Source of the DNA: Acidaminococcales bacterium | GTDB taxonomy: Bacteria; Bacillota; Negativicutes; Acidaminococcales; JAISLQ01 | Assembly: GCA_031552765.1 (NCBI GenBank) | Contig: JAVBME010000005.1 | Coordinates: 9,328 to 73,327 of the forward strand | DNA: 64,000 nt | Reading direction: 5' to 3' | Shown here: positions 1-64,000 of the stretch, piece after piece | Layout of the letters: every line of letters starts with the position of its first letter | How positions within the stretch are numbered: position 1 is the first letter of the stretch | The notes under the pieces: model-generated | Databases searched by the model: none | Seen by the model: only the letters and a program-made list of their open reading frames with translations | What the model was told of the DNA's origin: nothing | Made by a program: the position numbers and the translations under genes

Positions 1-1
1 G

Positions 2-67
2 GACACAATCAGCGTGGATGAAGTGTTTTCCGCTTGTTTGCCGCATCTTGCTACGGAGAATGCATAA
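2..67 (+). CDS. 3' end of a CDS running in from the left edge (...DTISVDEVFSACLPHLATENA*), product unknown
   Basis: Frame 2 is open from the window edge to TAA 65-67. The stop overlaps the next ATG at 67 (TAATG), a coupled operon junction. Confidence 0.4.
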   Translation, partial: DTISVDEVFSACLPHLATENA

Positions 68-1107
68 TGAAGATAAGTAAAGCCGACAGCATACTGGTCA
101 CTTTTCTCATGCAACTGGGAGACTTGGTACTTATCACGCCTTTTCTTACCGCGTTGCGCCGGGCGGCGCCGCAGGCAAAAATAACCTTGCTGATGGACGT
201 AAAGTGGCTGGAAATCATGGCGTCTAATCCAGATATAGATGAAATATTGCCGCTAGACCGCAAAGGCAAGGACAACAGCCTGGCCGCCCTGTGGAAATAC
301 CGCAGAAAACTGCAAAAAAGAAAATTTGACCTGGCGATAAACCTGAACCCCAGCGAACGCTGCTCATTTTTAGCGGCTTTCAGCGGCGCCAAATTCAAGA
401 CCGGAGCTACAAAAAGCTTGTTTGCGCCCTTTTATGACCGGCGGCTCAGATTAAACAGGAAACTGCATGCCGCGGATATGTATTTGGATATATTAGGGCA
501 GTTGGGCGTTGAGGACTTAGCTAACGACGGGTTAAAAGTAGTCCTTACGGAAGAATACAGGAAACAGGCGGCAGATTTTTTTACTGCCAAGGGTATAGTG
601 CCTGAAGATAAATTGATAGGTTTTAATATCGGCAGCGCCTCGGCCACCAAGTGCTGGCTGCCGGACAGGTTTGCCCAGGTAGCGGACGCTTTGGCAGCGG
701 ATGGTTATAAAACAGTTTTTTTTGGCAGTAAAGCGGAACTTGCCGTAGTAGAAAAAGCGGTAAGTCTTATGCACACCAAACCGGTTATCGCCACAGGGGC
801 GTTTGGTCTGGGCGGGCTTACCGCGGCCTTGGGGCGTATAGAGCTTTTGATAACCAACGACAGCGGGCCGATGCATTTGGCGGTCAGCCAAAAAACACCG
901 CTGGTAGCGCTGTATGGGCCGTCAAAACCCGAGCTGTACGGGCCTTATACACTTGACGGCGCAGCGGTGGTGAAGGCACAGCCGCCTTGTGAGAACTGCC
1001 TGGATCGTATGAAACATAAATGCGCCGATATGCGCTGTATGAATGACTTGACTGTAGCGCAAGTCATTGAAGCAGCTAACAAAATGCTGGCGAAAGGGAA
1101 AAAGTAA
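67..1107 (+). CDS. Glycosyltransferase family 9 (ADP-heptose:LPS heptosyltransferase-like)
   Basis: ORF 34..1107, with the likely start at ATG 67 (MKISKADSILV). It has the N-terminal LGDLVLITPFL and C-terminal ITNDSGPMHLA...PLVALYGPS motifs typical of GT9. Confidence 0.8.
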   Translation: MKISKADSILVTFLMQLGDLVLITPFLTALRRAAPQAKITLLMDVKWLEIMASNPDIDEILPLDRKGKDNSLAALWKYRRKLQKRKFDLAINLNPSERCSFLAAFSGAKFKTGATKSLFAPFYDRRLRLNRKLHAADMYLDILGQLGVEDLANDGLKVVLTEEYRKQAADFFTAKGIVPEDKLIGFNIGSASATKCWLPDRFAQVADALAADGYKTVFFGSKAELAVVEKAVSLMHTKPVIATGAFGLGGLTAALGRIELLITNDSGPMHLAVSQKTPLVALYGPSKPELYGPYTLDGAAVVKAQPPCENCLDRMKHKCADMRCMNDLTVAQVIEAANKMLAKGKK

Positions 1108-1871
1108 TGTCGCTGTGCGTGGTAATATTGACTTTTAATGAAGAGCAACATATAGAAGCCGCTGTAGAGTCCGCTAAAAAAGTGGCAGAGGAGATACTTG
1201 TCATTGATTCGGGCAGTTCGGACAAGACAGTGGTGTTGGCGGAAAAACACGGCGCCAGAGTGTTGTTTCGTCCCTGGGATGACGACTTTGCCGCAGCAAG
1301 GAATTTTGCTGATGACAAGACAGAGGCGCAGTGGTTGCTGCACCTTGATGCTGACGAGCGTATTTCCGACGAACTGGCCGACAGTATAAAAAAAGCTCTG
1401 CTAGGTAGTGAAAGAAAAATATATGCTTTTAAGCGCAGTAATAATGCTTTCGGCAAGGAATTCAAATATGGCGTTTTTCATCCTGATAGAGTAAGGCGCC
1501 TTTATCCGCGAGGAAAAGCCATATGGATAGGGAAGGTGCACGAAAGTATACAAAGTGATTTGCCGCGAGTATGCTTGTTTGGCAAGCTTGTGCATTATAC
1601 TTACTCCGATTGGGAACAATATTTTTATAAATTCAATAAATATACCAGCATATGGGCAAGGCAAGCTTATGATGCCGGGAAGAGTACTTCCATGGCAACA
1701 GCATTTGCTCATGCCGTCTTTGCTTTGATAAAAACCTTACTGTTACACGGTGGTTTTTTAGATGGTCTTATTGGTATAGCTACATGCTTTATGTATTTTA
1801 GTTATACCCTGGTAAAATATTTAAAACTTTACCAACTGCAGGTAGGCAGGGAGCGAGTATCAGCTGATTAA
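1107..1871 (+). CDS. Glycosyltransferase family 2 (LPS-core type, WaaE/KdtX-like)
   Basis: The ATG overlaps the upstream stop (TAATG 1105-1109). It has the N-terminal VVILTFNEE...IDSGSSDKT...LDADE GT-A signature. Confidence 0.75.
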   Translation: MSLCVVILTFNEEQHIEAAVESAKKVAEEILVIDSGSSDKTVVLAEKHGARVLFRPWDDDFAAARNFADDKTEAQWLLHLDADERISDELADSIKKALLGSERKIYAFKRSNNAFGKEFKYGVFHPDRVRRLYPRGKAIWIGKVHESIQSDLPRVCLFGKLVHYTYSDWEQYFYKFNKYTSIWARQAYDAGKSTSMATAFAHAVFALIKTLLLHGGFLDGLIGIATCFMYFSYTLVKYLKLYQLQVGRERVSAD

Positions 1872-2032
1872 GACATTTAAAAGCCCGCCCAATATCCATA
1901 CTTGAACAATCTAGCATTAATAGAGTGGTTTAGGCGCATACATGTGTATTACTGTTGCTAGGTAAAAACAGTAAGAAAACTTTTTGCTAGTCTAGAGCCT
2001 AATGAAAAAGTAAAGCAAAAGGGGGCCTTTTA

Positions 2033-3109
2033 TTGAATAGAGAATATAATACTATATTGGTACACTTGCTGGCTAATCTGGGAGATGTGGTTTTTGCGAC
2101 ATCTACGCTTTATTTGATAAGACAGAGGTATCCGAAAGCAAAGATAGTTTTTTTGGTTAGAACGGGCATTGCGGAAGTTTTTAAAAATCATTCGTGTATT
2201 GATGAGGTAATACCGTTTTCGTATACAAGTGGAGGCGATTATCTCTCTGTTTTTAAGGCAGCAAACTTAATTAAAAAATATAATTTTGACATGTCCATTT
2301 CGTTGGGGGGCAGGTTTAGAATAGATCTTTCAGTTTGGTTAGCGGGGATACCAGTACGTGTGGGAGCAGACCGAATATGGAACAATAGAAAAAGATGTCC
2401 CTCATATTTATATACACATACTATAAAGATGGGGGATTTGAAAAACAAGCCTATTTATCAGAGCTTCCAAAAGCTCTTTAATACTTTCATAAATGATACT
2501 AAGTCTAAAAATGATATCAGGCCTTTTGTCGGCAAAGCGCCAGAGGAAAACCTTCGGAAAGCGCACGAGCTACTGGCGGGACTTGCTAGACCTGGCGCCA
2601 TGAGTTTAGCTGTTTGCGTGAAAGCCGAACACTTGACAAAGAATTGGCAACCTGAAAGATTTGCGGAAGTTTTAGATATTATCTTAGAGAAATATGCAAT
2701 AAATGCATTTATTGTAGGGGTACAATCTGATAGGGCCTATGCCGAGGATATAATAAAAAACTGTAAGTATAAAGTAGAAAACTTGTGCGGCAAGACGTCA
2801 TTATTAGACTTGGTGGCATTGTTTGAACAAAGCGATATGTTGCTGTCTATTGATAATGGCTCGGCCCACCTTGCTGCGGCTACCGGACTGCCGGTAGTGT
2901 GCATTTGCATAGGTACAAGTCCGTTAACTATTCCTCCTACAGCGGAAGCGTTTTTGTGTGTTGGACGTGATAGATTGGCAGAATATACAGACTTGGCTTC
3001 TGATAAACAGGTAGATATAACTGTAGATGAAGTTTTGCGAGATATAGAAGACATTATCGCTTTTAGCAAAAATAAGCATCATAAGACTCATACAGGCAAA
3101 GGGGAGTAA
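2033..3109 (+). CDS. Glycosyltransferase family 9 (second heptosyltransferase-like paralog)
   Basis: TTG start preceded by AAGGGGG. It has the LLANLGDVVFATS N-terminal motif and the C-terminal IDNGSAHLAAATGLPVV motif. Confidence 0.8.
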   Translation: MNREYNTILVHLLANLGDVVFATSTLYLIRQRYPKAKIVFLVRTGIAEVFKNHSCIDEVIPFSYTSGGDYLSVFKAANLIKKYNFDMSISLGGRFRIDLSVWLAGIPVRVGADRIWNNRKRCPSYLYTHTIKMGDLKNKPIYQSFQKLFNTFINDTKSKNDIRPFVGKAPEENLRKAHELLAGLARPGAMSLAVCVKAEHLTKNWQPERFAEVLDIILEKYAINAFIVGVQSDRAYAEDIIKNCKYKVENLCGKTSLLDLVALFEQSDMLLSIDNGSAHLAAATGLPVVCICIGTSPLTIPPTAEAFLCVGRDRLAEYTDLASDKQVDITVDEVLRDIEDIIAFSKNKHHKTHTGKGE

Positions 3110-3112
3110 CGA

Positions 3113-4036
3113 GTGAATATTTCTATGGTTGTTTGCACATATAACCGTATTAAAATGTTAAAAGAGGCAATTAACTCTCTTCTTTGCCAATCAATAATAA
3201 ATGATCCGTCAATAAAATGGGAAGTTATAGTTGTAAACAATAATTCTGATGATGGCACAGAAGAATACCTCAAAGAACTTGCTAAAGAAAACCGTTTTGT
3301 AAAATATGTGCTAGAAACAAACCAGGGAATCGGTTATGCGCGTAATGCCGCATTAGAAAATGCGCAGTATGATATAATTGCTTATATAGATGATGATGAA
3401 ACGGCTGATGAAAACTGGGCTGCTGAAATGATAAGGGTATTTAAGGAGAATGATAATATCGGGTGTGTGTCAGGGCCATATTATCTGGAGGAGAAAGAGA
3501 AGATACCAACTTGGTTTCCTAAAGAAATGCATGGTATACTTGGCGATATTAACAATTATAGCGAGCAAAAAGATTATTTTGATTTGGGTAGAAAAGATTG
3601 CTATGCCGGAAATATGGCTATCAGCAAAAAAGTTGTTGAACATGGCTTGCGTTTTCCTTTATTGGGTCGAAAGAAAGATATTCTTTTGAACGGGGAAGAT
3701 ATATATATGGCTTTTAGCATATATGATGCTGGATTTAAAGTTTTTTATGCACCCAAGGCTAAAATCTACCATAAATTTATTCCAGCTCGCGCAACGGTAA
3801 ATTATGCGATAAAATCTTTTAAAGGGCTTGCTTACAGTAATGCAAAAAAGAATAAATTTTTTTACTATTTTTTTTGCTTGTTTTTAAGAACTCTAATATT
3901 TCCCTTTAGGGTTCTTTTAGATTATCGAAAACGGCTATATCACTTTGTTAGAATTTTTTATGAATATTATCGACTGAAAGCAAGCATGCAGATGATATTT
4001 GGTGATAATAACATTGGGTGCAATAAACTTCAATAA
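3113..4036 (+). CDS. Glycosyltransferase family 2
   Basis: GTG start after AAAGGGGAG. It has ISMVVCTYNR...VVNNNSDDGT...YIDDDE (GT-A, DxD). Confidence 0.75.
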   Translation: MNISMVVCTYNRIKMLKEAINSLLCQSIINDPSIKWEVIVVNNNSDDGTEEYLKELAKENRFVKYVLETNQGIGYARNAALENAQYDIIAYIDDDETADENWAAEMIRVFKENDNIGCVSGPYYLEEKEKIPTWFPKEMHGILGDINNYSEQKDYFDLGRKDCYAGNMAISKKVVEHGLRFPLLGRKKDILLNGEDIYMAFSIYDAGFKVFYAPKAKIYHKFIPARATVNYAIKSFKGLAYSNAKKNKFFYYFFCLFLRTLIFPFRVLLDYRKRLYHFVRIFYEYYRLKASMQMIFGDNNIGCNKLQ

Positions 4037-4047
4037 CGAGGTAAGTC

Positions 4048-5286
4048 ATGCTATATCGTTCAAAAATTGAAAAATTGTTATATAGAATAAGCTTATACTC
4101 GTTACTGATCTATGCGGCTCTTTCTTGTACAAGCCAAGTGGGCTCCCGAAACATACTTGCCATTGGCTTGTTATCAGTGACTATACTTGTTTTGTTGCAT
4201 CCGGAATATTTAATTGATTTTTGGCGAAAAAATGATAAGATAGTATCGGGCATATCCCTTTTTTTTGCTGCGTTAATTATTTCGTCATTTTTTAGCATTA
4301 ATATTTTGACTAGCATAAAAACTACTTGGAATTATTTGCTTTGGTTCGCTCCGTTCCCATTGACAGCGATATTGGTCAAGAATAAATGTCAGTTTGCTGT
4401 TCTTTTAAAATTATTGTCTTTGTCTGTGTTTATAGCCTCATTGCATGTAGCTTATCAGTTTTTGAAGGATGTTCCCAGAGCAGCGGCTATGAATGGGGAT
4501 ATAATGACTTTGGCTAGTATTATGGCAATGATTGTGCCGTTATTACTAGTTGTTATGCTTGAGGGTGAAGGCTTATCCACAAAAGAGCATGTTTTTGTTG
4601 GTGTATTGTTTTCTATGGCACTTTTTGCCTTATATTGCAGTCTTACACGTGGAGCGTGGCTGGCTGTTCTTGTTTGTATGATTTTTTATTTCTTTTTAGC
4701 TGTTTATAAATACGGTATTTTGAATAAGAAGATTTTAGGTTTTTTTTTACTAACGATGGTGTTCTTAACAACACTTTATTTTACTAACTCATTTTTTGCA
4801 TCGCGCTTTAATTCTGCTTTTTCAGCAAAAGACCAATCAAGCCAGGAGAGGGTATATTTATGGAAATCCAGTTGGAACATACTTAAAGATCATCCAGCAG
4901 TAGGTACGGGGCCGGGAACTTTCGGGCAGGTTTACGAGAGTAAATATATTTTGCCGGAAGCTAAGGTTCAAGGGCTTGACCATGCCCATAATAATTTTCT
5001 CAATATGCTGGCAGAAGGCGGTGTATTGTTGGGAAGTGCTTTTATTTATATGTTTTTTTGTGTTTTGCAATATTGTTGGCAGCTAAGAAAAAGCAAACCA
5101 ACTGGATATTTTTTTACAGCATGCTTTCTTGCAATATTAGGTTTTTTACTGCATGGCCTTACTGAGTTTAATTATTCTAAAGTAGTTGCAGTCAGGCTTC
5201 TATGGTTTTTTGTAGGTATCGCGGTTGTAGCCGGGACTGAGTGGTTTTCTTCAGATATAAAAGATAGAATGCAAAATATATGCTGA
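4048..5286 (+). CDS. O-antigen ligase family membrane protein (WaaL/Wzy_C-like)
   Basis: Polytopic hydrophobic protein with a periplasmic-loop motif GTGPGTF...HAHNNFLNMLAEGG typical of O-antigen ligases. Confidence 0.75.
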   Translation: MLYRSKIEKLLYRISLYSLLIYAALSCTSQVGSRNILAIGLLSVTILVLLHPEYLIDFWRKNDKIVSGISLFFAALIISSFFSINILTSIKTTWNYLLWFAPFPLTAILVKNKCQFAVLLKLLSLSVFIASLHVAYQFLKDVPRAAAMNGDIMTLASIMAMIVPLLLVVMLEGEGLSTKEHVFVGVLFSMALFALYCSLTRGAWLAVLVCMIFYFFLAVYKYGILNKKILGFFLLTMVFLTTLYFTNSFFASRFNSAFSAKDQSSQERVYLWKSSWNILKDHPAVGTGPGTFGQVYESKYILPEAKVQGLDHAHNNFLNMLAEGGVLLGSAFIYMFFCVLQYCWQLRKSKPTGYFFTACFLAILGFLLHGLTEFNYSKVVAVRLLWFFVGIAVVAGTEWFSSDIKDRMQNIC

Positions 5287-5299
5287 TTTATTTTATATG

Positions 5300-5329
5300 C
5301 ATTTAAATATATAGTAATATATTTAAATG
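5300..5329. repeat. 13-bp perfect AT-rich inverted repeat (CATTTAAATATAT-AGTA-ATATATTTAAATG)
   Basis: Read directly from the sequence. It lies between the waaL-like stop and the MFS start, so it could be an operator or a weak terminator. Confidence 0.6.
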
Positions 5330-5372
5330 AGAAAATATTTACATTACGAGAGATCTATAAAGGAGTATTTTT

Positions 5373-6791
5373 ATGGTCGATATCCACAAAAATGGCGTAG
5401 ATCTTAACAATAAAACCTTACAATGGCTTCCCTGGCTGGTAGCCATTTCTTTTTTTATGCAGATGTTTGACGGTACGGTGCTCAATACGGCTTTGCCGGC
5501 CATCGCTAAAAGTATGGGCGAGCCGACCCTGCGCTTGCAAAGCGCTATTATTGCCTACATGCTGACTGTGGCTATCTTTATACCCGCTTCCGGCTGGCTG
5601 GCCGACCGTTTTGGGACAAAGCGGCTTATGGCCTTTTCTATATCGCTGTTTACTTTTGGCTCTATATTATGTGCTATGTCGCCTAACCTCTTGTTGCTCA
5701 TCTTTTCCCGCATTGTCCAGGGCATTGGCGGCGCTTTGATGGTTCCGGTGGGGCGTTTGGCGGTATTGAAAGTCTATCCCCGTGAGCAGCTTATCAATGT
5801 GCTGAGCTTTGTTACCATGCCCGGCCTGGCGGGTTCTCTGTTGGGGCCGGCGGTTGGCGGCTTTTTGGTAGAATATGCGACATGGCATTGGATATTCCTT
5901 ATCAATATACCTATAGGAATTTGTGGCGTCTTGATGAACCGTCGCTATATGCCGGATTTGCGCTCGAAAAGCCTGGCTCCGTTTAGCTGGCGTGATTTCT
6001 CTTTATTCGCGCTTTCTCTTTTTCTTATCACACTGGCCCTTGAAGGGGTTGATGGTTTTGGCTTTTCCGCTTGGCTGTTTACTTTTATTATGGCCAGTGG
6101 CTTGTTCTGTCAGTTCATTTACTGGCATGTTTTTGCAAATGAGCCGGGAGCGCTCTTTAAAGCCGGCCTATTGAAGGCGGTGCGTTTTGTGATTGGCCTG
6201 TCGGCCGGTATATTTACGCGTATAGGTACTGGGGCCATACCTCTCTTGATACCGCTTTTCATGCAAATGGTGCTGGAGTTCTCTCCCCTGAAAACAGGCC
6301 TCTTGATGATACCGGCCGCTCTTACTTCCATAATGTGCAAACCCTTGGCTAATCCCTTAGTCAAACGTTTTGGTTTTAGAAAAATCCTTTTTGCCAATAC
6401 AGTGCTGCAAGGACTTTTCATTTCCAGCCTTTCCTTCTCGTCGGTACATTCTAACATACCGTTTATGTTGCTGCATCTGGGTTTGCTGGGCGGGGTTAAT
6501 TCCATTCAATTTACTGTGCTAAATACCTTTACCCTGTTTGACTTGGACAATGAAGACACATCCAGCGGCAATACGCTTTTGTCCGTAGTCATACAGATTT
6601 CACAAAGCCTTTCTCTAGGCATTGCCACTTTTGTTTTGTTTTTCTTCCTGGGACACAATTCCTATGCGGATATAATAGCCACCGAAAATGCTTTTCATTG
6701 GACTTTTACCGTACTTGGCCTTAGTTCGGTAGGATCGGCGGCTATCTTTTGGCTCGCGCCGCGCGATAAAGAAGAAAAAGCCCTCATTTGA
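5373..6791 (+). CDS. MFS transporter, DHA2 (EmrB/MdtD-like, 14-TMS type)
   Basis: Has the motif GWLADRFGTKR and FSRIVQGIGGALMVP. Length and hydrophobicity fit the DHA2 family. Confidence 0.8.
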   Translation: MVDIHKNGVDLNNKTLQWLPWLVAISFFMQMFDGTVLNTALPAIAKSMGEPTLRLQSAIIAYMLTVAIFIPASGWLADRFGTKRLMAFSISLFTFGSILCAMSPNLLLLIFSRIVQGIGGALMVPVGRLAVLKVYPREQLINVLSFVTMPGLAGSLLGPAVGGFLVEYATWHWIFLINIPIGICGVLMNRRYMPDLRSKSLAPFSWRDFSLFALSLFLITLALEGVDGFGFSAWLFTFIMASGLFCQFIYWHVFANEPGALFKAGLLKAVRFVIGLSAGIFTRIGTGAIPLLIPLFMQMVLEFSPLKTGLLMIPAALTSIMCKPLANPLVKRFGFRKILFANTVLQGLFISSLSFSSVHSNIPFMLLHLGLLGGVNSIQFTVLNTFTLFDLDNEDTSSGNTLLSVVIQISQSLSLGIATFVLFFFLGHNSYADIIATENAFHWTFTVLGLSSVGSAAIFWLAPRDKEEKALI

Positions 6792-7377
6792 GGGCTTTTT
6801 CTATAGCAGTAATAAGATGTGTTTTGAATATTTCTATGCCAATATTTTCGCTTCGTGTTTTAAGTCCGCTGCAAAGGGCAAAATCTTCTAACTGTTCTTT
6901 TGTAGTGGCTCGTACGCCGGTATCGCAAAAAAGAGCTTCATCACAGTACAGGCCAAATTTTTCCCTGAATACCGCTTTTTCATGGTCAGTTTTTGCTTCG
7001 TAAGCAAAAAAACGCCGCCAGTTGCAAAGCTCGCGCGGCGTAAGGAAAAAAGTCCGCGGCATGGCGCTTGTATCTATGCCTGTGATGGCGTGTATGCAAT
7101 TTATTTGATCTAGGAAAACGACAGGGTCTTTAGCGGTAAAAATTTGTAAGTCAGGGTGGCATTTGCAGCCGTAAAGCAATAGTATTTTATCAGCTTTGCT
7201 GTTACTTATAGCTGTGGATAGTTCGAGTTTTAGTGCCGAAAGATCTGTATGCAGCCTCTGATCCAGGTAAGATAGAGAAAAATTAGCATAGAACCGCCGG
7301 TCTTGATAAATTTGCTCCAATACCTTATCAAGTTCCAGTTGGAACGCTTCACAGGCCAGTATGTGTATTACACGCAT
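6784..7377 (-). CDS. DUF1638-like protein
   Basis: ORF 6784..7386; ATG 7377 has better AGAGGTG spacing. The pattern ILACE...LLLYGCKCHP...NCIHAITG...FFLTP resembles DUF1638, recalled from memory. Confidence 0.5.
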   Translation of the reverse strand: MRVIHILACEAFQLELDKVLEQIYQDRRFYANFSLSYLDQRLHTDLSALKLELSTAISNSKADKILLLYGCKCHPDLQIFTAKDPVVFLDQINCIHAITGIDTSAMPRTFFLTPRELCNWRRFFAYEAKTDHEKAVFREKFGLYCDEALFCDTGVRATTKEQLEDFALCSGLKTRSENIGIEIFKTHLITAIEKALK

Positions 7378-7509
7378 CTTGTTCACCTCTTTTATTATAA
7401 CTTATTGTAACATTTTTCCTGTTTGTTTTTCTATTTATGATAATTACTGTTAAAAGATAATAAATATGGTATAATATACTCGATTACAAAATACAAAGGG
7501 GGACATACA

Positions 7510-8112
7510 ATGAATAAGGTTTTTTGGGATTCCATACAAACCAGGAGATCTTTTTACGCAATAACCAGCGAGTCTTTAATTAGCGACCAAGCAATAGAAA
7601 ATATCGTTAAAGAAGCAGTAAAACATACCCCTTCGCCTTTTAACAGTTGTAGTTCCCGTGTATTGCTCCTTTTATGTGATCAGCACAAGAAATTTTGGGA
7701 GATAGTAAAAGAAGAAGTTAAAAAAGTAGCTCCGGTCGAGGCTTTTGCGGCTACAGAAGAGAAGATAAATAACTCCTTTGCCGCCGGTTACGGCACAGTG
7801 CTGTTTTTTGAAGAAATGAAGGTCATAAAAGGACTGCAAGAACAGTTCCCGCTATACAAGGACAATTTTCCTATCTGGTCGGACCATTCGGGAGGCATGC
7901 TGCAGTTTGTAGTATGGACCGCTCTTGAACTGGAAGGTTTTGGCGCTTCTCTCCAACATTATAACCCTTTGATCGACGCGCGGATCAAAAAAGAATGGAA
8001 TGCTCCTGACAGTTGGCGGCTTTTAGCGCAGATGCCGTTTGGTAAACCGCTGGCGCAGCCGGGGGCAAAGGAGTTTGGCCCCTTGAACGAGCGGGTAAAA
8101 GTTTATAAATAA
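7510..8112 (+). CDS. Nitroreductase family protein (Frm2/Hbn1-like)
   Basis: N-terminal IQTRRSFYAI and a length of about 200 aa. It is preceded by GGGGGA and an extended -10 (TGGTATAAT). Confidence 0.75.
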   Translation: MNKVFWDSIQTRRSFYAITSESLISDQAIENIVKEAVKHTPSPFNSCSSRVLLLLCDQHKKFWEIVKEEVKKVAPVEAFAATEEKINNSFAAGYGTVLFFEEMKVIKGLQEQFPLYKDNFPIWSDHSGGMLQFVVWTALELEGFGASLQHYNPLIDARIKKEWNAPDSWRLLAQMPFGKPLAQPGAKEFGPLNERVKVYK

Positions 8113-8120
8113 GTTACCGT

Positions 8121-8153
8121 AAAACCGGCAGATTAGATTCTGCCGGTTTTTTT
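8121..8153 (+). terminator. Rho-independent terminator
   Basis: CCGGCAGA (8125-8132) / TCTGCCGG (8139-8146) stem followed by T7. Confidence 0.75.
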
Positions 8154-8227
8154 ATATGGGAACAAAGAAACAAAATTTTTTACAGTTCTTCGTTGTGTTA
8201 ACACATGTGATATGATAAAATTTAATT

Positions 8228-8358
8228 CGCAAAGTCAATAATGAACACCTAACGGTGTCCGCTTGGATCATTACAGTGACCGAGACGGGGGATGGCTTGG
8301 CAGGGGCTTTTCCTGTCAGTATTACCTTTCGTTGCGGCGGAAGGTTTTTTATTTTTTT
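8228..8358 (+). promoter_or_regulatory. panD 5' leader with intrinsic terminator (candidate attenuator/riboswitch, unclassified)
   Basis: Candidate promoter TTGTGT(8193)-17-TAAAAT(8216). Hairpins at 8245-8258 and 8299-8317. An 8-bp stem at 8324-8345 is followed by T6-A-T7, ending 33 nt before the panD ATG. Confidence 0.45.
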
Positions 8359-8390
8359 ACTAATGTATATGAAATAAAGGAGAGTTGGAC

Positions 8391-8774
8391 ATGTTATATA
8401 CCATGTTTCATGGCAAAATCCACCGCGCGACCATAACCGAGGCCAATCTACATTATGTAGGCAGTATCACTATCGATAAAACTTTGATGGAAGCTGCCGG
8501 TATTTTGGAAGGGGAACGGGTGCAGGTAGTGGACATCGATAATGGCAGCCGCCTGGAAACCTACGTCATTCCCGGTGAGCCCGGTTCCGGCGTGATTTGC
8601 CTCAACGGCGCGGCGGCCCGTCTGGTATCTGTCGGCGATAAGGCGATAATTATCGCTTATGCTCAAATGGATGCCCAAGAGGCGAGGAATTTTATCCCGT
8701 CAGTTGTTATGGTAGACGAAAAAAACCGTATCACCGAAGTACGCGGCCAGGAACAACACGGACAAATAGCATGA
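8391..8774 (+). CDS. panD: Aspartate 1-decarboxylase
   Basis: [29 protein letters not shown] (processing site G-S) ...[14 protein letters not shown] 8391 follows AAAGGAGAG; the ORF-track start at 8385 is an upstream TTG. Confidence 0.92.
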
Positions 8775-8869
8775 TTGTATATCAATATGAAGTAATGGTA
8801 TAATTTAATTAAGAAAACAATCCGCTGGAAATATGCATCCCCATTTATTAGTAAAAAGGGGGCATTTCT

Positions 8870-9304
8870 ATGTACAAAAAAGTATTGGTTCCTGTGGATG
8901 GCTCGGAAAGATCTCTTAAAGCGCTTGATTGCGCCAGTGCGCTGACAGGGCAAAACGGCGGCAAACTCGTGGTTTTGCATGTAGTCAAATATATTAAGGA
9001 AACTCACCTATTTGAAGTCCCCGATATTATGGAAGAGATAAATAAGGGCCGCGAAATTTTTGGCGAAAAATTGTTGGAGGAGATGAAAGCCCGGTTGGGG
9101 CCAGCAGTTTCGGCTAACGGACAGTTCCTGAAAGTAATCAGCCAGTTTCCTGCGGAAGTGATCGTCAATACTGCTAAACAGGAAAGCTGTGATGCTATAG
9201 TTATGGGCGCCAGAGGTCTGGGCAAAGCCGAAACCTTGTTTCTTGGCAGCGTAAGTGCGTCTGTGCTCAATATGACTGATCTGCCGGTACTGATCGTAAA
9301 ATAG
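8870..9304 (+). CDS. Universal stress protein (UspA family), paralog 1
   Basis: MYKKVLVPVDGS...IVMGARGLG...LGSVSASVL motif set. Confidence 0.88.
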   Translation: MYKKVLVPVDGSERSLKALDCASALTGQNGGKLVVLHVVKYIKETHLFEVPDIMEEINKGREIFGEKLLEEMKARLGPAVSANGQFLKVISQFPAEVIVNTAKQESCDAIVMGARGLGKAETLFLGSVSASVLNMTDLPVLIVK

Positions 9305-9324
9305 TAAACTATCAATAGAGAAAA

Positions 9325-9352
9325 CTTTGTTGCTTTTAGCAACAGAGTTTTT
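9325..9352 (+). terminator. Rho-independent terminator
   Basis: CTTTGTTGC / GCAACAGAG stem (one G-U pair) followed by T5. Confidence 0.65.
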
Positions 9353-9543
9353 CTCTTTACAAATGATTTATTCATCTAAGTTATTAAATAAACTGTAAAA
9401 TGATGCGATGAAAACACATTATTTGCAAACGATATGATAAATTATCTGATTGTATATAGTATAAAATAGTGGTATAATTTAATTGCGAGAATCGACGGTA
9501 TACAGGTGCATACCCATCTATAAACAGCTGAGGGGGTATTTAT

Positions 9544-9978
9544 ATGTATAAAAAAGTACTCGTTCCCATCGACGGCTCTCCTAATTCTTTAAAAGCGCTT
9601 GATTGTGCCAGCGCGCTGGTTGGTTATACAGGCGGCAAGATCGTATTGTTGCATGTAGTCAAGCAGATTAAAGAAACGCACATGTTTTCAGATCCTTTTA
9701 TGGTAGAAGGTATCAACAAAGGGCGTGAGGTTTTCGCCGAACGGCTGTTGGAGAAAATGAAAGAAAAATTGACTCCCGTCGCGCTGGCGAAAGGGGAATT
9801 CCTCAAAATACCAGGGCAGGTGCCGGCTGAGGTAATTGCCAATACCGCAAAACAAGAAGGCTGCGATGCGATAGTCATGGGCAGCCGTGGCCTCGGCGGC
9901 GCGGAATCCATGCTCTTGGGCAGTGTGAGCGCCGCAGTTTTGAATCTGACGGATCTGCCAGTACTGATTGTGAAATAA
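9544..9978 (+). CDS. Universal stress protein (UspA family), paralog 2
   Basis: Same 144-aa length as paralog 1 and roughly 70% identical to it by eye. Confidence 0.88.
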   Translation: MYKKVLVPIDGSPNSLKALDCASALVGYTGGKIVLLHVVKQIKETHMFSDPFMVEGINKGREVFAERLLEKMKEKLTPVALAKGEFLKIPGQVPAEVIANTAKQEGCDAIVMGSRGLGGAESMLLGSVSAAVLNLTDLPVLIVK

Positions 9979-9994
9979 TGCATTAAAAAAGTCT

Positions 9995-10030
9995 GTCTCC
10001 CGTTGCTGAAAGCAACGGGAGACACGTTTT
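9995..10030. terminator. Bidirectional terminator between convergent genes
   Basis: 12-bp stem GTCTCCCGTTGC / GCAACGGGAGAC, with an A-run upstream and a T-run downstream. Confidence 0.75.
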
Positions 10031-10032
10031 AT

Positions 10033-11394
10033 TTAAAAGACAATGTGCCGGCCGGCCTGGAGGTCGCCGGCCGTATTATGTTCTAATGCTAATTGGCCGT
10101 TTACGAATACAAAGCTTATTCCTTCCGGCTCCGCATCCGGAAGATTCTCAGGCAAGAAGCCCGCCCTGTCCTCTAGCGTTTTTATATCAAAAACCGCCAG
10201 ATCGGCAAAACAGCCGACGCGCAGCCGGCCCCGTTCTTTGAGCCCGAGTGTTTGCGCCGGCAGCAGAGTGGCTTTTCTGACTGCTTCCGGCAGGCTTAGA
10301 AGCTTTTTTTCCCGTACCATTTTCCTGAAATAGCGCGGAAAACTGCCGGCTATTTGTGGGTGCCCTTCGCCGGGCCTATAACGGCCGATATCTGTGGAGG
10401 GCATGCACCAGGGATGGGAAAGAGCGGTATATATTTCATCTTCTTTTCCTGTAAAAACAATAACGGACAGCCGCTCTTCGGGGATAAGATTTTCCCGCAG
10501 GCGGCGGTACAGTTCATGGTTCAGCCGCTGTCCTTTATAAGGGCCGGTGGCGATGAGTATATTGGAAGGGTCCCAACTGTTATCTTTCATATAGTCGGGA
10601 TCAAATAAGACCGCCCTGAGGCCTGTTGCCCACTGGGTATACATGCCGCTGTCGAGACGGACATCAAGGCCGTCTTTCCGGGCCTTGTCTATAGCGGACA
10701 GCCCTTCTGCCACCAGGCCGGCGCCATACTGGTAGACAAAGTGCGATATTTGTGTACGCACTCCCAGTTGCCTGGATATATTTATGACTTCGACCAAAGA
10801 ATACAGGTCGAGAGGTGTTTTCATCCGGGTGTCCACGGCTACCAGCCGGCCATAACGGGCGGCAATGGCGCTTAATGTATAGATTTCCTCGTCGGAAGTC
10901 AGGGGGGCGTAGGCCAGGCCTATAGACAGTCCGGCAGCGCCGTCGCTGAAGGCCTGTTCGACCAAGTATTGCATCTTTTTGAGTTCTTCTCTGGAAGTTT
11001 TTTGCAGCGGGCTGGTTATGCCAACCGCTTCCCGCAGGCTGGAGGTCATGCCCATAAGGACAGCCTGGTTTATAGCCAGCGGCTGTGTTTGCTGCCTTTG
11101 GAAAAATTCGGCCAAATTTATTGGGCTGTGGCCGCAGTTTCCGCCAACAGTGGTAGTGATCCCCTGTTTTAAAGAAAGAAGAGCGGCGCGGGCATCGCCG
11201 TCGACATGTCCGTGCATGTCTATAAAACCGGGGGAGAGAACCTGTCCGGCGGCATCGTATATTTCTGTGCCGGCTAGCGGCTGTGTGCTGATGGCGGCTA
11301 TTTTGTCGCCATTTATGGCTAAATGGCCGTTTTTTAAAGAAAGATCTTCGGGATCGGCCAATATACAATTAGCTATTACTTTGTCAAAAATCAT
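10033..11394 (-). CDS. Amidohydrolase family protein (N-acyl-D-amino-acid deacylase-like)
   Basis: Has the metal motif FIDMHGHVDGD and a length of about 450 aa. The start is preceded by GGAGA. Confidence 0.7.
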   Translation of the reverse strand: MIFDKVIANCILADPEDLSLKNGHLAINGDKIAAISTQPLAGTEIYDAAGQVLSPGFIDMHGHVDGDARAALLSLKQGITTTVGGNCGHSPINLAEFFQRQQTQPLAINQAVLMGMTSSLREAVGITSPLQKTSREELKKMQYLVEQAFSDGAAGLSIGLAYAPLTSDEEIYTLSAIAARYGRLVAVDTRMKTPLDLYSLVEVINISRQLGVRTQISHFVYQYGAGLVAEGLSAIDKARKDGLDVRLDSGMYTQWATGLRAVLFDPDYMKDNSWDPSNILIATGPYKGQRLNHELYRRLRENLIPEERLSVIVFTGKEDEIYTALSHPWCMPSTDIGRYRPGEGHPQIAGSFPRYFRKMVREKKLLSLPEAVRKATLLPAQTLGLKERGRLRVGCFADLAVFDIKTLEDRAGFLPENLPDAEPEGISFVFVNGQLALEHNTAGDLQAGRHIVF

Positions 11395-11533
11395 GAATAG
11401 TCTCCATTTTTCAGCAAGGGTGCTTATACGTAATAAACGATAGTTGTGTAAAGGTTTATTGTCAAGATAAATTTGTATACAAGCGGGTTTTTTATGATAA
11501 AATATATCTTAAGTACTTTTACGAGGTGTAAAG

Positions 11534-12025
11534 ATGAGTGCATATGAATTAAAAGCGGCTGCGCAATTTATTGATGGCAAATGCGACATGAGAAAAGTTT
11601 TCAAAGAAAACCCGGCGCTGGATTTGTTGGGCGTTACAGATATGTATATGAAAGAAAACGGCGAAGCGATAGTGGTATTGCCGCTGGAAAAAAAGCATAC
11701 CAATGTGCACGGTATAACGCATGGCGGCATATATGTCACTCTTTTGGATACTGCCATGGGCATAGCCTGTCATCAGACTACCCACGCTTCTTGTGTGACT
11801 TTGGGCATTACTACCTCCTTTATTGCCAACTGCCCGCCCGGGACCGAATGTACGACTGTAGGCAGGGTAGTGCATGCCGGCCGCCGGATAATGGTTTCGG
11901 AAGGCGAAGTTTTCGATAGTACTGGAAAACTTATGGCCAAAGGCCAGGGGACGTTTTTTGTTTTAGGAGAACATCCTAAAAACGGCATAAAATCACCGGA
12001 TGCGCCGCAGGGAAAACATGGCTAG
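11534..12025 (+). CDS. PaaI-family hotdog-fold thioesterase
   Basis: Has the motif NVHGITHGGIYVTLLDTAMG and a C-terminal GKLMAKGQGTF. Confidence 0.75.
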   Translation: MSAYELKAAAQFIDGKCDMRKVFKENPALDLLGVTDMYMKENGEAIVVLPLEKKHTNVHGITHGGIYVTLLDTAMGIACHQTTHASCVTLGITTSFIANCPPGTECTTVGRVVHAGRRIMVSEGEVFDSTGKLMAKGQGTFFVLGEHPKNGIKSPDAPQGKHG

Positions 12026-12194
12026 AAAACGGCGCGGTTTTAGCCGGGACGGCTGGCTGCTTTTGACGATAATCTCGGCGCTTTTGGTTGTCGGTATGCA
12101 AAGAGGTTTTAACTGGATAATAGGCGTATTGATAGTTTTATTTGCCGCGGGTTTTGTTATTGAAATTAGAAGCAAACAAAATGATGAAGAGTAA
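12018..12194 (+). CDS. Possible small membrane protein (58 aa)
   Basis: ATG 12018 overlaps the thioesterase stop. There are two hydrophobic stretches (WLLLTIISALLVVG, IIGVLIVLFAAGFVI). The SD is weak and I recognise no family. Confidence 0.3.
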   Translation: MARKRRGFSRDGWLLLTIISALLVVGMQRGFNWIIGVLIVLFAAGFVIEIRSKQNDEE

Positions 12195-12629
12195 CTGCCG
12201 ATAGAAAAAAACTTTCTCCAGCGCTATATTAAAAAAGTATACGGGTATTCCTGTCAAGGTTTCAACTTGTACAAGCTGTATAACTTGTGGGAAACCGATC
12301 CCTTAAAGGCATAGCGCACCTGGCTTTTTTGAAATAGTAAAGATCATGAAAAAATAAATATTCTTATCTGTATTGTATAAAAACCAAACATATGGTAATT
12401 TATTAATAGGGCTTGACTTAGGTGATAAAGTATACAGAATACAAACTCTGAGTTATGGCAGGCGGCAAAATGTAGATAGAGATTTTTTTGCAGCTTTTTT
12501 TGCCTGTTGTTATATGTGCGTATAGATAGAGAGATTACTGTACATATATCAAAGTTGTATTGCGGATAGCGGCATATCCGATAACTAGCCGCAAAAATAT
12601 TGTTATTTATTTTATGGGGGGATGTTGAC

Positions 12630-13079
12630 ATGGCAAAGAACAAAGAATTAAGCAATGTATTTGTCCAAATTATGGGCGACTATCAGGCATGTATGGCCAG
12701 GATACTGAAGAAATTCAATCTTTATGTTGGCCAGCCAGCAATACTTTTTTTGCTGCAAGAAAAAACTGACCGCACGCAGAACGAGCTGGCTAAAGAGCTT
12801 GGCGTGAGCAAGGCCACTATTGGCGTTTCGCTCAGGCGTATGGAAAATGCCGGACTGGTCAACAGGATAACCGATTTGCGCGATGCCCGCTGTATAAGGG
12901 TTAGCCTGACCGACAGCGGTATGGAAATGTGCGCCAAGTGCCGCAATGCTTTCCAGCAAGTGTATGATAATATGTTTGATACACTCTCAGGCCGTGAGCA
13001 AAAAGAAGCTGTAGAGCTTTTGCGTAAGCTGGCTACTGGTATTGCCAGCGCTAGAAAAAGCCTGGCCAAAAAAGCCTGA
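12630..13079 (+). CDS. MarR family transcriptional regulator
   Basis: Winged-helix core TQNELAKELGVSKATIGVSLRRMENAGLV. ATG 12630 follows GGGGGGA. Confidence 0.85.
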   Translation: MAKNKELSNVFVQIMGDYQACMARILKKFNLYVGQPAILFLLQEKTDRTQNELAKELGVSKATIGVSLRRMENAGLVNRITDLRDARCIRVSLTDSGMEMCAKCRNAFQQVYDNMFDTLSGREQKEAVELLRKLATGIASARKSLAKKA

Positions 13080-13104
13080 CTGTTGCGTAAGTAAACTGAA
13101 TTGT

Positions 13105-13134
13105 AAAACCGCCAGTTTTTGCTGGCGGTTTTTT
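13105..13134. terminator. Bidirectional terminator
   Basis: AAAACCGCCAG-TTTTTG-CTGGCGGTTTTTT between convergent genes. Confidence 0.75.
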
Positions 13135-13154
13135 ATTGTCAATACACAATGCCT

Positions 13155-13955
13155 TTATTGTTTAGGGATAAAACTTTCTTTGATTTTGTCATAATCTACT
13201 GCCTTATAAGATGGCTCTGTTTGTCCTGGCAGGCGTATAGCCGACGTAGGGCAAAAGGCGCTGCAATGTTGGCAGCTTTGGCAGCGGCCGGTTATACGGC
13301 GCAAACCGCCTGACAGTTCTTCTATGGCAGCGGCCGGGCAGATGCTCTGGCAAAAACCGCATTTGATACAATATTCTTCTACCACTTGCAGCGGGAAAAA
13401 CCTGCGAAATATGCCGGTTGACCAGTGATTGGCCGTCATCTTTTGCATGATACCAGGGACAAAAGAACTTTCTGCTGGCCAGCGGCTCTTGCCGGTCAGC
13501 AATTGCCCGGCAAATTTTTCCGCCGCGACCAGGGCTTCTTTAGTGATCGTTTCATTTTTGTGTGCCGCGGAGGATTGGTCTTTGCCATAATTTGAAGGCA
13601 TTTTTATTTCGGCGTAACCTATAGGCGAATAGCCTTTTTCTGCAAACAACCGCCTGATCGCTTGCGGCATACCGCCGGTAGCGCCTGCCATACTGGTAAG
13701 CATGAAGACCGGCTGCCCCTGCCCCTTCGGCAGGCCGGCAAAAAAGCTCAATAAAAAAGGATAGGTAGAAAAATAAGCTGTGGGAAAAGCAAAACCCAGC
13801 AAAGTACCTTTTTCGGGCAGGCTAAATGGCCCTGGCATGGGATAAAAAGAACTGCCCACATTGTTAGCGGAAAAAATGCGGGCCATTTCATTGGCTAACA
13901 GCCAGGTATTGCCGGAACCGGAAAAAATATAAAAATCTACTTTGCCATTATCCAT
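13155..13955 (-). CDS. Flavodoxin-like domain fused to 2x[4Fe-4S] ferredoxin domain (EFR1-family-like)
   Basis: N-terminal FYIFSGSGNT (flavodoxin-like). C-terminal CIKCGFCQSICP and CQSCQHCSAFCP clusters. GGGAGGAG SD lies 20 nt after the metF stop. Confidence 0.7.
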   Translation of the reverse strand: MDNGKVDFYIFSGSGNTWLLANEMARIFSANNVGSSFYPMPGPFSLPEKGTLLGFAFPTAYFSTYPFLLSFFAGLPKGQGQPVFMLTSMAGATGGMPQAIRRLFAEKGYSPIGYAEIKMPSNYGKDQSSAAHKNETITKEALVAAEKFAGQLLTGKSRWPAESSFVPGIMQKMTANHWSTGIFRRFFPLQVVEEYCIKCGFCQSICPAAAIEELSGGLRRITGRCQSCQHCSAFCPTSAIRLPGQTEPSYKAVDYDKIKESFIPKQ

Positions 13956-13975
13956 TACTGAGCTCCTCCCGCCTG

Positions 13976-14830
13976 TCAGCGCAGGCCGGTATTTTTGACC
14001 ATGAAAGTGGCAAGGTGAGGTTTATTCATAGTGTATAAATGTATGCCGCGCACACCGTTGGCGGCAAGGTCGTCTATTTGCCGGCAGGCGTATTCAAGGC
14101 CCGCTTCTTGCATAGCCGCGGGCTGGTGGTAGTATTTGTCGATAAGGCGCAAAAGCTTTGGCGGCAGACTGGCGCCGCACAGGCGGCAAATATGGCGGAC
14201 CTGGCTGCCGGAAAATACCGGCATTATTCCCGCGCATACCGGGATTTCGAGGCCGGCTCCGGCCAGGCGCTCCAGGAAATAGTAAAAAAAGTCATTGTCA
14301 AAAAATATCTGTGTGATGAGAAAGTCTGTGCCGGCTGTGATTTTCTCTTTTAAATATATGAGCTCCTGCCTGCGGTCGGGACATTCAGGATGCCCCTCCG
14401 GATAGGCGGCGCCGCCAACGCAAAAATCACCGGCCGCTTTTATTTGTAAAACAAGCTCTTTTGCGTGTGTCTGGCGTACAGGCAAGGAGCTGTCTTGCGG
14501 CGGGTCGCCTCGCAAGGCCAGAATGTTTTGTATGCCGCGCTCTTTCATTTCGGCTAAAATATCGGCAATCTCCTCCGGGGTATTGACTATGGAAGTAAGA
14601 TGAGCGAGAGATGCGATACATCCGTCGTTTTTTATATGCTCAGCTAGTTCCAGCGTGTGCCCGCGGTTAGAACCGGCAGCGCCGTAAGTGACGCTAATAA
14701 AATCCGGCTGTAAAGATTTAAGCTGCTGTACGGTATGCAAAATAGGCTCAAAAGGGGACTCTGGTTTAGGCGGAAAAATTTCGAAAGATACTACGGGGTT
14801 TTTCGCTGTAAAAAGTTTGCTTATTTTCAT
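13976..14830 (-). CDS. metF: 5,10-methylenetetrahydrofolate reductase
   Basis: VSFEIFPPK...FISVTYGAAGS...ALRGDPP...TQIFFD motifs. Confidence 0.9.
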   Translation of the reverse strand: MKISKLFTAKNPVVSFEIFPPKPESPFEPILHTVQQLKSLQPDFISVTYGAAGSNRGHTLELAEHIKNDGCIASLAHLTSIVNTPEEIADILAEMKERGIQNILALRGDPPQDSSLPVRQTHAKELVLQIKAAGDFCVGGAAYPEGHPECPDRRQELIYLKEKITAGTDFLITQIFFDNDFFYYFLERLAGAGLEIPVCAGIMPVFSGSQVRHICRLCGASLPPKLLRLIDKYYHQPAAMQEAGLEYACRQIDDLAANGVRGIHLYTMNKPHLATFMVKNTGLR

Positions 14831-14861
14831 GCATTTACCTCTGTTGATATGATATAAATAA

Positions 14862-14998
14862 AAAAGCCTGCTTTGGAGGCAGGTTTTTGGTCATGCCTCT
14901 CATCTTCCAGGTAAAACCTGTAGGATTTGGCACCGGTACCAGGCGGGTCCGGTTGCCGGGCGTCATTGGGCCTATCCCTCCGCCGCTCTTGATAAGAG
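14862..14998 (-). promoter_or_regulatory. SAM-I (S-box) riboswitch with terminator
   Basis: Minus strand reads CTCTTATCAAGAGCGGCGGAGGGATAGGCCCAATGACGCCCGGCAACC...GGTGCCAAATCCTACAGG...GGAAGATGAGAGG. This is followed by the antiterminator pair GAGGCA/TGCCTC and the hairpin CCTGC-N7-GCAGG plus CT6. Confidence 0.92.
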
Positions 14999-14999
14999 T

Positions 15000-15062
15000 T
15001 ATAGTCAAATAGCCTGGAAATAGACTACAAAGATGAGCCTGTTTCCAGGCTATTTGACTATA
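15000..15062. repeat. Perfect 21-bp inverted repeat with 21-nt spacer
   Basis: TATAGTCAAATAGCCTGGAAA (15000-15020) and TTTCCAGGCTATTTGACTATA (15042-15062). It abuts the 5' end of the SAM riboswitch. Confidence 0.85.
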
Positions 15063-15091
15063 CAGTATACAACTGTTCTTTATGTATGATA

Positions 15092-15120
15092 ATATTAGCT
15101 TATAAATCGCCAGGTGTCAA
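15092..15120 (-). promoter_or_regulatory. Candidate sigma-A promoter for the S-box-metF operon
   Basis: Minus strand has TTGACA (15120-15115), a 17-nt spacer, then TAATAT (15097-15092). Confidence 0.5.
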
Positions 15121-15144
15121 CATTATCTGAAAACGGAGCTTTTT

Positions 15145-15630
15145 ATGGGAAAAAATGTAATCATATATACTGATGGTTCTTGCCTGTCTAATCCCGGGCC
15201 AGGCGGCTATGCCGCCATATTGCGTTATGGCGGCGTTACGCGTGAGCTATGGGGCGGCGAGCCGGAAACTACCAACAACCGTATGGAACTCTTGGCAGCG
15301 ATAAAAGCGCTCGAACAGTTGAGCCGGCCTTGCGCGGTGGCGCTGTTTACCGACAGCCAATATGTAATGAAAGGTTTTACGGAAAAGTGGCTGCTCAACT
15401 GGAAAAAGAAAAACTGGAAAACAGCAGGCAACAAACCGGTGAAAAACCAGGAGTTGTGGCAAAAGCTCGATGAGCTGGTCTCTTTTCACACTGTGGAGTG
15501 GCAATATGTCAGGGGCCATCAGGGGCAGGCGGAAAATGAGCGTTGTGACCAACTGGCTAGGGCTGCGGCGGAAAAGATCCAACAGGGCGCGGCGGCTTTC
15601 TTTGACTGCGGGGAGTATCAAGGGAAATGA
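15145..15630 (+). CDS. rnhA: Ribonuclease HI
   Basis: [20 protein letters not shown]...[16 protein letters not shown]...TDSQYV...[14 protein letters not shown]. Confidence 0.92.
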
Positions 15631-15678
15631 AATATGCCAGGGAAAGTTTTGCATCCCGTTATTTGACTATAAATCTTC

Positions 15679-15707
15679 TTGACAAAAAAAAATCTGGCAA
15701 TTATGAT
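15679..15707 (+). promoter_or_regulatory. Candidate sigma-A promoter of the trpB leader
   Basis: TTGACA (15679-15684), a 17-nt spacer, then TATGAT (15702-15707). Confidence 0.55.
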
Positions 15708-15734
15708 ATAAATAATATAATAAACAAAAGCTAG

Positions 15735-16070
15735 GAACGGGAATAGTAGTTTTGCCAGCTTCTTTTAAGCGAACCGGCGGCCAGCATAGCTGGAGGTGCG
15801 ATGGCCGGTAAGAAGAGCAAAGTGAATGGCCCCGGGAGCTGTCCGCCGAAAGCTTTGCCAGTAGGCCGGAACGGATGCCGCCGTTAACAGGCTAGGATAT
15901 CGGCAGTTTTGCTTGTATCTGAAGAAAGGGAATGTATTTTCCAAATAAGGGTGGCAACACGAATCACTTCGTCCCTGGGGGCTAAGTGGTTTTTTATTTG
16001 GTAAAAACATTCCAAACAAGGGTGGTACCACGAACTGTTTCGTCCCTGGCGGAGCAGTTCTTTTATTTTT
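15735..16070 (+). promoter_or_regulatory. T-box leader (Trp specifier UGG) with two tandem antiterminator/terminator modules
   Basis: Stem I at about 15755-15841, with AGCGAA at 15768 and GGUGCGA at 15795. GAA-UGG-C has UGG at 15827-15829; AGUA is at 15860. T-box 1 spans 15944-15976 and ends in a U-run at 15990-15995. T-box 2 spans 16014-16047, with a hairpin at 16032-16060 and a U-run to 16070. Confidence 0.85.
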
Positions 16071-16189
16071 GCGGGAGGCGGTAGAATGTTCGATAAAGCG
16101 GTCTATATCAAGCTCAGCCGCTGGCTTGTACGTTGGCCAAGTAAAAAGAGAAATGATTAATTTAATAAATAGAGAAAGAGGGATGAATA

Positions 16190-17377
16190 ATGAAACAGGT
16201 ACCTGACAAACAAGGATTTTTTGGCCAATATGGCGGCCAGTATGTCCCGGAGGTAATGTTGCCTATCTTAGAGAATATGGCGGTAGAATATGAAAAAATA
16301 AAGGACGATCCCGCTTTTAAGACGGAATTGGCGGATTTGCTGCAAAGTTACGTTGGCAGGCCCTCCCTTTTATATGAAGCAAAACGCTACAGCAAGGCAA
16401 TAGGCGGGCCCAAAGTATACCTAAAAAGAGAAGACCTCAACCATACCGGTTCGCATAAAATAGACAATTGCCTCGGACAGGCGCTTTTAGCCAGGCATAT
16501 GGGCAAGACTCATGTGATCGCGGAAACCGGCGCCGGTCAGCACGGCGTAGCGTCGGCCACGGTGGCGGCTTTATTTGGTATGAAGTGTACGATTTTTATG
16601 GGCAAGGAAGATGTGGAACGCCAGGCGCTCAATGTTTACCGTATGAAGATGCTGGGCGCGGAAGTGGTATCTGTAACAGACGGTACCGGTACTTTGAAAG
16701 AGGCCGTGGACGCTGCGATAGATTACTGGGTCGCCCATAAAGATGATATTTTTTATATCATCGGCTCGGCGGTCGGCCCACACCCCTATCCGACTATGGT
16801 GCGCGATTTTCAAAAGTGCATAGGTGAAGAAGCGCGCGCTCAGGTGCTGGAAAAAGAAGGGCGCTTGCCTGATGCCATTTTTGCCTGCATCGGCGGCGGC
16901 AGTAATGCTATAGGATTGTTCAACGCATTTTTAAATGATAAAGAAGTAGCTATTTATGGCGCTGAAGCCGGCGGTCGCGGCATCGATACCAAAGATCACG
17001 CCGCGACTTTGACTCTTGGGCAGGTAGGCGTGCTGCATGGTTCTAAAAGCTATATCCTGCAAGAGCCTAACGGCGATATTATGCCTGTTTACTCCATATC
17101 GGCCGGTCTTGATTACCCGGGCATCGGGCCGCAGCATTCTTATCTCAAAGATAGCGGGCGGGTAAATTACCAGCCGGTGACCGACGGTGAGGCGATAGAA
17201 TCTTTTAAACTCCTGTGCCATACGGAAGGGATAGTTCCGGCTTTGGAAAGCTCCCATGCTTTGGCGCTGTTTGAAAAGGTAGCAAAACAGTTCAAAAAAG
17301 AAGATATCGTTATCATTAACCTGTCTGGCCGTGGTGACAAGGATGTGCAGCAACTGGCCGAAATGCAGGGTTTGTAA
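16190..17377 (+). CDS. trpB: Tryptophan synthase beta chain (stand-alone)
   Basis: [10 protein letters not shown]...[14 protein letters not shown]...[10 protein letters not shown]...GGGSNAIG...[10 protein letters not shown] is AGAAAGAGGGA. Confidence 0.93.
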
Positions 17378-17392
17378 ATACGGGCCTAGATG

Positions 17393-17424
17393 AAAAAATC
17401 TGCCGCCGCCGCGGCAGATTTTTG
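17393..17424 (+). terminator. Rho-independent terminator
   Basis: TCTGCCGC-CGCC-GCGGCAGA followed by T5. Confidence 0.78.
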
Positions 17425-17719
17425 TTTGCTTTTGCAAAAACAAACAAAAAGTTTTTTACGTGTGAAGCTTTTTTCTTGATAATTTTGACAAAAAAACATG
17501 TAAATTAGATACACTAGCATAAGTTTTAAATATTCATTTCTGACAAATGGACGCAGAATTTTGGGTTTTTATTTATAATGCAAAAAGTATGGCTAGTATT
17601 TGTTAAAAAATTTGCTTGTTTATGTTATTATATTGATGTAAGTTTTTATAAAAGTGTAAAATGGCAATTTTCAATTAACCGCTTTTTGCCAAGGGTGACG
17701 GGGAGGAGTTATTGCTTTT

Positions 17720-18532
17720 ATGGAAAAGATCTTGGTTGCCACGGATTTTTCTTTACAGTCTATGCGTTTGCCTGATTGTGTGGAAGATTTGGGTAACAGC
17801 GGCGCTAAGAGCGTCGTCCTTATGCATGTTTTGGGCGAGGAAAGCGAAGAAGCGGAAGACAGCGAGGTTCGACGAACTGCGCTGGCGCGTCTGGAGACAT
17901 TGCGAGACGATTTTGAGGGCAAGGGTTTTGAGGTAAGTATCGTGCTTACCTGGGGTAAAGCCGCAGTGGAGATACAAATGATGGCCGCCCGCGAAAATGT
18001 TGATATGATAGTGATGGCGCCGCATAACAAAGGTTATTTGCGCCGTGCCATATGGGGAAGTACCAGTTTGGAACTGGTAAAGCTTGCCACTTGTCCTGTC
18101 TTGTTGGAAAAGGGCGAAAATATGACGGGGCATTTTAGAAAAATAATGGTACCGACGGATTTTTCGCTGGCGTCTTTGGCGGCGTTGGATTTTATCCGCA
18201 GCATAAGAGAATACATTGGCGAAGTAGTTTTTGTCAATGTAGTCGAAAATGGCAAAAATTACGAAGAAGAAGCCAGTCAAGCACAGCTTAGCCTGACGGA
18301 GCTAGTTGAGGAATTAAACGATTTTGGCATCAATGCTTCGTCTTTTGTCGGAAAAGGTTCGCCGGCAAAAGAAATCGCCGAGATCGCTGAAGAGTTGTCC
18401 GCCAGTATGGTGATTTTACCAAAAGTCGGCGGCGGTTTTGTAAAAAATCTATTATTGGGCAGTACCGCGCAGGCGGTGGCCAGCACCCTTGAAATACCGG
18501 TAATGCTGGTGCCTGCGGAAACAGACAGATAA
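17720..18532 (+). CDS. Tandem-domain universal stress protein
   Basis: Two Usp repeats (KILVATDFS... and KIMVPTDFS...), each ending in a G-x-x-LGST-like motif. Confidence 0.8.
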   Translation: MEKILVATDFSLQSMRLPDCVEDLGNSGAKSVVLMHVLGEESEEAEDSEVRRTALARLETLRDDFEGKGFEVSIVLTWGKAAVEIQMMAARENVDMIVMAPHNKGYLRRAIWGSTSLELVKLATCPVLLEKGENMTGHFRKIMVPTDFSLASLAALDFIRSIREYIGEVVFVNVVENGKNYEEEASQAQLSLTELVEELNDFGINASSFVGKGSPAKEIAEIAEELSASMVILPKVGGGFVKNLLLGSTAQAVASTLEIPVMLVPAETDR

Positions 18533-18557
18533 GGGGTACGAAGGCCTGTTTGCGCTA

Positions 18558-18587
18558 TTGACAATAAATCACTTCCTAATATATACT
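18558..18587 (+). promoter_or_regulatory. Candidate promoter for tRNA-Ser/SRP RNA
   Basis: TTGACA (18558-18563) followed by TATATA/TATACT at a 16-18 nt spacing. Confidence 0.5.
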
Positions 18588-18615
18588 AAATCTTGCGGTT
18601 TATCGCCGCAGTTTT

Positions 18616-18705
18616 GGAGAGATGTCCGAGTGGTTGAAGGAGCACGCCTGGAAAGCGTGTGTAGTTGAAAGGCTACCGAGGGTTCGAATCCCTCTCTCTC
18701 CGCCA
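18616..18705 (+). tRNA. tRNA-Ser (anticodon GGA), CCA encoded
   Basis: Acceptor GGAGAGA/TCTCTCC, anticodon arm CACGC-CUGGAAA-GCGUG, a long variable arm, T arm GAGGG-TTCGAAT-CCCTC, then G-CCA. Confidence 0.95.
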
Positions 18706-18728
18706 TATAAAAATTAGTCGCCGAAGGC

Positions 18729-18888
18729 GCGGCTTTTGTTTTTTCTGTCGGGCCGCGGCGCTGGGTCTTGCGCAATGTGGACTCATGAACCCTGTCAGGT
18801 CCGGAAGGAAGCAGCAGTAAGTGATCATTCGCATGTGCCGCGAGGGCGCCTGGACTGCCGCGTCCCGACAGGCAAAACAAAGCCGCCA
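18729..18888 (+). ncRNA. ffs: SRP RNA (short form; helix 5/8 only), boundaries +/-15 nt
   Basis: Conserved core CCCUGUCAGGUCCGGAAGGAAGCAGC (18790-18815). The long closing helix pairs GCGGCUUUUGUUUUUUCUGUCGGGCCGCGGCG with CGCCGCGUCCCGACAGGCAAAACAAAGCCGC. Its position just upstream of dnaX matches Bacillus. Confidence 0.82.
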
Positions 18889-18901
18889 GAGGTATATTGC
18901 G

Positions 18902-18929
18902 CGCAGCCTGTACAGAGGCTGCGTTTTTC
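18902..18929 (+). terminator. Rho-independent terminator after SRP RNA
   Basis: CGCAGCCT-GTACAG-AGGCTGCG followed by T5. Confidence 0.75.
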
Positions 18930-18964
18930 TTCGTGTGGTATAATAACTATGGAGGTGTAAAGCA

Positions 18965-20617
18965 GTGTCTTATGTAGCCCTTTACCGCAAATGGCGGCCG
19001 CAGGATTTTTCTTCCTTGGTCGGCCAGGAACATATACGCACAGCGCTTTGCAACGCTCTAACCGGCGGTCGGGTGGCGCACGCCTACCTGTTTGCCGGGC
19101 CGCGCGGGACGGGCAAGACCAGTACGGCAAAAATACTGGCCAAGGCGGTAAACTGCGAGCAGGGCCCCACGCCCAATCCTTGCAATGTCTGCGCTAACTG
19201 CCAGCGGATAAATGACGGTTCTTCCATGGATGTTTTCGAAATAGACGCCGCCTCCAACAGGGGCATCGACGAAATACGAAGTTTGCGTGAACAAGTGCGC
19301 TTTTCTCCGGTGGAAGGCGCTAAACGCGTATACATCATAGATGAAGTGCACATGCTGACGACAGAAGCTTTCAACGCGCTTTTAAAAACTCTGGAAGAAC
19401 CGCCGCCCCATGTCTTATTCATACTGGCTACTACCGAGCCGCACAAGATACCTGCGACAATCCATTCGCGTTGCCAGCGCTATGATTTCCGGCGCATGGG
19501 CGTCGAAGACACCATTGCCAGGCTCAAAGAGGTAGCTGCCGGTAGCGGCCTGGAGGCGGAAGAAGAGGCGCTTTCCCTTATCGCCGCCCAGGCGGACGGC
19601 GGGATGCGCGACGCGCTTAGCCTTTTGGACCAGTGCTCGGTGATGGCGGAGGGGGCGGTAACGGCGGAAACCGTGCGCTCGCTGCTGGGAGTGGTCGGCC
19701 GGGAGCATTTGCGTTTGCTGGTTGGCGCTGTTGGCAAAGGCGAAGAAGTGCGGGCTTTTGAAATATTAGATGAAGTACTAGACAGTGGGAAGGATATACG
19801 GCAGGTGCTGGGCGAGACGGCGAGCTATCTGCGCGCGGTCATGCTGTTTAAAGTCGCGCCTTCTTTCAGCGATATTTATGTAACGGACGATAAGGCGAAT
19901 CTTGAAAAAGCTGCGGTACTGTTCAGCCATGAGCGGCTTACGGCTGCGGCCAAGAGGCTGCACGAGGCTTTGCTGGAGTTCCGCTTTACCATGCAGCCAA
20001 GGCTTACTGCTGAAATATGCCTCCTCGATCTTTGCCGTGTACCGGCCGAAGGCAGGGAAGAGGAACTGCTGGCGCGTGTCGAACGGCTGGAGAGATTGCT
20101 TGGCGAAAAGAAAACCGCGCTGCCGCAAGAGAAGGCCGCGCCGGTAAAAGAAAAACCTATAGCTGTACAAGAAGAGGCGGCTAAACCGCCGCCTGTAGTG
20201 GAAAGCCGCGACCTGGCGCCAGCGGCGGAAAAAATCTCGCCCGTGCCGGCAGAGGCCGGTTTATGGGGAAAAATACTGGAACGATTGCTGGCTGAACGCA
20301 AAAAATCCCTGCATGCCTGTATAAAAGAAGGACGTCTTCTTTCTGCTTCGGGCGGCAAACTGCTGGTAGAGTTTGACAATGATTTTCCCTGCCAGAGGAT
20401 GAAAAAAGACGATTACCGCTCTGTAGTGGATAAAATAGCTTCGGAACTGGCCGGCCAAGCGCTCAGCCTGGAGTGCGTGACGGCACAGGCGGCGCCTGTG
20501 CCGGCGCCGGCAGATGAAGAGCAGGCGGCGCCGGTAGACGAAATACCTTTTGCGGCAAAACAGGCGCTGGAAATTTTTGGCGGTGAACTTATCAAATTGA
20601 AAAATAAGGAGCGATAA
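18965..20617 (+). CDS. dnaX: DNA polymerase III subunits gamma/tau
   Basis: GTG start after GGAGGTG. Has ALYRKWRPQ.F..LVGQEH...HAYLFAGPRGTGKTS, the Zn module CNVCANC and IIDEVHMLT. Confidence 0.94.
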   Translation: MSYVALYRKWRPQDFSSLVGQEHIRTALCNALTGGRVAHAYLFAGPRGTGKTSTAKILAKAVNCEQGPTPNPCNVCANCQRINDGSSMDVFEIDAASNRGIDEIRSLREQVRFSPVEGAKRVYIIDEVHMLTTEAFNALLKTLEEPPPHVLFILATTEPHKIPATIHSRCQRYDFRRMGVEDTIARLKEVAAGSGLEAEEEALSLIAAQADGGMRDALSLLDQCSVMAEGAVTAETVRSLLGVVGREHLRLLVGAVGKGEEVRAFEILDEVLDSGKDIRQVLGETASYLRAVMLFKVAPSFSDIYVTDDKANLEKAAVLFSHERLTAAAKRLHEALLEFRFTMQPRLTAEICLLDLCRVPAEGREEELLARVERLERLLGEKKTALPQEKAAPVKEKPIAVQEEAAKPPPVVESRDLAPAAEKISPVPAEAGLWGKILERLLAERKKSLHACIKEGRLLSASGGKLLVEFDNDFPCQRMKKDDYRSVVDKIASELAGQALSLECVTAQAAPVPAPADEEQAAPVDEIPFAAKQALEIFGGELIKLKNKER

Positions 20618-20620
20618 GCA

Positions 20621-20944
20621 ATGTTTGGTAACATGGGCAATATGCAGGGCATGGTCAAAAAGATGCAAAAAATGCAGTCGGATATGGCAAAAATGCAGGA
20701 AGAAGTGAAGGCCAGGGAGTTTGAAACCACTGTTGGCGGCGGCGTGGTAAAGGTAGTGTCTAACGGCAATAAAGAACTGCTGACGGTAAAAATAGACCCG
20801 GCTGCTTTGAACGCGGACGATGTGGAGATGCTGGAAGATATGATCGTAGCGGCGGTAAATGAGACCCGCCGTAAGGTAGACGAAGTTTTTGAACAGGAAA
20901 TGGCGAAAATCACCGGCGGTATGAAACTGCCGGGCATGTTTTGA
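20621..20944 (+). CDS. ybaB: YbaB/EbfC family nucleoid-associated protein
   Basis: 107 aa with MQKMQSDMAKMQEE...GGGVVKVVSNG...KIDP. It sits in the conserved dnaX-ybaB-recR order. Confidence 0.9.
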   Translation: MFGNMGNMQGMVKKMQKMQSDMAKMQEEVKAREFETTVGGGVVKVVSNGNKELLTVKIDPAALNADDVEMLEDMIVAAVNETRRKVDEVFEQEMAKITGGMKLPGMF

Positions 20945-20956
20945 TCGACCGCTGTC

Positions 20957-21553
20957 ATGAGAATGATCGCGCCGTTGGGGCGTTTGTATGAACATTTGAG
21001 GCGTTTGCCGGGCATAGGGTCGAAAACGGCTTTGCGCTTGGCCTACCATGTGATAGATATGCCGGAAGAAGCGGTGGAAGAACTGGCAAAAGCGCTGCTG
21101 GCGGCGCGGCGGGAAATAAAAACCTGCGGCCGTTGTTACAATTTGTCTGACGGAGAACTTTGCGAGATATGTCGGTTGCCGGAACGGGAGCCGTCTTTGA
21201 TTTGCGTGGTAGAGCAGCCGCAGGACGTGGCGGCGCTGGAGCGTTCGCGCGGTTATAGCGGACTGTACCATGTGCTGCATGGTGTACTTTCGCCGCTTGA
21301 CGGGATCGGTCCGGACAATTTGAAACTGCGCGAACTTGTCGAACGCTCTGCTAAAGATAGCGTTAAGGAAGTGATAGTCGCAACAAATTCCGATGTCGAA
21401 GGTGAGGCGACAGCCCTCTATATAGCGAGGTTGTTGAAACCACTGGGCGTAGAGGTCACAAGGATAGCGCACGGTTTGCCTATAGGGGGAGACTTAGAGT
21501 ATGCCGACGAACTTACATTATCACGCGCTCTTGAGAACAGGCGCAATATGTGA
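20957..21553 (+). CDS. recR: Recombination protein RecR
   Basis: LRRLPGIGSKTALRLA (HhH), the zinc finger CGRCYNL...CEIC, and a Toprim region VVEQPQD. Confidence 0.94.
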   Translation: MRMIAPLGRLYEHLRRLPGIGSKTALRLAYHVIDMPEEAVEELAKALLAARREIKTCGRCYNLSDGELCEICRLPEREPSLICVVEQPQDVAALERSRGYSGLYHVLHGVLSPLDGIGPDNLKLRELVERSAKDSVKEVIVATNSDVEGEATALYIARLLKPLGVEVTRIAHGLPIGGDLEYADELTLSRALENRRNM

Positions 21554-21561
21554 AAGGGGCG

Positions 21562-21816
21562 ATGTTTGTGTTTGAACTTGTTTACCTTATCATCGCTGTC
21601 GTTTTGTTATACCTTATAGTGAAGATGCTTTCACTCCCTTTGACTATAGTGTATAACGGGCTTGTCGGCGCAGTTATGTTATGGCTGATCAATTTGGCCG
21701 GTTCGTTTTTCGCCTTTTCCCTGGAAATAAATATAGTAAATTCACTTATCGCAGGCTTTCTGGGTGTCCCGGGGGTAGTATTTTTGGTAATTGCCAAGCT
21801 TTTTTTCGGCTGGTAA
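21562..21816 (+). CDS. bofA: BofA-like pro-sigma-K processing inhibitor (small membrane protein)
   Basis: ORF 21550..21816; ATG 21562 follows AAAGGGG. Two TM segments and a C-terminal LIAGFLGVPGVVFLVIAK resemble B. subtilis BofA. It sits after recR, as in Bacillus. Confidence 0.7.
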   Translation: MFVFELVYLIIAVVLLYLIVKMLSLPLTIVYNGLVGAVMLWLINLAGSFFAFSLEINIVNSLIAGFLGVPGVVFLVIAKLFFGW

Positions 21817-22031
21817 TGTTTAAACCCGTAGATTTTATTTCGCTAAAATTAGACAAATGAGGTTGTGGGTATTTCAGATAAATGCTTACAAAGATATACT
21901 TGCCCAATCTTGCGAATAATAATGCGATTTAGTGGATTGAAAATACATAAATGTCGTTTTTTAATGAGGTACAGTACATACCCTTGTCGAAATAGTGTAG
22001 ATAAATACTGGTTTTTTTGCATGTCGTGCTC

Positions 22032-22060
22032 TTGCCAAACACCTAAAGTGAAAATATAAT
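22032..22060 (+). promoter_or_regulatory. Near-consensus sigma-A promoter
   Basis: TTGCCA (22032-22037), a 17-nt spacer, then TATAAT (22055-22060). Confidence 0.6.
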
Positions 22061-22067
22061 GATATTG

Positions 22068-22300
22068 AACAGATGCTTAGGTCCGTGGTTGAAAGTCGAT
22101 GCCAGTCGCAGGCGAAGCGATCCACGTAAGCAGCCAAAAATTAAGCTGTGAGCATAGTGCGGCCTAGAGGTAAGTCCTGCCGGCGAAAGCCGAGAGGGGA
22201 AGTAGTGGGGGGCTAAAGCCTAGTAGCGAAACTTCCGGCAGGCGAGTGTGGGGGAAAAGACCAGGTCGGCTAAGCAAATGTTTAATATAGGTGTACGGGG
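22068..22300 (+). ncRNA. Unclassified structured ~235-nt 5' leader / ncRNA candidate
   Basis: Hairpin at 22075-22131. A junction domain at 22176-22242 comprises CCUGC/GCAGG, a CGGC-GAAA-GCCG tetraloop hairpin at 22181-22192, and GGAAGU/ACUUCC. There are four G4-6 tracts and no terminator before ATG 22309. Confidence 0.45.
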
Positions 22301-22308
22301 GGATTATC

Positions 22309-22617
22309 ATGACATTCGAAGACAAAAACCTGAAATGTAAAGACTGTGGACAGGATTTTAACTTTACTGCCGGCGAGCAAGAGTTTTATAATGAAAAAGG
22401 CTTTGAAAATGAGCCTGTTCGCTGCAGGGAATGCCGCGATGCCAAAAAAAGAGAACGAGAAGTGCTTTTGGGAGGCCCCCAGCGGGAAATGTTTGAAACA
22501 ACTTGCTGTGAGTGCGGCAAAACCACTCTCATACCTTTTAAACCCAGGTATGAAAGGCCAATTTACTGCCGGGATTGTTTTGTTGCACAAAGGCTGAGGC
22601 TTGATACCGCCTTATGA
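22309..22617 (+). CDS. CxxC-x17-CxxC zinc-ribbon domain protein
   Basis: ATG 22309 follows GGGGGGA. There are two CxxC...CxxC units (CKDCG...CRECR and CCECG...CRDCF). Confidence 0.7.
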   Translation: MTFEDKNLKCKDCGQDFNFTAGEQEFYNEKGFENEPVRCRECRDAKKREREVLLGGPQREMFETTCCECGKTTLIPFKPRYERPIYCRDCFVAQRLRLDTAL

Positions 22618-22639
22618 CCTGCGGGCTATAAGGATTATG

Positions 22640-22663
22640 CGGTCGCGAAAGCGGCCGTTTTTT
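22640..22663 (+). terminator. Rho-independent terminator
   Basis: CGGTCGC-GAAA-GCGGCCG followed by T6. Confidence 0.78.
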
Positions 22664-22752
22664 ATTTGCCTATTTGTCGACTTGGCAAAATAATTCGCGT
22701 ATAATATATATAATATATTAGAAATAAACAGGTCAATCCGGGAGGTATTTAA

Positions 22753-23862
22753 ATGTCTGTTTTAAAAGAACGCGTCGAAGAAGTTTGGCAGGAACTTCAT
22801 GCTATCCCTGAAATAGGTTTTGAAGAGACAAGAACCTCTGCATATTTGGCGGAAAAACTCTCTAAAGCCGGTTACCAGGTAAGAACTGGGATCGGAGGTA
22901 CCGGCGTGACCGGGCTTTTAGACAGTGGAAAGCCGGGGCATGTTGTTGCTTTACGTGCGGATATGGATGCTCTGGGGCATGAAGTGAACGGCGAAAAGTG
23001 CGCTATACATTCTTGCGGGCATGATGCGCATTGTGCCATAGTCCTTACAGTGGCCGAGGAAATGGCGCGCAAGAAATTAAAAAGCGGAAAACTGAAAATC
23101 ATTTTCCAACCGGCGGAGGAGTTGCTGACCGGTGCGCTACGGGCTATTGAAGACGGCGCCGTGGAAGATGTGGATATACTTTTGGGCCTGCACCTGAGGC
23201 CTGTGCAAGAGGCGAAAAAAGGGCAGGCTACGCCGGCGCTTTACCATGGAGCAAGCTATATAATGCAGGCCGAGGTAAAAGGGCTGGCTGCCCATGGCGC
23301 GCGCCCGCACCTTGGTGTTAACGCCATCGACGCTGCCGCCGCTATTATCCAGGCGGTGAACGCTATACATGTAGACCCGGTGGTACCGGCTACAGTCAAA
23401 ACCACTAAAATTCAAGGCGGTGGCCCGGCCAGCAACGCCATACCGGAAAAAGCGTCTTTGACCTTTGATTTGCGTACGCAAAAAAATACTTCGATGCAGG
23501 AGGTGATAGAAAAAACAAAACGGGCGGTGGAATGCGGCGCCGCGTCTGTCGGTGCGACTGCTTCCGCTACAGTCCTTGGCGGTTGCCCGGCGGCCGAATA
23601 TGACAAAGAGCTTACAGAGCTTTTGGCGCGTTCTATCGTCAATGTTTTGGGCGAAGAAGGCTTGCTGCCGCCGACGATCACGCCGGGCGGCGAAGACTTT
23701 CATTTTTATGTGGAGAAAAAACCTTCTTTGCGGGCCGCCTATTTTGGCTTGGGGGTAGATCTAACGCCAGGGCTGCACCACCCTGAGATGTGTTTTGACC
23801 AAACAGCCCTTGTCAACGGGGTAGATATACTTCTCGACGCTCTGGAAAATCTTATAAAGTAA
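22753..23862 (+). CDS. M20-family amidohydrolase (N-acyl-L-amino acid amidohydrolase-like)
   Basis: LHAIPEIGFEE...ALRADMDAL...HSCGHDAH...FQPAEE motifs. Confidence 0.85.
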   Translation: MSVLKERVEEVWQELHAIPEIGFEETRTSAYLAEKLSKAGYQVRTGIGGTGVTGLLDSGKPGHVVALRADMDALGHEVNGEKCAIHSCGHDAHCAIVLTVAEEMARKKLKSGKLKIIFQPAEELLTGALRAIEDGAVEDVDILLGLHLRPVQEAKKGQATPALYHGASYIMQAEVKGLAAHGARPHLGVNAIDAAAAIIQAVNAIHVDPVVPATVKTTKIQGGGPASNAIPEKASLTFDLRTQKNTSMQEVIEKTKRAVECGAASVGATASATVLGGCPAAEYDKELTELLARSIVNVLGEEGLLPPTITPGGEDFHFYVEKKPSLRAAYFGLGVDLTPGLHHPEMCFDQTALVNGVDILLDALENLIK

Positions 23863-23949
23863 AAAGTAAATGTTTCGGAGCAGGGATTTGTTATGATATA
23901 ATTTTGATAAATATTTCCCTAAAAACCAGGAGAGGATGAACATGAAACT

Positions 23950-24717
23950 ATGAAAAAAAGTTTTTGGTCTTTGGCGCTGTCCTTGGTATTAGCGCTTTCG
24001 CTGGCCGGCTGCGGCGGCGCTCCGGCAAAAAAAGCCGAGGAGAAGGTTTTGCGGGTAGGCACGGAAGCCACTTTCCCGCCGTTTGAGTTCCAGGATGAAA
24101 AGAGCAAGGAATATACGGGTTTTGATATGGATCTCATCCGCGCGATAGGTAAACAGATGGGGTATAAAGTGAAGATAGAAAACCTGGGTTTTGACGGTCT
24201 TATACCTGCGCTGGAAGCCGGCAATATCGACGTCATAGCTTCCGGGATGACCATTACTGACGAGCGTGCCAAGAAAGTCGCTTTTACCAAACCTTATTAT
24301 GATTCCGGTTTGACTATAGTCGTGACTAAAGAGAACAATCAGGTAAAAGATTTTCCTGACCTCGAAGGAAAACGCCTGGCTGTACAGATAGGCACTACCG
24401 GCGCACAGGAAGCCGCCCGTATCAAAGGCGCAAAAGTGCGCGAATTCAATTCGGTGAGCGATACTTTCCTGGAACTGAAAAATGGCGGCGTGGATGCGGT
24501 GGTCAATGACCGGCCGGTAAACGCTTACTTTCTGACCACTGGCGGCGGCAGCGCCTATGCTAAGGAGGTCGGTAAACCTCGTAATGCTGAGTCCTATGGC
24601 TTTGCTGTAGCCAAGAAAAATGAAAAAATGGCTGCCGAAATGGATAAAGCGATGGAAGCCCTTAAAAAGAGCGGTGAATACGAAAAAATATATACAAAAT
24701 GGTTTGGCAAACAATAA
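23950..24717 (+). CDS. Amino acid ABC transporter substrate-binding lipoprotein
   Basis: Lipobox LSLAGC. Has the family-3 SBP motifs GFDMDL, GMTITDER and YGFAVAK. Confidence 0.88.
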   Translation: MKKSFWSLALSLVLALSLAGCGGAPAKKAEEKVLRVGTEATFPPFEFQDEKSKEYTGFDMDLIRAIGKQMGYKVKIENLGFDGLIPALEAGNIDVIASGMTITDERAKKVAFTKPYYDSGLTIVVTKENNQVKDFPDLEGKRLAVQIGTTGAQEAARIKGAKVREFNSVSDTFLELKNGGVDAVVNDRPVNAYFLTTGGGSAYAKEVGKPRNAESYGFAVAKKNEKMAAEMDKAMEALKKSGEYEKIYTKWFGKQ

Positions 24718-24815
24718 TAACCCTGTCATAAACGGTGCGCGGTCTCCTTCGCTGTGGGGCCGCGCGCCGATTGGGTTTGAAAACTTTCCGCCAACTTTAG
24801 CTTTTGGAGAAAACT

Positions 24816-25478
24816 ATGTCTTTTGATTTTTCCGTTATCGTTCGTTCCCTGCCGCTGCTTTTGGAAGGGGCGCTTATAACTATAAAGATAACCATACTCA
24901 GTGTAGGCCTGGGTGTGATCATCGGACTTTTGGTAGGTGTGGCCCGCCTGGCCGGGCCGCGGCCTTTGCGCATGCTGGCTGCGGTTTATGTGGATTTTTT
25001 GCGCGGTACGCCGCTTTTGGTGCAGATATTCATGATTTATTTCGCCTTGCCTAATTTCATCGGACGAGTAGACCCTTTTTTTGCTGCCATAGCAGCTTGT
25101 TCACTAAATAGCGGCGCTTATATCGCGGAAATTTTCCGCGGCGGCATACAGTCGATAGATAAAGGGCAGATGGAAGCGGGGCGTTCTTTAGGCATGAACT
25201 GGCTGCAAACCATGACCTATATCATCATGCCGCAAGCTTTCCGGCGGATAGTGCCCATGCTGGGCAACGAGTTTATCGCTATGCTTAAGGATTCTTCGCT
25301 GGTGTCGGTCATTGGCTTTGAAGAACTTACGCGCAGCGCGCAACTTATCATATCTCGTACCTACGCGTCTTTTGAGATATGGTTTGCGGCCGCTCTGCTC
25401 TATCTGTTTTTGACGCTTTTGATTTCCCGGCTGACGGCCTTTTTGGAAAGGAGGCTGTCTGTAAAATGCGAAAATTGA
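24816..25478 (+). CDS. Amino acid ABC transporter permease (HEQRo family)
   Basis: ATG 24816 follows GGAGA. EAA-loop-like [23 protein letters not shown]. Confidence 0.88.
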
Positions 25479-26194
25479 TCGAAGTAGCGGACCTTTACAA
25501 AAATTTTGGCAAACTGTCGGCTTTGAAAAATATAAATCTTTCAATAATGGAAAAGGAAGTAGTTGTGCTTATTGGGCCTAGCGGCTCGGGTAAAAGCACG
25601 CTTTTACGCTGTCTTAATTATTTGGAACGGCCGAGCGGCGGCAAGATAGTAGTCGATGGTGTGGAAATAGATGAAAGCAGCAACATAGATGAGGTACGGG
25701 CGGAAATGGGGATGGTTTTCCAGCGCTTTAACCTCTTTCCCCATCTTAACGTAATGGAAAATATCATGTTGGCGCCGGTGAAAGTGCGAAAGGTCAGCCA
25801 GGACGAGGCGCGGGAGCGGGCGGCTGCGCTTTTGGCGAAAGTAGGGCTCTCCGGCAAGGAACACTCCTATCCCGAGCAGTTAAGCGGCGGTCAGCAGCAG
25901 CGTGTGGCCATAGCCAGGGCGTTGGCTATGAAACCCAAACTGATGTTGTTTGATGAGCCGACTTCTGCTCTCGACCCAGAGATGGTGCAGGAAGTTTTAG
26001 TGGTAATGGAAGGCTTGGCCAGAGATGGCATGACAATGGTAGTGGTCACGCATGAGATGGGTTTTGCCCGCCGTGTGGGGAGTAGGGTGCTTTTTATGGA
26101 CGCCGGTCAGATCATCGAAGAAGGGCGACCGGAAGAACTCTTTACCAATGCCAGGGAGGAAAGAACGCGCATCTTTTTGTCAAAAATTTTATAA
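25466..26194 (+). CDS. Amino acid ABC transporter ATP-binding protein
   Basis: ATG 25466 follows GGAAAGGAGG. Has Walker [10 protein letters not shown], the signature LSGGQQQR and Walker [13 protein letters not shown]. Confidence 0.92.
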
Positions 26195-26222
26195 AAATAA
26201 CAGAATAAATTTATAAAGTTGA

Positions 26223-26251
26223 TTGACATATACTATGTACTATTATATACT
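26223..26251 (+). promoter_or_regulatory. Candidate promoter of csp gene
   Basis: TTGACA (26223-26228), a 17-nt spacer, then TATACT (26246-26251). The leader contains a 10-bp hairpin, TGCATTGAAT (26255-26264) / ATTCAATGCA (26276-26285). Confidence 0.55.
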
Positions 26252-26316
26252 CTATGCATTGAATGGATTTTATGTATTCAATGCAATTCTAAGAATTTTG
26301 GTGGGAGGCTTTATTT

Positions 26317-26514
26317 ATGCAGGGAAAAGTTAAATGGTTCAGCTCCGAAAAAGGTTATGGCTTTATACAACGGGATAATGGCGGCGATGTGTTCGTGCAT
26401 TTTTCTGCAATTCAGACGGAAGGTTTCAAAACTTTGAGCGAAGGACAGGATGTCGAGTTTGAAGTTGTTGAAGGCAGCCGTGGCCCGCAGGCGGCTAATG
26501 TCCAGGTCTGCTGA
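26317..26514 (+). CDS. Cold shock protein (CspA family)
   Basis: [17 protein letters not shown]...DVFVHFSAI (RNP1/RNP2 motifs). Confidence 0.94.
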
Positions 26515-26534
26515 TTTTTAATGCGAGAAAATAG

Positions 26535-26564
26535 CGCTGGCTGCAATGCAGCCAGCGTTTTTTA
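26535..26564 (+). terminator. Rho-independent terminator
   Basis: CGCTGGCTGCA / TGCAGCCAGCG followed by T6. Confidence 0.78.
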
Positions 26565-26807
26565 TTTATACTGCTAATTTTTCTGTTGCGGCACTAGTGA
26601 CAAGCAGATTTGCTTATTGCCGACAGGCAGATGTCAGCATAAACTATTATTAAAAATACAAACACTGGAAGTGTACGAGAATCTTGCTTTCCGCAAAATT
26701 TTCCATAGACTTTGTTTTTATGCAAAAAACTATTATTGCAATCTTACAGCATCGGTATTGCCAGGCGATAGGCCGATGTTTCTATATTTGCAACAATAGT
26801 TACAAAG

Positions 26808-26833
26808 AGGATTTTCGAAAAATTTGGCGAATT
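26808..26833 (+). promoter_or_regulatory. Sigma-H-like promoter candidate upstream of hpf
   Basis: AGGATTT (26808-26814), a 14-nt spacer, then GAATT (26829-26833). This resembles the Bacillus SigH consensus as I remember it. Confidence 0.35.
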
Positions 26834-26906
26834 AGACCAATATAACAAAAGGTGCGGCAAACCGCGCTTTTTGTTGAACATAGTGTTTTAAGGAGGCTGA
26901 TTTTTA

Positions 26907-27440
26907 ATGGCTATTACAGTACGCGGAAAAAACATTGAAGTTACGCCAGCGCTCCGGGATTATGTGGAAAAGAGGGTGAGCAAGGTCACGAAGTACTTTT
27001 CCGATGTCGGCGATATACACGCCGCTTTGGCAGTGGAAAAGGCCAAACATATCGTGGAGGTGACTGTACCGGTAAACGGGATATTGCTAAGGGCCCAGGA
27101 AATGACCGATGACATGTATACTTCTATAGATTTGGTCGTCGATAAGATAGAAAGACAGATCAGAAAATATAAGACCAAACTTATGAAAAGGTTCCGCAAT
27201 TCCGGCAATAACGGTTTTCGCAGTGAATTGGTGCCCGATCATCAGGCGGTCGAAGAAGAGCGCATAATCAAGACCAAGCGTTTTCCCATAAAGCCCATGA
27301 ACGCCGAAGAGGCGATAATGCAAATGAACCTTATACATCACGACTTTTTTGTGTATTTTGACGGCGATGAGGGGGCCATAAGCGTGGTGTACAGACGTAA
27401 AGACGGGGATTACGGACTGATAGCTCCGGAAATAAAATGA
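26907..27440 (+). CDS. hpf: Ribosome hibernation promoting factor (long HPF)
   Basis: MAITVRGKNIEVTPALRDYVEKR...C-terminal dimerisation domain RFPIKPM..EEAI.QMNL..HDFFVYF. SD is AAGGAGG. Confidence 0.93.
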   Translation: MAITVRGKNIEVTPALRDYVEKRVSKVTKYFSDVGDIHAALAVEKAKHIVEVTVPVNGILLRAQEMTDDMYTSIDLVVDKIERQIRKYKTKLMKRFRNSGNNGFRSELVPDHQAVEEERIIKTKRFPIKPMNAEEAIMQMNLIHHDFFVYFDGDEGAISVVYRRKDGDYGLIAPEIK

Positions 27441-27453
27441 CTTAAAAATAGTG

Positions 27454-27486
27454 AAACAGGCCGGCGTAAAGCCGGCTTGTTTCGTG
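27454..27486 (+). terminator. Probable terminator
   Basis: ACAGGCCGGC-GTAAA-GCCGGCTTGT followed by a T-rich tail. Confidence 0.55.
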
Positions 27487-27683
27487 TTCGCCTGTCATGT
27501 ATCTTTTATAGAAATTGCCGGCGAAAATTTATAGGCTTTTGTTGTGAATAAAGTGTGAACAAATATGTACTCAATAGACTTTTCTCCCTGTTTCTGGTAA
27601 AATACTAAGATGGATAATAGGATATTAAGGCAAAAACATTAACGCTTTTGTAATAGCGCTTAGTTTAGGAGTGATTTGATAAA

Positions 27684-30200
27684 ATGTTCGGCTTTGTGCA
27701 AAAGCTCTTTGGCGACCCCAACGAAAAAGAGTTGAAAAAGATCCAACCGTATGTTGATGAAATAAACAGCCTGGAAGCGGCTATGATGAGTATGAGCGAC
27801 GCCGCTCTGACCGGGAAGACTTGGGAGTTTAAGAGCCGCCTTGATAAAGGCGAAAAAATGCAGGATCTGCTGCCGGAAGCTTTCGCTGTGGTACGGGAAG
27901 CTTCGCGCCGCATACTCGGTATGCGGCATTTTGACGTACAGCTTATCGGCGGCGTAGCACTGCACGAAGGGAAAATAGCCGAAATGCGAACAGGTGAAGG
28001 CAAGACGCTTGTCGCTACTTTGCCTGTTTACCTCAATGCTTTGGCCGGCAAGGGCGTACATGTAGTTACGGTAAACGATTATCTGGCCAAGCGCGATAGC
28101 GAGTGGATGGGCAAGCTTTACCGTTTTTTAGGTTTGTCGGTGGGCCTGATAGTGCACGGTTTGGACTTTCCGCAGAGAAAGGCCGCTTATGCCGCTGATG
28201 TTACTTATGGTACGAACAATGAGTTTGGTTTTGACTATTTGCGCGACAATATGGTCATAAGCCCGGACCAGATGGTACAAAGAGAGCTCAATTACGCGAT
28301 CGTGGACGAAGTGGACAGCATACTTATCGACGAAGCCCGGACGCCGCTCATCATTTCCGGCCCCGGAGAAAAATCCACAGATATGTATAAAGTGCTGGCC
28401 CGTATAGTGCCTAATCTGACGCCGGGCGATGATTATACGGTAGACGAAAAAGCCCATACAGTGGCGCCGACAGAAAGCGGCATCGCCAAAGCGGAAAAAG
28501 CTTTGGGCGTAAAAAACCTCTATGAAGGGGAAAATGTCGAGCTGTCACACCATTTCAACCAGGCTTTGAAAGCCGAAGCGTTGATGCACAAAGATAAAGA
28601 CTATGTGGTAAAAGACGGCGAAGTCATTATAGTCGACGAATTTACCGGGCGTTTGATGTTTGGCCGTCGTTTCTCCGATGGCCTGCACCAGGCCATAGAA
28701 GCTAAGGAAGGCGTGCGGGTAGAGCGTGAGAGCCAGACTTTGGCGACCATAACGTTCCAGAATTATTTCCGCATGTTCAAAAAACTGGCCGGCATGACCG
28801 GCACGGCCAAGACTGAGGAGCCGGAGTTCCAGAAGATATACAAGCTGGATGTCCTGGTCATCCCAACCAATATGCCTAACCGGCGCGAGGATTTCCCGGA
28901 CGCCGTATATAAAAGCAAGAAAGCGAAATACCGCGCTGTTATAAAGGAAATCTGCGAGCTACATGCTACCGGCCAGCCGATACTTGTCGGCACGACTTCT
29001 ATCGTCCAGTCGGAAGAACTGTCTGAGATGCTAAAGCGCGCCGGTGTTGCGCATAATGTATTGAACGCAAAATACCATGAAAAAGAGGCGGAGATCATCT
29101 CCCTGGCCGGCCAGTTGAACGCTGTCACTATTGCCACCAATATGGCGGGCCGCGGCACGGATATCGTACTCGGGGAGACGGTGCCTGAATTGGGCGGTCT
29201 GCACATTATAGGCACGGAGCGGCACGAAAGCCGCCGTATAGATAACCAGTTGCGCGGGCGCAGCGGCCGGCAGGGCGACCGCGGTTCCAGCCGTTTTTAC
29301 CTGTCGCTGGAAGACGATTTGATGCGGCTTTTCGGTTCGGACAATATAGCCGGGATTATGGACAAGCTGGGTATGGAAGAAGATGAGCCGATAGAACACG
29401 CTATAGTCACAAAATCCATCGAATCGGCACAGAAAAAAGTTGAAAACCGCAACTTTGAAATAAGAAAACAGGTGCTGGAATATGACGACGTCATGAACCA
29501 GCAGCGCGAAGTTATTTATGCCCAGAGGCGCAAGATACTGCTGGAAAATGACTTGAAGCAGAACGTTATCGATATGATCGGGCGTTTGGTCAAACACACC
29601 ATGAACATGCACGCGCCGAAAGAGGTTTACCCCGAAGAGTGGAACCTGGCCGCGCTCATCGCTTACGCGGAAGAGTTTTACGCTCCCGATGGGGCGCTCG
29701 TGGAAGAAGAACTGGTCAAACTCAGCCGGGAAGAACTGGAAGAACTGCTGCAAAAAACCGCCCTGGAACATTATGCCGTCAGGGAAGCGGACATTGGCGC
29801 CCAGACGATGCGGGAGCTGGAAAAAGTCGTCATGCTCAGGGTAGTGGACGACAAGTGGATGGAACACCTTGACGCCATGGATATGCTGCGGGAAGGCATC
29901 GGCCTGAGGGCGTACGGGCAAAAAGACCCGCTGGTAGAATACAAAGTGGAAGCGTATGATATGTTCCAGGCGATGATAGAGGCTATGCAGGATGACATCG
30001 TACGCTATATGTATAGGGTGAGCATCGTGGCGAAGCCGGAAGTGTCCGACCACCTGCAACACGCCCAGGCGGTGCATGCCGGCGACAGCGTCGAGCCGCC
30101 TAAAAAGCAGCCGCTGGTGAAAAAGGAAGATATCGGGCGTAACGAGCCCTGTCCCTGCGGCAGCGGGAAAAAATACAAGCAGTGCTGTGGGCGTAATTAA
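27684..30200 (+). CDS. secA: Preprotein translocase ATPase SecA
   Basis: [28 protein letters not shown] and [10 protein letters not shown], with the C-terminal zinc motif [14 protein letters not shown]. Confidence 0.97.
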
Positions 30201-30227
30201 TCGTTTTAGTTTAGGGAGTTGATACAA

Positions 30228-31338
30228 GTGTTGATAGCGGAATATAAACCCGAGATACAAAGTTTGGCGGCCAAGTTAGAGGAAATGAGGGATTCACTTT
30301 GACGTCGCTAGAAAAAGCGAACGCATAGCCGAACTGGAGCATAAGATGAGCGCGCCCGGCTTTTGGGACGACCCGCAGGCCGCGCAAAAAATAACGCAGG
30401 AAACCACTGTACTGAAAGAGGAAATAGACACATGGCATAAACTGAAAAACCGCCTGGAAGATGTGGAAACGCTGTGGGAACTGGCGGTGGAAGAGGGAGA
30501 AGGCAGCCTGGAAGGCGAGATAAGCGAAGGTCTTTGTGGCATACGGGCCGACATAGAGCATCTTGAGCTCAATCTTTTGCTGAGCGGGGAATATGACGCT
30601 AATAACGCCATTTTGAATATCCACGCCGGCGCCGGCGGCACCGAAGCCCAGGACTGGGCCGAGATGCTGCTGCGCATGTATTCGCGTTACGGCGAGCGGG
30701 CCGGTTTTAAAGTAGAGATCATCGATTTGCAAGATGGCGACGAGGCGGGTATCAAGAGCGCTACTATCGGTATCAGCGGACACAATGCCTACGGTTATTT
30801 GAAATCGGAAAAAGGCGTCCACCGCCTGGTGCGTATATCGCCGTTTGACTCTAATGCCAGGCGGCATACTTCTTTTGCCGCGCTCGACGTCATGCCGGAA
30901 ATAGAAGACAATGTAGAGATAGAAATAAACCCTGTCGACCTCAAGGTAGATACCTTCCGGGCCAGCGGCGCCGGCGGACAGCATATCAATAAGACCGACT
31001 CGGCGGTCAGGATGACCCATATCCCGACAGGCATCATCGTGCAATGCCAAAACCAGCGTTCCCAGATACAAAACCGCGAACGTTGCATGCAGCTGCTCCG
31101 GGCCAAACTGTTCGAACTGGAACGCCAGAAAAAGGCCGACCTGCAAAACCAGATCGCCGGCGATTACCAGGCAATAGAGTGGGGCAGCCAGATACGTTCT
31201 TATGTTTTCCATCCCTATAACATGGTGAAAGACCACCGTACCAGTGTGGAAACAGGTAACGTACAGGCTGTGATGGACGGCAATCTCGACATATTTATCG
31301 AAGGCTATCTGAAAGACCTGCAAAACAAAAAAGCGTAG
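30228..31338 (+). CDS. prfB: Peptide chain release factor 2, with programmed +1 frameshift at 30297-30303
   Basis: Frame 0 runs from GTG 30228 to CTT (30297-30299) and TGA (30300-30302). Skipping T30300 continues GAC... into ORF 30346..31338. An SD-like AGGGA lies 4 nt upstream. SPF and GGQ motifs are present. Confidence 0.94.
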
Positions 31339-31380
31339 CAGTTTTTATGCGCATAAGTCTGCCGCTTTCTACCCGGGAAT

Positions 31381-31500
31381 GATAAACAAGAAGGTGGTAG
31401 AGGTGGTGGCGCGAGGAGTATTTTAGCGGAAGCGTACACGTGTGTACGTTGAGCATAAAATGCGACGAGTAACGGCACATATGCCGCCTTCTTGTTTATC
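31381..31500 (+). repeat. 120-nt element closed by 17-bp inverted repeat (structured leader or MITE-like element)
   Basis: GATAAACAAGAAGGTGG (31381-31397) pairs with CCGCCTTCTTGTTTATC (31484-31500), with one G-U pair. There is an internal hairpin CGTACA-CGTG-TGTACG (31433-31448). The element ends 3 nt before the SD GTGGAGG. Confidence 0.6.
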
Positions 31501-31514
31501 GTAGTGGAGGCATT

Positions 31515-33581
31515 TTGACAAAATATATTTATAACAGATACATGTTAATATTGATCGTTTTGGGCCTGTTCTTTGCCATAGTCCTGAGCGTGGGCCGCAG
31601 CCGGGTGGAAAATGCCAACCGTAGCGTAGAGATGATTTACGAATACGGTGAAGTACTGCGCCTGGCGGCTGATGCCGGAAAAACGCCTGCTGAAACCATG
31701 AAGCTGTTCAAAGACAGTGGCATTACTTCTTTGGCGGTGTTTGAAGTTACACTGGAACATTTGGTAAAACGGGGTTTGGTGGCAGTAACCGACGGCGCGG
31801 ATCTTTTGGCCAAGAGCAAGGCCGGCCTGTTGTCGGAAGGCCTTTGGCGTGAGTACATAGCCAGCGGCCAGATAGCGGCTGACGCTATTTATATAACCGC
31901 CAGTGTGAACGGCGCTGTGCAAAAAGAGATAGAAGAAGACCTGGCGCAGCGTTTCGGCGCGGACCGGGTGCGGGTGTTGCGGGAAAACGGCCCGCACATC
32001 ATCGCAGTAAAGGGCGATCATAAAGATGTCATGGAGCAGCATTTGGGCATACTTTCCTCTGATATCGAGGAAGTAGCCAGGCATGGCTTCAAGGTCATCG
32101 CCCGCCCGACCAACTACCATGCCGTTACCCCGGACAACATAAAAGCGCTCTTTGCCCGTTTGGATAAAACTCCGGGCAAGGTTTCCGGCCTATTGTTTAC
32201 CGGGCAGGAAGTATTGGGCTTTCCGGACGAACTGCCGCTGGTCGCCGCTGAAATGAACAAGCGGGGCCTGACTTTGGGCATGACGGAACATCCTTTGCAG
32301 TTGCAGTTTGACAAACAGGCCGGCTTGGTGGATTTGGGCAAACTTGCCAATTACCAGGTGGCTCGCCTTTACGTCATAGACAAAACCGAGCAGGAAAAAC
32401 GCCTGGATGTGCCGCAGGCGCTGCGTCGCTGGTCGCTGACCGATGAAGAGCGCAATGTGCGCATGAACTATATTCGTTCTTTTTGGGCGCCGTCTCCCGG
32501 CATGACCCTTTTGGAAACCAATCTCGACTATGTAGCGCAAATACGCGATTCTGTGGCGAAAAGAGGTTTTTCTTTCGGTCCGGCCGGCGTATTCCAGCCA
32601 TATCTCCCGAATAAATTCTTTTTCATACCCTTGATTTTCGGCGCGGTGGCGGCCGGAGTGCTTTATCTGTCCACCCTGACGGCCCGCCTTACCGGAAAAC
32701 GGCAGCTTGTTCTGACGTTAGTGGCTGGAGCGGCTCTGTCCCTGCCGTTTGCTTTTACTGATGTGGTGTTCATCCGCCAGGCAGTAGCTTTGTTGTCAGC
32801 AGTTATTTTCCCTGTGCTGTCTATAGCCTGGCAACTGGCAAACTGGGAAAAATTAGCGGAAAATCCAAATAAATCGCTGTTTTGTATCATAAAACACAGC
32901 ATATGGCAACTGGCGGCGGCAGTATTTTTGTCGCTGGCCGGCGGGGCCTATATCAGCGGCATACTGGGCGACATAAATTTCATGCTGGAGATGGATATCT
33001 ACCGCGGCGTGAAGCTTACATTCTTATTGCCGCTCGTGCTGGTCACGCTTATTTACCTCAAACGTTACAATGTATTTGGCGAGCCTTTGGAAAATAAGAG
33101 CGGCCTTATCAGCCAGCTGCGGGAACTGATGGATTACCCGGTGCAACTAAAGACGCTGTTTTGTCTGGGCGTCGGCGCTGTAGTAGCCTATATTTTTATC
33201 GGCCGCACAGGACATACGGCAGGTTTGCCGGTGCCGGGCCTCGAAATAAAGATGCGCTATTTCCTGGAAGAAGTGATGTACGCCCGGCCGCGGGAAAAAG
33301 AATTCCTGGTGGGGCATCCTTCCTTTTTCCTGGCCGCGTTAGCGGCCAGCCGTAACCTGCCGCATATCATGCTTTATTGCCTGGTGATAGGCGCGACTAT
33401 CGGCCAGGGCTGTTTAGTCGAGACTTTCGCCCATATGAGGACGCCTGTTCTGATGTCCTTCATCCGCGCCCTTGACGGTTTGTGGATGGGCGCCATTCTT
33501 GGCATAATAGCTGTTTTAGGAGCCAGCGCCTGTTTGGCGGCCGGTAAGTACCTTAAAAGGAGATATGCCGGTGACTCGTAA
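31515..33581 (+). CDS. Large polytopic membrane protein (DUF5693-like), csaB-associated
   Basis: TTG start after GTGGAGG. An N-terminal TM segment and a soluble domain of about 330 aa are followed by about 8 C-terminal TM segments. It overlaps csaB by 17 nt. The family name is recalled from memory of csaB neighbourhoods. Confidence 0.55.
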   Translation: MTKYIYNRYMLILIVLGLFFAIVLSVGRSRVENANRSVEMIYEYGEVLRLAADAGKTPAETMKLFKDSGITSLAVFEVTLEHLVKRGLVAVTDGADLLAKSKAGLLSEGLWREYIASGQIAADAIYITASVNGAVQKEIEEDLAQRFGADRVRVLRENGPHIIAVKGDHKDVMEQHLGILSSDIEEVARHGFKVIARPTNYHAVTPDNIKALFARLDKTPGKVSGLLFTGQEVLGFPDELPLVAAEMNKRGLTLGMTEHPLQLQFDKQAGLVDLGKLANYQVARLYVIDKTEQEKRLDVPQALRRWSLTDEERNVRMNYIRSFWAPSPGMTLLETNLDYVAQIRDSVAKRGFSFGPAGVFQPYLPNKFFFIPLIFGAVAAGVLYLSTLTARLTGKRQLVLTLVAGAALSLPFAFTDVVFIRQAVALLSAVIFPVLSIAWQLANWEKLAENPNKSLFCIIKHSIWQLAAAVFLSLAGGAYISGILGDINFMLEMDIYRGVKLTFLLPLVLVTLIYLKRYNVFGEPLENKSGLISQLRELMDYPVQLKTLFCLGVGAVVAYIFIGRTGHTAGLPVPGLEIKMRYFLEEVMYARPREKEFLVGHPSFFLAALAASRNLPHIMLYCLVIGATIGQGCLVETFAHMRTPVLMSFIRALDGLWMGAILGIIAVLGASACLAAGKYLKRRYAGDS

Positions 33582-34674
33582 AAGAATCCTCATTTGCGGT
33601 TATTATGGTTTTGCCAACGCAGGCGATGAAGCGATGCTCATGGCCGTTATAGAGGCTTTGAGCGATATTTCCGCCGACCTTGATATTACCGTTTTATCCG
33701 GCAACCCCGAGGAGACTATGGCCCGCCACGGTGTGAAGGCTGTGCACCGGATGAGCCTGACGGCTATATTGAAAGCTATGCTGGCGGCCGATCTGGTCAT
33801 TTCCGGCGGCGGGAGCCTGTTGCAGGATGTGACCAGCCGGCGCAGCGTTTTTTACTATCTGGCAGTTATGCAATTGGCAAAACTTCTGGGTAAACCGGTA
33901 GTTTTGTATGGACAGGGCATCGGGCCGCTACGCGGCGGGGTCGCGCGTTTCGCCACCCGCTTTGTCTGCCGGCAGGCCGACCTTATCACTGTGCGCGATA
34001 AAAAATCACTTGACGTACTTAAAGACCTTGGCATTGACAGCAAGCCGGTGGTGCTTACCGCCGACCCGGTCATGGCCATGCACCCGGTGGACAAACTCAG
34101 CGGGCGCATGATCCTGCGCCGTTACGGCATGGAAGGCGCCAAGACGCTTGTCGGCATATCGGCGCGCGACTGGCAGGGGCTGAGCGGGTTTAAGATCGTA
34201 CTGGCTGAGGCGGCAGACCGGCTTATCAGAGATTATGACGCCAGAGTGGTCTTTATGCCTTTACAGTACCCGGACGACCTTGCCATAGCCGGTGAGATAG
34301 CGGGCCTTATGCAGGAAAAAGAACAGGTTGCCGTCATAACCGAGCGTTGCAGCATCGGCGATTTTCTGTCACTGGTAGGAAATATGCAGCTTTTATTGAG
34401 CGTACGCCTGCACGCGCTTATTTTTGGCGCGGTGATGGGAGTGCCGGTGCTCGGCATCTCTTACGATCCGAAGATAGAAGGCTTCCTCGACGGGATATGT
34501 TCTAATGTAGTGGGCGATCTGAATACTGTGACGGCTGATATGGTGATGAGCAGAGTGCAGGCCGTGCTGGAGGACGAAACAATATTGGCCGGGCAGAATG
34601 CCTGTGTGGAAGATATGCGCGGCCAGGCTTTGAAGAACGCTGAACTGGCGATAAAAATGCTGGATAAAAAATGA
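33565..34674 (+). CDS. csaB: Polysaccharide pyruvyl transferase CsaB
   Basis: ILICGYYGFANAGDEAML...ISGGGSLLQDVTS...LRLHALIF. Confidence 0.85.
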   Translation: MPVTRKRILICGYYGFANAGDEAMLMAVIEALSDISADLDITVLSGNPEETMARHGVKAVHRMSLTAILKAMLAADLVISGGGSLLQDVTSRRSVFYYLAVMQLAKLLGKPVVLYGQGIGPLRGGVARFATRFVCRQADLITVRDKKSLDVLKDLGIDSKPVVLTADPVMAMHPVDKLSGRMILRRYGMEGAKTLVGISARDWQGLSGFKIVLAEAADRLIRDYDARVVFMPLQYPDDLAIAGEIAGLMQEKEQVAVITERCSIGDFLSLVGNMQLLLSVRLHALIFGAVMGVPVLGISYDPKIEGFLDGICSNVVGDLNTVTADMVMSRVQAVLEDETILAGQNACVEDMRGQALKNAELAIKMLDKK

Positions 34675-34717
34675 TTTTGCCTTTTGTGCTTTAGGTAAAG
34701 GGGGATTCCTGTAAACT

Positions 34718-35404
34718 ATGATCATCATGAGCGATATCAGCAAACGCTATAATAACGGCCTGGTAGCTTTGCGCGACGTGAGCATCCATATCAAACGCGG
34801 CGAATTTGTGTTTGTGGTCGGCCCGAGCGGAGCCGGCAAATCCACTTTTATCAAAATGCTGTTCCGCGAAGTGCTTCCGACCAGCGGCAACCTTTTTGTC
34901 AACGGTATCAATATCGGCGCTTTGCCGGAAAGCGAAGTGCCGTACGTCAGGCGTTCTTTAGGCATAGTATTTCAGGATTACCGTCTTTTGCCTGACCGCA
35001 CTGTGCATGAAAACATAGCTTTTGCCATGCAGGTCATCGAAGCCCCGTACAGGGAAATACAAAAACGGGTGAACACCGTGCTCGATATGGTGGGCCTTAG
35101 GCATAAATCGCGCGCTTATCCGCAGGAAATGTCCGGCGGCGAGCAGCAGCGGGTAGCTATTGCCCGGGCGATAGTCAACAACCCGTTTCTCGTCATAGCG
35201 GACGAGCCGACCGGTAACCTTGACCCGGACAACAGCCGCGACATCATGCGGATATTCACTGAGATAAACAGCGACGGCACGACTATCGTTATGGCCACGC
35301 ACGATAAGGATATAGTCGATACTATGAATAAGCGCGTAATTGCTATAGAAAACGGCCAGATCGCACGCGACGAAGAAGGAGGCGCGTACGGTTATGAGCT
35401 TTAG
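34718..35404 (+). CDS. ftsE: Cell division ATP-binding protein FtsE
   Basis: Has [23 protein letters not shown] and [11 protein letters not shown], and is followed by ftsX. Confidence 0.93.
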
Positions 35405-36281
35405 GACCAAGGAATATTTTGTGCGCGAAGCCGCGCTTTCCATCAAGCGCAACCGTTTGATGAGCATTGCGTCTATTTCTACGGTGGCGATTTCTTTATT
35501 GATATTGGGGATTTTTACCATAATGATCCTCAATATGAATAACCTGGCCAACATTTTGGAATCGCAGGTACAGGTGACGGCCTATCTTTCCGACGAGGCT
35601 AAAGAAGACGACGTGACCAAGCTGGCAGAGCAGATAAAAAAGCTGCCTGGCGTTACAAAGGTGGATTTTATCAGTAAGGAAGAAGCGTTGAAGCGTTTTG
35701 CCAACCGGCTGGGCGAACGAAAGGAACTGCTGGACAGCCTGGGCAACACTAACCCTTTGCCTAATGCTTATGAGATACATGTAGATGCGCCGGACAAAGT
35801 AAAGCCGGTCGCGGAAGCGGTGCGCAAACTGGGCAAGGTAGAAGATACCCGCTTCGGGCAGGAAACTATTGAGCAACTGTTCAGCCTTACCAAGATATTG
35901 CGGTATGGCGGTTTTATTTTGATCGTATTTTTGGCTTTTGCCGCCTTGTTTATTATTTCCAATACCATCAGGATCACGGTCTTTTCCCGGCGCCGGGAAG
36001 TGAGCATAATGAAATACGTCGGCGCCACAGACTGGTTCATCCGCTGGCCCTTCCTCCTCGAGGGCATGGCTCTCGGGCTTTTCGGCTCGCTGATTGCGGT
36101 ACTCCTTTTGGTCTGGGTATACGGCATGATAGTAGACCGGGTGCATGCTTCTTTGGCTTTTATGCCACTAGTGCCCCGCTCTCCCATGCTTACTTATATT
36201 TCTGTTTGCCTTTTGGCTGTCGGTATGGGCATAGGGGCTTTGGGCAGCAGCATTTCGCTCAAGAAGTTCCTGAAAGTATGA
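35394..36281 (+). CDS. ftsX: Cell division permease-like protein FtsX
   Basis: Overlaps ftsE by 11 nt. It has an N-terminal TM segment, a periplasmic domain and three C-terminal TM segments. Has the motif MKYVGATDWFIRWPF. Confidence 0.9.
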   Translation: MSFRTKEYFVREAALSIKRNRLMSIASISTVAISLLILGIFTIMILNMNNLANILESQVQVTAYLSDEAKEDDVTKLAEQIKKLPGVTKVDFISKEEALKRFANRLGERKELLDSLGNTNPLPNAYEIHVDAPDKVKPVAEAVRKLGKVEDTRFGQETIEQLFSLTKILRYGGFILIVFLAFAALFIISNTIRITVFSRRREVSIMKYVGATDWFIRWPFLLEGMALGLFGSLIAVLLLVWVYGMIVDRVHASLAFMPLVPRSPMLTYISVCLLAVGMGIGALGSSISLKKFLKV

Positions 36282-36296
36282 TGAGGAGGCTGCCCG

Positions 36297-37448
36297 ATGC
36301 TGGATAACAAGCGTATAGCTTCTTTTGCCTTGGCTTGCCTCCTGCTGTCTTTTACCTTGCCCGCTCTGGCGGAAGTGAGCGAAGACGACAAGACGAAAGT
36401 AAAAGAAAAACAAGAGGAACTTCAGGAAATACAAGGGCAAATGGGGCAGAAAAAAGCCCGGGTCGACCAGACCAGGCAAAAAGCCCGGGTCGCCCATGAG
36501 CAACTGCGCGAAGTGGAATCCAGCCTGGCTGCGGCGGAAAAAGAGCTGTCCACGCTGGAGACCAATCTGGGCGGCGTGGAAAACCAGATGGCGACAAACG
36601 AAGGCATCCTCGCCAAAGCGAAAGCCGACCTTAAAGCGCGCAATGCCGCTTATGCCAAGCGTGTGCGCAATATTTACATGCACGGCCAGATGAATTATCT
36701 GGATGTCCTTTTGGGCGCCAAGGATTTTTCCGATTTTACCACGCGGGTGGAACTTTTGCTGCGCATCGTGCGCAATGATATCCAGCTTATCGACCAGATA
36801 AAAGAAGGGCAGCAGGTAGTAAAGACCCAACAGGAAAAGCTAGAGCAAGACCGGCGGGAAATAAAAAAACTGCGTGACGAGACCGCCGCGAAAAAAGAAA
36901 CCATTGCCGAACACAGGAAGCAAAGGCGGGTGGTCTTTGAACAGGCGGCTGGGGAGCGCGACCAGGCCGAACGCGAATATAACGACCTGATGGCGACTTC
37001 CCAACGCATAACCGATATGATCAAACGCCTCGAGGCCGGCGGGCAGATCACCGGGAGGGGAACCGGGTCGATGTCCTGGCCGATCCGTGGGCCGATAACT
37101 TCGCCTTTTGGCTGGCGGGTGCATCCGATTTTCGGCACGCAAAAATATCATTCCGGCATGGATATTGCCGGTGATTACGGCGACCCGATAAGGGCGGCCG
37201 ACGACGGAGTAGTAGTAAGCTCCGGCTGGCTGGGCGGCTATGGCTACTGTGTCATCATCGACCACGGCAACGGTCTGACTACGCTTTATGGGCATAATTC
37301 GGAGCTGCACGTAAGCGTGGGCAATAAGGTATACAAAGGGCAGACAATAGCGCTTTGCGGCTCTACCGGTTATTCTACCGGCCCGCATTGCCATTTTGAA
37401 GTGAGAAAACACGGCGAGACGGTCAACCCGATGAATTATCTGCCTTGA
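36297..37448 (+). CDS. M23 peptidase with N-terminal coiled coil (EnvC-like murein hydrolase/activator)
   Basis: Signal peptide and a long coiled coil. The LytM domain carries HSGMDIAG...GHNSELHV...GPHCHFEV (HxxxD and HxH intact). Confidence 0.86.
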   Translation: MLDNKRIASFALACLLLSFTLPALAEVSEDDKTKVKEKQEELQEIQGQMGQKKARVDQTRQKARVAHEQLREVESSLAAAEKELSTLETNLGGVENQMATNEGILAKAKADLKARNAAYAKRVRNIYMHGQMNYLDVLLGAKDFSDFTTRVELLLRIVRNDIQLIDQIKEGQQVVKTQQEKLEQDRREIKKLRDETAAKKETIAEHRKQRRVVFEQAAGERDQAEREYNDLMATSQRITDMIKRLEAGGQITGRGTGSMSWPIRGPITSPFGWRVHPIFGTQKYHSGMDIAGDYGDPIRAADDGVVVSSGWLGGYGYCVIIDHGNGLTTLYGHNSELHVSVGNKVYKGQTIALCGSTGYSTGPHCHFEVRKHGETVNPMNYLP

Positions 37449-37529
37449 TAGGTTTACATACAGTGAGGGCTGCCAGAGCCGGGGCGCGTGTCCGGAGAGA
37501 TATTTTGGCAGTTGGGATTAAGGGGGCGG

Positions 37530-38696
37530 ATGATTTTGTTTAACAAACGCCAGGCGTTTTTTGGCGCCGTTGCAATAGCTTTGGTTACGTTTTTTCTTAC
37601 CGCCAGCGGGTTTATGTATTTTTTCCACCTGGTGTCGGGCGATGTTTTGCTGACAGTGAAATTCTTCCAGGCCTTGCAGGTAGTAAAATCACGCTATGTG
37701 GAAAACGTGCCGGTGGAAAAACTGATGAACGGCGCGATCAGCGGTCTGGTGCGCTCGCTTGGCGACCCGCACTCCCTATATATGGACGGAAAAATGTTCA
37801 AGCAGTTTATGGTGGAGACCGAGGGACAGTTTGGCGGTATCGGCGTCATTGTCGGAGTCAAGGATAAAATGCTGACAGTGGTGGCGCCTATCGCCGGTAC
37901 GCCGGGCGAGGCGGCCGGTATCAAGAGCGGTGACAAGATCCTAAAAATAGGCGGGGAAGATACTAAAGATATGCCGCTGGACGCTGCGGTGAGCAAAATC
38001 CGCGGTCCTAAAGATACCATGGTCGAGTTGGAACTGCTGACCATGGACAACGAAGAAAAAACGGTAAAAATAGTACGCTCCAATATAAAACTCAAGACGG
38101 TCGCCAGCAAAAAACTGGAAGACAACATCGGCTATATAAGGATAACCATGTTCAATGAACATACCTATGCCGATTTTGCCCAGCAACTGGCCGAACTTGA
38201 CAAAGAGGGCATCAAAGGCCTGGTCTTGGACCTCAGGGATAACCCGGGCGGCCTGCTGGATTCCTGTGTAAAGGTGGCGGGCGAACTGGTGCCGAAAGGA
38301 CCGGTGGTTTCCGTAGTCAGCCGTGACGGCAGCAGGGATGTCAAGACTTCTTCCCTGGCCCAGCCCAAATACAAGATAATCGTATTGGTCAACCACGGCA
38401 GCGCCAGCGCATCAGAGATAGTGGCCGGCGCCGTACAGGATACGGGCGTAGGGAAGGTTCTGGGCGTTACTACTTACGGCAAGGGGTCGGTACAGGCGAT
38501 ACTCAGCCTGGATGGCAACTCCGCTATCAAACTTACGACCGCTACATATTTTACCCCCAGTGGACGCGCGATAAACGGCGTGGGGGTAAAACCGGACATA
38601 GAGCTAAAACTGTCCAGCAGTTGGGATAACCAGCTATACCGCGCGCAAAGCGAGCTGCAAGAAGAGCTGGCTGCCGCGGCAAAGAAAAACGAATGA
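37530..38696 (+). CDS. S41 family C-terminal processing peptidase (CtpA/CtpB-like)
   Basis: ATG 37530 follows AAGGGGG. A PDZ domain (GTPGEAAGIKSGDKILKIGG) precedes the catalytic GSASASEIVAGAVQD...YGKGSVQ. Confidence 0.88.
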   Translation: MILFNKRQAFFGAVAIALVTFFLTASGFMYFFHLVSGDVLLTVKFFQALQVVKSRYVENVPVEKLMNGAISGLVRSLGDPHSLYMDGKMFKQFMVETEGQFGGIGVIVGVKDKMLTVVAPIAGTPGEAAGIKSGDKILKIGGEDTKDMPLDAAVSKIRGPKDTMVELELLTMDNEEKTVKIVRSNIKLKTVASKKLEDNIGYIRITMFNEHTYADFAQQLAELDKEGIKGLVLDLRDNPGGLLDSCVKVAGELVPKGPVVSVVSRDGSRDVKTSSLAQPKYKIIVLVNHGSASASEIVAGAVQDTGVGKVLGVTTYGKGSVQAILSLDGNSAIKLTTATYFTPSGRAINGVGVKPDIELKLSSSWDNQLYRAQSELQEELAAAAKKNE

Positions 38697-38727
38697 ATGT
38701 TTGCAATTTCTGTTATAATTAAGTAAC

Positions 38728-38762
38728 GGGCGGCTGGGAAGACCGGCCGCCCCTTTGTAATC
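38728..38762 (+). terminator. Probable terminator
   Basis: 10-bp stem GGGCGGCTGG-GAAGA-CCGGCCGCCC followed by CTTTGTAATCTT (a weak U tract). Confidence 0.5.
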
Positions 38763-38783
38763 TTACGGGAAAGGAGTGGCTCT

Positions 38784-40028
38784 ATGCTTTCTTTGCCTTT
38801 TTGGGATATGTTCCGGCTGGCCGCGCAAAGCATTTTGCACGCTTTTTTTCAGCCGTTTTTTTATCTGGTGGTATTTCTTGTCTATTGGCAGTGCCGAAGT
38901 ATGGCGCAGCAGCAAAAAGCCATGTTCGGCTATGAAAATTTCCCGCTGCGGCGGGTGACTTTGGAGTTTACCGTAAAAGGTATGCTGGGCGGTTTTTTTG
39001 CCAGCATGCTGGTATTGTCTACCGGGCTGACGATAAACGACTTGGGTTTGGCTTACCTGTGGCCGCTGGCGATAATACTTCTTTTGCTCAATGCCCGCTT
39101 CCTGTGTTTTGCCTATGCCGGCGGCCTGCTGGCTTTGTCCAATATAATCTTCGGCTGGCCATATATTTCCGCGGCTCACCTACTGGCGCTGGTCGCTATT
39201 TTGCATGTTACCGAAAGCTTTTTGGTGCTGATCGGCGGGCGTTTTTCTTCCCTGCCGGCCTATTTTTGGCATAATGGACAAGCGGTAGGCGGTTTTTCAC
39301 TGACTAATTTTTGGCCTTTGCCTTTAATGATGATGTTTGCGGCCAGCGTGCCGGCCAGCGAGGTTGCCAACGCGATAAATATGCCGGACTGGTGGCCCTT
39401 GTTTCCTGTGGCGGAGGCTGGAGCCGGGCACATAAACGTGCTCATGCCTATACCGGTAGTGGCGGCCTTGGGCTACGGCAGCGTAGCCATATCGCGTCCA
39501 CCTGCGGTAAAGAGGCGGATTTCCGCGCTTTTGCTCTTTCTCTATAGTTGTTGCCTGTTTGCGGCCGCCTGGCTCACCACCCAGCATGCCTGGTGGGGAG
39601 CGGTAGCGGCGGTATTATCTTTTGCCGGGCATGAAGCGGTAGTATATCTTGATAAACGCCTGGAATTTAAGCGGCCGCCTTTGTATGCAGCCCGTGAGGG
39701 ACTTTTTACAGTGCTGGACGTTATATGGGGCATGCCGGCCTGGCGGGCGGGTTTGCGCTCTGGCGACAGCATTTTGCAGGTCAACGGCTACGACATACGG
39801 AATGAGTATGATTTAGGTGAAGCGGTCCGTTTTTTGCACAGTACCTTTACCCTGCGTATATTGCGCGAGGGGCAGGAAATGTATCTGGGCGGCAATTTTC
39901 TAGGATCTGAAGAAAAAGTTCTGGGGCTCATCAGGCTACCTGTACTGGATAAAGATACCTTGCTTAATATCCACGGCAATTATTCACTGTTGTGGCGTTG
40001 GTGGCGCAAATGGCGCAAAAAACATTAA
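38784..40028 (+). CDS. Integral membrane protein with C-terminal PDZ domain
   Basis: Multiple TM segments, then GMPAWRAGLRSGDSILQVNGYDI (a PDZ carboxylate-binding-type region). No protease motif recognised. Confidence 0.6.
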   Translation: MLSLPFWDMFRLAAQSILHAFFQPFFYLVVFLVYWQCRSMAQQQKAMFGYENFPLRRVTLEFTVKGMLGGFFASMLVLSTGLTINDLGLAYLWPLAIILLLLNARFLCFAYAGGLLALSNIIFGWPYISAAHLLALVAILHVTESFLVLIGGRFSSLPAYFWHNGQAVGGFSLTNFWPLPLMMMFAASVPASEVANAINMPDWWPLFPVAEAGAGHINVLMPIPVVAALGYGSVAISRPPAVKRRISALLLFLYSCCLFAAAWLTTQHAWWGAVAAVLSFAGHEAVVYLDKRLEFKRPPLYAAREGLFTVLDVIWGMPAWRAGLRSGDSILQVNGYDIRNEYDLGEAVRFLHSTFTLRILREGQEMYLGGNFLGSEEKVLGLIRLPVLDKDTLLNIHGNYSLLWRWWRKWRKKH

Positions 40029-42074
40029 TGTGTTATAATTACTTATAAATAACTATTATCCGAGAGGTTATCATGGAGTTCAAATTACAGGCGCCCTTTA
40101 AGCCGACAGGCGACCAGCCGCAGGCGATAGATATGTTAGCAAAAGGTTTGCTGGCCGGAAAGGATAGCCAGGTACTTTTGGGCGCTACCGGTACCGGCAA
40201 GACTTTTACCGTGGCTTCGGTCGTAGAAAAAGTTCAGCGCCCTACTTTGGTGCTTGCGCACAATAAAACTTTGGCAGCCCAACTAGCCAGTGAATTCAAA
40301 GAGTTTTTTCCGGATAATGCGGTGGAGTATTTTGTTTCTTATTATGACTATTACCAGCCGGAAGCCTACCTGCCGCAGACAGATACCTATATAGAAAAAG
40401 ACGCTTCCATCAATGATGAGATTGACAAATTGCGCCATTCGGCGACCAGTTCTTTGTTCGAGCGGCGAGATGTGATAGTAGTGGCCAGCGTGTCGTGTAT
40501 CTACGGTTTGGGCGCGCCGGACGACTACTATAAATTGGTGCTTTCTTTGCGCCCCGGCCAGGAGATAGAGCGGCAGGCAATATTGCGAAAGCTGGTCGAT
40601 ATCCAGTACAGCCGCAACGATTTGGTGCTGGCGCGCGGCAACTTCCGCGTGCGCGGGGACATCATAGAGGTCTTTCCGGCCGGCTACCATGACCGGGCGC
40701 TGAGGATACAGCTGTTTGGCGACGAAGTGGAAAAGATACAGGAAATAGACATAATTACAGGTGAGGTATTGGCTTCCCGCAGCCATATCGCCATTTATCC
40801 CGCCTCGCACTATGTAACTTCACGGGAAAATATGGAGCGGGCGCTAGTGGATATCGAGCGGGAACTGGAAGGACGCCTCAAAGAACTAAACGAGAAAAAC
40901 AAGCTGGTAGAGGCTCAGCGCCTGGAGCAGCGTGTGCGCTACGATATGGAAATGATGCGCGAGATGGGCTATTGCAGCGGCATTGAAAACTACTCCCGTC
41001 ATCTGACCATGCGCGAAGCAGGTGAACCGCCGTTTACCCTTTTGGATTATTTTCCCGAGGATTTTTTGCTGGTCATCGACGAGTCGCACGTAACCATACC
41101 GCAGGTGCGGGCTATGCAGGCCGGCGACCGCTCCCGGAAAGACATGCTTGTGGAGCACGGCTTCCGGCTGCCGTCGGCTTACGACAACAGGCCGCTGACT
41201 TTTACCGAGTTTGAAAAACGGGTAGGCCAGACCATATACGTGTCGGCTACTCCCGCCGCTTACGAGTTGCAGCGGGCCCAGGCGGTGGCCGAACAGGTGA
41301 TAAGGCCGACCGGCCTTCTCGACCCGCTGGTCGAGGTGCGGCCGATAAAAGGCCAGATGGACGACCTCTTAGGCGAGATAAACATCGTGGTGGGACGTAA
41401 AGAGCGCATACTCGTTACCACCCTGACCAAGAAGATGGCCGAAGGGCTGACCGAATACCTTGGCAGCATGGGCATAAAAGTGCGCTACCTGCATTCGGAC
41501 ATCGTCACCCTGGAACGGGCGGAGATCATCCGCGACCTTAGGGCGGGGGAATTTGATGTACTAGTCGGTATAAACCTGTTGCGCGAAGGGCTCGACCTGC
41601 CGGAAGTATCGCTCATCGCTATCTTGGATGCGGACAAGGAAGGCTTTTTGCGTTCGGAGACTTCGCTCGTCCAGACCATCGGCCGGGCGGCGCGCAATCA
41701 GAATGGTCGGGTCATCATGTATGCGGACGTTATAACCAAATCTATGAGAAACGCCATGGACGAAACTGCGCGGCGCAGGGACAAACAGGACGCTTACAAC
41801 AAGGCGCGAGGCATCATCCCGCGTACGATCGAGAAAAAACTGCGCGACCTTATAACGATAACCAAAATAGCGGAAAAGGTCGATATATATAGCAGGAGTA
41901 AAGACGTCACCGCCGCTTCGCGCCAGGAACTGGAAAAACTGGTCAGACAGCTGGAAAAAGAGATGCGGCAAGCCGCGCAGGAGCTGGACTTTGAAAGCGC
42001 CGCGCTGTACCGCGACCGTCTGATAGAGGTGCGCGGTAAACTTTCCAGTAATATTGGAGGAAAACAGGGGAAAA

Positions 42075-44912
<2,838 letters not shown>

Positions 44913-45067
44913 AAAAACTTTGGATAGGTATGTTATCAGACCGCGGCAGCAATAAAAGAAAACGGGCGGGCGGCTCTGTCCGCCCCTACCAGTATACGGA
45001 GGAACTATCTCATGGCTAATAGCGCGCCGATGAGAGCAGCCGAATATGATGCAAAGATGAATATACC

Positions 45068-46873
45068 ATGACGGAACAAAAATCCCTTATAGAAGAAAAA
45101 CTAGCTCTTTTGCCCGCGCAGCCCGGTGTGTATTTGATGAAAAACGCTGCGGGCGATATCATATATGTGGGCAAGGCGGGTATATTACGCAACCGTGTCC
45201 GCAGCTATTTCCGGGCCAGCGGCCAGGCTGTGCCAAAAGTAGCGGTCATGACGACCCATATCGAGGATTTTGAATACATAGTAACGGCCAACGAACTGGA
45301 AGCGCTCATACTAGAATGCAACCTGATAAAAAAGCACCGGCCGAAGTATAATATCCTTTTGAAAGATGATAAAAGTTACCCCTACCTGAAAGTGACGCTG
45401 GCGGAAGAATACCCGCGTATTTTTGCCACGCGCCGCGTGGTCAAAGACGGCTCGCGCTATTTTGGTCCTTATGTAAATGTAGGGGCGATGCACCAGACGG
45501 TAAAACTGCTCCGGGATATATTTCCCCTCAGGACTTGCCGGACGATGAGTGCCCGGCGTCCCTGCCTCGAGTACCATATCAAAAGGTGCCTGGCGCCATG
45601 CGGCGGGCAGGTAGATAAACAAGAATACCGTAAGATGGTGGAAGGTATCTGCCTGGTACTGGAAGGGCACAGCGACGCTCTCTTAAAGCAGTTGAAAACC
45701 TCCATGCGCCAGGCTTCGGAAAGTATGGAGTATGAGCAGGCAGCTTGGCTGCGCGACCAGATATTAGCTTTGGAGAGCTTGAGCGAGCAGCAGACGGCGG
45801 TAACTGTGGCCGGGGACATGGATGCCATAGGACTGGCCCGGGATGAGGCCGGCGTTTGCATACAAGTGTTTTTTATACGTAGCGGCAAGATCGTCGGCCG
45901 CGACCATTTTCTTTTGAATGCCGGTCGGGAAGAGCAAGAAGAAGAGGTGCTGAGCGCTTTTATCAAGCAGTATTACAGCGCGGCGGCGTTTATTCCCGGT
46001 GAAATAATTTTACCCGCCCCCCTGCCGGAGCAGGAAGAGCAGCTTTTGGCCGCATGGCTGGGTTCACTGGGTCGGCGAAAGGTGAAGCTGACCGCCCCTC
46101 AGCGGGGTTTGAAAAAAGACTTGCTGGCTATGGCGATGGAAAACGCCAGCGTGCTGCTCAAAGAAGAAGGGCGGAGAGTAAAGCAAAAAGAGCAGCAGCA
46201 ACTGGCGGCAGTGGCATTATTGGCAAAATATCTTGGCTTGCAAGACACGCCCGCCAGGATAGACTGCTTTGATATATCGCACACACAGGGCGCGGAAACC
46301 GTGGCTTCCATGGTGGTATTCAAGGATGGACAGGAAAGCCGGCGCGATTACCGCCGCTACAAGATACAGTCGGCGGAAGGCAAGCCGGACGACTTTAAAT
46401 CTATGGCCGAGGTAGTACTGCGCCGGTATAGAAAATACGAAAATTTGCCCGGCCTGGTCATCATCGACGGCGGCAAAGGCCAACTGAACGCGGCCCTCGA
46501 AGTGATCCGCGGTTTAGGGCTGGATATGCCGGTGGTGGGCCTCGCCAAACAATTTGAAGAGATTTTTTGCGAGGGCAAAAAAGAATCTTTGCGTCTGCCA
46601 GCCGATTCGCCGGCGCTGTATCTGGTACAGCGCATACGCGACGAGGCCCACCGCTTCGCGATCACCTATCACAGGAAACTGCGGGCCAAACGTAACATGG
46701 TATCCATACTTGACCACATCCCAGGCATAGGGCCGAAGCGGCGCCAGGCGTTGTGGCGGCATTTTGCTTCAATAAAGGCGATAAAAGAGGCGTCTGTTGA
46801 AGAATTGCGCAAGGCGCCGGGCGTGGATGCAGGCAGTGCCAAAGCGGTGTATGATTTTTTCCGTTCTTTGTGA
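45068..46873 (+). CDS. uvrC: Excinuclease ABC subunit C
   Basis: GIY-YIG domain (PGVYLMKN...IIYVGKA), UVR domain (YEQAAWLRDQI) and a C-terminal HhH (IPGIGPKRRQAL). Confidence 0.95.
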   Translation: MTEQKSLIEEKLALLPAQPGVYLMKNAAGDIIYVGKAGILRNRVRSYFRASGQAVPKVAVMTTHIEDFEYIVTANELEALILECNLIKKHRPKYNILLKDDKSYPYLKVTLAEEYPRIFATRRVVKDGSRYFGPYVNVGAMHQTVKLLRDIFPLRTCRTMSARRPCLEYHIKRCLAPCGGQVDKQEYRKMVEGICLVLEGHSDALLKQLKTSMRQASESMEYEQAAWLRDQILALESLSEQQTAVTVAGDMDAIGLARDEAGVCIQVFFIRSGKIVGRDHFLLNAGREEQEEEVLSAFIKQYYSAAAFIPGEIILPAPLPEQEEQLLAAWLGSLGRRKVKLTAPQRGLKKDLLAMAMENASVLLKEEGRRVKQKEQQQLAAVALLAKYLGLQDTPARIDCFDISHTQGAETVASMVVFKDGQESRRDYRRYKIQSAEGKPDDFKSMAEVVLRRYRKYENLPGLVIIDGGKGQLNAALEVIRGLGLDMPVVGLAKQFEEIFCEGKKESLRLPADSPALYLVQRIRDEAHRFAITYHRKLRAKRNMVSILDHIPGIGPKRRQALWRHFASIKAIKEASVEELRKAPGVDAGSAKAVYDFFRSL

Positions 46874-46906
46874 CCGCCGACAGATCAAAATAAGGAGGTT
46901 AGGTTG

Positions 46907-48784
46907 ATGAACAAGAAAAAAACGACGTTTTCCGTGTCATATTTCCTGCTGGCGCTGCTCCTGACATGGCTTATCAACGACTCCATAGTCAAACCGTATG
47001 TCGTCAAGGAAACGGAAGTCAGCTACAATGCTTTTCTCGATGATTTGAACAAGGGCGAAGTGAATAATGTCGTTTTGACCGATGACCGTATAATTTTTGA
47101 ACTGAAGAGCGGCGAGAACAAAGAGGTGACGCGCAATACCGTCCGGGTTGACGACAAAGAACTCATCAACCGTCTGGTAGAGAAGAAAGTTACTTTTTCC
47201 GGGCAAAAAGCCAACCAGACCGCACTGGGCGCCATGCTGGGCTGGATATTGCCTTTCCTGCCCTTTGCCCTCCTGTACTATTTTATCTATAAAAGGATGA
47301 GCGGCGACGGCCCGGGGGGCGGCGTCATGTCCTTCGGGCAGAATAAGGCGCGTGAAATACAAGGCGAGCTGATGGGTATAACTTTCGGCGATGTCGGCGG
47401 CGTGGGCGAAGCGGAAACCGAGCTGAAAGAGATAATAGAATATTTGAAAAACCCGGCTAAATTCGAGCGTTTGGGCGCCAAACTGCCTAAAGGCATACTT
47501 TTAGTGGGGCCTCCCGGCACAGGCAAGACCCTTTTAGCTAAAGCAACCGCCGGCGAGGCGGGGGTACCATTTTTCTCCATAACCGGTTCCAGTTTTGTCG
47601 AAATGTTTGTCGGCGTAGGCGCGGCACGCGTGCGTGACCTGTTTGAGCAGGCGAAGGCCAAGGCGCCGTGCATTATCTTTATTGACGAGGTGGATGCGAT
47701 CGGGCAGGCGCGCAATACTATAGCCGGCTTTGGCAGCAACAGCGAGCAGGAGAGTACGCTCAACCAACTGTTGTCGGAAATGGACGGCTTTCAGTCCAAC
47801 TCCGGCGTAGTCATCATGGCGGCCACCAACCGCCCGGAAATCCTCGACCAGGCCTTGGTGCGACCTGGACGTTTCGACCGGCAGATACAGGTCGTGCTGC
47901 CGGATGAGGCCGGACGCCTGCACATCCTCAAAATACACACCAAAGGCATGCCGCTAGCCGAGGATGTCGACCTGGGGCGCATCGCCAAAATAACACCGGG
48001 TTTTTCCGGGGCCGACCTGGCCAATATTGCCAATGAAGCTTCTCTGCTGGCGGTCAGGCATGACGCGGAAGAAATAAGCATGGGCAATTTTGACCAGGCT
48101 ATCGAGCGCGTGGTGGCCGGTTTGCAGCGAAAAACCCCCCTGGCGGCGGAAGTGCGGCGCAAGGTCGCTTACCACGAAGTGGGGCATGCTTTGGCGGCAT
48201 TTTATATGACCGGGGCCGACCCCGTGCATAAGGTGAGCATAATACCCACTGCCAAAGGAGCGCTGGGCTATACCCTGCAAATGCCGGAAGAAGATAAATA
48301 CCTGATAAGCGAATCTGAACTCAAAACGCGCATGGCGGTCATGCTGGGCGGCCGGGCGGCTGAACGGCTGATCTTTGGCGAAGTGTCGACAGGCGCGGCC
48401 AACGACCTTGAGCGTGTGACGGACATCGCCCGGCGCATGGTTACAGAGTTCGGCATGTCCAAGGAGGTCGGCCCGGTAAGGTATGCCGCGCCGGCGGCGC
48501 AATATCTGCGCACAGGTTCCGGCGGCCGCAACGACCTTAGCCCGGAAACTTTGAAAAATATCGATGATGAAATCAAAAAACTGGTGGAAGAAGCTCAGCA
48601 AAAAGCCGAACATATATTGTGCCGGCATGAAAAAGTGTTGCACGAAGTGGCAAGTGTGCTGCAACACGAAGAAGTTATTTCCGGCGACCGGATAAAGGGA
48701 ATCGCGGCCGATGAGCAAAATTTGGCCGCTCCTGACATCAAGACCGGCTGCACCGAATTTTCTTGCGGCGAAAAATGCAACTAA
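46907..48784 (+). CDS. ftsH: ATP-dependent zinc metalloprotease FtsH
   Basis: ATG 46907 follows AAGGAGG. Has GPPGTGKTLLAKA, IIFIDEVDA, SRH TNRPEILDQALVRPGRFD and zinc HEVGHAL. Confidence 0.96.
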   Translation: MNKKKTTFSVSYFLLALLLTWLINDSIVKPYVVKETEVSYNAFLDDLNKGEVNNVVLTDDRIIFELKSGENKEVTRNTVRVDDKELINRLVEKKVTFSGQKANQTALGAMLGWILPFLPFALLYYFIYKRMSGDGPGGGVMSFGQNKAREIQGELMGITFGDVGGVGEAETELKEIIEYLKNPAKFERLGAKLPKGILLVGPPGTGKTLLAKATAGEAGVPFFSITGSSFVEMFVGVGAARVRDLFEQAKAKAPCIIFIDEVDAIGQARNTIAGFGSNSEQESTLNQLLSEMDGFQSNSGVVIMAATNRPEILDQALVRPGRFDRQIQVVLPDEAGRLHILKIHTKGMPLAEDVDLGRIAKITPGFSGADLANIANEASLLAVRHDAEEISMGNFDQAIERVVAGLQRKTPLAAEVRRKVAYHEVGHALAAFYMTGADPVHKVSIIPTAKGALGYTLQMPEEDKYLISESELKTRMAVMLGGRAAERLIFGEVSTGAANDLERVTDIARRMVTEFGMSKEVGPVRYAAPAAQYLRTGSGGRNDLSPETLKNIDDEIKKLVEEAQQKAEHILCRHEKVLHEVASVLQHEEVISGDRIKGIAADEQNLAAPDIKTGCTEFSCGEKCN

Positions 48785-48858
48785 ATAAATTTTATTTATG
48801 TTAAACATTATAATATAATGAAGTATGGATGTAATTTTACATGCCCAAAAGGGGAAAT

Positions 48859-49362
48859 ATGAAATTTATCGGCGACGGTTACGCAAGATACGTCATGCAT
48901 ACGGATTGGGGCCTTTGGGAAACGGTCTGGTCAGATGCCGGTCTGGTGGTATTGGAGTTCCCGGTAGCGGGTGAAATGGATTTGCAGTGGCCTAATATTC
49001 CGCTTTTTGCAGGCAATGATTTGAGCAGTCATTTGGAAAAAGCGCTGAAGCTTTATTTAAAAGGCGTACATACGGTTTTTGCCGTGCCGCTCGACTTGCG
49101 CAACTGCACTCCTTTTCAAAAGAAGGTTTACCAGGCCGCTTGCGGGCTGGGCTATGGCGAAACCGCCAGTTATGGGGATATCGCCAGGCGTATTGGCAAG
49201 CCTGGTGGCGCCAGGGCGGTAGGACAGGCGCTCAGCAAAAACCCCTTGCCGCTTGTTGTGCCCTGCCATAGGGTATTAGGCGCGGATGGCGCCCTGACAG
49301 GGTTCGGCAGTGGGCTGAATATGAAAAAGGCCCTGCTCTTGCTGGAGTCGTCTGCCGATTGA
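48859..49362 (+). CDS. ogt: Methylated-DNA--protein-cysteine methyltransferase
   Basis: ATG 48859 follows AAGGGGA. Has the active site LVVPCHRVLG and YGDIARRIGKPGGARAVG. Confidence 0.9.
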   Translation: MKFIGDGYARYVMHTDWGLWETVWSDAGLVVLEFPVAGEMDLQWPNIPLFAGNDLSSHLEKALKLYLKGVHTVFAVPLDLRNCTPFQKKVYQAACGLGYGETASYGDIARRIGKPGGARAVGQALSKNPLPLVVPCHRVLGADGALTGFGSGLNMKKALLLLESSAD

Positions 49363-49386
49363 AAGTTTATAATAAAGGATAATACG

Positions 49387-50184
49387 ATGAAGATAAAACT
49401 TATTGCCTGTGATGTCGACGGCACCCTTTTAGGAAAAAAACTGGTTTTATCCGGCCGCCTGAAAAGTGTGGTAAAAGAAGCCGGGGAACGCGGCGTGGCC
49501 TTTTGTATCGCTACTGGAAGGATGTTTTCTTCGGCGTTGCCGTTCGCCCAGGAGTTGGGACTGTCTACTCCCCTCATAGCCTACAATGGCGCCTTGGTCA
49601 AAAATGCCGCCACACATGAACTATATGACGCCAATCCTTTGGATATAGAAGTAGCGGGGGAAATACTCGCCTTGTGTGAAAAGAAGGGTTGGTATATTCA
49701 AAAATATCTTAACGACCGGCTTTACGTAGCGGAAGTCACAGAGGCCGGCCGCGCGTATGCTGTACGCACAAATGTGGAGATAAATCCGGAAGGCGGCGCA
49801 TTTTACCGCCTGGCTACTGCTCCGCACAAGCTTATGATGATCGCGGAGCCTGAAGAGTCGCTGTTAATAAAAAAAGAACTGGCGGAAGTATTTGGCGAAA
49901 GGCTGGCGATAACTAGCTCTAACCCCCGTTTTATCGAACTGGTGCAGCCGGGCGTCAATAAGGGGACGGCTCTTGCCCACTTGGCGGCCAAGCTTTCTTT
50001 GCGGCCAGCGGAAATTATGGCGATAGGCGACGCCCACAACGACCTTGAAATGGTAAAATTTGCCGGGATCGGCGTAGCTGTGGCTAATGCCGCGCCAGAA
50101 CTGAAAGAGGCGGCGCGCTTTGTCTCGGCTGCTTGCGAAGAAGATGGGGCGGCTTTGGCGATAGAAAAATTTGTTTTACACTGA
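49387..50184 (+). CDS. Cof-type HAD-IIB family hydrolase
   Basis: Has IACDVDGTLL, ATGR, KG.AL and GDAHNDLEM. Confidence 0.86.
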   Translation: MKIKLIACDVDGTLLGKKLVLSGRLKSVVKEAGERGVAFCIATGRMFSSALPFAQELGLSTPLIAYNGALVKNAATHELYDANPLDIEVAGEILALCEKKGWYIQKYLNDRLYVAEVTEAGRAYAVRTNVEINPEGGAFYRLATAPHKLMMIAEPEESLLIKKELAEVFGERLAITSSNPRFIELVQPGVNKGTALAHLAAKLSLRPAEIMAIGDAHNDLEMVKFAGIGVAVANAAPELKEAARFVSAACEEDGAALAIEKFVLH

Positions 50185-50212
50185 CGGCTGTTCTAACTGG
50201 GAGGGGAATCCA

Positions 50213-51043
50213 TTGAAAATAACTGTTTTGGTAGAAAATACTGTGAGTACAAAGGCGCCGGCCGGGCTTTTGGGTCAGCACGGGCTATCCATGCTGTTGG
50301 AGATACCCGGCAGCGGGCGGATACTGTTTGATACCGGTCAGACGGATATTTTGCTGGAAAACCTTTTACTTATGGATATATTGCCTGACAGCATAGATTA
50401 CATAGTGCTCAGTCACGGCCATTTTGACCATTGCGGCGGTTTGAACGCCATTTTTAAAGCCCGCCAGCTGCCGGCCACTGTATTTGCCGGGCCAAATATT
50501 TTTTCCGCCCGTTATGCTAGGTCTACTGGCGGCGGTTACCGCCATATCGGCATACCCTATACCAAAGAACACCTGGCTTCTAGCGGCGCGGAGTTTATTT
50601 TTACCTACGGACCCTGCCAAATGCGGGAAAACATCTGGCTGAGCGGCCCTATACCCAGAACTACGGAATTCGAAGCGCAAAATACTACGCTACTTGATAT
50701 CGCTAAACAACCGGATGGGTTTTCCGACGAAATAGCCATCTATCTTGTGCAGCCGGAAGGCTTGGTAGTGGTTACCGGCTGTTCGCACCGCGGTTTGATA
50801 AATACCATAAAATACGGGCAGCAAGTGACAGGCGTGGAAAAAGTCCATGCCGTGGTAGGTGGGTCGCATCTGGAGCCGGCCAGCTTGCCGCAGCAGGAAG
50901 AAACGATAAAAGTTTTGCGGGAAATGGAGCCTGACATAATCGCTCTTAACCATTGCACGGGTATACAGCTACAGGCACAGTTGCAGAGCGTTTTCGGCGC
51001 GAGATTTGTCGCGGCGAACGCTGGCAGCATAATAAATTTATGA
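50213..51043 (+). CDS. MBL-fold metallo-hydrolase
   Basis: TTG 50213 follows GGAGGGG. Has LSHGHFDHCGG and a later GCSH. Confidence 0.75.
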   Translation: MKITVLVENTVSTKAPAGLLGQHGLSMLLEIPGSGRILFDTGQTDILLENLLLMDILPDSIDYIVLSHGHFDHCGGLNAIFKARQLPATVFAGPNIFSARYARSTGGGYRHIGIPYTKEHLASSGAEFIFTYGPCQMRENIWLSGPIPRTTEFEAQNTTLLDIAKQPDGFSDEIAIYLVQPEGLVVVTGCSHRGLINTIKYGQQVTGVEKVHAVVGGSHLEPASLPQQEETIKVLREMEPDIIALNHCTGIQLQAQLQSVFGARFVAANAGSIINL

Positions 51044-51056
51044 AAAAGGAATTGTT

Positions 51057-52331
51057 ATGGAAAAGCAATTATATGATACATATCTGGCAATTTTAGAGGG
51101 AGATATGGTAACCGCTCTGGGCTGCACCGAACCGATAGCCGTGGCGTACGCCGCAGCCAAAGCGCGACAGGTGTTGGGAGTTATGCCGGAAAAATGCGTA
51201 GTGTCATGCAGCGGCAACATTGTCAAAAATGTAAAAGGCGTAGTTGTGCCTAATTCAGGCGGCCTTAAAGGCATAGAAGCGGCGGCTGTATTGGGGATAG
51301 TCGGCGGCGACGCCGAACGGTCGCTTACTGTTTTAGAAACGGTAACCGACGAAGACAGGCAGGCCGCGCAAAAACTTTTGCAGGACGACTTTTGCCGTTG
51401 CGTGCTCCTCGAGGGGGTGCCCGGTCTTTATATATCGGTCGCTTTGTCGGCCAAAGACGGCTCGGCGCAAGTGGATATACAGGACTACCATACGAATATA
51501 GTAAAAATAAAGAAAAACGGCGCAGATATATTTGCCGCGTCCGCCGCCCCGGTGCACAGTGATACCGCTACGCCGGACAGGTCGCTGTTGAACGTGAAGG
51601 ATATCCTTCAATTTGCCGAAGAAGTGCAGATGGAGGATATAGAAGAGGTAATAACCCAGCAGATAGATTATAACAGCACTATCGCCAGGGAAGGCCTGGC
51701 GCATCCTTACGGCGTACAGGTGGGGCGCAGCCTTTTAGCCGAAGGCGCCGGCGATGTAAAGACCAGGGCCAAGGCGGCGGCCGCCGCCGGCTCAGACGCC
51801 AGGATGAGCGGCTGCGCTTTGCCTGTAGTCATCAACTCCGGTAGCGGCAACCAGGGCATAACTGTCACCATGCCTGTGGTGGAATACGCCAAGGAGTACC
51901 GGGTCGGTAAGGAAAAACTATACCGGGCTCTGGTTGTGAGCAACCTTGTAGCCATACACCAGAAAAAATACATAGGCAGCTTGTCCGCCTATTGCGGCGT
52001 TGTCAGCGCGGCCTGCGGCAGCGGTACAGGTATTGCCTACTTATTGGGTTACTCATATGAAGAGATTTGCGACGTTATAACAAACACTATCGCGACCATC
52101 GGCGGTATGGTGTGTGACGGCGCCAAGCCTTCGTGCGCCGCCAAGATTGCTGCGGCGGTCGATACCGCTATCATGGCGCTCAATCTCAGCCGAAAAAAAC
52201 TCGTCTTCCAGCCGGGCGAAGGCCTGGTAAAGGATGATGTGGAAAAGACTATCGCCAGTATCGGTTATATGGGCAGGGAAGGCATGAAAACGACCGATGT
52301 GGAAATTTTGAAAATCATGCTGGAAAAGTAA
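51057..52331 (+). CDS. UPF0597 / serine dehydratase alpha-like protein (L-cysteine desulfidase-like)
   Basis: ALGCTEPIAVAYAAA...INSGSGNQG...GMVCDGAKPSCAAK. Confidence 0.75.
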   Translation: MEKQLYDTYLAILEGDMVTALGCTEPIAVAYAAAKARQVLGVMPEKCVVSCSGNIVKNVKGVVVPNSGGLKGIEAAAVLGIVGGDAERSLTVLETVTDEDRQAAQKLLQDDFCRCVLLEGVPGLYISVALSAKDGSAQVDIQDYHTNIVKIKKNGADIFAASAAPVHSDTATPDRSLLNVKDILQFAEEVQMEDIEEVITQQIDYNSTIAREGLAHPYGVQVGRSLLAEGAGDVKTRAKAAAAAGSDARMSGCALPVVINSGSGNQGITVTMPVVEYAKEYRVGKEKLYRALVVSNLVAIHQKKYIGSLSAYCGVVSAACGSGTGIAYLLGYSYEEICDVITNTIATIGGMVCDGAKPSCAAKIAAAVDTAIMALNLSRKKLVFQPGEGLVKDDVEKTIASIGYMGREGMKTTDVEILKIMLEK

Positions 52332-52340
52332 ATAGTTAAA

Positions 52341-52384
52341 AACTCCCGCGCTAAAATTATTATTGTCGGCGGGAGTTTTTTTAT
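52341..52384 (+). terminator. Rho-independent terminator
   Basis: AACTCCCGC (52341-52349) pairs with GCGGGAGTT (52369-52377), followed by a T-run. Confidence 0.7.
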
Positions 52385-52408
52385 AAAAATTATGTTTATT
52401 TGTTTATG

Positions 52409-52437
52409 TTGCAATATTTTGGTGTTGCACCGATAAT
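52409..52437 (+). promoter_or_regulatory. Candidate promoter of the 1442-aa gene
   Basis: TTGCAA (52409-52414), a 17-nt spacer, then GATAAT (52432-52437). Confidence 0.45.
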
Positions 52438-52490
52438 AATCATAGAGGTTTTTTGTTCGATAACTGCTGAAAAGCGAGGTATGGGAAAAG

Positions 52491-55400
52491 ATGATCCAGC
52501 ACCCCTTCCATATTTTTGATTGCCTGCGGGCGCTTAATAATATAATGTTTCCTTCGGTACGGGATTTTTCTGTTTACGATAAGGTTTTGCATATAAATGA
52601 AATAACGGTCGGCCGTTATGCGAAACTGGGCAGGAATACAAAAGAAGCGCTGTGGCTGGAAGTATTGCGCCCGGAATTTACGCATTTTCCGCAAATGCCC
52701 GAAGAGCTGGCGGCCTGGATAGGCGACTGGGGAGGACAACTGCCGGCGCAGCCGCCGCGCCCGCGCCGGTATTACCGTAACAAGGAAGAGCTTTGGGAAG
52801 AAAAGCAATCGGCGCTGCTGTCTCAAGAAAACAGCAGTCTGAAAGGCGAACGCTTTGACGCTGTCCCCGCCCGGGTAAAAGACTGGCGGCAGTGGCTGAG
52901 GGCGGAGTGGACGCCCTGGGCAAAAGAAAACCAGGAAAAATTCGAAGCGATAGAAGGTTATGAAAAGATATGGTCATTGGCGCAAATACTGAAAAACCAT
53001 AAGGACAGGTTTGAACTTTTGTGGTGCACGGCTATCCTGTGCTGGCGGCTGGATGGCCTGGAGATCAGGCGGCCGCTTTTGACCAGCAGGCTGGAGATAG
53101 AACATGACCCGCACAAAGGCCTGCTGCGTCTTTTACCGACTAAGACCGGGCCAAAACTGGAATATGACATGCTGTTCGGCTTGCCGGACGTTAACTTTCC
53201 GGAACTGTTTTTGCTGGAACGCCAACTGCTGGAAGAAGAGCTGGATTTAAGGGACAATGCGGCCGTGCGTGATTTTTCACAAAAGATTGCCGATGCGGTA
53301 GCGCCTGGCTGCCAGGTGCTTACCGGAGAAAGCTTGCAGCAAAAAGCGCCAACCGGCTTGCCGCGGATATATTGCGCAGATCCAGCCCTCGTGCTGAGAA
53401 AACTCGATGCCAGCAAATGGCGGGGCGAACTCGAAGGAGTAGTGGAAACTATCGATGCCGGCGGCTCGTTGTCCGATATTTTCGGCCATTATTACAGAAT
53501 GGACAGACGCGCGGAGGAGTTACCCGAACGCGGCTGGAAAGAAAGCAGCCAGACGCCTCTTTTTCCATGGGCGGCGGCTGATGCTCAGTGGGAAGCGATA
53601 AGGCGACTGCCCGACAATAACCTGGTAGTCGTGGAGGCGCCGGAAGGCAGCGGTAAAGAGCAACTAGTAGGCAACCTTCTTTCCCACCTTTTGGCTCATG
53701 GCAAAAAAGTATTGGTAACAGGGCCGTGTGGCGCCCGGCTGCAACAGGCCGGCAACCTGATAAATAAAGAATTTTCCGAGATAGCTCCGCTTTGTGTTTG
53801 CGCTGCCGGTACGGAAAAAGAAAATATAAACGAGCTTTTTACTTCTTTGCGCGCGCACAACCAGAAAATGAATTTTTTCACCAGAGAGCAAGTCGCGCGT
53901 GCGCTGGCAGAGCTACAGACACGGCTAGGCCAGTGCCGCAACGAACTTTTGGAAAACAAAAACCAGCTACAGGCCGCCCAAACACTCGAATATACCAGGA
54001 AGTTTTCTCTTGAAGGCAAAGAAAGATCGCCCTGGGAGGTGGCTGCCTGGCTGGTTGATAAAGCGGAAAAACTCGGTTATATACCCGATGCCATAGGGCA
54101 TGACCAGGATTGCCCGTTAAACGGCGGCGAATTGGGGAAATTTTTCGAGCTGCTGCGAAGCAGCTCGCCTGACGACGGTAAACGATTGAATATGTGGTGG
54201 CTTTTTCCTGACCAGATAATGGCGGGCGAGCGCCTGGAAGATATCTTGCAACAGCTAGAGGCGCTTTATGAAGACAGGAAAGTGCGCCAAGAGCTGCTGG
54301 CAGACTGTCTGTTTGAAGAGGCGGATGCGGTAACGGCCAGCGGGGTGCTTGCCGAATACCAGCAGGCGCTTACTTCACTGCCTGGCGTAGCGGGCGACTG
54401 GCTGGAAAATGTACTGAAAGACCTTGCTGGTTCTTCGCAAAGGCGCCGCATTTGGGAAGAACTTTACCAGTCTTCGATCGGACGCCTACAGAAGATACGC
54501 AGCTTGCAGACGATGATAAGCGACTATACAGTCACGGTCCCGGAACGGGGCGATTTCCGCCATCTGCGCGACGTGCTTTACAACTTGCGTATAGAATTTT
54601 TCAAAAATGGTAAACTGGGTTTTATTTATAAATTGACGGCCGGCAAAAAATCGCTCGGCGTATTCGAAGAATGTCTTATTAACGGCCAACAGGCGGCCAG
54701 CATACAGGATGTCGACTTGATACTGGCCCATATAGATTACCTGGATGAAGTCAGAAAACTGGCGCACAGGTGGAACAACACCGTTTTTGAGATAGACGGC
54801 CCGCAGCTTGACGACTCTTCGCCACTTCTTCTCGACAGTGTGGAAAGATATGTCGGACAGCTTAAAAAAGCGCTCCATTGGCAGCGTACTTATCTGGATA
54901 TACTAAAAAAATCCTGGCAGGTATTTTCCCATAATCAGGCGCCGCAGTGGTCTGACCGCTGCTGGCTTGGTTTTATGCTGCCCAAATTGCAGGCCTGGTC
55001 ACGGGAGCGGTATATGCTCCAACTGCTGGCGGAATTGGAGCGGCAAAAAGAGCTGCTTACGGCAACGCCGGAAGGGGAAGAGGACCACCCGGTGTGCGCG
55101 ACTTTGCTGTCTGCGCTTGAAGAAGGCGACATTGCGGCCTGGCAGGATGCGCGGGCTATGGCGGAAGAACTGACCCGCCAGCGCGAAGCCTGGCAGGATT
55201 TTCGCTCGCTTTACGTCAAAATGGCCGATATAGCGCCGCTTTGGGTGGAAAAACTGCTAAAGAGCGCCCAACAGCCGTTTTCCGCTTTGCCGGAAGACTG
55301 GCCGGAGGCCTGGCAGTGGAGCAGGGGGAAATCATGGCTGTCCAAACACCGCGAGGGCAACCGCCTTATGGAGATGCACGGCCGATACATGGAAAAACAG

Positions 55401-56819
55401 AAAGAAGAATCCGTCCTGGTGCGCGAAGTAGCGGCCAGCAGCGCCTGGTACTGGCAGCTTAAGCGGATAACCGCGGAGGAAAAAAAGGGACTGGATTTTC
55501 TTCTTGGCAAGGCCGACCAGAAATACGGCGCTGATAAAGAGGATGAGCTGCCGCGCGACTTTTTGCGCGAAGCGGAATTTTGGCGTATGAGCCTGCCGGC
55601 CTGGATCATGCCTATAGATGTACTTTTGCAGACACTGGGGCCGTTTGACCGCTTATTTGACGTGGTAATCGTGGAAGAAAGCGAAAAATGCGATATTTTC
55701 AACCTATGCTTGCTGCTGCGCGGCAGGAAGGCTGTGATAATAGGCGACAATATGCTGCCCGGCGGCATTAACATGCTGCAAGGACGGGCCGCCGCCAAAA
55801 TAGTCTTGGAAAAATCATTGCTGGGTTTGCCGGCTAAAGTGCGTTTTGACCTTAACGACAGTATTTACGATTTTGCTTTGCGTTTGCTGGACGGGCAAAG
55901 TATTTTGCTCAATGAGATATATAACTATCTGCCCGGTTTGAGCGGCTTTGTCAATGAACATTTTTACGGCGGCAAACTTACCCAGCTGATGCCGGGAGAA
56001 GGCAGCGCCCAACTGCTGCCTGTCCTTAATAAAGTAGTTTTGCCGGCGCACCTTGCCGGGACGAACAACCGCCAGGAAGCGTCAGGCGTTGTCAATAAAC
56101 TGGCCGAAGTTATAAAAAAACCGGAATACGCTGGCAAAAGCCTGTGCATATTGACTTTGGGCGGTAGCGACCAGGTGGAGCTTTTAAACGAATTATTGTT
56201 GCAGCGTGTAGCGGAAGAAGAAATCGCCGCGCGCGATATTACGGTATCGAGTGTATGCGATTATGCCGGCGGCCGGCGCGATGTAGTGTTTTTCTCGCTG
56301 GTATCAGCGCAACTGGCGGAAAAAGCGGATATGCGCGACCTGAATGCAGCTGTATCTACTGTGCGTGAGCAGATGTATGTTTTCCGGCCGTTTGCTGAAG
56401 AAAATATTTTCGTACGTAGCTTGAGCGCCCGCCTGCTAGCGTTAGGCGCCGGCGAACAAGAGGTAGATACGCCCGAAGCGCCTAGACTGGTTCAGGACGT
56501 ATGGCGGGCAATATCCGGGAAGGGGTACAGGGCTACGGCCTGGAGCGAGCCGCCCGGTATAGGACGCCGGCTGGATATAGTCATTGAAAGCAGCGGCGGC
56601 AAGGCCGCCGTTATCTGCGACGGTCTGCGCAATACGGCGGAAACGGAAAAACTGTTCAAAATCAAAGAACAACTGGCCCGTGCCGGCTGGCACACCATAC
56701 ATATACGGGGTTGCGATTTTTATATCGACAGGGAAAACACACTGGGCAAACTTTGGCAATTTTTGGAAAAAGTTGGTATAATGACTACCCAGGAAGAAAA
56801 TACACTTAAAAGTTTTTGA
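52491..56819 (+). CDS. 1442-aa DUF4011/Upf1-like SF1 helicase homolog with C-terminal DUF559/REase-like domain; catalytic motifs apparently degenerate
   Basis: Uninterrupted 4.3-kb ORF. P-loop-like APEGSGKE (aa 383-390) and motif II-like FDVVIVEESEK (aa 1056-1066). It also has IIGDNMLPGG, VCDYAGGRRDVVFFSLVSA and LNAAVSTVRE. The C-terminal part reads LDIVIESS..AAVICDG...GWHTIHIRGCDF. Confidence 0.8.
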   Translation: MIQHPFHIFDCLRALNNIMFPSVRDFSVYDKVLHINEITVGRYAKLGRNTKEALWLEVLRPEFTHFPQMPEELAAWIGDWGGQLPAQPPRPRRYYRNKEELWEEKQSALLSQENSSLKGERFDAVPARVKDWRQWLRAEWTPWAKENQEKFEAIEGYEKIWSLAQILKNHKDRFELLWCTAILCWRLDGLEIRRPLLTSRLEIEHDPHKGLLRLLPTKTGPKLEYDMLFGLPDVNFPELFLLERQLLEEELDLRDNAAVRDFSQKIADAVAPGCQVLTGESLQQKAPTGLPRIYCADPALVLRKLDASKWRGELEGVVETIDAGGSLSDIFGHYYRMDRRAEELPERGWKESSQTPLFPWAAADAQWEAIRRLPDNNLVVVEAPEGSGKEQLVGNLLSHLLAHGKKVLVTGPCGARLQQAGNLINKEFSEIAPLCVCAAGTEKENINELFTSLRAHNQKMNFFTREQVARALAELQTRLGQCRNELLENKNQLQAAQTLEYTRKFSLEGKERSPWEVAAWLVDKAEKLGYIPDAIGHDQDCPLNGGELGKFFELLRSSSPDDGKRLNMWWLFPDQIMAGERLEDILQQLEALYEDRKVRQELLADCLFEEADAVTASGVLAEYQQALTSLPGVAGDWLENVLKDLAGSSQRRRIWEELYQSSIGRLQKIRSLQTMISDYTVTVPERGDFRHLRDVLYNLRIEFFKNGKLGFIYKLTAGKKSLGVFEECLINGQQAASIQDVDLILAHIDYLDEVRKLAHRWNNTVFEIDGPQLDDSSPLLLDSVERYVGQLKKALHWQRTYLDILKKSWQVFSHNQAPQWSDRCWLGFMLPKLQAWSRERYMLQLLAELERQKELLTATPEGEEDHPVCATLLSALEEGDIAAWQDARAMAEELTRQREAWQDFRSLYVKMADIAPLWVEKLLKSAQQPFSALPEDWPEAWQWSRGKSWLSKHREGNRLMEMHGRYMEKQKEESVLVREVAASSAWYWQLKRITAEEKKGLDFLLGKADQKYGADKEDELPRDFLREAEFWRMSLPAWIMPIDVLLQTLGPFDRLFDVVIVEESEKCDIFNLCLLLRGRKAVIIGDNMLPGGINMLQGRAAAKIVLEKSLLGLPAKVRFDLNDSIYDFALRLLDGQSILLNEIYNYLPGLSGFVNEHFYGGKLTQLMPGEGSAQLLPVLNKVVLPAHLAGTNNRQEASGVVNKLAEVIKKPEYAGKSLCILTLGGSDQVELLNELLLQRVAEEEIAARDITVSSVCDYAGGRRDVVFFSLVSAQLAEKADMRDLNAAVSTVREQMYVFRPFAEENIFVRSLSARLLALGAGEQEVDTPEAPRLVQDVWRAISGKGYRATAWSEPPGIGRRLDIVIESSGGKAAVICDGLRNTAETEKLFKIKEQLARAGWHTIHIRGCDFYIDRENTLGKLWQFLEKVGIMTTQEENTLKSF

Positions 56820-56837
56820 CTTATAAGGGGTGAGATT

Positions 56838-57716
56838 ATGAACAAGGCGCGTTTTTTGATAATAACAGGCATGTCGGGCGCGGGCAAGAGCTTGGTGCTC
56901 AAGGCGCTTGAGGATTTGGATTTTTTTTGTATGGACAATCTTCCTCCCGCGCTGATACCTAAATTCGCCGAGCTTTACCAGCAGATCGAAGGCGGGTCAA
57001 AGAACGTAGCTTTGGTTGTGGACATTCGCGTAGGCGGCTTTTTTTCGGAGTTCGCAAAAACCCTGGGCGAACTTAGCGCCGGGAATATTCCGTATGAGCT
57101 GCTATTTCTCGATTGTGACGATGAAGTGCTCATCCGGCGCTACAAAGAGACCCGCCGCCGGCATCCTTTGAGCGTGGACGGCAGGATAAGCCATGGCATC
57201 AGGCTGGAGAGAGAGGCGCTAGCCTGCGCGCGCGACCTGGCAACAAATATCATAAATACCAGCCAGATGAAGGACGCGGATTTGCGTGAGGAGATAAAAG
57301 GCCTGTTCGGGGAGCAAAACGCCGGCACGCCTTTTAATATCACCGTGCTTTCTTTTGGCTTCAAGTATGGTTTGCCTACAGACGCCGATATGGTATTTGA
57401 TGTGCGCTTTTTGCCTAATCCTTTTTATGTAGAAGAACTCAAATATAAAAGTGGCAATACAAAAGAAGTGGCGGAATATGTGGGGAAATGGCCGATCGCC
57501 AGGAGATTTTTGCTTAAACTGGAAGATATGGTGGATTTTCTCATGCCGCAATTTATCAAGGAAGGCAAGGCCCAGACGGTCATCGCGATAGGCTGTACGG
57601 GCGGTATGCACAGGTCGGTATTCATCGCCAATAAATTGGCCGACATGCTGAGGACGCAGGGCTATAAAGTGCAGGTAGAGCACAGGGATATTGCCAAAAA
57701 TACCGCCAAGGAATAG
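56838..57716 (+). CDS. rapZ: RNase adapter protein RapZ (YvcJ)
   Basis: LIITGMSGAGKS...FLDCDDEVLIRRYKETRRRHPL...AIGCTGGMHRSV. Confidence 0.93.
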   Translation: MNKARFLIITGMSGAGKSLVLKALEDLDFFCMDNLPPALIPKFAELYQQIEGGSKNVALVVDIRVGGFFSEFAKTLGELSAGNIPYELLFLDCDDEVLIRRYKETRRRHPLSVDGRISHGIRLEREALACARDLATNIINTSQMKDADLREEIKGLFGEQNAGTPFNITVLSFGFKYGLPTDADMVFDVRFLPNPFYVEELKYKSGNTKEVAEYVGKWPIARRFLLKLEDMVDFLMPQFIKEGKAQTVIAIGCTGGMHRSVFIANKLADMLRTQGYKVQVEHRDIAKNTAKE

Positions 57717-57810
57717 CGGCGGTACTGTATGGTCAAGATAAGTTCTGGCATATTGGGGACGGCGGGTTTTGGCGCGGTTTCCTATGGCAGATAGAAAAAC
57801 AGGTGTTTTT

Positions 57811-59181
57811 ATGCATTGGATAAAATGGCTGTACCCGGGCATAAACATAAAGCGTTGGCTGTTATTGCTCATGTTGGGGCTGGCCTTGATAGCGGCCGGG
57901 ATAATGATGTTTTTCCGCAACAGTATCGGCGGATTTTTAGAAAGTTTTGTCCGCTGGATAGAACTGGCTATAGTAGAAGGAAATAACAGGCATGTATTCA
58001 ACTTTCTGGGCGCCGCCTGCTTGTTGGCCGGATTGGTATCAATAGTCGTTGCCGTAAGGAAAATCGGCAACTCTTTTTTGAGTTGTTTAATGCCGGACGG
58101 AGACCAGAAACTGGTGGATAGGATGTTCACCCGCCATCATTTAGACAATGGCCCCCTGGTGACGGTTATCGGCGGCGGGACAGGGCTTTCGATACTGCTG
58201 CGCGGTATGAAGCAGATAACCAGTAACTGCAGCGCGGTAGTTGCTACTACCGACGACGGCGGCTCCTCCGGGCGCCTGCGTGAGGAACTGGGCATAATAC
58301 CGCCGGGCGACCTGCGAAACTGCATAACGGCGCTGGCCGATACCGAGCCGTTGATGTCCAAGCTGATGCAGTACAGGTTCAAGGGCGACAGCTCGCTTTC
58401 CGGGCATAGTTTCGGCAACCTTTTTATTGCCGCTATGGCAGATATCGTGGGTGATATGGAGGGCGGGCTCAACGCGGCCAGCACAGTTTTAAAAGTGCGC
58501 GGCAGCGTTATTCCGGCGACATTGGAGCCGGTAACGCTGGTGGCGCGTATGGACGACGGGACTATCTACGAAGGTGAGACGAACATCGTCGCTGCCGGCA
58601 AAAAGATAGAGCGGATGAATTTGTTGCCGGCCCATGCCGCCGCGACCAAGAGCGCGGTCAAAGCCATTATGGAAGCGGATATGCTCCTATTGGGTCCGGG
58701 CAGCCTTTATACGAGCGTTATTACTAACCTACTGGTGCCGGAGATAAGAGAAGCCGTACTCAGCAGCCAGGCAGTGAAAGTATATATCTGCAACGTCATG
58801 ACCCAGCCGGGGGAAACGGACGGCTATTCCAGTTATGACCATGTGAACGCCATTTTCGAACATGTGGGCGAGCCTTTCCTCGATTATGTCGTGGTCAACA
58901 AACAGAGCATCAGCCAGGATCTTTTGGATAAATACGCCGCCCAGGGCGCGTATCCGGTAAAACAGGAAAATGGCCGCCTGATGTGCCTCGGGCTCAGTGT
59001 GGTCGAGGCTAACCTTATCAGCGAAGAAAACCTTGTGCGCCACCAGCCTGTCCAACTGGCCAAGACTCTGATGGCGCTCGTTTACCGGCTGCGCCTTTCC
59101 GGCAACAGGTTCAAGATCATGGATTATTACTTTGTACGTGACAGCATGCGTCGCATAAGAAAGATTATTGAAGGAGACTAA
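57811..59181 (+). CDS. yvcK: YvcK-family gluconeogenesis/morphology factor (UPF0052) with N-terminal membrane extension
   Basis: The likely start is ATG 57811 (MHWIKWLYPG). There are two hydrophobic helices. The core follows: VTVIGGGTGLS.LLRG...TTDDGGSSGRLR...LGPGSLYTS. Confidence 0.88.
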   Translation: MHWIKWLYPGINIKRWLLLLMLGLALIAAGIMMFFRNSIGGFLESFVRWIELAIVEGNNRHVFNFLGAACLLAGLVSIVVAVRKIGNSFLSCLMPDGDQKLVDRMFTRHHLDNGPLVTVIGGGTGLSILLRGMKQITSNCSAVVATTDDGGSSGRLREELGIIPPGDLRNCITALADTEPLMSKLMQYRFKGDSSLSGHSFGNLFIAAMADIVGDMEGGLNAASTVLKVRGSVIPATLEPVTLVARMDDGTIYEGETNIVAAGKKIERMNLLPAHAAATKSAVKAIMEADMLLLGPGSLYTSVITNLLVPEIREAVLSSQAVKVYICNVMTQPGETDGYSSYDHVNAIFEHVGEPFLDYVVVNKQSISQDLLDKYAAQGAYPVKQENGRLMCLGLSVVEANLISEENLVRHQPVQLAKTLMALVYRLRLSGNRFKIMDYYFVRDSMRRIRKIIEGD

Positions 59182-59182
59182 A

Positions 59183-60124
59183 ATGTCTTTTTCCAGTGAG
59201 GTAAAAAACGAACTGGCGCGTTTGGCCAGCCTCAACTCCTGCTGCCTGGTAGCGGAACTGTCCGCCCTTTTCCGTATGGGGGGGAGCATAGTCATGCGCG
59301 GCTTGAATATAGGCGTAGACTTTGCCACCGAGAATGCCGCTTTGGCCAGACGGGTACTGCAAATGAGCAAAAAACGTTTCAAACTGCCTCTGGAGGTGGT
59401 GGTGACCCGCTCGCGCCGGCTGCGGAAAAACAACCGTTACCTGATACGGGTGACGCCGGGCCAGGAAACAAGGACTGTCATGGCGGCTTTGGGCGTATTG
59501 CCGGGTGATGAGGGCGCAGAGCTGGTAAAAAATATCTTGCAGGCCTCCTGTTGCCGCAAAGCCTTTTTGCGTGGAGCGTTTTTGGCGGGCGGCTCGGTCA
59601 GCCGGCCGCTGGGTGATTACCACCTGGAACTTGTCTCCCAGTCAAACGAACTGGCGGCGCTTATCGTAAAGATGATGAAAAGCTTTTCTCTGCCGGCCAA
59701 AATGACCGACCGCAAAGGCGACTATATAGTTTACCTGAAAGAAGGCGGGGCAATAATCTCCTTTTTGTCTCTGGTAGGGGCTCATACCGCGCTTCTGGAG
59801 TTTGAAAATGTACGCATAGTAAAAGAGATGCGCAACCAGGTAAACCGTGTGGTAAACTGCGAGACAGCCAACCTCGGTAAAGTGGTGAAGGCCGCTTTGA
59901 AGCAGGTGGCGGCGATAAAGTATATAGAGGAAAAGGCAGGGCTTGGTATACTTGCGCCTTCTCTGCGCGAGGCGGCCGAGCTCAGGCTGGAGCACCAGGA
60001 AGCGCCGCTGAGCGAGCTGGCGGAGCTTGCCGCTGGGCAGATCGGCAAGGCGGGAATGAACCACCGTTTGAAGAAAATAGAGCAGTTTGCTCAAAAAATG
60101 GGAATGAAAGATGTTAAAGAATAA
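59183..60124 (+). CDS. whiA: DNA-binding protein WhiA
   Basis: ATG 59183 follows AAGGAG. Has MSFSSEVKNEL, LAGLIDADG-like repeats and a C-terminal HTH. Confidence 0.93.
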   Translation: MSFSSEVKNELARLASLNSCCLVAELSALFRMGGSIVMRGLNIGVDFATENAALARRVLQMSKKRFKLPLEVVVTRSRRLRKNNRYLIRVTPGQETRTVMAALGVLPGDEGAELVKNILQASCCRKAFLRGAFLAGGSVSRPLGDYHLELVSQSNELAALIVKMMKSFSLPAKMTDRKGDYIVYLKEGGAIISFLSLVGAHTALLEFENVRIVKEMRNQVNRVVNCETANLGKVVKAALKQVAAIKYIEEKAGLGILAPSLREAAELRLEHQEAPLSELAELAAGQIGKAGMNHRLKKIEQFAQKMGMKDVKE

Positions 60125-60899
60125 AAGAAAAATATTTTTCTCTTTGATGCTGATTGTATTTGTCTGGCTGGGTGCGGATTTTTACCAATACCAGAAAAAA
60201 GCTGTGACTGTTTTGGCCTATCACAGCGTCATGCGCGAGGCTGGCGTGATAAACGGCGAATACAGTATTTCTGAAAAAGATTTTGCCGATCAGCTAAATT
60301 GGTTAAAAGAAGAAGGCTATAAGACCGTGGCGCTGGGCGACGTGGCGCGGGCCAGGAGCGGCGGTCCAGCTCTGCCTGACAAACCGCTGGTCATAACCTT
60401 TGACGACGGTTATAAGGATAATTTGTATATCGCCATGCCGCTGCTCGAGCGTTACGGTTTTTCCGCTACAGTTTTTGTTGTAACGGATTTTATTGGCCAA
60501 GACGCTTTTTTGGGTTGGGACGAAGTGCTTGTTCTGCAAAAAAAAGGTTTTTCCATAGGTTCACACACTGTGAGCCACCAGCCGCTGGCAGCAATTGATG
60601 AAGCGTCGGCGCGCCGGGAGCTTGAAGTTTCTCGTGAAAAACTTCAAGCCCAGGGTATCGACGCGCGCTTTTTGGCGTATCCGCACGGAAGCCATAGCCA
60701 AAGCATCCAGATGCTTGTGCGGGAAGCCGGTTATCTGGCGGCCTGTACAGGGAAAAACGGCGTTAATGATGAAAAAGTATCCCTGTACGCTTTGAAAAGG
60801 ATAAATGTGCCGCAGTCCAAATATGGTCTGTGGAACTTTAAACTACGCGTCTTATACGGCAAACTTTTAGGCTGGGCCAGCCATTGGCTGCCGTCTTGA
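60111..60899 (+). CDS. Polysaccharide deacetylase family protein (NodB domain)
   Basis: N-terminal TM segment. Has VITFDDGYKDN, ATVFVV and GSHTVSHQPL. Confidence 0.85.
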   Translation: MLKNKRKIFFSLMLIVFVWLGADFYQYQKKAVTVLAYHSVMREAGVINGEYSISEKDFADQLNWLKEEGYKTVALGDVARARSGGPALPDKPLVITFDDGYKDNLYIAMPLLERYGFSATVFVVTDFIGQDAFLGWDEVLVLQKKGFSIGSHTVSHQPLAAIDEASARRELEVSREKLQAQGIDARFLAYPHGSHSQSIQMLVREAGYLAACTGKNGVNDEKVSLYALKRINVPQSKYGLWNFKLRVLYGKLLGWASHWLPS

Positions 60900-60953
60900 C
60901 TTTGCCGGGGGATTGATTATAAAATAAGACAAATGCATGAATGGAGGAACAAC

Positions 60954-61097
60954 ATGAAAAAGCATGTGAAAACAGTAAATAAAGGCGATCTGGGCAAAAC
61001 GGTACGTACCGGCGGTTGCGGCGAATGCCCGTCTTCTTGCCAGTCTGCCTGCAAGACATCTTGCACGGTAGGCAATCAGGTCTGCGAAAGAAAATAA
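60954..61097 (+). CDS. scfA: SCIFF six-cysteine ranthipeptide precursor (47 aa; below ORF-track cut-off)
   Basis: ATG 60954 lies 6 nt after GGAGG (60943-60947). Peptide: MKKHVKTVNKGDLGKTVRTGGCGECPSSCQSACKTSCTVGNQVCERK. The core GGCGEC..SCQSACKTSCTVGNQVCE matches the SCIFF core as I remember it. Confidence 0.88.
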   Translation: MKKHVKTVNKGDLGKTVRTGGCGECPSSCQSACKTSCTVGNQVCERK

Positions 61098-61118
61098 AGC
61101 ATTGCCAAAAAAGTATAA

Positions 61119-61151
61119 AGCTCCTTGCTCTTGGCAAGGAGCTGATTTTTT
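61119..61151 (+). terminator. Intercistronic hairpin/attenuator between precursor and maturase
   Basis: 10-bp stem AGCTCCTTGC-TCTTG-GCAAGGAGCT (61119-61143) followed by GA-T6. Confidence 0.65.
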
Positions 61152-61170
61152 CAAAAACAGGAGAGATATT

Positions 61171-62514
61171 TTGTTGATACATAAATTCACCCTGGGCGAG
61201 ACCAGGATAGTGCTTGATATAAATAGCGGGGCGATACACTTGGTGGACGGGCTGCTATATGACCTGCTGGATGTTTTTGACGGCGCCAACAAAGATGATG
61301 TAAGACAATTTTTTGCCGGCAGGTATGCAGACGGTGAAATAGAAGAGGGACTGAATGAACTGGCCGCGCTGGTCGAAGAAGGTTTGCTGTTCACGCCGCC
61401 GGCCCCGGCCGGGGAGTTTTTTTCCGAACAGCCGATAGTAAAATCCCTCTGCCTGCATATCGCGCATGACTGCAATCTGCGCTGCCGCTACTGTTTTGCC
61501 AGTACGGGCGGTTTTGGCGCCGCGCGTTCTTTGATGAGTAAAGAAACCGGCGAGGCGGCGGTGGAATTTGCCATTGCCGGCAGCCAGGGTCGGACAAACC
61601 TCGACATAGATTTTTTCGGCGGTGAGCCGCTCTTGAACAAGGAAGTAGTGATACACCTGGTAAACTATGCCCGCCGCCGCGAACAAGAGGCCGGTAAGAA
61701 CATCAAGCTGACGCTGACTACCAATGGCGTTTTGCTTGATGAGGAGATGACCGATTTTCTTTATGCCAATAGGGTGCTACTGGTGTTAAGCCTGGACGGG
61801 CGGCCCGGCGTGCATGACAATATGCGTCCTTTTGCCGGCGGCCGAGGCAGTTACCAGGCGGCGGCCGCCAATTTTAAAAAAGCGATAGATTTGCGCCAGG
61901 GGAAAGATTACTACCTGCGCGGTACCTATACCAGCGAAAACCTTGATTTTGCCGAGGATGTCCTGCACATGGCCAGTATCGGCAAAGAATTGTCCATGGA
62001 ACCGGTGGTAGAAAAAGACGCGCCATACCGCATAAAAGAAGAAGACCTGCCGCACGTTTTTGCCGAGTACGAAAAACTGGCCCATATCTATATAGAAAAG
62101 CAAAAGAAAGGTGAAGGATTTAACTTCTTTCATTTCAATATAGCTCTCGACGGCGGCCCCTGCCTGCTCAAGCGCTTGGCCGGCTGCGGCGCCGGGCATG
62201 AATATTTTGCCATAACGCCGGAAGGCGACATATATCCTTGCCATCAATTTGTCGGGCGTGAGCAATATAAAATGGGTAGCCTGGCCGAAGGCATCACCAG
62301 GCCGGATAAGACGCAGGAATTCCGTCGCGCCCATATACTTAATAAACCCGACTGCATGGCTTGCTGGGCGAAATTTTATTGCAGCGGCGGCTGCCACGCC
62401 AATGCCGATTTAATGAACGGCGATATATTAAAACCATATGAATTAGGCTGTGAAATACAGAAAAAACGCCTGGAATGCGCAATAGCGGCACAGGCTATTC
62501 TGGCATCGGAATAA
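61171..62514 (+). CDS. scfB: SCIFF radical SAM/SPASM maturase
   Basis: ORF 61102..62514; the likely start is TTG 61171, after CAGGAGAG. Has CNLRCRYC (CX3CX2C). C-terminal SPASM cysteines are CGAG...YPCHQF...CMACWAKFYCSGGC. Confidence 0.87.
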   Translation: MLIHKFTLGETRIVLDINSGAIHLVDGLLYDLLDVFDGANKDDVRQFFAGRYADGEIEEGLNELAALVEEGLLFTPPAPAGEFFSEQPIVKSLCLHIAHDCNLRCRYCFASTGGFGAARSLMSKETGEAAVEFAIAGSQGRTNLDIDFFGGEPLLNKEVVIHLVNYARRREQEAGKNIKLTLTTNGVLLDEEMTDFLYANRVLLVLSLDGRPGVHDNMRPFAGGRGSYQAAAANFKKAIDLRQGKDYYLRGTYTSENLDFAEDVLHMASIGKELSMEPVVEKDAPYRIKEEDLPHVFAEYEKLAHIYIEKQKKGEGFNFFHFNIALDGGPCLLKRLAGCGAGHEYFAITPEGDIYPCHQFVGREQYKMGSLAEGITRPDKTQEFRRAHILNKPDCMACWAKFYCSGGCHANADLMNGDILKPYELGCEIQKKRLECAIAAQAILASE

Positions 62515-62527
62515 TATAATCAAACAA

Positions 62528-62564
62528 CCTGAAAACCGCAACGGCCTTTGCGCTGGTTTTCAGG
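62528..62564 (+). other. Long interrupted hairpin after scfB (no U-tract)
   Basis: CCTGAAAACC (62528-62537) pairs with GGTTTTCAGG (62555-62564), with an inner GCAA/TTGC stem. Confidence 0.5.
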
Positions 62565-62720
62565 TCGCCCGATTATAAGCAGGAAAATGGAAAAAGTTGG
62601 CGAATAAATAATTATATTAAGCGTGTAAAGAGTAAAGCTTTACTAAAATGAAGCGGGAGTATATAATAATTGTGGGACAAAAAATGTTCCGCAGTTCGCC
62701 TGAGCGACCCGGAGGAAGAA

Positions 62721-63767
62721 ATGGACGCTTTTTTGAATGTGCAAAAAAAGCTGGCGCCTGAGCTGGCCGGCCTTTTGCAACTGCGCTACAATATTTTGCG
62801 CCAAATCATGCTCAACCAGCCGGTAGGGCGCCGAGCACTGGCGCAGCAAACTGCAAAAAGCGAACGAGTATTGCGTTCACATGTAGATTTTTTAAAGAGC
62901 GAAGAGTTGATAAACTTTTCGCATTTTGGCATGTCTATCACGCCCGCGGGACGGGAGGTTCTTGAAGTCATGTCTGGCTATATGGCACAGGCGCAGGGGA
63001 TAAGCAGGCTGGAAGAACTTTTGCCCGGCTACCTGCCGGTAAAGAAGGTAGTTATCGCGGCTGGCGACAGCGACAGAGAAGGCCTGGCGGAACTGGGAGA
63101 CATAGCGGCGGCCCAGCTTTGCCGCTTGCTGGCGGCAGGCGAAAAAACGGTGGCGGTCAGCGGCGGCTCGACCATGCTGGCGCTGGCGGAGGCCGTGAAA
63201 GATAAATACCCCGCCGTACTGGTCGCGCCGGCGCGGGGCGGCCTGGGCGGCAACGCCAGGCAGCAGGCCAATAGTATTGCGGCATTGCTGGCTGGCCGGC
63301 TGGACGCCAAATATTGCCAGCTGTATATTCCGGATGCGGTCAGCCCGGACACGCTGGCGGTCATCCTCTCGGAAGACCGGGCTTTGCGGGAGGCGGTAGA
63401 AACCATGAAGAATGCTGACGTGATGGTACACGGCATAGGCAGCGCCGTGCAGATGGCGCAAAGAAGGGAGCTAGGACCTGCGGTTCTGGCCGAACTTAAG
63501 GCGGCCGGGGCGATAGGCGAGGCGCTAGGAAAATATTTTACCATTGACGGTAAGGAAGTACAGCTGAAAAAGAAAGCCGCGACGCTGCTGGATAACTTTT
63601 CCGGCATAGGGGCGGTTATGGCGGTAGCGGGCGGTAAAGACAAAGCGGAAGCGGTCATAGCGGTCTGCCGTGCCGGCCATGTGGATATACTTGTTACAGA
63701 TTGGGCCGCAGCCGCGGAAATGTCTGAAATCTTGCAAGAGCGCAAGAAGCTGGCTAATGAAAGGTAG
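62721..63767 (+). CDS. cggR: SorC-family central glycolytic genes regulator
   Basis: ATG 62721 follows GGAGG. An N-terminal HTH precedes a sugar-binding domain. It sits immediately upstream of gap, as in Bacillus. Confidence 0.85.
   Translation: MDAFLNVQKKLAPELAGLLQLRYNILRQIMLNQPVGRRALAQQTAKSERVLRSHVDFLKSEELINFSHFGMSITPAGREVLEVMSGYMAQAQGISRLEELLPGYLPVKKVVIAAGDSDREGLAELGDIAAAQLCRLLAAGEKTVAVSGGSTMLALAEAVKDKYPAVLVAPARGGLGGNARQQANSIAALLAGRLDAKYCQLYIPDAVSPDTLAVILSEDRALREAVETMKNADVMVHGIGSAVQMAQRRELGPAVLAELKAAGAIGEALGKYFTIDGKEVQLKKKAATLLDNFSGIGAVMAVAGGKDKAEAVIAVCRAGHVDILVTDWAAAAEMSEILQERKKLANER

Positions 63768-64000
<233 letters not shown>

Follow-up and report, generated by a model that had tools for sequence, protein, structure and literature searches.

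A trpB T-box leader with a single Stem I and two nested antiterminator/terminator modules: a candidate two-stage tRNA discriminator

Introduction

Fully tandem T-boxes are frequent for Trp genes, in the trp operons of many Bacillota. In the at (rtpA) operon of Bacillus subtilis, a leader peptide containing three Trp codons, rtpLP, comes after a Trp T-box. The tRNA-Trp of bacteria carries G73 as its discriminator base. Vitreschak and colleagues reportedly described ‘partially double T-boxes’ in 2008.

The name ‘partially tandem T-boxes’ is mentioned in a passage of a review (Zhang 2020, WIREs RNA, PMC7583486), where their modes of action are given as unknown. Other passages of this review describe Stem III with its 5′-RRRxG...AA-3′ flanks as indispensable, the antiterminator alone binding no tRNA, and point to large insertions that are tolerated in Stem III and in the antiterminator, such as stem Sa of the staphylococcal glyS T-boxes and the Stem III/A2 insertions of translational T-boxes. 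A published classification of tandem riboswitch architectures has no class that combines one sensor with two sequential expression platforms, and a phrase search of the literature for two antiterminators or terminators in T-boxes returned nothing relevant.

The leader studied here precedes trpB in a window (the whole stretch of DNA analysed) of 64,000 nucleotides from an Acidaminococcales bacterium (GenBank assembly GCA_031552765.1, contig JAVBME010000005.1, positions 9,328 to 73,327 of the forward strand). It was found to be a tRNA-sensing T-box with one decoding arm and two successive antiterminator/terminator modules. Most probably it belongs to the same class as the ‘partially tandem T-boxes’, with part of the T-box duplicated; the initial annotation had missed that such T-boxes are already mentioned in the literature, in the review passage cited above (PMC7583486).

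One decoding domain and two expression modules

The features of the leader are listed in Table 1. The full-length match to RF00230 (15724-15979, + strand) reached 114.9 bits, well above the gathering score of 93, with E=1e-24. Relative to the closest relative (L001, see below), Stem I shows a compensatory change, CGGG/CCCG to UGGG/CCCA. The UGG specifier agrees with the regulated gene, trpB lying downstream. No trpA was found adjoining trpB in the ORF list of the window, and a search with ARAGORN for tRNA-Trp genes in the window and in the loci retrieved gave none. The global MFE fold of the entire leader was uninformative.

Table 1. Features of the trpB leader, in positions of the window.
Feature	Positions	Strand	Description and basis
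Predicted sigma-70-type promoter	15679..15707	+	TTGACA, 17-nt spacer, TATGAT; consensus scan 11/12; kept in L001
Complete class-I T-box leader (Stem I, Stem II, IIA/B, Stem III, antiterminator 1)	15724..15979	+	Rfam RF00230, model positions 1-219
Stem I, sole copy	15730..15839	+	K-turn, specifier loop, AGCGA bulge, GGUGCGA distal loop; covariance-model alignment
Specifier codon UGG (Trp)	15827..15829	+	Context GAA-UGG-C (15824-15830); position in covariance-model alignment
Stem II and Stem IIA/B region	15841..15886	+	AGUA 15860-63, F-box CCGUUA 15881-86; covariance-model alignment
Purine string and shared Stem III 5′ arm	15924..15945	+	GAAAG 15924-28, arm 15929-45; RNAfold snapshots, RNAduplex boundaries
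Antiterminator 1	15948..15976	+	A1 AGGG/CCCU, bulge UGGCAAC 15952-58, A2 ACGAA/UUCGU; covariance-model alignment
Terminator 1	15961..15999	+	Hairpin 15961-15992 (core 15964-15989), U-tract UUUUUUAUUU 15990-15999 (U6AU3); RNAfold -13.4 kcal/mol; kept in L001
Stem III-2 3′ arm (predicted)	15993..16013	+	Pairs with 15929-15949 and encloses module 1; then AA (16014-15) and linker ACAA; RNAfold, class-wide covariation
Antiterminator 2	16019..16047	+	A1 AGGG/CCCU, bulge UGGUACC 16023-29, A2 ACGAA/UUCGU; partial Rfam T-box match
Terminator 2	16032..16070	+	13-bp hairpin 16032-16060, U-tract 16061-16070 (U4AU5); terminator scan; -16.6 kcal/mol
Small ORF	16086..16160	+	24 codons, MFDKAVYIKLSRWLVRWPSKKRND, two Trp codons; SD GGAGG 7 nt upstream; read from sequence
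trpB, tryptophan synthase beta chain, regulated gene	16190..17377	+	NCBIfam TIGR00263, 614 bits; ORF list

An antiterminator with a 7-nt UGGN bulge, mutually exclusive with an intrinsic terminator, occurs twice in the leader. The canonical fold of antiterminator 1 is also the MFE structure (-5.7 kcal/mol), and that of antiterminator 2 (-5.6 kcal/mol) lies at most 0.1 kcal/mol from the MFE. The two 61-nt modules are direct repeats, identical at 46 of 61 positions without gaps (75%), and none of 2000 shuffles reached that score. Their terminators, which are paralogous, differ from each other by compensatory changes (UCACU/AGUGG versus ACUGU/GCAGU).

A permissive Rfam scan of 15600-16250 gave a second T-box match at 15983-16047 with 30.5 bits (E=6e-5), covering only model positions 158-216, which correspond to Stem III and the antiterminator. 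In the same region no match to a second Stem I was obtained, with E values of up to 10 admitted. Helix A1 of antiterminator 2 begins 19 nt after the U-tract of terminator 1 (gap 16000-16018), so that a second Stem I or specifier cannot fit. These results bear out the initial annotation, which had read from the letters a single Stem I with a UGG specifier and two modules less than 20 nt apart, each with its hairpin and U-run and with no space for another Stem I; all the elements it named, the 13-bp hairpin of terminator 2 included, are present at their positions. Its question whether RF00230 would call one match or two is answered by one complete and one partial match, and the second Stem I that it feared to have overlooked was not found.

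An ordinary full tandem T-box with a hidden second Stem I would suit the commonness of such Trp T-boxes in Bacillota. This reading is refuted by the sequence itself, with its 19-nt gap and one Stem I, and has next to no chance of being right; in the wider class described below, too, only 23-41 nt separate U-tract 1 from the GGG of module 2 among the matches listed. The leader thus does not consist of two complete units that both possess a Stem I and a specifier, and the layout is the partially tandem (nested) one, a single Stem I followed by two closely spaced modules.

Closest relatives and the region upstream of trpB

The closest relative, L001, has a trpB that is 81% identical, lies in a syntenic position and keeps both modules. 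In its terminator 2, CUG..CAG is replaced by CUA..UAG, a compensatory change from G-C to A-U, and three U-G pairs have become U-A. Only one other species shares this trp leader, and among the loci compared it was found only in L001 and L002. Homologues of trpB at 76% identity (L003, L124-126) have another context and no T-box, close DUF4126 relatives (L127-129) are likewise without T-box, and lineage-specific patterns gave no match in two metagenome scans.

The small ORF between terminator 2 and trpB has a homologue in L001. The two sequences compared share the core K-[LI]-S-R-W-x-x-R-W with synonymous third-position differences, and the distance from the stop of this ORF to the next start differs between both species. 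With its Trp codons, the ORF might be a third, translational layer of control in this lineage. The stretch from terminator 2 to trpB was also examined for a structured element, which was rejected (z = +1.15 versus shuffles).

Recurrence of the layout in other leaders

The genomes of 185,579 species were scanned for two antiterminator modules 40-70 nt apart, the T-box 13-mer being required in both. About two thirds of the 120 stretches listed were discarded as chance matches or unrelated repeats of GC-rich genomes (e.g. L063, L093, L107, L114). The same layout was present in at least 34 non-redundant leaders and, with three further ones, in at least 37. Since the scan demanded the 13-mer, its conservation within the set is partly due to the way of collection; only the terminators, the flanks and those positions that were left unconstrained are free of this bias.

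Among the matches listed, most leaders are from Negativicutes, with others from Clostridia, Chloroflexota and one Sumerlaeota MAG. Their specifiers, again among the matches listed, are for Phe, Tyr, Ser, Asp, Leu and Trp, and there is also an ileS-type leader. Cultivable carriers include Sporomusa aerivorans, Anaerospora hongkongensis, Dialister succinatiphilus and Megasphaera. A terminator follows module 1 in 34 of 34 and module 2 in 33 of 34 leaders (matches listed), and a single Stem I was present in every leader that was scanned with Rfam and extends upstream. The architecture is thus a recurrent class, which the initial annotation had not recognised.

A long-range helix around the first module

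In the predicted folds, Stem III can close in two ways, as its shared 5′ arm may take either of two partners. The local one is 15938-42 (Stem III-1); after read-through of terminator 1 the arm pairs with 15996-16013 (Stem III-2). When the 3′ arm is added, the MFE of 15925-16014 goes from -20.8 to -33.9 kcal/mol; between 15929-49 and 15993-16013 there are 18 enclosing base pairs. This 3′ arm agrees better with the reverse complement of the 5′ flank than with a direct copy (12 versus 6). The RRRxG-Stem III-AA arrangement is found before helix A1 of module 1 as GAAAG-[15928-42]-AA, and before that of module 2 as GAAAG-[long-range Stem III-2]-AA (16014-15). According to these models, the long-range helix would rebuild the discriminator motif around antiterminator 2. 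The segment that precedes antiterminator 2, passed over in the initial annotation, would then be the 3′ arm of a long-range Stem III and more than a mere spacer.

The other leaders give a similar picture. Among the matches listed, the long-range helix has on average 15.2 enclosing pairs, with at least eight in 33 of 34 leaders, versus 4.8 for the module 2 flanks and 6.2 for shuffled flanks as controls. The 3′ flank is closer to the reverse complement of the 5′ flank in 23 leaders and to its direct copy in three (matches listed), and it mostly has no hairpin of its own (-1.3 versus -4.5 kcal/mol for the 5′ flank). The RRRxG...AA motif is supplied by the long-range helix in most leaders, again of the matches listed. 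In L039 and L025 (129 and 128 bits), the full T-box alignment by the Rfam model assigns Stem III to the long-range helix and the antiterminator to module 2, with module 1 becoming an insertion of 60-67 nt.

Covariation of the helix arms was assessed with duplex energies. An alignment of seven orthologous leaders (MAFFT and RNAalifold) had left the helix arms out of register and predicted nothing useful, and this approach was superseded by a comparison of cognate with swapped flanks and a permutation test. Cognate flanks pair at -12.6 kcal/mol versus -6.9 ± 0.6 for permuted ones, with 0 of 20000 permutations as good (z = -10). Within families, cognate and swapped energies were -11.0 versus -6.1 and -15.5 versus -8.7. 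Because Stem III is a hairpin, a duplicated 3′ arm automatically complements the shared 5′ arm, and part of the pairing could be inherited. The covariation within families and the loss of the local hairpin argue against a purely inherited pairing, as far as can be judged from sequence comparison.

These data also bear on the idea that the T-box 3′ end was recently duplicated and that the copy is decaying or neutral, without function. The initial annotation had left this open next to two checkpoints served by one specifier domain. The modules are 75% identical direct repeats, as such an event would leave them, but a species with a trpB of no more than 81% identity retains the arrangement and shows compensatory changes in it, and the flanks have evolved toward inverted and not direct similarity. 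The layout also recurs with intact terminators in at least 37 leaders across many gene families, from Negativicutes, Clostridia, Chloroflexota and a Sumerlaeota MAG. As both modules are kept with compensatory changes and the layout recurs, decay is disfavoured and appears very improbable. The comparison of orthologous trpB leaders, which had been suggested as a check, and the recurrence in other leaders favour the two checkpoints on one specifier domain, as do the bulge features of module 2 given below.

The variable bulge base and the tRNA discriminator

The initial annotation had noted that a UGGC bulge pairs with a G73-CCA end and UGGU with A73 or, by wobble, with G73, which is correct chemistry. 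If the tRNA-Trp of this genome has G73, the C of module 1 would form a Watson-Crick pair and the U of module 2 a wobble. In the 34 leaders (matches listed), the module 2 bulge is UGGUACC in 25, UGGCACC in eight and UGGCAAC in one. Its sixth base, a position not forced by the search, is C in 33/34, and the U of the A2 closing pair of module 2 is kept in 31/34 (matches listed for both).

The variable base of the module 2 bulge (N2) is C in eight of 13 leaders for G73-type tRNAs versus one of 21 for A73-type (Fisher p=5e-4, phylogeny ignored), where the discriminator class of each cognate tRNA is presumed from general knowledge and not taken from the tRNAs of these genomes. N2 thus appears to track the discriminator class of the cognate tRNA. 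The exception is L039, with a Phe specifier and N2 = C, a mismatch to the expected A73. Mixed pairs of C and U as bulge bases are common in leaders for G73-type tRNAs.

Module 2 could also be a fail-safe terminator, a largely tRNA-independent attenuator that lowers leak, whose antiterminator would form or not form by itself and whose T-box-like bulge is a remnant of the duplication. Serial terminators cut basal expression whatever the sensor, antiterminator 2 is no stabler than its competing fold (-5.6 versus -5.7 kcal/mol), N2 = U only wobbles with G73, and N2 of L039 mismatches the expected discriminator. A remnant, however, would hardly keep the full discriminator signature at the unforced positions given above (bulge C and A2 U, matches listed), nor an N2 that follows the cognate tRNA class. 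Antiterminator 2 is moreover preceded by the AA linker and by a Stem III equivalent with purine string, and by signature measures it comes closer to the canonical form than module 1 does. Induced expression, too, would be limited by a constitutive terminator, with no gain in sensing. On balance this explanation seems rather unlikely.

Quite improbable in our opinion is an independent second sensor, in which antiterminator 2 takes a second uncharged tRNA from solution without Stem I, cognate or not, and so acts as a general sensor of uncharged tRNA. The UGGU bulge is able to pair with any A73 or G73 NCCA end and no second specifier imposes identity. N2, on the other hand, follows the class of the cognate tRNA, and the long-range helix sets antiterminator 2 canonically relative to the single Stem I, which would be needless if it were free-standing. 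In passages of the review cited above (PMC7583486), discriminator binding is described as needing Stem III, and the complex as needing anchoring by Stem I and Stem II.

Proposed mechanism

The reading that we favour, and consider somewhat probable, is a tRNA-Trp-responsive transcriptional T-box in which one decoding domain serves two nested discriminator/terminator modules acting in succession. The anatomy, its conservation and recurrence, the covariation in the long-range helix and the canonical traits of module 2 are computational results; we infer for module 2 a dependence on tRNA, a hand-over of the same tRNA molecule and a regulatory benefit. In the first stage, Stem III-1 (15928-42) and antiterminator 1 would capture the uncharged 3′ end of the tRNA-Trp held by Stem I, and RNA polymerase would pass terminator 1.

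In the second stage, after read-through, terminator 1 would form anyway. The nascent 15993-16013 would pair with the Stem III 5′ arm (15929-49) and zip module 1 into one long hairpin, which would free the 3′ end of the tRNA. This hairpin would act as the Stem III of antiterminator 2, with GAAAG before it and AA-ACAA-GGG after it, as in Stem III-1. Since Stem III-2 would be flanked like Stem III-1, a complete discriminator would be rebuilt, and its position with respect to Stem I would be unchanged. The anchored tRNA, or a replacement tRNA, would then have its acceptor end inspected again through a U-G wobble to G73. Terminator 2 would be bypassed only after this second inspection, with transcription of the small ORF and trpB. 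The folding snapshots agree with this order of events. The expected effect would be a multiplication of basal read-through, hence a much lower one, without a second specifier domain.

As a more tentative generalisation, partially tandem T-boxes may perhaps all be nested two-stage discriminators, which would be widespread in Negativicutes and would also occur in Clostridia and Chloroflexota. The purine string and Stem III 5′ arm would be shared, a new long-range Stem III would form with the first module folded into its loop, and the same anchored tRNA would be proof-read twice, giving one sensor with two sequential expression platforms.

Comparison with known systems

The comparison yields a concrete and falsifiable structural model, in which the modules share an arm of Stem III, a long-range helix forms and one anchored tRNA is inspected again. 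If the model is true, this RNA lowers leak multiplicatively without duplicating a large ligand-recognition domain, which would help both to understand how RNA folds during transcription and to design tight synthetic switches. In the annotation of such leaders, the nested layout explains why covariance-model matches end at the first or at the second antiterminator.

The leader resembles the canonical class-I T-box (RF00230; B. subtilis tyrS and glyQS) in its Stem I with specifier and platform, Stem II, IIA/B with F-box and Stem III, in the antiterminator with 7-nt UGGN bulge and competing intrinsic terminator, and in its location upstream of an amino-acid gene. It differs by a second antiterminator/terminator without a second decoding domain and by a Stem III 5′ arm that has two alternative 3′ partners in the predicted folds. 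The lineage-specific insertions in the discriminator of other T-boxes, unlike module 1 here, are not themselves a functional antiterminator/terminator. A short ORF with Trp codons comes after the Trp T-box, as in the at (rtpA) operon of B. subtilis, but here these are two non-adjacent codons and the stop-to-start distance is not conserved. With the fully tandem T-boxes (those of trp operons, and those of thrS/thrZ, where there are two or three copies) it shares serial termination checkpoints and presumably tighter control. Those are complete units, each needing its own tRNA, whereas here a single Stem I and specifier precede both modules, and the second unit would be nested around the first instead of simply following it.

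Architecture of the trpB leader

All elements described in the initial annotation were recognised on reading window 15700-16200, and the annotated features are listed in the table below. One full-length match to the Rfam T-box model (RF00230) spans 15724-15979 (+) and, at 114.9 bits (E=1e-24), exceeds the gathering score of 93. When 15600-16250 was scanned permissively, a second T-box match appeared at 15983-16047 (30.5 bits, E=6e-5), restricted to model positions 158-216, which cover Stem III and the antiterminator. Whether one or two matches would be called, a check proposed earlier, is thus answered by one full-length T-box and a second, partial match.

Elements of the trpB leader, in window coordinates
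Feature	Position	Strand	Remarks
Promoter-like site TTGACA-17-TATGAT	15679-15707		
AGCGA bulge and GGUGCGA distal loop		+	in place, T-box model alignment
Specifier UGG (Trp) in GAA-UGG-C	15827-15829	+	T-box model alignment
Stem II AGUA	15860-15863	+	T-box model alignment
F-box CCGUUA	15881-15886	+	T-box model alignment
Antiterminator 1, bulge UGGCAAC	15948-15976		canonical fold is the MFE, -5.7 kcal/mol
Terminator 1 hairpin, then U6AU3	15961-15992		-13.4 kcal/mol
Antiterminator 2, bulge UGGUACC	16019-16047		canonical fold, -5.6 kcal/mol
Terminator 2, 13-bp hairpin, then U4AU5	16032-16060		-16.6 kcal/mol

The two modules (61 nt each) are identical at 46 of 61 positions in an ungapped comparison, a score equalled by none of 2000 shuffles, and their paralogous terminators diverged compensatorily (UCACU/AGUGG versus ACUGU/GCAGU). 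The bulge of module 1 (15952-15958), with AAC for the usual ACC, was also seen in module 2 of L106, an unrelated Trp leader. That a second Stem I was overlooked is a weaker explanation of the two modules: only 19 nt (16000-16018) lie between U-tract 1 and helix A1 of antiterminator 2, making it physically impossible there and bearing out the initial remark that module 2 has no room for its own Stem I.

The gene 3' of the leader is trpB (16190-17377; TIGR00263, 614 bits), with its best homologues in Negativicutes (Acidaminococcales, Sporomusa and Anaeromusa, 68-81% identity); beyond it come a universal-stress-protein gene, tRNA-Ser, SRP RNA, dnaX, ybaB and recR. On the 5' side lie rnhA and, on the opposite strand, metF, the methylenetetrahydrofolate reductase gene (13976-14830, -), behind a SAM-I riboswitch (14897-14998, -; 87 bits); this arrangement is the same in L001, the nearest related locus. 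A strong match to the raiA RNA motif (RF03072, 187 bits) was located downstream of recR at 22072-22278 (+). The Rfam large-SRP match (18690-18893) overlaps the 3' end of tRNA-Ser (18616-18705) by about 15 nt and is poorly aligned in its 5' part; the true 5' end of this SRP RNA is probably further downstream. In L001, a small SRP RNA of 100 nt was called.

Comparison with the nearest relative

L001 (GCA_031551525.1) encodes a TrpB 81% identical to that of the window and is syntenic with it for metF, rnhA, leader, trpB, usp and dnaX. Its leader contains a single full T-box (112.4 bits) followed by the same second module. Identity between both leaders is about 90% across the T-box region, with a mean column identity of 83% over the entire alignment, and the differences keep pairing. 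The helix beneath the specifier loop changes from CGGG/CCCG in the window to UGGG/CCCA, while in terminator 2 GAACUG...CAGUUC is replaced by GAACUA...UAGUUC, with U-A in place of U-G at three pairs, giving a perfect hairpin of -15.8 kcal/mol. The covariation check suggested for orthologous leaders therefore yields pairing-preserving differences, terminator 2 included. Since these differences and those between the paralogous terminators are compensatory, module 2 does not behave as a decaying copy would, the alternative that had been proposed; a neutral duplicate, with which the similarity of the modules could also be explained, is likewise the weaker reading.

Directly 3' of terminator 2, a 24-codon ORF (16086-16160, +) encodes MFDKAVYIKLSRWLVRWPSKKRND; it has two Trp codons, at 16122 and 16134, and is preceded at 7 nt by a good Shine-Dalgarno sequence, GGAGG. 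Its homologue in L001, at about 2187-2285 (MHDKMVMVKISRWMKRWRF...), keeps the core K-[LI]-S-R-W-x-x-R-W, and the two sequences, the only ones compared, show synonymous third-position differences. The Trp-rich leader peptide rtpLP is situated behind a T-box in the at operon of B. subtilis, and the small ORF, on these two sequences, recalls it in having Trp codons after a T-box. No structure was found between the small ORF and trpB, the region being unstructured. The spacing to the next gene differs: in the window trpB starts 29 nt past the small ORF, and in L001 a DUF4126 membrane-protein gene (2368-2961), absent at window 16161-16189, lies between leader/small ORF and trpB. No T-boxes were found ahead of its close homologues L127-129.

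Recurrence of two-module leaders

The pattern GGGTGGNANCNCG-N{40,70}-GGGTGGNANCNCG was scanned in one genome per species (185,579 species) and matched at least 120 stretches, about two thirds of the 120 listed being fortuitous or stemming from unrelated repeats of GC-rich genomes. Filtering for a 3' strand CGNCCC left at least 34 non-redundant leaders, window and L001 included; at least three more (L088, L091 and L099) have variant 3' strands. Among the matches listed, the leaders belong mostly to Negativicutes (Dialister, Megasphaera, Veillonellaceae, Phascolarctobacterium, Acidaminococcales, Sporomusa, Pelosinus, Propionispora and Anaerospora), with others in Clostridium ragsdalei, MAGs of Clostridia and Bacillota, Lachnospiraceae, Chloroflexota and a Sumerlaeota MAG. 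In these 34 listed leaders, a hairpin with U-tract follows module 1 in all and module 2 in 33, and 23-41 nt separate the start of U-tract 1 from the GGG of module 2. Each leader scanned with Rfam has one Stem I. Most scored 108-133 bits; the serC, aspS, Leu and Trp-c types reached 72-92 bits (E 1e-13 to 1e-19).

Specifier and gene agree: Phe (UUC) leaders precede SSF symporter and solute-binding-protein genes, Tyr (UAC) leaders precede binding-protein genes, the Ser (UCC) specifier goes with a class-V aminotransferase gene read as serC, Asp (GAC) with a class-II D/K/N synthetase and Trp (UGG) with trpD, trpE and trpB; the Leu (CUC) specifier and an ileS-type class-I synthetase were also present. 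In eight Phe/Tyr leaders (L024, L036, L055, L105, L110, L006, L079 and L096) the 3' strand of terminator 1 complements the T-box sequence itself (GGGUGGUACC...GGUACCACCC), so that helix A2 lies within this terminator and the tRNA-binding bulge is sequestered by it, whereas textbook terminators use the antiterminator 3' strand. In the leader of a Chloroflexia MAG (L112, 95-260; ileS-type gene), which is truncated by the contig end, the terminator of module 1 is normal and carries a U-tract; the hairpin of module 2 lacks one and is followed by CCUCU...AAAGGAGG adjoining the start codon. The arrangement resembles a transcriptional checkpoint followed by a translational, SD-sequestering one.

The long-range helix

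Folded from 15925, the window forms Stem III-1 (15928-15942) with antiterminator 1 up to 15977, and Stem III-1 with terminator 1 up to 16000. Adding 16001-16014 lowers the MFE from -20.8 to -33.9 kcal/mol because 15929-15949 now pairs with 15993-16013, including GGAAUG/CAUUCC and CCAAAUAA/UUAUUUGG, placing module 1 wholly inside one long hairpin (Stem III-2). The L001 leader refolds in the same way.

The 26-nt stretches ahead of antiterminators 1 and 2 form at least 8 pairs with each other in 33 of the 34 leaders among the matches listed (mean 15.2, versus 4.8 for module 2 flanks and 6.2 for a shuffled 3' flank). The 3' flank is closer to the reverse complement of the 5' flank than to a direct copy in 23 of these 34 and the opposite holds in 3 (window: 12 versus 6), and its own hairpin is nearly absent (mean -1.3 kcal/mol versus -4.5 for the 5' flank). 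Pairing was much stronger between cognate flanks than between swapped ones overall (-12.7 versus -8.2 kcal/mol), in the Sporomusa-like transporter family (-11.0 versus -6.1), in Trp leaders (-15.5 versus -8.7) and in unrelated leaders (-14.9 versus -7.5). As expected, swapping mattered little in two families with conserved arms (serC and the GAUUCGAGAU type). For 23 representatives the cognate mean was -12.56 against a permuted -6.90 ± 0.57, equalled in 0 of 20000 permutations. By eye, the helix sequences are wholly different among orthologues (GGAUUUUAAGA, AAUCUUAG, AGAUCUUA, AGGAUCAUGCGUCC), with the downstream arm following each time. Independent support is given by the optimal full-length Rfam alignments of L039 and L025 (129 and 128 bits), in which Stem III is the long-range helix, the antiterminator is antiterminator 2 and module 1 is a 60-67-nt insertion.

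The T-box discriminator consists of Stem III and antiterminator (Zhang, PMC7583486). Stem III, flanked by the conserved motif 5'-RRRxG...AA-3', cannot be dispensed with, and the antiterminator by itself shows no appreciable tRNA binding (PMC7583486), beside which antiterminator 2 as a free-standing sensor for any uncharged tRNA is the weaker reading. No separate purine string is possible for antiterminator 2, as its place is taken by the U-tract of terminator 1, and the long-range helix solves this. The order in module 2 is GAAAG (15924-15928), 15929-15945 paired with 15996-16013, AA (16014-16015), ACAA and GGG, the same as GAAAG, Stem III-1, AA, AUAA and GGG in module 1; linker lengths are similar in both modules throughout the class. 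Since the helix reuses GAAAG and the 5' arm, the duplicated unit comprises the Stem III 3' arm with linker, antiterminator and terminator, and the purine string and Stem III 5' arm are common to both modules.

Proposed tRNA reading by module 2

At positions left free in the search pattern, module 2 is canonical in the 34 leaders among the matches listed. The U of the A2 closing pair, a steric sensor (PMC7583486), is kept in 31/34 of module 2 and 25/34 of module 1 copies in this listed set. The module 2 bulges of the same 34 listed leaders are UGGUACC (25), UGGCACC (8) and UGGCAAC (1). We take Trp, Ser and Asp tRNAs to be of the G73 type and Phe, Tyr, Leu and Ile tRNAs of the A73 type. With these discriminator classes, which are general ones for each amino acid, a C occupies the variable base after UGG in module 2 (N2) in 8 of 13 G73-type and 1 of 21 A73-type leaders among the matches listed (Fisher p=5e-4, a test that ignores phylogeny). 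Leaders of the G73 type often combine a C bulge with a U bulge, as the window does. The sole exception among the 21 listed A73-type leaders is L039 (Sporomusa aerivorans), with a Phe (UUC) specifier and a UGGC bulge 2 that would mismatch an A73 tRNA-Phe. A tRNA-independent fail-safe terminator is the weaker explanation of module 2 beside these bulge patterns.

A nested two-stage T-box is the best-supported reading. Stage 1 would be a canonical T-box checkpoint. Once terminator 1 has been read through, it and the long-range helix would bury module 1 in a hairpin, freeing the 3' end of the tRNA; a discriminator would then be re-formed by Stem III-2 and antiterminator 2, in its canonical place with respect to the sole Stem I, and the anchored tRNA would be checked again ahead of terminator 2. 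We infer that module 2 depends on tRNA and, more tentatively, that the same tRNA molecule may be used twice.

Comparison with known systems

One sensor with two expression platforms was absent from a survey of contiguous riboswitches and from a classification of tandem-riboswitch architectures. 'Partially double' T-boxes were reportedly described by Vitreschak et al. in 2008, and 'partially tandem T-boxes' are mentioned by Zhang (PMC7583486). The long-range Stem III may represent a novel finding, and an earlier description of it is possible. For trp genes, full tandem T-boxes are well known, in agreement with the initial annotation, and the window element is filed as belonging to a known but unexplained kind.

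Follow-up and report, generated by a model that had tools for sequence, protein, structure and literature searches.

A raiA-motif (ModT) RNA followed by a zinc-ribbon gene in a Negativicutes bacterium

The segment at positions 22072–22278 on the + strand of the window (the whole 64,000-nt stretch of DNA that was analyzed) is a raiA-motif RNA, a full-length member of a family of bacterial non-coding RNAs that is already known and abundant. The Rfam covariance-model scan assigned these 207 nt to RF03072 (raiA RNA, ModT) with 187.1 bits, compared with a gathering score of 101.3. The match has an E-value of 1e-49, spans model positions 1–209 of 209, and is not truncated. No other Rfam family matched 22072–22278 at E ≤ 1. 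The initial annotation had described the region as unclassified and matching no known consensus, and had named its assignment to a known family by cmscan as the result that would speak against this view; the scan gave precisely this result. The locus is a member of this Rfam family and not a new riboswitch or sRNA class. Although the RNA family is known, its operon context with a zinc-ribbon gene is probably unreported. The explanation that best accounts for the locus as a whole, with a probability of about 0.9, is a raiA RNA that has its own SigA-type promoter and the published fold, acts in trans, and is followed by read-through into a zf_Tbcl gene.

The raiA-motif RNA, named ModT in C. difficile, is about 200 nt long, highly structured, and usually very abundant, and it is found in Bacillota and Actinomycetota (Weinberg 2017, PMC5737381; Soares 2024, PMC10861870; Lence 2024, PMC11706538; He 2026, PMC12968392). 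The nearest relatives of the locus are Negativicutes, a class from which raiA RNA is already known, and the host thus falls within the Bacillota/Actinomycetota range of the family.

Fold of the RNA and comparative support

The features of the RNA are as follows.

22072–22278, + strand: raiA-motif (ModT) RNA, of the subtype that lacks P2 and has the P6-P7-P8 junction (RF03072 match)
22074–22080, 22083–22085, and 22086–22090, + strand: 5′ strands of P1a, P1b, and P1c, with a GU bulge at 22081–22082; partners at 22270–22276, 22267–22269, and 22259–22263, with a GGU bulge at 22264–22266
22091–22094, + strand: GAAA junction J1, which in raiA RNAs lacking P2 is the GAA(A) tetraloop-like turn
22095–22121, + strand: P3 hairpin, with P3a at 22095–22098/22118–22121 and P3b at 22101–22103/22111–22113 (comparative pairing)
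22105–22110 with 22158–22163, + strand: pseudoknot PK1, GUCGCA with UGCGGC (comparative pairing)
22122–22125 with 22248–22251, + strand: P4, CCAC with GUGG (assignment from cryo-EM structures, PMC12968392)
22130–22149, + strand: P5 hairpin, 22130–22134/22145–22149 (comparative pairing)
22155–22156, + strand: 5′ strand of PK2, U84 A85; partner at 22255–22256
22164–22173, + strand: conserved single-stranded linker before P6, CUAGAGGUAA, consensus UUAGA(C/A)GUAA
22176–22242, + strand: P6 (22176–22180/22238–22242), P7 with a GAAA loop (22181–22192), and P8 with an E-loop (22196–22235) (RF03072 alignment)

Every helix of the revised raiA model can be placed on 22072–22278. The RNA would fold into a compact core (P3a/b, P4, PK1, and PK2) closed by the stem P1a–c, with P5 and the P6-P7-P8 junction with its E-loop at the periphery; P2 is absent. 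Pairing and covariation were assessed in 69 distinct homologous RNAs, to which all proportions of paired cells below refer, with slid partners and shuffles as controls. For the published cryo-EM-era fold, 95.2% of cells are paired, compared with 32–44% for slid partners. Double changes are found in 30 pairs, and the covariation is 0.387 versus 0.147 in shuffles, with none of 500 shuffles reaching as high a value. Folding of the single sequence 22068–22300 did no better than chance (MFE −71.2 kcal/mol, z = −0.37). Because of this z-score, and because the MFE fold reproduces the non-native 5′ hairpin of the initial annotation, that fold is uninformative. With single-sequence folding at chance level, it is the covariance-model E-value of about 1e-49 together with the covariation that indicates an RNA rather than a chance match.

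The closing stem corresponds to model positions 3–9/199–205 (P1a), 12–14/196–198 (P1b), and 15–19/188–192 (P1c), and its bulges (G10 U11 and G193 G194 U195) agree with those described by He 2026 (PMC12968392). Seven of the ten pairs in P1a and P1b have changed on both sides, with 89% of cells paired; P1c is paired in 100%. A check of family features in the same homologues found that P1a covaries and described P1b/c as invariant. Junction J1, numbered G20 A21 A22 A23 as in Ca-raiA (PMC12968392), has invariant G20, A22, and A23 and a C in place of A21 in a minority of the homologues. P3a and P3b, which are separated by an A-rich asymmetric internal loop, are both paired in 100% of cells, and P3a has compensatory changes in two of four pairs (UA to CG in 24 sequences). 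The apical loop of P3 (22104–22110) donates its side of PK1, which is paired in 99.8% of cells and has compensatory changes in three of six pairs. The Rfam model draws PK1 as a nested stem. All four pairs of P4 are invariant in the 69 sequences (100% paired), and covariation is therefore uninformative for this helix. All five pairs of P5 have compensatory changes, with 98.3% of cells paired. In PK2, U84-A185 is kept in the window, whereas the usual G85-C184 is replaced by A85/A184, with both partners changed. The U-A pair is present in 69 of 69 homologues and the G-C pair in 66, with the window RNA among the three exceptions, so its full tertiary integrity is not certain. The 10-nt linker before P6 is the proposed KhpA-KhpB binding site (PMC12968392), and its residues A95, G96, U100, and A102 are invariant in the 69 homologues, as is G103 just 3′ of it. 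P6, P7, and the base of P8 are paired in 100%, 99.3%, and 97.1% of cells, respectively, with compensatory changes present. AGUA opposite GAA in P8 is the E-loop described previously (PMC10861870; PMC12968392), and the multi-stem P6/P7/P8 arrangement with this loop is the subtype that makes up 68% of raiA RNAs.

These pairings clarify the helices proposed in the initial annotation. Every complementary segment that it listed is present in the sequence, but not all of them pair as it suggested. Within its junction-like domain at 22176–22242, CCUGC/GCAGG is P6, CGGC-GAAA-GCCG is P7, and GGC-UAAA-GCC is the tip of P8. The GGAAGU/ACUUCC register that it drew for P8 is another matter: 57.9% of cells are paired, no better than in shuffles, and the family register leaves AGUA/GAA as the E-loop. 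Its 5′ hairpin at 22075–22131 did not hold up either, given that GCUUA/UAAGC is paired in 54.5% of cells (again no better than shuffles) and that CGUGG/CCACG joins two invariant strands assigned to P1b/c and P4 in the family model and the cryo-EM structures (PMC12968392). The pairing of GCUUAG with CUAAGC at 22270–22275, offered there as an alternative, is real and forms the closing stem P1a.

Four runs of 4–6 G lie within about 105 nt of the transcribed strand (22196–22199, 22207–22212, 22250–22254, and 22297–22302), as had been noted along with the role of the last run as the Shine-Dalgarno sequence. Such runs might suggest an RNA G-quadruplex with a regulatory effect on the gene downstream. 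However, the spacings of 7, 37, and 42 nt are not short loops. The first tract is the base of P8, the second is upper P8 including the tip pairs, and the third combines the 3′ strand of P4 with the PK2 linker. In the family fold, all three sit at positions that are invariant or covary, and the tracts in P8 are not kept as G-runs among the homologues. The G-quadruplex was rejected as having practically no chance of being correct, with the tracts explained as structural parts of the known raiA fold and, in one case, the Shine-Dalgarno sequence.

Transcription unit and the zinc-ribbon gene

The elements around the RNA are listed below.

22032–22037, + strand: −35 hexamer TTGCCA of the raiA RNA promoter (consensus scan)
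22055–22060, + strand: −10 hexamer TATAAT (consensus scan), predicted start at about 22067–22068
22279–22308, + strand: 30-nt spacer with the Shine-Dalgarno G-run at 22297–22302, no terminator and no conserved hairpin
22309–22617, + strand: zinc-ribbon gene, 102 aa, zf_Tbcl and zf_Tbcl_2, double treble-clef (Pfam), probably co-transcribed with the RNA
22639–22668, + strand: intrinsic terminator with an 8-bp stem (6 GC), a GAAA loop, and a T-run, at the end of the predicted RNA and zinc-ribbon unit

The promoter (22032–22060, TTGCCA-17-TATAAT) matches 11 of 12 consensus positions with a 17-nt spacer, and its earlier description as near-consensus at these coordinates is accurate. From the usual distance of 7–8 nt to the −10 hexamer, the start is placed at about 22067–22068, and the RNA would be transcribed from this SigA-type promoter of its own, beginning about 5 nt upstream of P1, the closing stem. 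TTGnnn-17-TATAAT occurs at an equal distance 5′ of the RNA in nine other aligned Negativicutes loci, and also in the 68 metagenomic loci with enough upstream sequence to show it. A SigA promoter has been described for modT in four clostridia (Lence 2024, PMC11706538).

Several further statements of the initial annotation about this region agree with our results. About 235 non-coding nt precede the ATG at 22309, which is the first ATG of the zinc-ribbon ORF; 22068–22309 contains no terminator-like site; and the region is richer in GC than the spacer upstream (0.56 in 22072–22278 versus 0.32 in 21817–22067). Positions 22279–22283 are able to pair with 22067–22071, which lengthens P1. No terminator-like site was found in the spacer between the RNA and the zinc-ribbon gene in any of 80 related loci, and no usable separate promoter was found before the zinc-ribbon ORF in the window. 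In contrast, a terminator-like site lies within 120 nt after the zinc-ribbon gene in 39 of 72 related loci (54%), compared with 20 of 305 control windows (6.6%).

Because the RNA is followed by no terminator, read-through into the zinc-ribbon gene is expected. The earlier proposal of transcription from the promoter through the RNA into this gene is supported by the comparative data. The primary transcript most likely comprises the RNA, the 30-nt spacer, the zf_Tbcl gene, and the terminator at 22639–22668, about 600 nt in total, and the comparison among loci suggests that the gene is expressed from the raiA RNA's promoter. The stable RNA of about 210 nt would then be the structured 5′ part of this transcript, released or left over after processing. 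The raiA RNA of C. acetobutylicum has its own terminator and that of C. difficile has two termination sites, whereas the RNA here has none, and the arrangement therefore differs from the studied cases.

The zinc-ribbon protein matches PF13451 (E = 4.5e-22) and PF23477 (E = 2.3e-16), as well as NCBIfam TIGR04272 on residues 59–95, and its C-terminal module is the CxxC-x17-CxxC domain. Its AF2 model has a pLDDT of 87.7. A sequence search of the PDB gave only spurious matches to C2H2 repeats, and Foldseek against the PDB with the AF2 model gave nothing usable (best E-value 0.41). When a basic linker connects them, treble-clef and zinc-ribbon modules commonly bind nucleic acids.

The RNA–gene pair in other genomes

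A full raiA RNA ends about 40 nt before the start codon of the zinc-ribbon gene in 10 of its 11 closest orthologues (Pelosinus and relatives), and also in Thermosinus and Acetonema. The linked DNA pattern was found in at least 120 metagenomic stretches from Clostridia, a set selected for the RNA–gene pair, of which 80 were fetched. In all 80, the zf_Tbcl ORF starts 28–45 nt after P1. Homology to raiA was detected by nhmmer in 79 of them; the remaining contig begins inside the RNA. The geometry is thus kept in more than 90 loci, and these belong to two classes, Negativicutes and Clostridia (Christensenellaceae, Ca. Limiplasma, Ca. Pelethousia, and Caldicoprobacterales). The genes that flank the pair vary widely. 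Upstream are bofA in the window, flagellar genes in Thermosinus and Acetonema, and sugar and glycosyltransferase genes in Pelosinus. Among 54 metagenomic loci, the upstream gene comes from 29 Pfam families and the next downstream gene from 31. Comparison of these sequences suggests that a sizeable set of Firmicutes has a conserved operon of two parts (SigA promoter, RNA, zf_Tbcl gene, and terminator), with the raiA RNA as its first "cistron." The set would include Negativicutes (such as Pelosinus, Acetonema, and Thermosinus) as well as Clostridia of the gut, the rumen, and digesters (such as Christensenellales and Caldicoprobacterales).

The two parts also occur separately. Propionispira has lost the body of the RNA but still has its promoter, about 25 nt of its 5′ end, and the SD/ATG block; in this genus and in Selenomonas, the zinc-ribbon gene stands at the same locus after loss of the RNA. 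Close homologues of the gene with no raiA RNA nearby are present in Clostridia, Syntrophomonadaceae, a Pelosinus paralogue, Patescibacteria, Gastranaerophilales, and Planctomycetota, as well as on C. perfringens plasmids and a phage-like contig. Conversely, Acetoanaerobium noterae, the one case selected by its RNA, has no zinc-ribbon gene downstream of the raiA RNA. ARAGORN called no tRNA-like leaders at the zinc-ribbon loci. A scan of viral contigs with the raiA core pattern yielded one chance match, which was discarded as not being raiA. Among the papers covered by a literature search, none linked zf_Tbcl, CxxC-x17-CxxC, or a zinc ribbon to raiA/ModT.

Mode of action, genomic context, and known systems

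Of the two possibilities raised by the initial annotation, an independent non-coding RNA and a sensing cis-regulatory leader, the former is favored. In C. acetobutylicum and C. difficile, raiA/ModT acts in trans, as knock-outs were complemented from a plasmid or ectopically (PMC10861870; PMC11706538). By extension from these species, the RNA here would act in trans as a stable RNA, probably within an RNP, and affect the stationary-phase transition, sporulation, and aggregation, although these phenotypes come from Clostridia and the present host belongs to Negativicutes. The latter would be a riboswitch, thermosensor, or protein-binding attenuator that controls transcription or translation of the zinc-ribbon gene in cis. 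It is suggested by the position of the RNA, which shares its strand with the ORF and precedes it by 30 nt without an intervening terminator, and this leader-like geometry recurs across the related loci. Rfam also types RF03072 as "Cis-reg; riboswitch." Nevertheless, the expression platform is absent: neither the spacer here nor any of the 80 related spacers contains a terminator-like site, antiterminators are lacking both here and in the 80 related loci, and no conserved hairpin covers the Shine-Dalgarno sequence, with the spacers folding weakly and differently from each other. In addition, P1 closes the raiA fold before the spacer begins, and no tested ligand was bound in vitro (Weinberg 2017, PMC5737381). 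Across the family, raiA RNA is often far from the next gene or oppositely oriented (Soares 2024, PMC10861870), most raiA RNAs precede unrelated genes, and placement is consistent only within the subset linked to the zinc-ribbon gene. Given also the rescue of knock-outs in trans, a cis-acting leader is very improbable.

Within the preferred reading of a trans-acting raiA RNA, the role of the zinc-ribbon protein may be considered separately. It could be a functional partner, either in a dedicated RNP or in the same growth-transition pathway, with one transcript supplying both. The persistence of the pair in two classes while its flanks change completely (29 upstream and 31 downstream Pfam families) is consistent with this, as is the architecture in the AF2 model, in which treble-clef and zinc-ribbon modules with a basic linker are of a kind typical of nucleic-acid binders. 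Also in its favor, KhpA/B bind raiA RNA only at about 2 µM (He 2026, PMC12968392), and published neighborhood analyses concluded that synteny is no good clue to raiA function and gave no strong candidate protein partner (Soares 2024, PMC10861870). However, the zinc-ribbon family is much wider than raiA, with close homologues that have no raiA RNA nearby, and the gene survives loss of the RNA in Propionispira and Selenomonas. The metagenomic loci were chosen for the pair and hence give no estimate of the share of raiA RNAs followed by the gene, which is missing in the RNA-selected A. noterae; in published surveys, hpf is immediately downstream in 66% of genomes. Structural and sequence searches gave no hint of RNA binding by the protein, and promoter dependence alone could maintain the adjacency if the gene lacks a separate promoter. 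A functional partnership is therefore a tentative idea and, on balance, unlikely.

These questions matter because, of the bacterial non-coding RNAs that still await a biochemical function, raiA/ModT is one of the most widespread and abundant. A recurring RNA–gene unit in two classes with unrelated flanks offers a testable hypothesis, namely that the protein binds the RNA or shares its phenotype. If the partnership were true, it would provide the first specific protein handle on the mechanism of raiA RNA; if the link consists of promoter sharing only, its value is modest. In either case, the terminator-less fusion is a natural system for examining how the mature 3′ end of the RNA is made.

Three known systems resemble parts of this arrangement. 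E. coli 6S RNA is co-transcribed with ygfA in the ssrS-ygfA operon, where an abundant, stable, trans-acting RNA likewise forms the 5′ part of a protein-gene transcript and needs processing for release. The RNA families and the proteins are unrelated, however, and for raiA and the zinc-ribbon gene the co-transcription and processing are deduced from comparison. OLE RNA with oapA and other partner-protein genes (mentioned in PMC10861870) is similarly a large, conserved, structured Firmicutes non-coding RNA adjoining a small protein gene. In that case, the neighborhood revealed RNP partners, the partnership was shown experimentally, and the protein co-occurs with the RNA, whereas the zinc-ribbon family is broader and outlives the raiA RNA. 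Riboswitch and T-box leaders are also structured, conserved RNAs between a promoter and a same-strand ORF, but the RNA here differs in having no expression platform, no known ligand, complementation in trans, and variable downstream genes across the family.

The wider neighborhood includes the following genes.

26907–27440, + strand: hpf/raiA, the ribosome hibernation factor after which the RNA is named, 4.6 kb downstream (Pfam Ribosomal_S30AE and S30AE_C)
27684–30200, after hpf/raiA: secA (SecA domains, Pfam)
30346–31338, after secA: prfB (PCRF/RF-1, Pfam)

The order hpf-secA-prfB is also found in Acetonema and Propionispira, and raiA RNA is known to be associated with raiA, secA, and prfB (PMC10861870). 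An ABC transporter with a periplasmic binding protein, also located downstream of the RNA, fits the canonical raiA neighborhood (PMC10861870; PMC5737381). Upstream of the RNA are recR-bofA and not the typical comFC, and the neighborhood is therefore typical on the downstream side only. Compared with published raiA/ModT RNAs, the locus shares the helices, pseudoknots (apart from one pair of PK2), bulges, GAA(A) junction, linker, E-loop, SigA promoter directly upstream, and Bacillota host, along with hpf/raiA, secA, prfB, and the ABC-transporter binding protein downstream. It differs in the lack of its own terminator, the zinc-ribbon ORF 30 nt after P1, bofA in place of comFC, the distance of 4.6 kb to hpf, and the one PK2 pair that is A/A instead of G-C.

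Small ORFs adjoining structured RNAs can escape neighborhood surveys, and caution is warranted in this respect. The RNA in the window ends about 470 nt before the start of the gene that follows the zinc-ribbon ORF. Missing such an ORF could help explain why, in earlier surveys, "hundreds of nucleotides" separate the RNA from the next gene in the annotation. Elsewhere in the 64-kb window, the Rfam scan located a SAM riboswitch at 14897–14998 and a T-box at 15724–15979.

Identity and fold of the RNA

When the whole window was compared with Rfam 15 at gathering thresholds, positions 22072-22278 (+) matched the raiA RNA family (RF03072; gathering score 101.3 bits) at 187.1 bits, covering positions 1-209 of the 209-position model without truncation. 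A permissive scan of 21900-22750 found no family besides raiA RNA at E<=1. The RNA is assigned to this known family with very high confidence. The initial annotation had read 22068-22300 as an unclassified structured leader; that label falls with the assignment, the outcome it had itself named as refuting. The raiA motif was first described in 2017 (PMC5737381) and has been given the new name ModT (PMC11706538). The RNA is transcribed from a SigA promoter, and deletion mutants are defective in sporulation, aggregation, and the stationary-phase transition, with rescue in trans (PMC10861870; PMC11706538). The literature assigns it no biochemical function.

Cryo-EM places P3a/b, P4, and the pseudoknots PK1 and PK2 in a core held by the conserved helix P1 (PMC12968392). 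Counting from 22072 reproduces the published numbering, including the G10 U11 bulge, G14, and G20 A21 A22 A23 (PMC12968392). The revised model fits the window RNA, with P1a/b/c, a GAA(A) junction without P2, P3a/b, PK1, P4, P5, and PK2, and in the 3' part a conserved linker, P6, P7 with a GAAA loop, and P8 with an AGUA/GAA E-loop. When 69 distinct raiA RNAs collected here were aligned, 95.2% of the cells at model pairs held standard pairs, compared with 32-44% when the 3' partners are slid by 1-3 columns. The covariation score is 0.387 versus 0.147 for shuffles (0 of 500 as high), and 30 pairs show changes on both sides. Compensatory changes occur in both P3a and PK1, though the Rfam model does not draw them as such. 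One PK2 pair, A85/A184 (22156, 22255), is G-C in 66 of the 69 homologues and has both partners substituted in the window; either the non-canonical pair is tolerated or the pseudoknot is weakened.

Part of the helix model in the initial annotation proved wrong when counted on the 69 homologues. The proposed 5' hairpin GCUUA/UAAGC is paired in only 54.5% of cells, no more than in shuffles, and the proposed register of P8 in only 57.9%. The CGUGG/CCACG helix pairs two invariant strands, one from P1b/c and the other from P4, and the supposedly alternative pairing of GCUUAG with CUAAGC (22270-22275) is in fact P1a. Single-sequence thermodynamic folding (MFE -71.2 kcal/mol, z = -0.37) was no better than that of shuffles. 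At the level of sequence the description was accurate when its coordinates were re-checked: all of the complementary segments and the four G-runs are present. The last G-tract is the Shine-Dalgarno (SD) sequence, as proposed; the other three correspond to the base of P8, upper P8, and the P4 3' strand with the PK2 linker.

Three strands are invariant among the 69 RNAs, namely GUGG at 22085-22088 (5' strand of P1b/c), CCAC at 22122-22125 (5' strand of P4), and GUGG at 22248-22251 (3' strand of P4). Because the first two are perfectly complementary in 100% of cells, a conserved alternative pairing exists that would form first during transcription and may be a folding intermediate. Furthermore, 5 more base pairs (22067-22071 with 22279-22283), formed by the first transcribed and the first spacer nucleotides, can be added to P1 on the far side of a 2x2 internal loop. 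Immediately beyond the Rfam boundary, pairing across 63 loci reaches 0.60, compared with a chance expectation of about 0.375, and this extension may be relevant to processing.

A recurrent, probable raiA RNA-zinc-ribbon operon

The main features of the locus are as follows.

Upstream of the RNA: tRNA, SRP RNA, dnaX, ybaB, recR, bofA
22032-22060: promoter-like TTGCCA-17-TATAAT, 11 of 12 positions matching
22072-22278 (+): raiA RNA
ATG at 22309 (+): 102-aa zf_Tbcl + zf_Tbcl_2 gene (zf), next after the RNA; its C-terminal module is the CxxC-x17-CxxC domain
22639-22658: intrinsic terminator after zf
After the terminator: M20 peptidase, then amino-acid ABC transporter (binding protein, permease, ATPase)
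Further downstream: cold-shock protein, Hpf/RaiA (26907-27440), SecA, PrfB

The promoter, the start codon, and the absence of a terminator-like site between them had been correctly recognized, as had the higher GC content (56% in 22072-22278 versus 32% in the upstream spacer). The arrangement is the published raiA neighborhood (hpf, secA, prfB, and ABC transporter/periplasmic binding protein genes) stretched by 4.6 kb. Published loci have comFC or flagellar genes upstream, whereas the window has recR-bofA; the other side is alike. Since bofA is present, the host is probably a spore-former. Elsewhere in the window, Rfam matches include a SAM riboswitch (14897-14998, -) and a T-box leader (15724-15979, +). 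The 3' end of an 87-nt tRNA (18616-18702, +) extends 13 nt into the large SRP RNA as called (18690-18893, +), which lies directly upstream of dnaX. In the prfB region (30211-31338), the listed ORF begins at position 12 of the PCRF profile, with a gap between it and secA, an arrangement that fits the programmed +1 frameshift usual for release factor 2.

A genome-collection search with the zinc-ribbon protein returned 54 loci. The 11 closest (67-73% identity) belong to Pelosinus spp. and uncultured Negativicutes/Bacillota, and 10 of these have a full raiA RNA (186-190 bits) that ends about 40 nt before the zf start codon. The eleventh (L003, Bacillota MAG CTSoil_073, 3800-4003 within the locus) lacks about 130 nt inside the RNA, beginning directly past the GAAA junction and reaching mid-P8, and its flanks are almost identical to those of the Negativicutes MAG locus L002; this reflects either real decay or an assembly artefact. 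Thermosinus carboxydivorans and Acetonema longum share the arrangement fliD-fliS-...-raiA RNA-zf-binding protein...-csp-hpf. The aligned Negativicutes loci share the promoter at a constant distance, with only the SD in the spacer, while the upstream gene varies (bofA, flagellar genes, glycosyltransferases, or a divergent GGDEF-EAL gene). The last, encoding a 993-aa protein, was seen in L002 only (225-3206, -), divergent from the raiA promoter; in C. difficile, loss of ModT raises c-di-GMP (PMC11706538). L002 also has a match to the cspA thermoregulator family (6748-7163; 78.4 bits, threshold 78), approximately where the cold-shock gene leader is expected from the related gene order (cold-shock gene, then hpf). 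No such match at the Rfam threshold occurs in the window.

Metagenomes were searched for a raiA 3' core followed 55-85 nt on by CxDCG codons, so that the set is selected for the pair. At least 120 stretches matched, and 80 loci were analyzed. In all 80, an ORF for a zf_Tbcl-type protein (about 90 aa) starts 28-45 nt past P1, and nhmmer detected raiA homology in 79; the remaining contig begins inside the RNA. A TTGnnn-17-TATAAT promoter lies just before P1 in every locus reaching far enough upstream. None of the 80 spacers between RNA and zf has a terminator-like site, and such a site occurs within 120 nt after zf in 39 of 72 loci (20 of 305 control windows). The promoter-RNA-ORF-terminator layout is thus conserved. 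The flanking genes are diverse, with 29 Pfam families upstream (DUF436 in 14/54, ComFC-like phosphoribosyltransferase in 5/54) and 31 families downstream (Hpf in only 2/54). Identical proteins at NCBI are named as Christensenellaceae, Ca. Limiplasma, Ca. Pelethousia, Caldicoprobacterales, and unclassified Clostridia, and several occur on at least 1,000 contigs.

The remaining interest lies in this recurrent operon, which appears to be unreported. Surveys found hpf immediately downstream of the raiA RNA in 66% of annotated genomes and pooled any gene found at <10% of loci as "other" (PMC10861870). A zinc-ribbon neighbor goes unmentioned in the article texts that were searched.

Possible roles and limits of the linkage

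Transcription would start near 22067 and continue across both the RNA and zf as far as the terminator, a length of about 600 nt, and the compact RNA would persist as a stable species of about 210 nt. By analogy with Clostridia, action in trans and a link to growth transitions and sporulation may carry over. The initial annotation had offered a cis-regulatory leader as one reading; the RNA does lie between promoter and gene, and the spacer lacks both a terminator and a conserved SD-masking helix. Such control of zf by the RNA is very unlikely. In Selenomonas ruminantium and Propionispira raffinosivorans, zf occupies the same locus (zf-binding protein...-csp-hpf-secA) and the RNA is absent. Propionispira (L183, 3860-4003) retains an alignable promoter, about 25 nt of the raiA 5' end, and the SD/ATG block, with the RNA body lost; Selenomonas (L181, 3850-4003) has the same promoter type followed by an unrelated 100-nt leader. 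Both loci represent naturally occurring deletions within the raiA-zf unit. Retention of the promoter and SD/ATG block in Propionispira indicates that the raiA promoter is also the zf promoter and that the gene was kept after RNA loss.

The RNA and the protein may be functional partners, an unproven and rather doubtful reading. The pair recurs widely, but promoter sharing alone would also hold the two together. No raiA RNA was found within 4 kb of more distant zf orthologues (Clostridiales, Oscillospiraceae, and Syntrophomonadaceae), nor raiA homology by nhmmer at a Pelosinus zf paralogue. The raiA RNA of Acetoanaerobium noterae (178 bits), the sole one sampled independently of the gene, has no zf downstream. 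An AlphaFold2 model of the protein (65 homologues) is confident (pLDDT 87.7) and predicts two zinc modules, each a beta-hairpin plus helix, with a basic flexible linker between them; neither sequence search nor Foldseek gave a significant PDB match. Small archaeal CxxC-x17-CxxC proteins bind zinc, with function unknown (PMC12704099).

zf_Tbcl genes also occur in phyla without raiA, on Clostridium perfringens plasmids of about 13 kb (NZ_CP023411.1, NZ_CP046518.1, and NZ_CP148697.1), and on one phage-like contig (human-faecal "Bacteriophage sp." MT837064.1), indicating a mobile family that is not restricted to raiA loci. In several Clostridia MAGs, zf genes unlinked to raiA lie downstream of a conserved, roughly 63-nt element (L018 3900-3962; L035 3907-3971; also L013, L014, L015, L017, L019, and L020, about 35-45 nt 5' of the gene). 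Rfam scores it as a tRNA (36.5 and 31.5 bits); it has the acceptor, D, and T arms, but its anticodon arm is just a 3-bp stub, and ARAGORN called no tRNA in these elements. Real tRNAs lie 130-330 nt upstream of zf in L038 (Patescibacteria) and L186 (Subdoligranulum variabile). zf_Tbcl genes seem habitually to sit behind stable structured RNAs.

Follow-up and report, generated by a model that had tools for sequence, protein, structure and literature searches.

A catalytically degenerate helicase–nuclease homolog held next to rapZ in an uncultured Acidaminococcales lineage

Described relatives of the family

Hhe, a DUF4011 helicase with a Vsr-like endonuclease, is a single-gene anti-phage system (PADLOC PDLC02194, NCBIfam NF042953) that joins an Upf1-like SF1 helicase to a C-terminal MTES_1575-type nuclease. 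Two further named models are ProA (NCBIfam NF058533, 'anti-phage protein ProA'), for which our literature search found no describing paper, and PDC-S37, a PADLOC candidate. The Upf1-like SF1B helicases of eukaryotes and bacteria (UPF1, Sen1/SETX, IGHMBP2, DNA2, Aquarius and ZNFX1) are active motors with intact motifs. In P. aeruginosa, the defence hotspot cDHS1 is flanked by a large DUF4011 gene that is part of the core genome (PMC10250203).

We analyzed a window of 64,000 nucleotides (the whole stretch of DNA studied, to which all coordinates refer) from an Acidaminococcales bacterium. On its + strand, a single uninterrupted ORF of 1442 codons (52491–56819), found as first described, encodes a catalytically degenerate helicase–nuclease homolog. 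This protein shares the fusion seen in Hhe but has a different arrangement of N-terminal domain and insert, has lost its catalytic residues and lies in a context unlike that of a defence gene. The Hhe model scored 18.5 bits on it against a cut-off of 2000, and about 100 bits on its nearest canonical relatives. Its RecA1/RecA2 core is homologous to that of the Upf1-like helicases: the family profile matched UPF1 (E 2e-22) and, among PDB entries, Upf1, Sen1, IGHMBP2 and DNA2, and Foldseek matched Upf1-like cores with probabilities of 0.9–0.99. Those helicases carry unrelated accessory domains, and unlike them the window protein has a degenerate ATPase site. The P. aeruginosa gene resembles the window gene in being a large, non-mobile, conserved core helicase of the same superfamily, but its subfamily is another one, true DUF4011, and it has no link to rapZ.

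Canonical sisters of the window protein (P0009–P0018 and P0066–P0209) are annotated as 'AAA domain-containing' or 'DUF3320 domain-containing' proteins, and the family is unnamed. They are of similar length (~1430–1750 aa), share with the window protein the N-terminal domain, a ~590-aa RecA1 insert, the AAA_11/AAA_12 helicase and the MTES_1575 nuclease, and align with it end to end at 22–30% identity. Unlike the window clade, whose motifs are all degenerate, they keep all helicase motifs intact, with nuclease motifs retained in most, and they occur in variable contexts and in 99 plasmid records, whereas the window clade is fixed upstream of rapZ. ProA (200–240 bits) and PDC-S37 (164–225 bits) were the top named models on these sisters, spanning helicase, insert and nuclease at scores far under the equivalog cut-off of 1500; on the window protein they reached only 39 and 19.5 bits, respectively.

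Domain architecture and catalytic motifs

The preliminary description had proposed an SF1/Upf1-like helicase joined to a Vsr-fold nuclease, and this architecture held. In Pfam searches of the ORF protein, AAA_12 matched at 33.5 bits (gathering score, 27), MTES_1575 at 37.4 bits, slightly below its cut-off of 38.2, and AAA_11 weakly (17 bits). Profile–profile comparison with DUF4011-family helicases (hhalign) gave a probability of 100% over helicase and nuclease (aa 932–1428), and homology is secured by the full-length alignment with canonical relatives. The N-terminal domain (aa 1–360; 52491–53570), delimited by conservation profile and hhalign, had been described as a DUF4011 block; Pfam DUF4011 itself did not match the ORF protein, but hhalign linked the domain to the DUF4011 core (E 1.6e-4, probability 50%), suggesting only remote homology. 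This domain is the best-conserved region within the clade according to the conservation profile, and its AF2 model (pLDDT 82.6, pTM 0.74) gave no PDB fold match in a fold search.

The first half of RecA1 (aa 361–440; 53571–53810), located by alignments and the AAA_11 match, holds a degenerate Q motif and a degenerate Walker A (APEGSGKE, aa 383–390; 53637–53660). It is followed by an all-helical insert (aa 441–1030; 53811–55580) that is common to the canonical family and aligns with those relatives over its full length. At about 590 aa, the insert proper is shorter than the ~665 aa first proposed; AF2 predicts long helices (pLDDT ~85), and Foldseek returned only coiled-coil-type matches with TM < 0.1. 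The second half of RecA1 (aa 1031–1130; 55581–55880) contains degenerate motifs II (FDVVIVEESEK, aa 1056–1066; 55656–55688) and III (GDNMLPGG). RecA2/AAA_12 (aa 1134–1297; 55890–56381), placed by Pfam, the motif table and hhalign, carries degenerate motifs IV, V and VI, and the Pfam-defined MTES_1575/Vsr-like domain (aa 1335–1425; 56493–56765) has neither the catalytic Glu nor the His of WHG. The ORF protein is acidic overall, and its RecA2 is more acidic than that of canonical members; this lends no positive support to nucleic-acid binding.

An exhaustive search yielded 126 full-length family representatives, and degenerate motifs were confined to 11 of them, all in one clade. The other 115 are canonical and retain GTGK[ST], DE[AS]SQ, GDxxQ, FR[CS], QGDERD and NVAxSRA, aligned exactly opposite the degenerate strings. 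The original motif assignment is thus not offset, and APEGSGKE, FDVVIVEESEK, GDNMLPGG, AGGRRD and VICDG all lie at the residues first reported. In the nuclease, canonical ECDGxxWHG has become VICDGLR in all clade members, with a 2-residue deletion and loss of both Glu and His. Across the 93 columns that are ≥93% conserved among the 115 canonical members, the clade keeps 49, has swapped 7 for another conserved residue and drifts freely at 37; the drifting columns extend over the Q motif, Walker A, Walker B and every motif from III through VI.

Position, selection and candidate roles in the clade

The 11 members span 37–63% identity and form a monophyletic group on a long stem (0.70 substitutions per site). 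Because degeneracy is common to this clade alone, a conserved pseudo-enzyme lineage is favored over the alternative first raised, a very divergent lineage. All carriers are uncultured MAGs or metagenome contigs, and among GTDB representatives only two Acidaminococcales MAG species carry the gene. Comparison of the ORF with its counterpart in L001, the closest ortholog locus, gave pN of 0.24 against a saturated pS of 0.75 with every region constrained, indicating that the gene is under purifying selection. Its divergence rate equals that of the neighboring HAD gene. We identified 51 residues that do not vary within the clade but are rare among canonical members; they are enriched in the N-terminal domain, where their density is highest (5.3 per 100 aa), and in the insert, and none falls in the nuclease.

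Linkage to rapZ, which had been put forward for checking across gene neighborhoods, was found at all 9 clade loci examined, the gene lying directly upstream of rapZ–yvcK–whiA. In L097 and L013 the gene as called overlaps rapZ, by 25 and 14 nt, respectively, and the widest gap to rapZ was 56 nt. The upstream neighbor was MBL at 6 of the loci, SDH_alpha at 2 and HAD at 1. No homolog was found within 10 kb of rapZ in 80 loci where rapZ shares 50–59% identity. Adjacency may partly reflect general synteny, since the whole 20-kb uvrA-to-whiA region is syntenic in these genomes. The gene had been placed at the head of the cluster; adjacency stood, but most orthologs follow their upstream gene by 20–90 nt without a promoter-like site of their own, and the gene is therefore embedded in a longer array rather than heading it.

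Taken together, the gene appears to be an immune-type enzyme that has been repurposed as a protein without catalytic activity. We consider it probable that it descends from a horizontally mobile defence-type helicase–nuclease family, that it has been domesticated and is catalytically dead, and that its product serves a non-enzymatic role as scaffold or binder, with RapZ, GlmR and WhiA as possible partners. One family copy would have inserted just upstream of rapZ in an organism ancestral to a small group of uncultured Acidaminococcales, then lost the residues for ATP hydrolysis, translocation and nuclease activity, and since been passed on vertically as an operon-embedded core gene. The protein would most likely act non-catalytically, as a large scaffold or binder, with the N-terminal domain and helical insert as its working surfaces, and may work with the RapZ/YvcK(GlmR)/WhiA cell-envelope and cell-division module.

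Retained activity through non-canonical catalytic residues, as ATPase, helicase or nuclease, appears quite improbable. K389, the Walker A Lys, never varies within the clade, motif II Phe-Asp, motif III GD, motif V RD and motif VI N are kept, and one member (P0065) still has K-T and DE..Q. Against this, the P-loop glycines are gone, the residue after the Lys is Glu/Asp rather than Ser/Thr in 9 of 11 members, and at the Walker B acidic pair, the Gln of motif III, the Arg of motif IV, the Gln and Glu of motif V and the Arg residues of motif VI the members differ from one another, with no new conserved set taking over. Such variation without a new conserved set is a signature of relaxed constraint, and the nuclease changes also speak against activity. 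Nucleotide may still be bound without hydrolysis, since K389 is conserved together with a remnant SxK[ED] pattern. Loss of the catalytic motifs, together with evolution faster than that of rapZ, yvcK, whiA and ftsH, could also mark a functionless relic, a pseudogene in progress, but this reading is strongly disfavored: the ORF is unbroken at 1430–1455 codons in 11 lineages with identity down to 37%, pN is far under pS in all regions, many residues are clade-invariant, and the close spacing to, or overlap with, the start of rapZ has been maintained.

A non-catalytic protein could instead still serve phage defence, for example as a sensor, a decoy or the partner of an effector whose gene lies elsewhere, having become fixed in the core genome of the lineage. 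We regard this as unlikely, if less so than the two preceding readings. The nearest relatives resemble the single-gene systems ProA, PDC-S37 and Hhe, one canonical relative adjoins Fic, TIR and STAND genes, and residence in the core genome does not exclude a defence link, because the P. aeruginosa core DUF4011 gene flanks a defence hotspot (PMC10250203). On the other hand, none of the 9 clade loci has an effector or other defence gene nearby, the gene holds a fixed position inside a housekeeping array without the patchy within-lineage distribution typical of defence genes, and its own effector (nuclease) and sensor motor (helicase) are both dead.

Flanking signals in the window

Several signals first noted around the ORF were recovered, all on the + strand. 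A terminator-like hairpin with a U run lies 3' of the upstream SDH_alpha gene (52338–52380; −18.3 kcal/mol, z = −4.3, with 0 shuffles folding as well); a consensus scan overlooked it because of its long loop. The promoter-like TTGCAA-17-GATAAT (52409–52437) matches at 9/12 positions and lies 82 nt upstream of the ORF ATG; L001 has these hexamers at an identical distance, and no other ortholog carries them. GC content is 52.5% in the ORF and 52.4% and 52.3% in its flanks, in agreement with the lack of compositional contrast reported earlier.

Downstream, Pfam bore out the proposed neighbors: rapZ/yvcJ (56838–57716; RapZ-like_N, PapZ_C), directly after the large ORF, yvcK/glmR of the CofD family (57769–59181; CofD, 372 bits) and whiA/yvcL (59168–60124; WhiA_N, LAGLIDADG_WhiA, HTH_WhiA). 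The ORF stop codon (56817–56819) precedes the rapZ ATG (56838) by 18 nt, as first described, and this gap contains a ribosome-binding site, GGGGTGAG, and no terminator, so that co-transcription of the ORF and rapZ is plausible. A strong promoter-like TTGGCA-18-(TG)TATAAT (56753–56782; 11/12 positions) falls within the ORF's 3' end, 56–85 nt before rapZ, and is conserved in L001 only; rapZ may thus also have its own promoter, which could uncouple its transcription in the window.

Homology and organization of the large ORF

The large ORF occupies one uninterrupted frame of 1442 aa (52491..56819, + strand), preceded by ftsH, ogt and the genes for a HAD hydrolase, an MBL-fold protein and SDH_alpha, and followed by rapZ, yvcK (CofD family) and whiA. 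A preliminary description had given it a terminator behind the upstream gene, a promoter-like site of its own and an 18-nt, terminator-free gap before rapZ, and all of these were recovered. Behind the SDH_alpha gene, whose last position is 52331, come a hairpin with a U run (52338-52380; -18.3 kcal/mol, z = -4.3) and the promoter-like TTGCAA-17-GATAAT (52409-52437; 9/12 positions match). The stop codon (56817-56819) and the rapZ ATG (56838) are separated by 18 nt containing a ribosome-binding site, and no terminator-like site was found at this junction in the window or in orthologs. An Rfam scan of 52000-57200 found no RNA family.

Homology searches identified the large ORF as a member of a defence-type helicase-nuclease family. 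Pfam AAA_12 matched at 33.5 bits (gathering score 27; aa 1134-1297) and AAA_11 matched weakly near the P-loop (17 bits, below cut-off). MTES_1575 (PF18741), a restriction endonuclease domain of the Vsr fold that Anantharaman et al. 2013 (PMC3710099) defined as a new Vsr-type nuclease occurring in fusions with SF1 helicases, scored 37.4 bits against a cut-off of 38.2 (E 2.6e-9; aa 1335-1425), and this domain aligned unambiguously with that of canonical family members. Searching 5.8 billion proteins yielded seven full-length relatives of equal length (40-61% identity) and a second group at 22-27% identity carrying the full Pfam helicase domain set; the two groups can be aligned to each other end to end. 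Among solved structures, the family profile matched only Upf1, Sen1, IGHMBP2, DNA2 and Aquarius (UPF1 E 2e-22). Matches in NCBIfam and PADLOC were weak and partial (ProA, Hhe, PLuB, PDC-S37 and MkoA), and PHROGs gave only a weak match to a family of unknown function.

The architecture comprises an N-terminal domain (aa 1-360), a RecA1 domain interrupted by an insert, RecA2 and the nuclease. The preliminary order of DUF4011, AAA_11/AAA_12 and REase blocks was borne out at its C-terminal end, where profile-profile comparison (hhalign) with true DUF4011 helicases reached 100% probability over aa 932-1428. At the other end, AAA_11 was weak and Pfam DUF4011 (PF13195) had no match in the large ORF. 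Profile-profile alignment of the N-terminal LLWCTAILCW..RRPLL with the DUF4011 core LYLALGFLKW..APLVL (E 1.6e-4, probability 50%) supports only a remote relationship. The helical insert lies within RecA1, and its size is ~590 aa (aa 441-1030) rather than about 665 aa as first described. An AlphaFold2 model of aa 1-1200 (mean pLDDT 80.4, pTM 0.56) predicts that the insert consists almost entirely of long helices of 30-60 residues each. With this model, Foldseek found nothing in the PDB at E below 1e-3, returning only coiled-coil proteins (Rad50, SMC and MukB; TM below 0.1) and high-probability Upf1-like cores; the N-terminal domain model alone had no match (best E 0.065, probability 0.03). Comparing charge and pI by region gave no clear signal either way on nucleic-acid binding.

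Measured against known systems, the large ORF shares the RecA1/RecA2 homology of SF1 Upf1-like helicases but lacks the catalytic motifs of the active enzymes, and it also lacks those of Vsr-type nucleases. By model cut-offs it does not belong to Hhe (NF042953; 18.5 bits versus 2000), ProA (39 bits versus 1500, with its canonical sisters at just 200-240 bits) or PDC-S37 (19.5 bits). We found no description of ProA or PDC-S37 in the literature, and no paper on the close relatives of the large ORF or on a helicase-like gene attached to rapZ-yvcK-whiA.

Clade-specific loss of catalytic motifs

An exhaustive search of 1.84 billion representatives (phmmer, aa 1-1030 as query) recovered 1304 proteins with E <= 1e-10, 197 of them with E <= 1e-30, and brought in three further close relatives of the large ORF (P0063-P0065). 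Motif columns were then read from 126 full-length representatives aligned to the family HMM. All 115 representatives outside the clade formed by the large ORF and its close relatives carried PGTGK[ST], DE[AS]SQ, the motif III Gln, FR[CS], QGDERD and NVAxSRA, and most also had ECDGxxWHG. Degenerate motifs were confined to the 11 clade members (P0001-P0008 and P0063-P0065). The quoted motif strings all lie at the residues assigned to them, and misassignment of the motifs, by which canonical residues would sit at an offset, is rejected because the alignment with canonical members is unambiguous.

The clade has lost the motifs for NTP hydrolysis, translocation and nuclease activity. Walker A (GxxxxGK[ST]) reads APEGSGKE in the large ORF and xPxxSxK[EDT] across the clade, and motif II (DExx(Q)) reads VEESEK, with Q replaced by K; the motif II acidic positions vary among members (D4 A3 E1 I1 S1 T1, and D7 E2 S1 A1). 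Motifs III (GDxxQ), IV (FR[CS]), V (QGxERD) and VI (NVAxSRA) appear as GDNML, YNY, AGGRRD and NAAVSTV, and their key Q, R and E residues differ from one clade member to another. One member, P0065, retains K-T and DE..Q. Of the residues that define an MTES_1575/Vsr-like nuclease (the hDhhh Asp, E-x-D-G and the WHG His), the large ORF keeps the Asp (LDIVI) and the DG; every clade member has Ile, Phe or Leu in place of the ECDG Glu, and WHG is gone through a deletion of two residues. Because K389 and the SxK[ED] pattern are conserved in the clade, the protein may still bind nucleotide.

Conservation reaches 93% or more in the canonical set at 93 columns. In the clade, 49 of these are kept (the Walker A Lys and otherwise mainly structural W, P, G, L and F residues), seven are swapped for a different conserved residue and 37 drift. 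Among the drifting columns are the Asn and Gln of the Q motif, the glycines and Thr of the P-loop, the Asp and Glu of Walker B, His-Phe-Arg of motif IV, Gln and Glu of motif V, and Ser, Arg and a second Arg of motif VI. Drift, instead of replacement by a new conserved set, is the pattern predicted by relaxed constraint on catalysis.

In a neighbour-joining tree the clade was monophyletic on a long stem of 0.70 substitutions per site, with P0066, P0068, P0076, P0069 and P0009 as its nearest canonical relatives. Nuclease E-x-D-G or WHG residues were also lost independently in several members with fully canonical helicase motifs (P0009, P0075, P0081, P0085, P0107, P0108, P0121 and P0150). Nuclease inactivation is thus recurrent in the family, while helicase inactivation is seen only once, in this clade.

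Maintenance at a fixed genomic site

The loss of catalytic residues might point to a pseudogene, but the ORF is intact and constrained, and we reject that explanation. Every clade member has an ORF of 1355-1455 codons at clade identities of 37-63%. Between the large ORF and its closest relative, pN was 0.24 and pS 0.75; these values stand in place of dN/dS, for which no reliable estimate is obtainable because synonymous sites are saturated in every available pair. All regions are constrained, including the dead RecA2 and nuclease (pN 0.17-0.36), and the gene is under purifying selection. Its divergence is similar to that of the neighbouring HAD hydrolase (61/46/42% versus 61/49/45% identity) and faster than that of rapZ, yvcK, whiA and ftsH.

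Judged from the alignments, constraint has shifted between the canonical members and the clade. Conservation peaks at the helicase and nuclease motifs in canonical members, whereas the best-conserved stretches within the clade are aa 1-160, 441-520 and 1001-1120. In addition, 51 residues are invariant in the clade yet rare in canonical members. Per 100 aa, the N-terminal domain holds 5.3 of them, the insert 3.9 and the second half of RecA1 4.0, and the nuclease has none.

Neighbourhood comparison upheld the proposed linkage to rapZ. In 9/9 inspected clade loci, the gene lies immediately 5' of rapZ-yvcK-whiA on the same strand, with gaps ranging from called overlaps of 25 nt (locus L097) or 14 nt (L013) up to 56 nt. 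With its shared strand, short terminator-free gap and conserved adjacency, the gene has the features expected of an operon member, and co-transcription with rapZ is plausible. Six loci have an MBL-fold gene upstream of it, the window and ortholog locus L001 have SDH_alpha, and L096 has the HAD gene, which indicates that the upstream junction was remodelled at least twice while the rapZ junction was never broken.

The gene does not accompany the rapZ-yvcK-whiA operon wherever that occurs. Only two GTDB species representatives carry it, both Acidaminococcales MAGs, and none of 80 metagenomic loci with a rapZ of 50-59% identity has a homolog within 10 kb. In the gene-less loci inspected, rapZ is preceded by the HAD gene, a second HAD gene, a biotin (bio) operon or a PHP-domain gene. 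Since the homolog is missing from related rapZ loci, the gene is a lineage-specific insertion at the operon boundary, vertically inherited at a fixed site beside rapZ. Recent horizontal acquisition is rejected, because synteny is conserved and composition equals that of the flanks (GC 52.5% versus 52.4% and 52.3%), in line with the lack of contrast noticed initially.

The hallmarks of a mobile defence gene (variable context, island or mobile neighbours and patchiness) are absent from the large ORF, whose clade site is fixed between housekeeping genes in 9/9 loci. They are present in its canonical sisters, which occur in unrelated contexts and on 99 plasmid records from many genera. In locus L007, the stretch at 12683-20536, 3' of canonical relative P0009, encodes Fic-domain, TIR-like and nSTAND1 NTPase proteins, a neighbourhood that looks like a defence island.

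The preliminary placement of the gene at the head of the rapZ-yvcK-whiA cluster did not survive comparison with orthologs, most of which are embedded in a co-directional uvrA-to-whiA array (uvrA-uvrC-ftsH-HAD-MBL-X-rapZ-yvcK-whiA, where X is the large-ORF gene). Outside L001, clade orthologs start 20-90 nt after the upstream gene and have no promoter-like site within 200 nt upstream, so the gene belongs inside a long array and is not its head. The site at 52409-52437 is kept at the same distance only in L001, where the SDH_alpha insertion is also present and makes a new promoter necessary. SDH_alpha itself (serine dehydratase alpha chain-like; 51057-52331, +) separates the MBL gene from the large ORF in no locus other than the window and L001. 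The insertion carries a terminator and is followed by the new promoter-like site, which shows how the operon was split.

Possible role and neighbouring features

Bacterial defence genes are usually seen as mobile, with a patchy distribution and rapid loss. This locus cleanly exemplifies the opposite: a member of a plasmid-borne family that has lost every catalytic motif and has long been kept under purifying selection at one fixed position inside a housekeeping gene array. At the level of sequence, the protein behaves as a pseudo-enzyme derivative of an Upf1-like helicase/Vsr-like nuclease fusion, and it is a clear and well-supported example of a defence-type enzyme that has become a conserved core protein without catalysis, confined to a small uncultured lineage. 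The reach of this finding is limited by the size and uncultured state of the lineage and by a function that is inferred only.

We infer a non-catalytic mode of action in which the N-terminal domain and the helical insert would let the protein serve as a scaffold or binder. The clade offers a natural experiment on which parts of giant helicase-nucleases function apart from catalysis; the DUF4011-like domain and the insert are structurally uncharacterised and are exactly the parts gaining constraint. The protein is also a candidate for a new partner of RapZ/YvcJ-GlmR-WhiA, a poorly understood module, although joint work with RapZ/YvcJ, GlmR/YvcK and WhiA is speculative. In Enterococcus, YvcL autoregulates the yvcJ-glmR-yvcL operon (yvcJ = rapZ), which consists of three genes (PMC10986989). 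WhiA affects cell division and chromosome segregation (PMC10714963). It is conceivable, if rather unlikely, that the rapZ-glmR-whiA operon took up an immune-type helicase-nuclease, which became a non-enzymatic fourth component of this module for envelope and division control and might, for example, tether RapZ, GlmR and WhiA to nucleic acid or to one another via the conserved N-terminal domain and helical arm. If true, bacteria would here provide a documented instance of exaptation of a defence protein for core cell physiology.

The last 70 nt of the large-ORF coding sequence contain a near-consensus extended -10 promoter-like site, TTGGCA-18-TG-TATAAT (56753-56782, +; 11/12 match), in both the window and L001, and it may serve as a dedicated rapZ promoter. 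Only L001 shares this site, and there the encoded peptide LWQF(L/I)EKVGIMT is kept too, so constraint on DNA and on protein are inseparable here.

Other features of the array were also observed. The ogt gene (6-O-methylguanine DNA methyltransferase; 48841-49362, +) lies between ftsH and the HAD gene in the window and is missing there in every examined ortholog locus spanning the junction, where HAD directly follows ftsH; it looks like a genome-specific insertion. At 470 aa from a TTG start, the listed yvcK ORF (57769-59181, +) exceeds the called orthologs (447-457 aa) by 13-23 aa, and its true start is probably further downstream; as listed, it overlaps whiA by 14 nt (59168-59181). Beyond whiA, a SCIFF-type cysteine-rich peptide of 54 aa (…GGCGECPSSCQSACKTSCTVGNQVCERK; 60933-61097, +) is followed by its radical SAM/SPASM maturase (61102-62514, +), and this pair is kept 3' of whiA in ortholog loci (Pfam SCIFF in L002, L011, L012, L013, L096 and L097).
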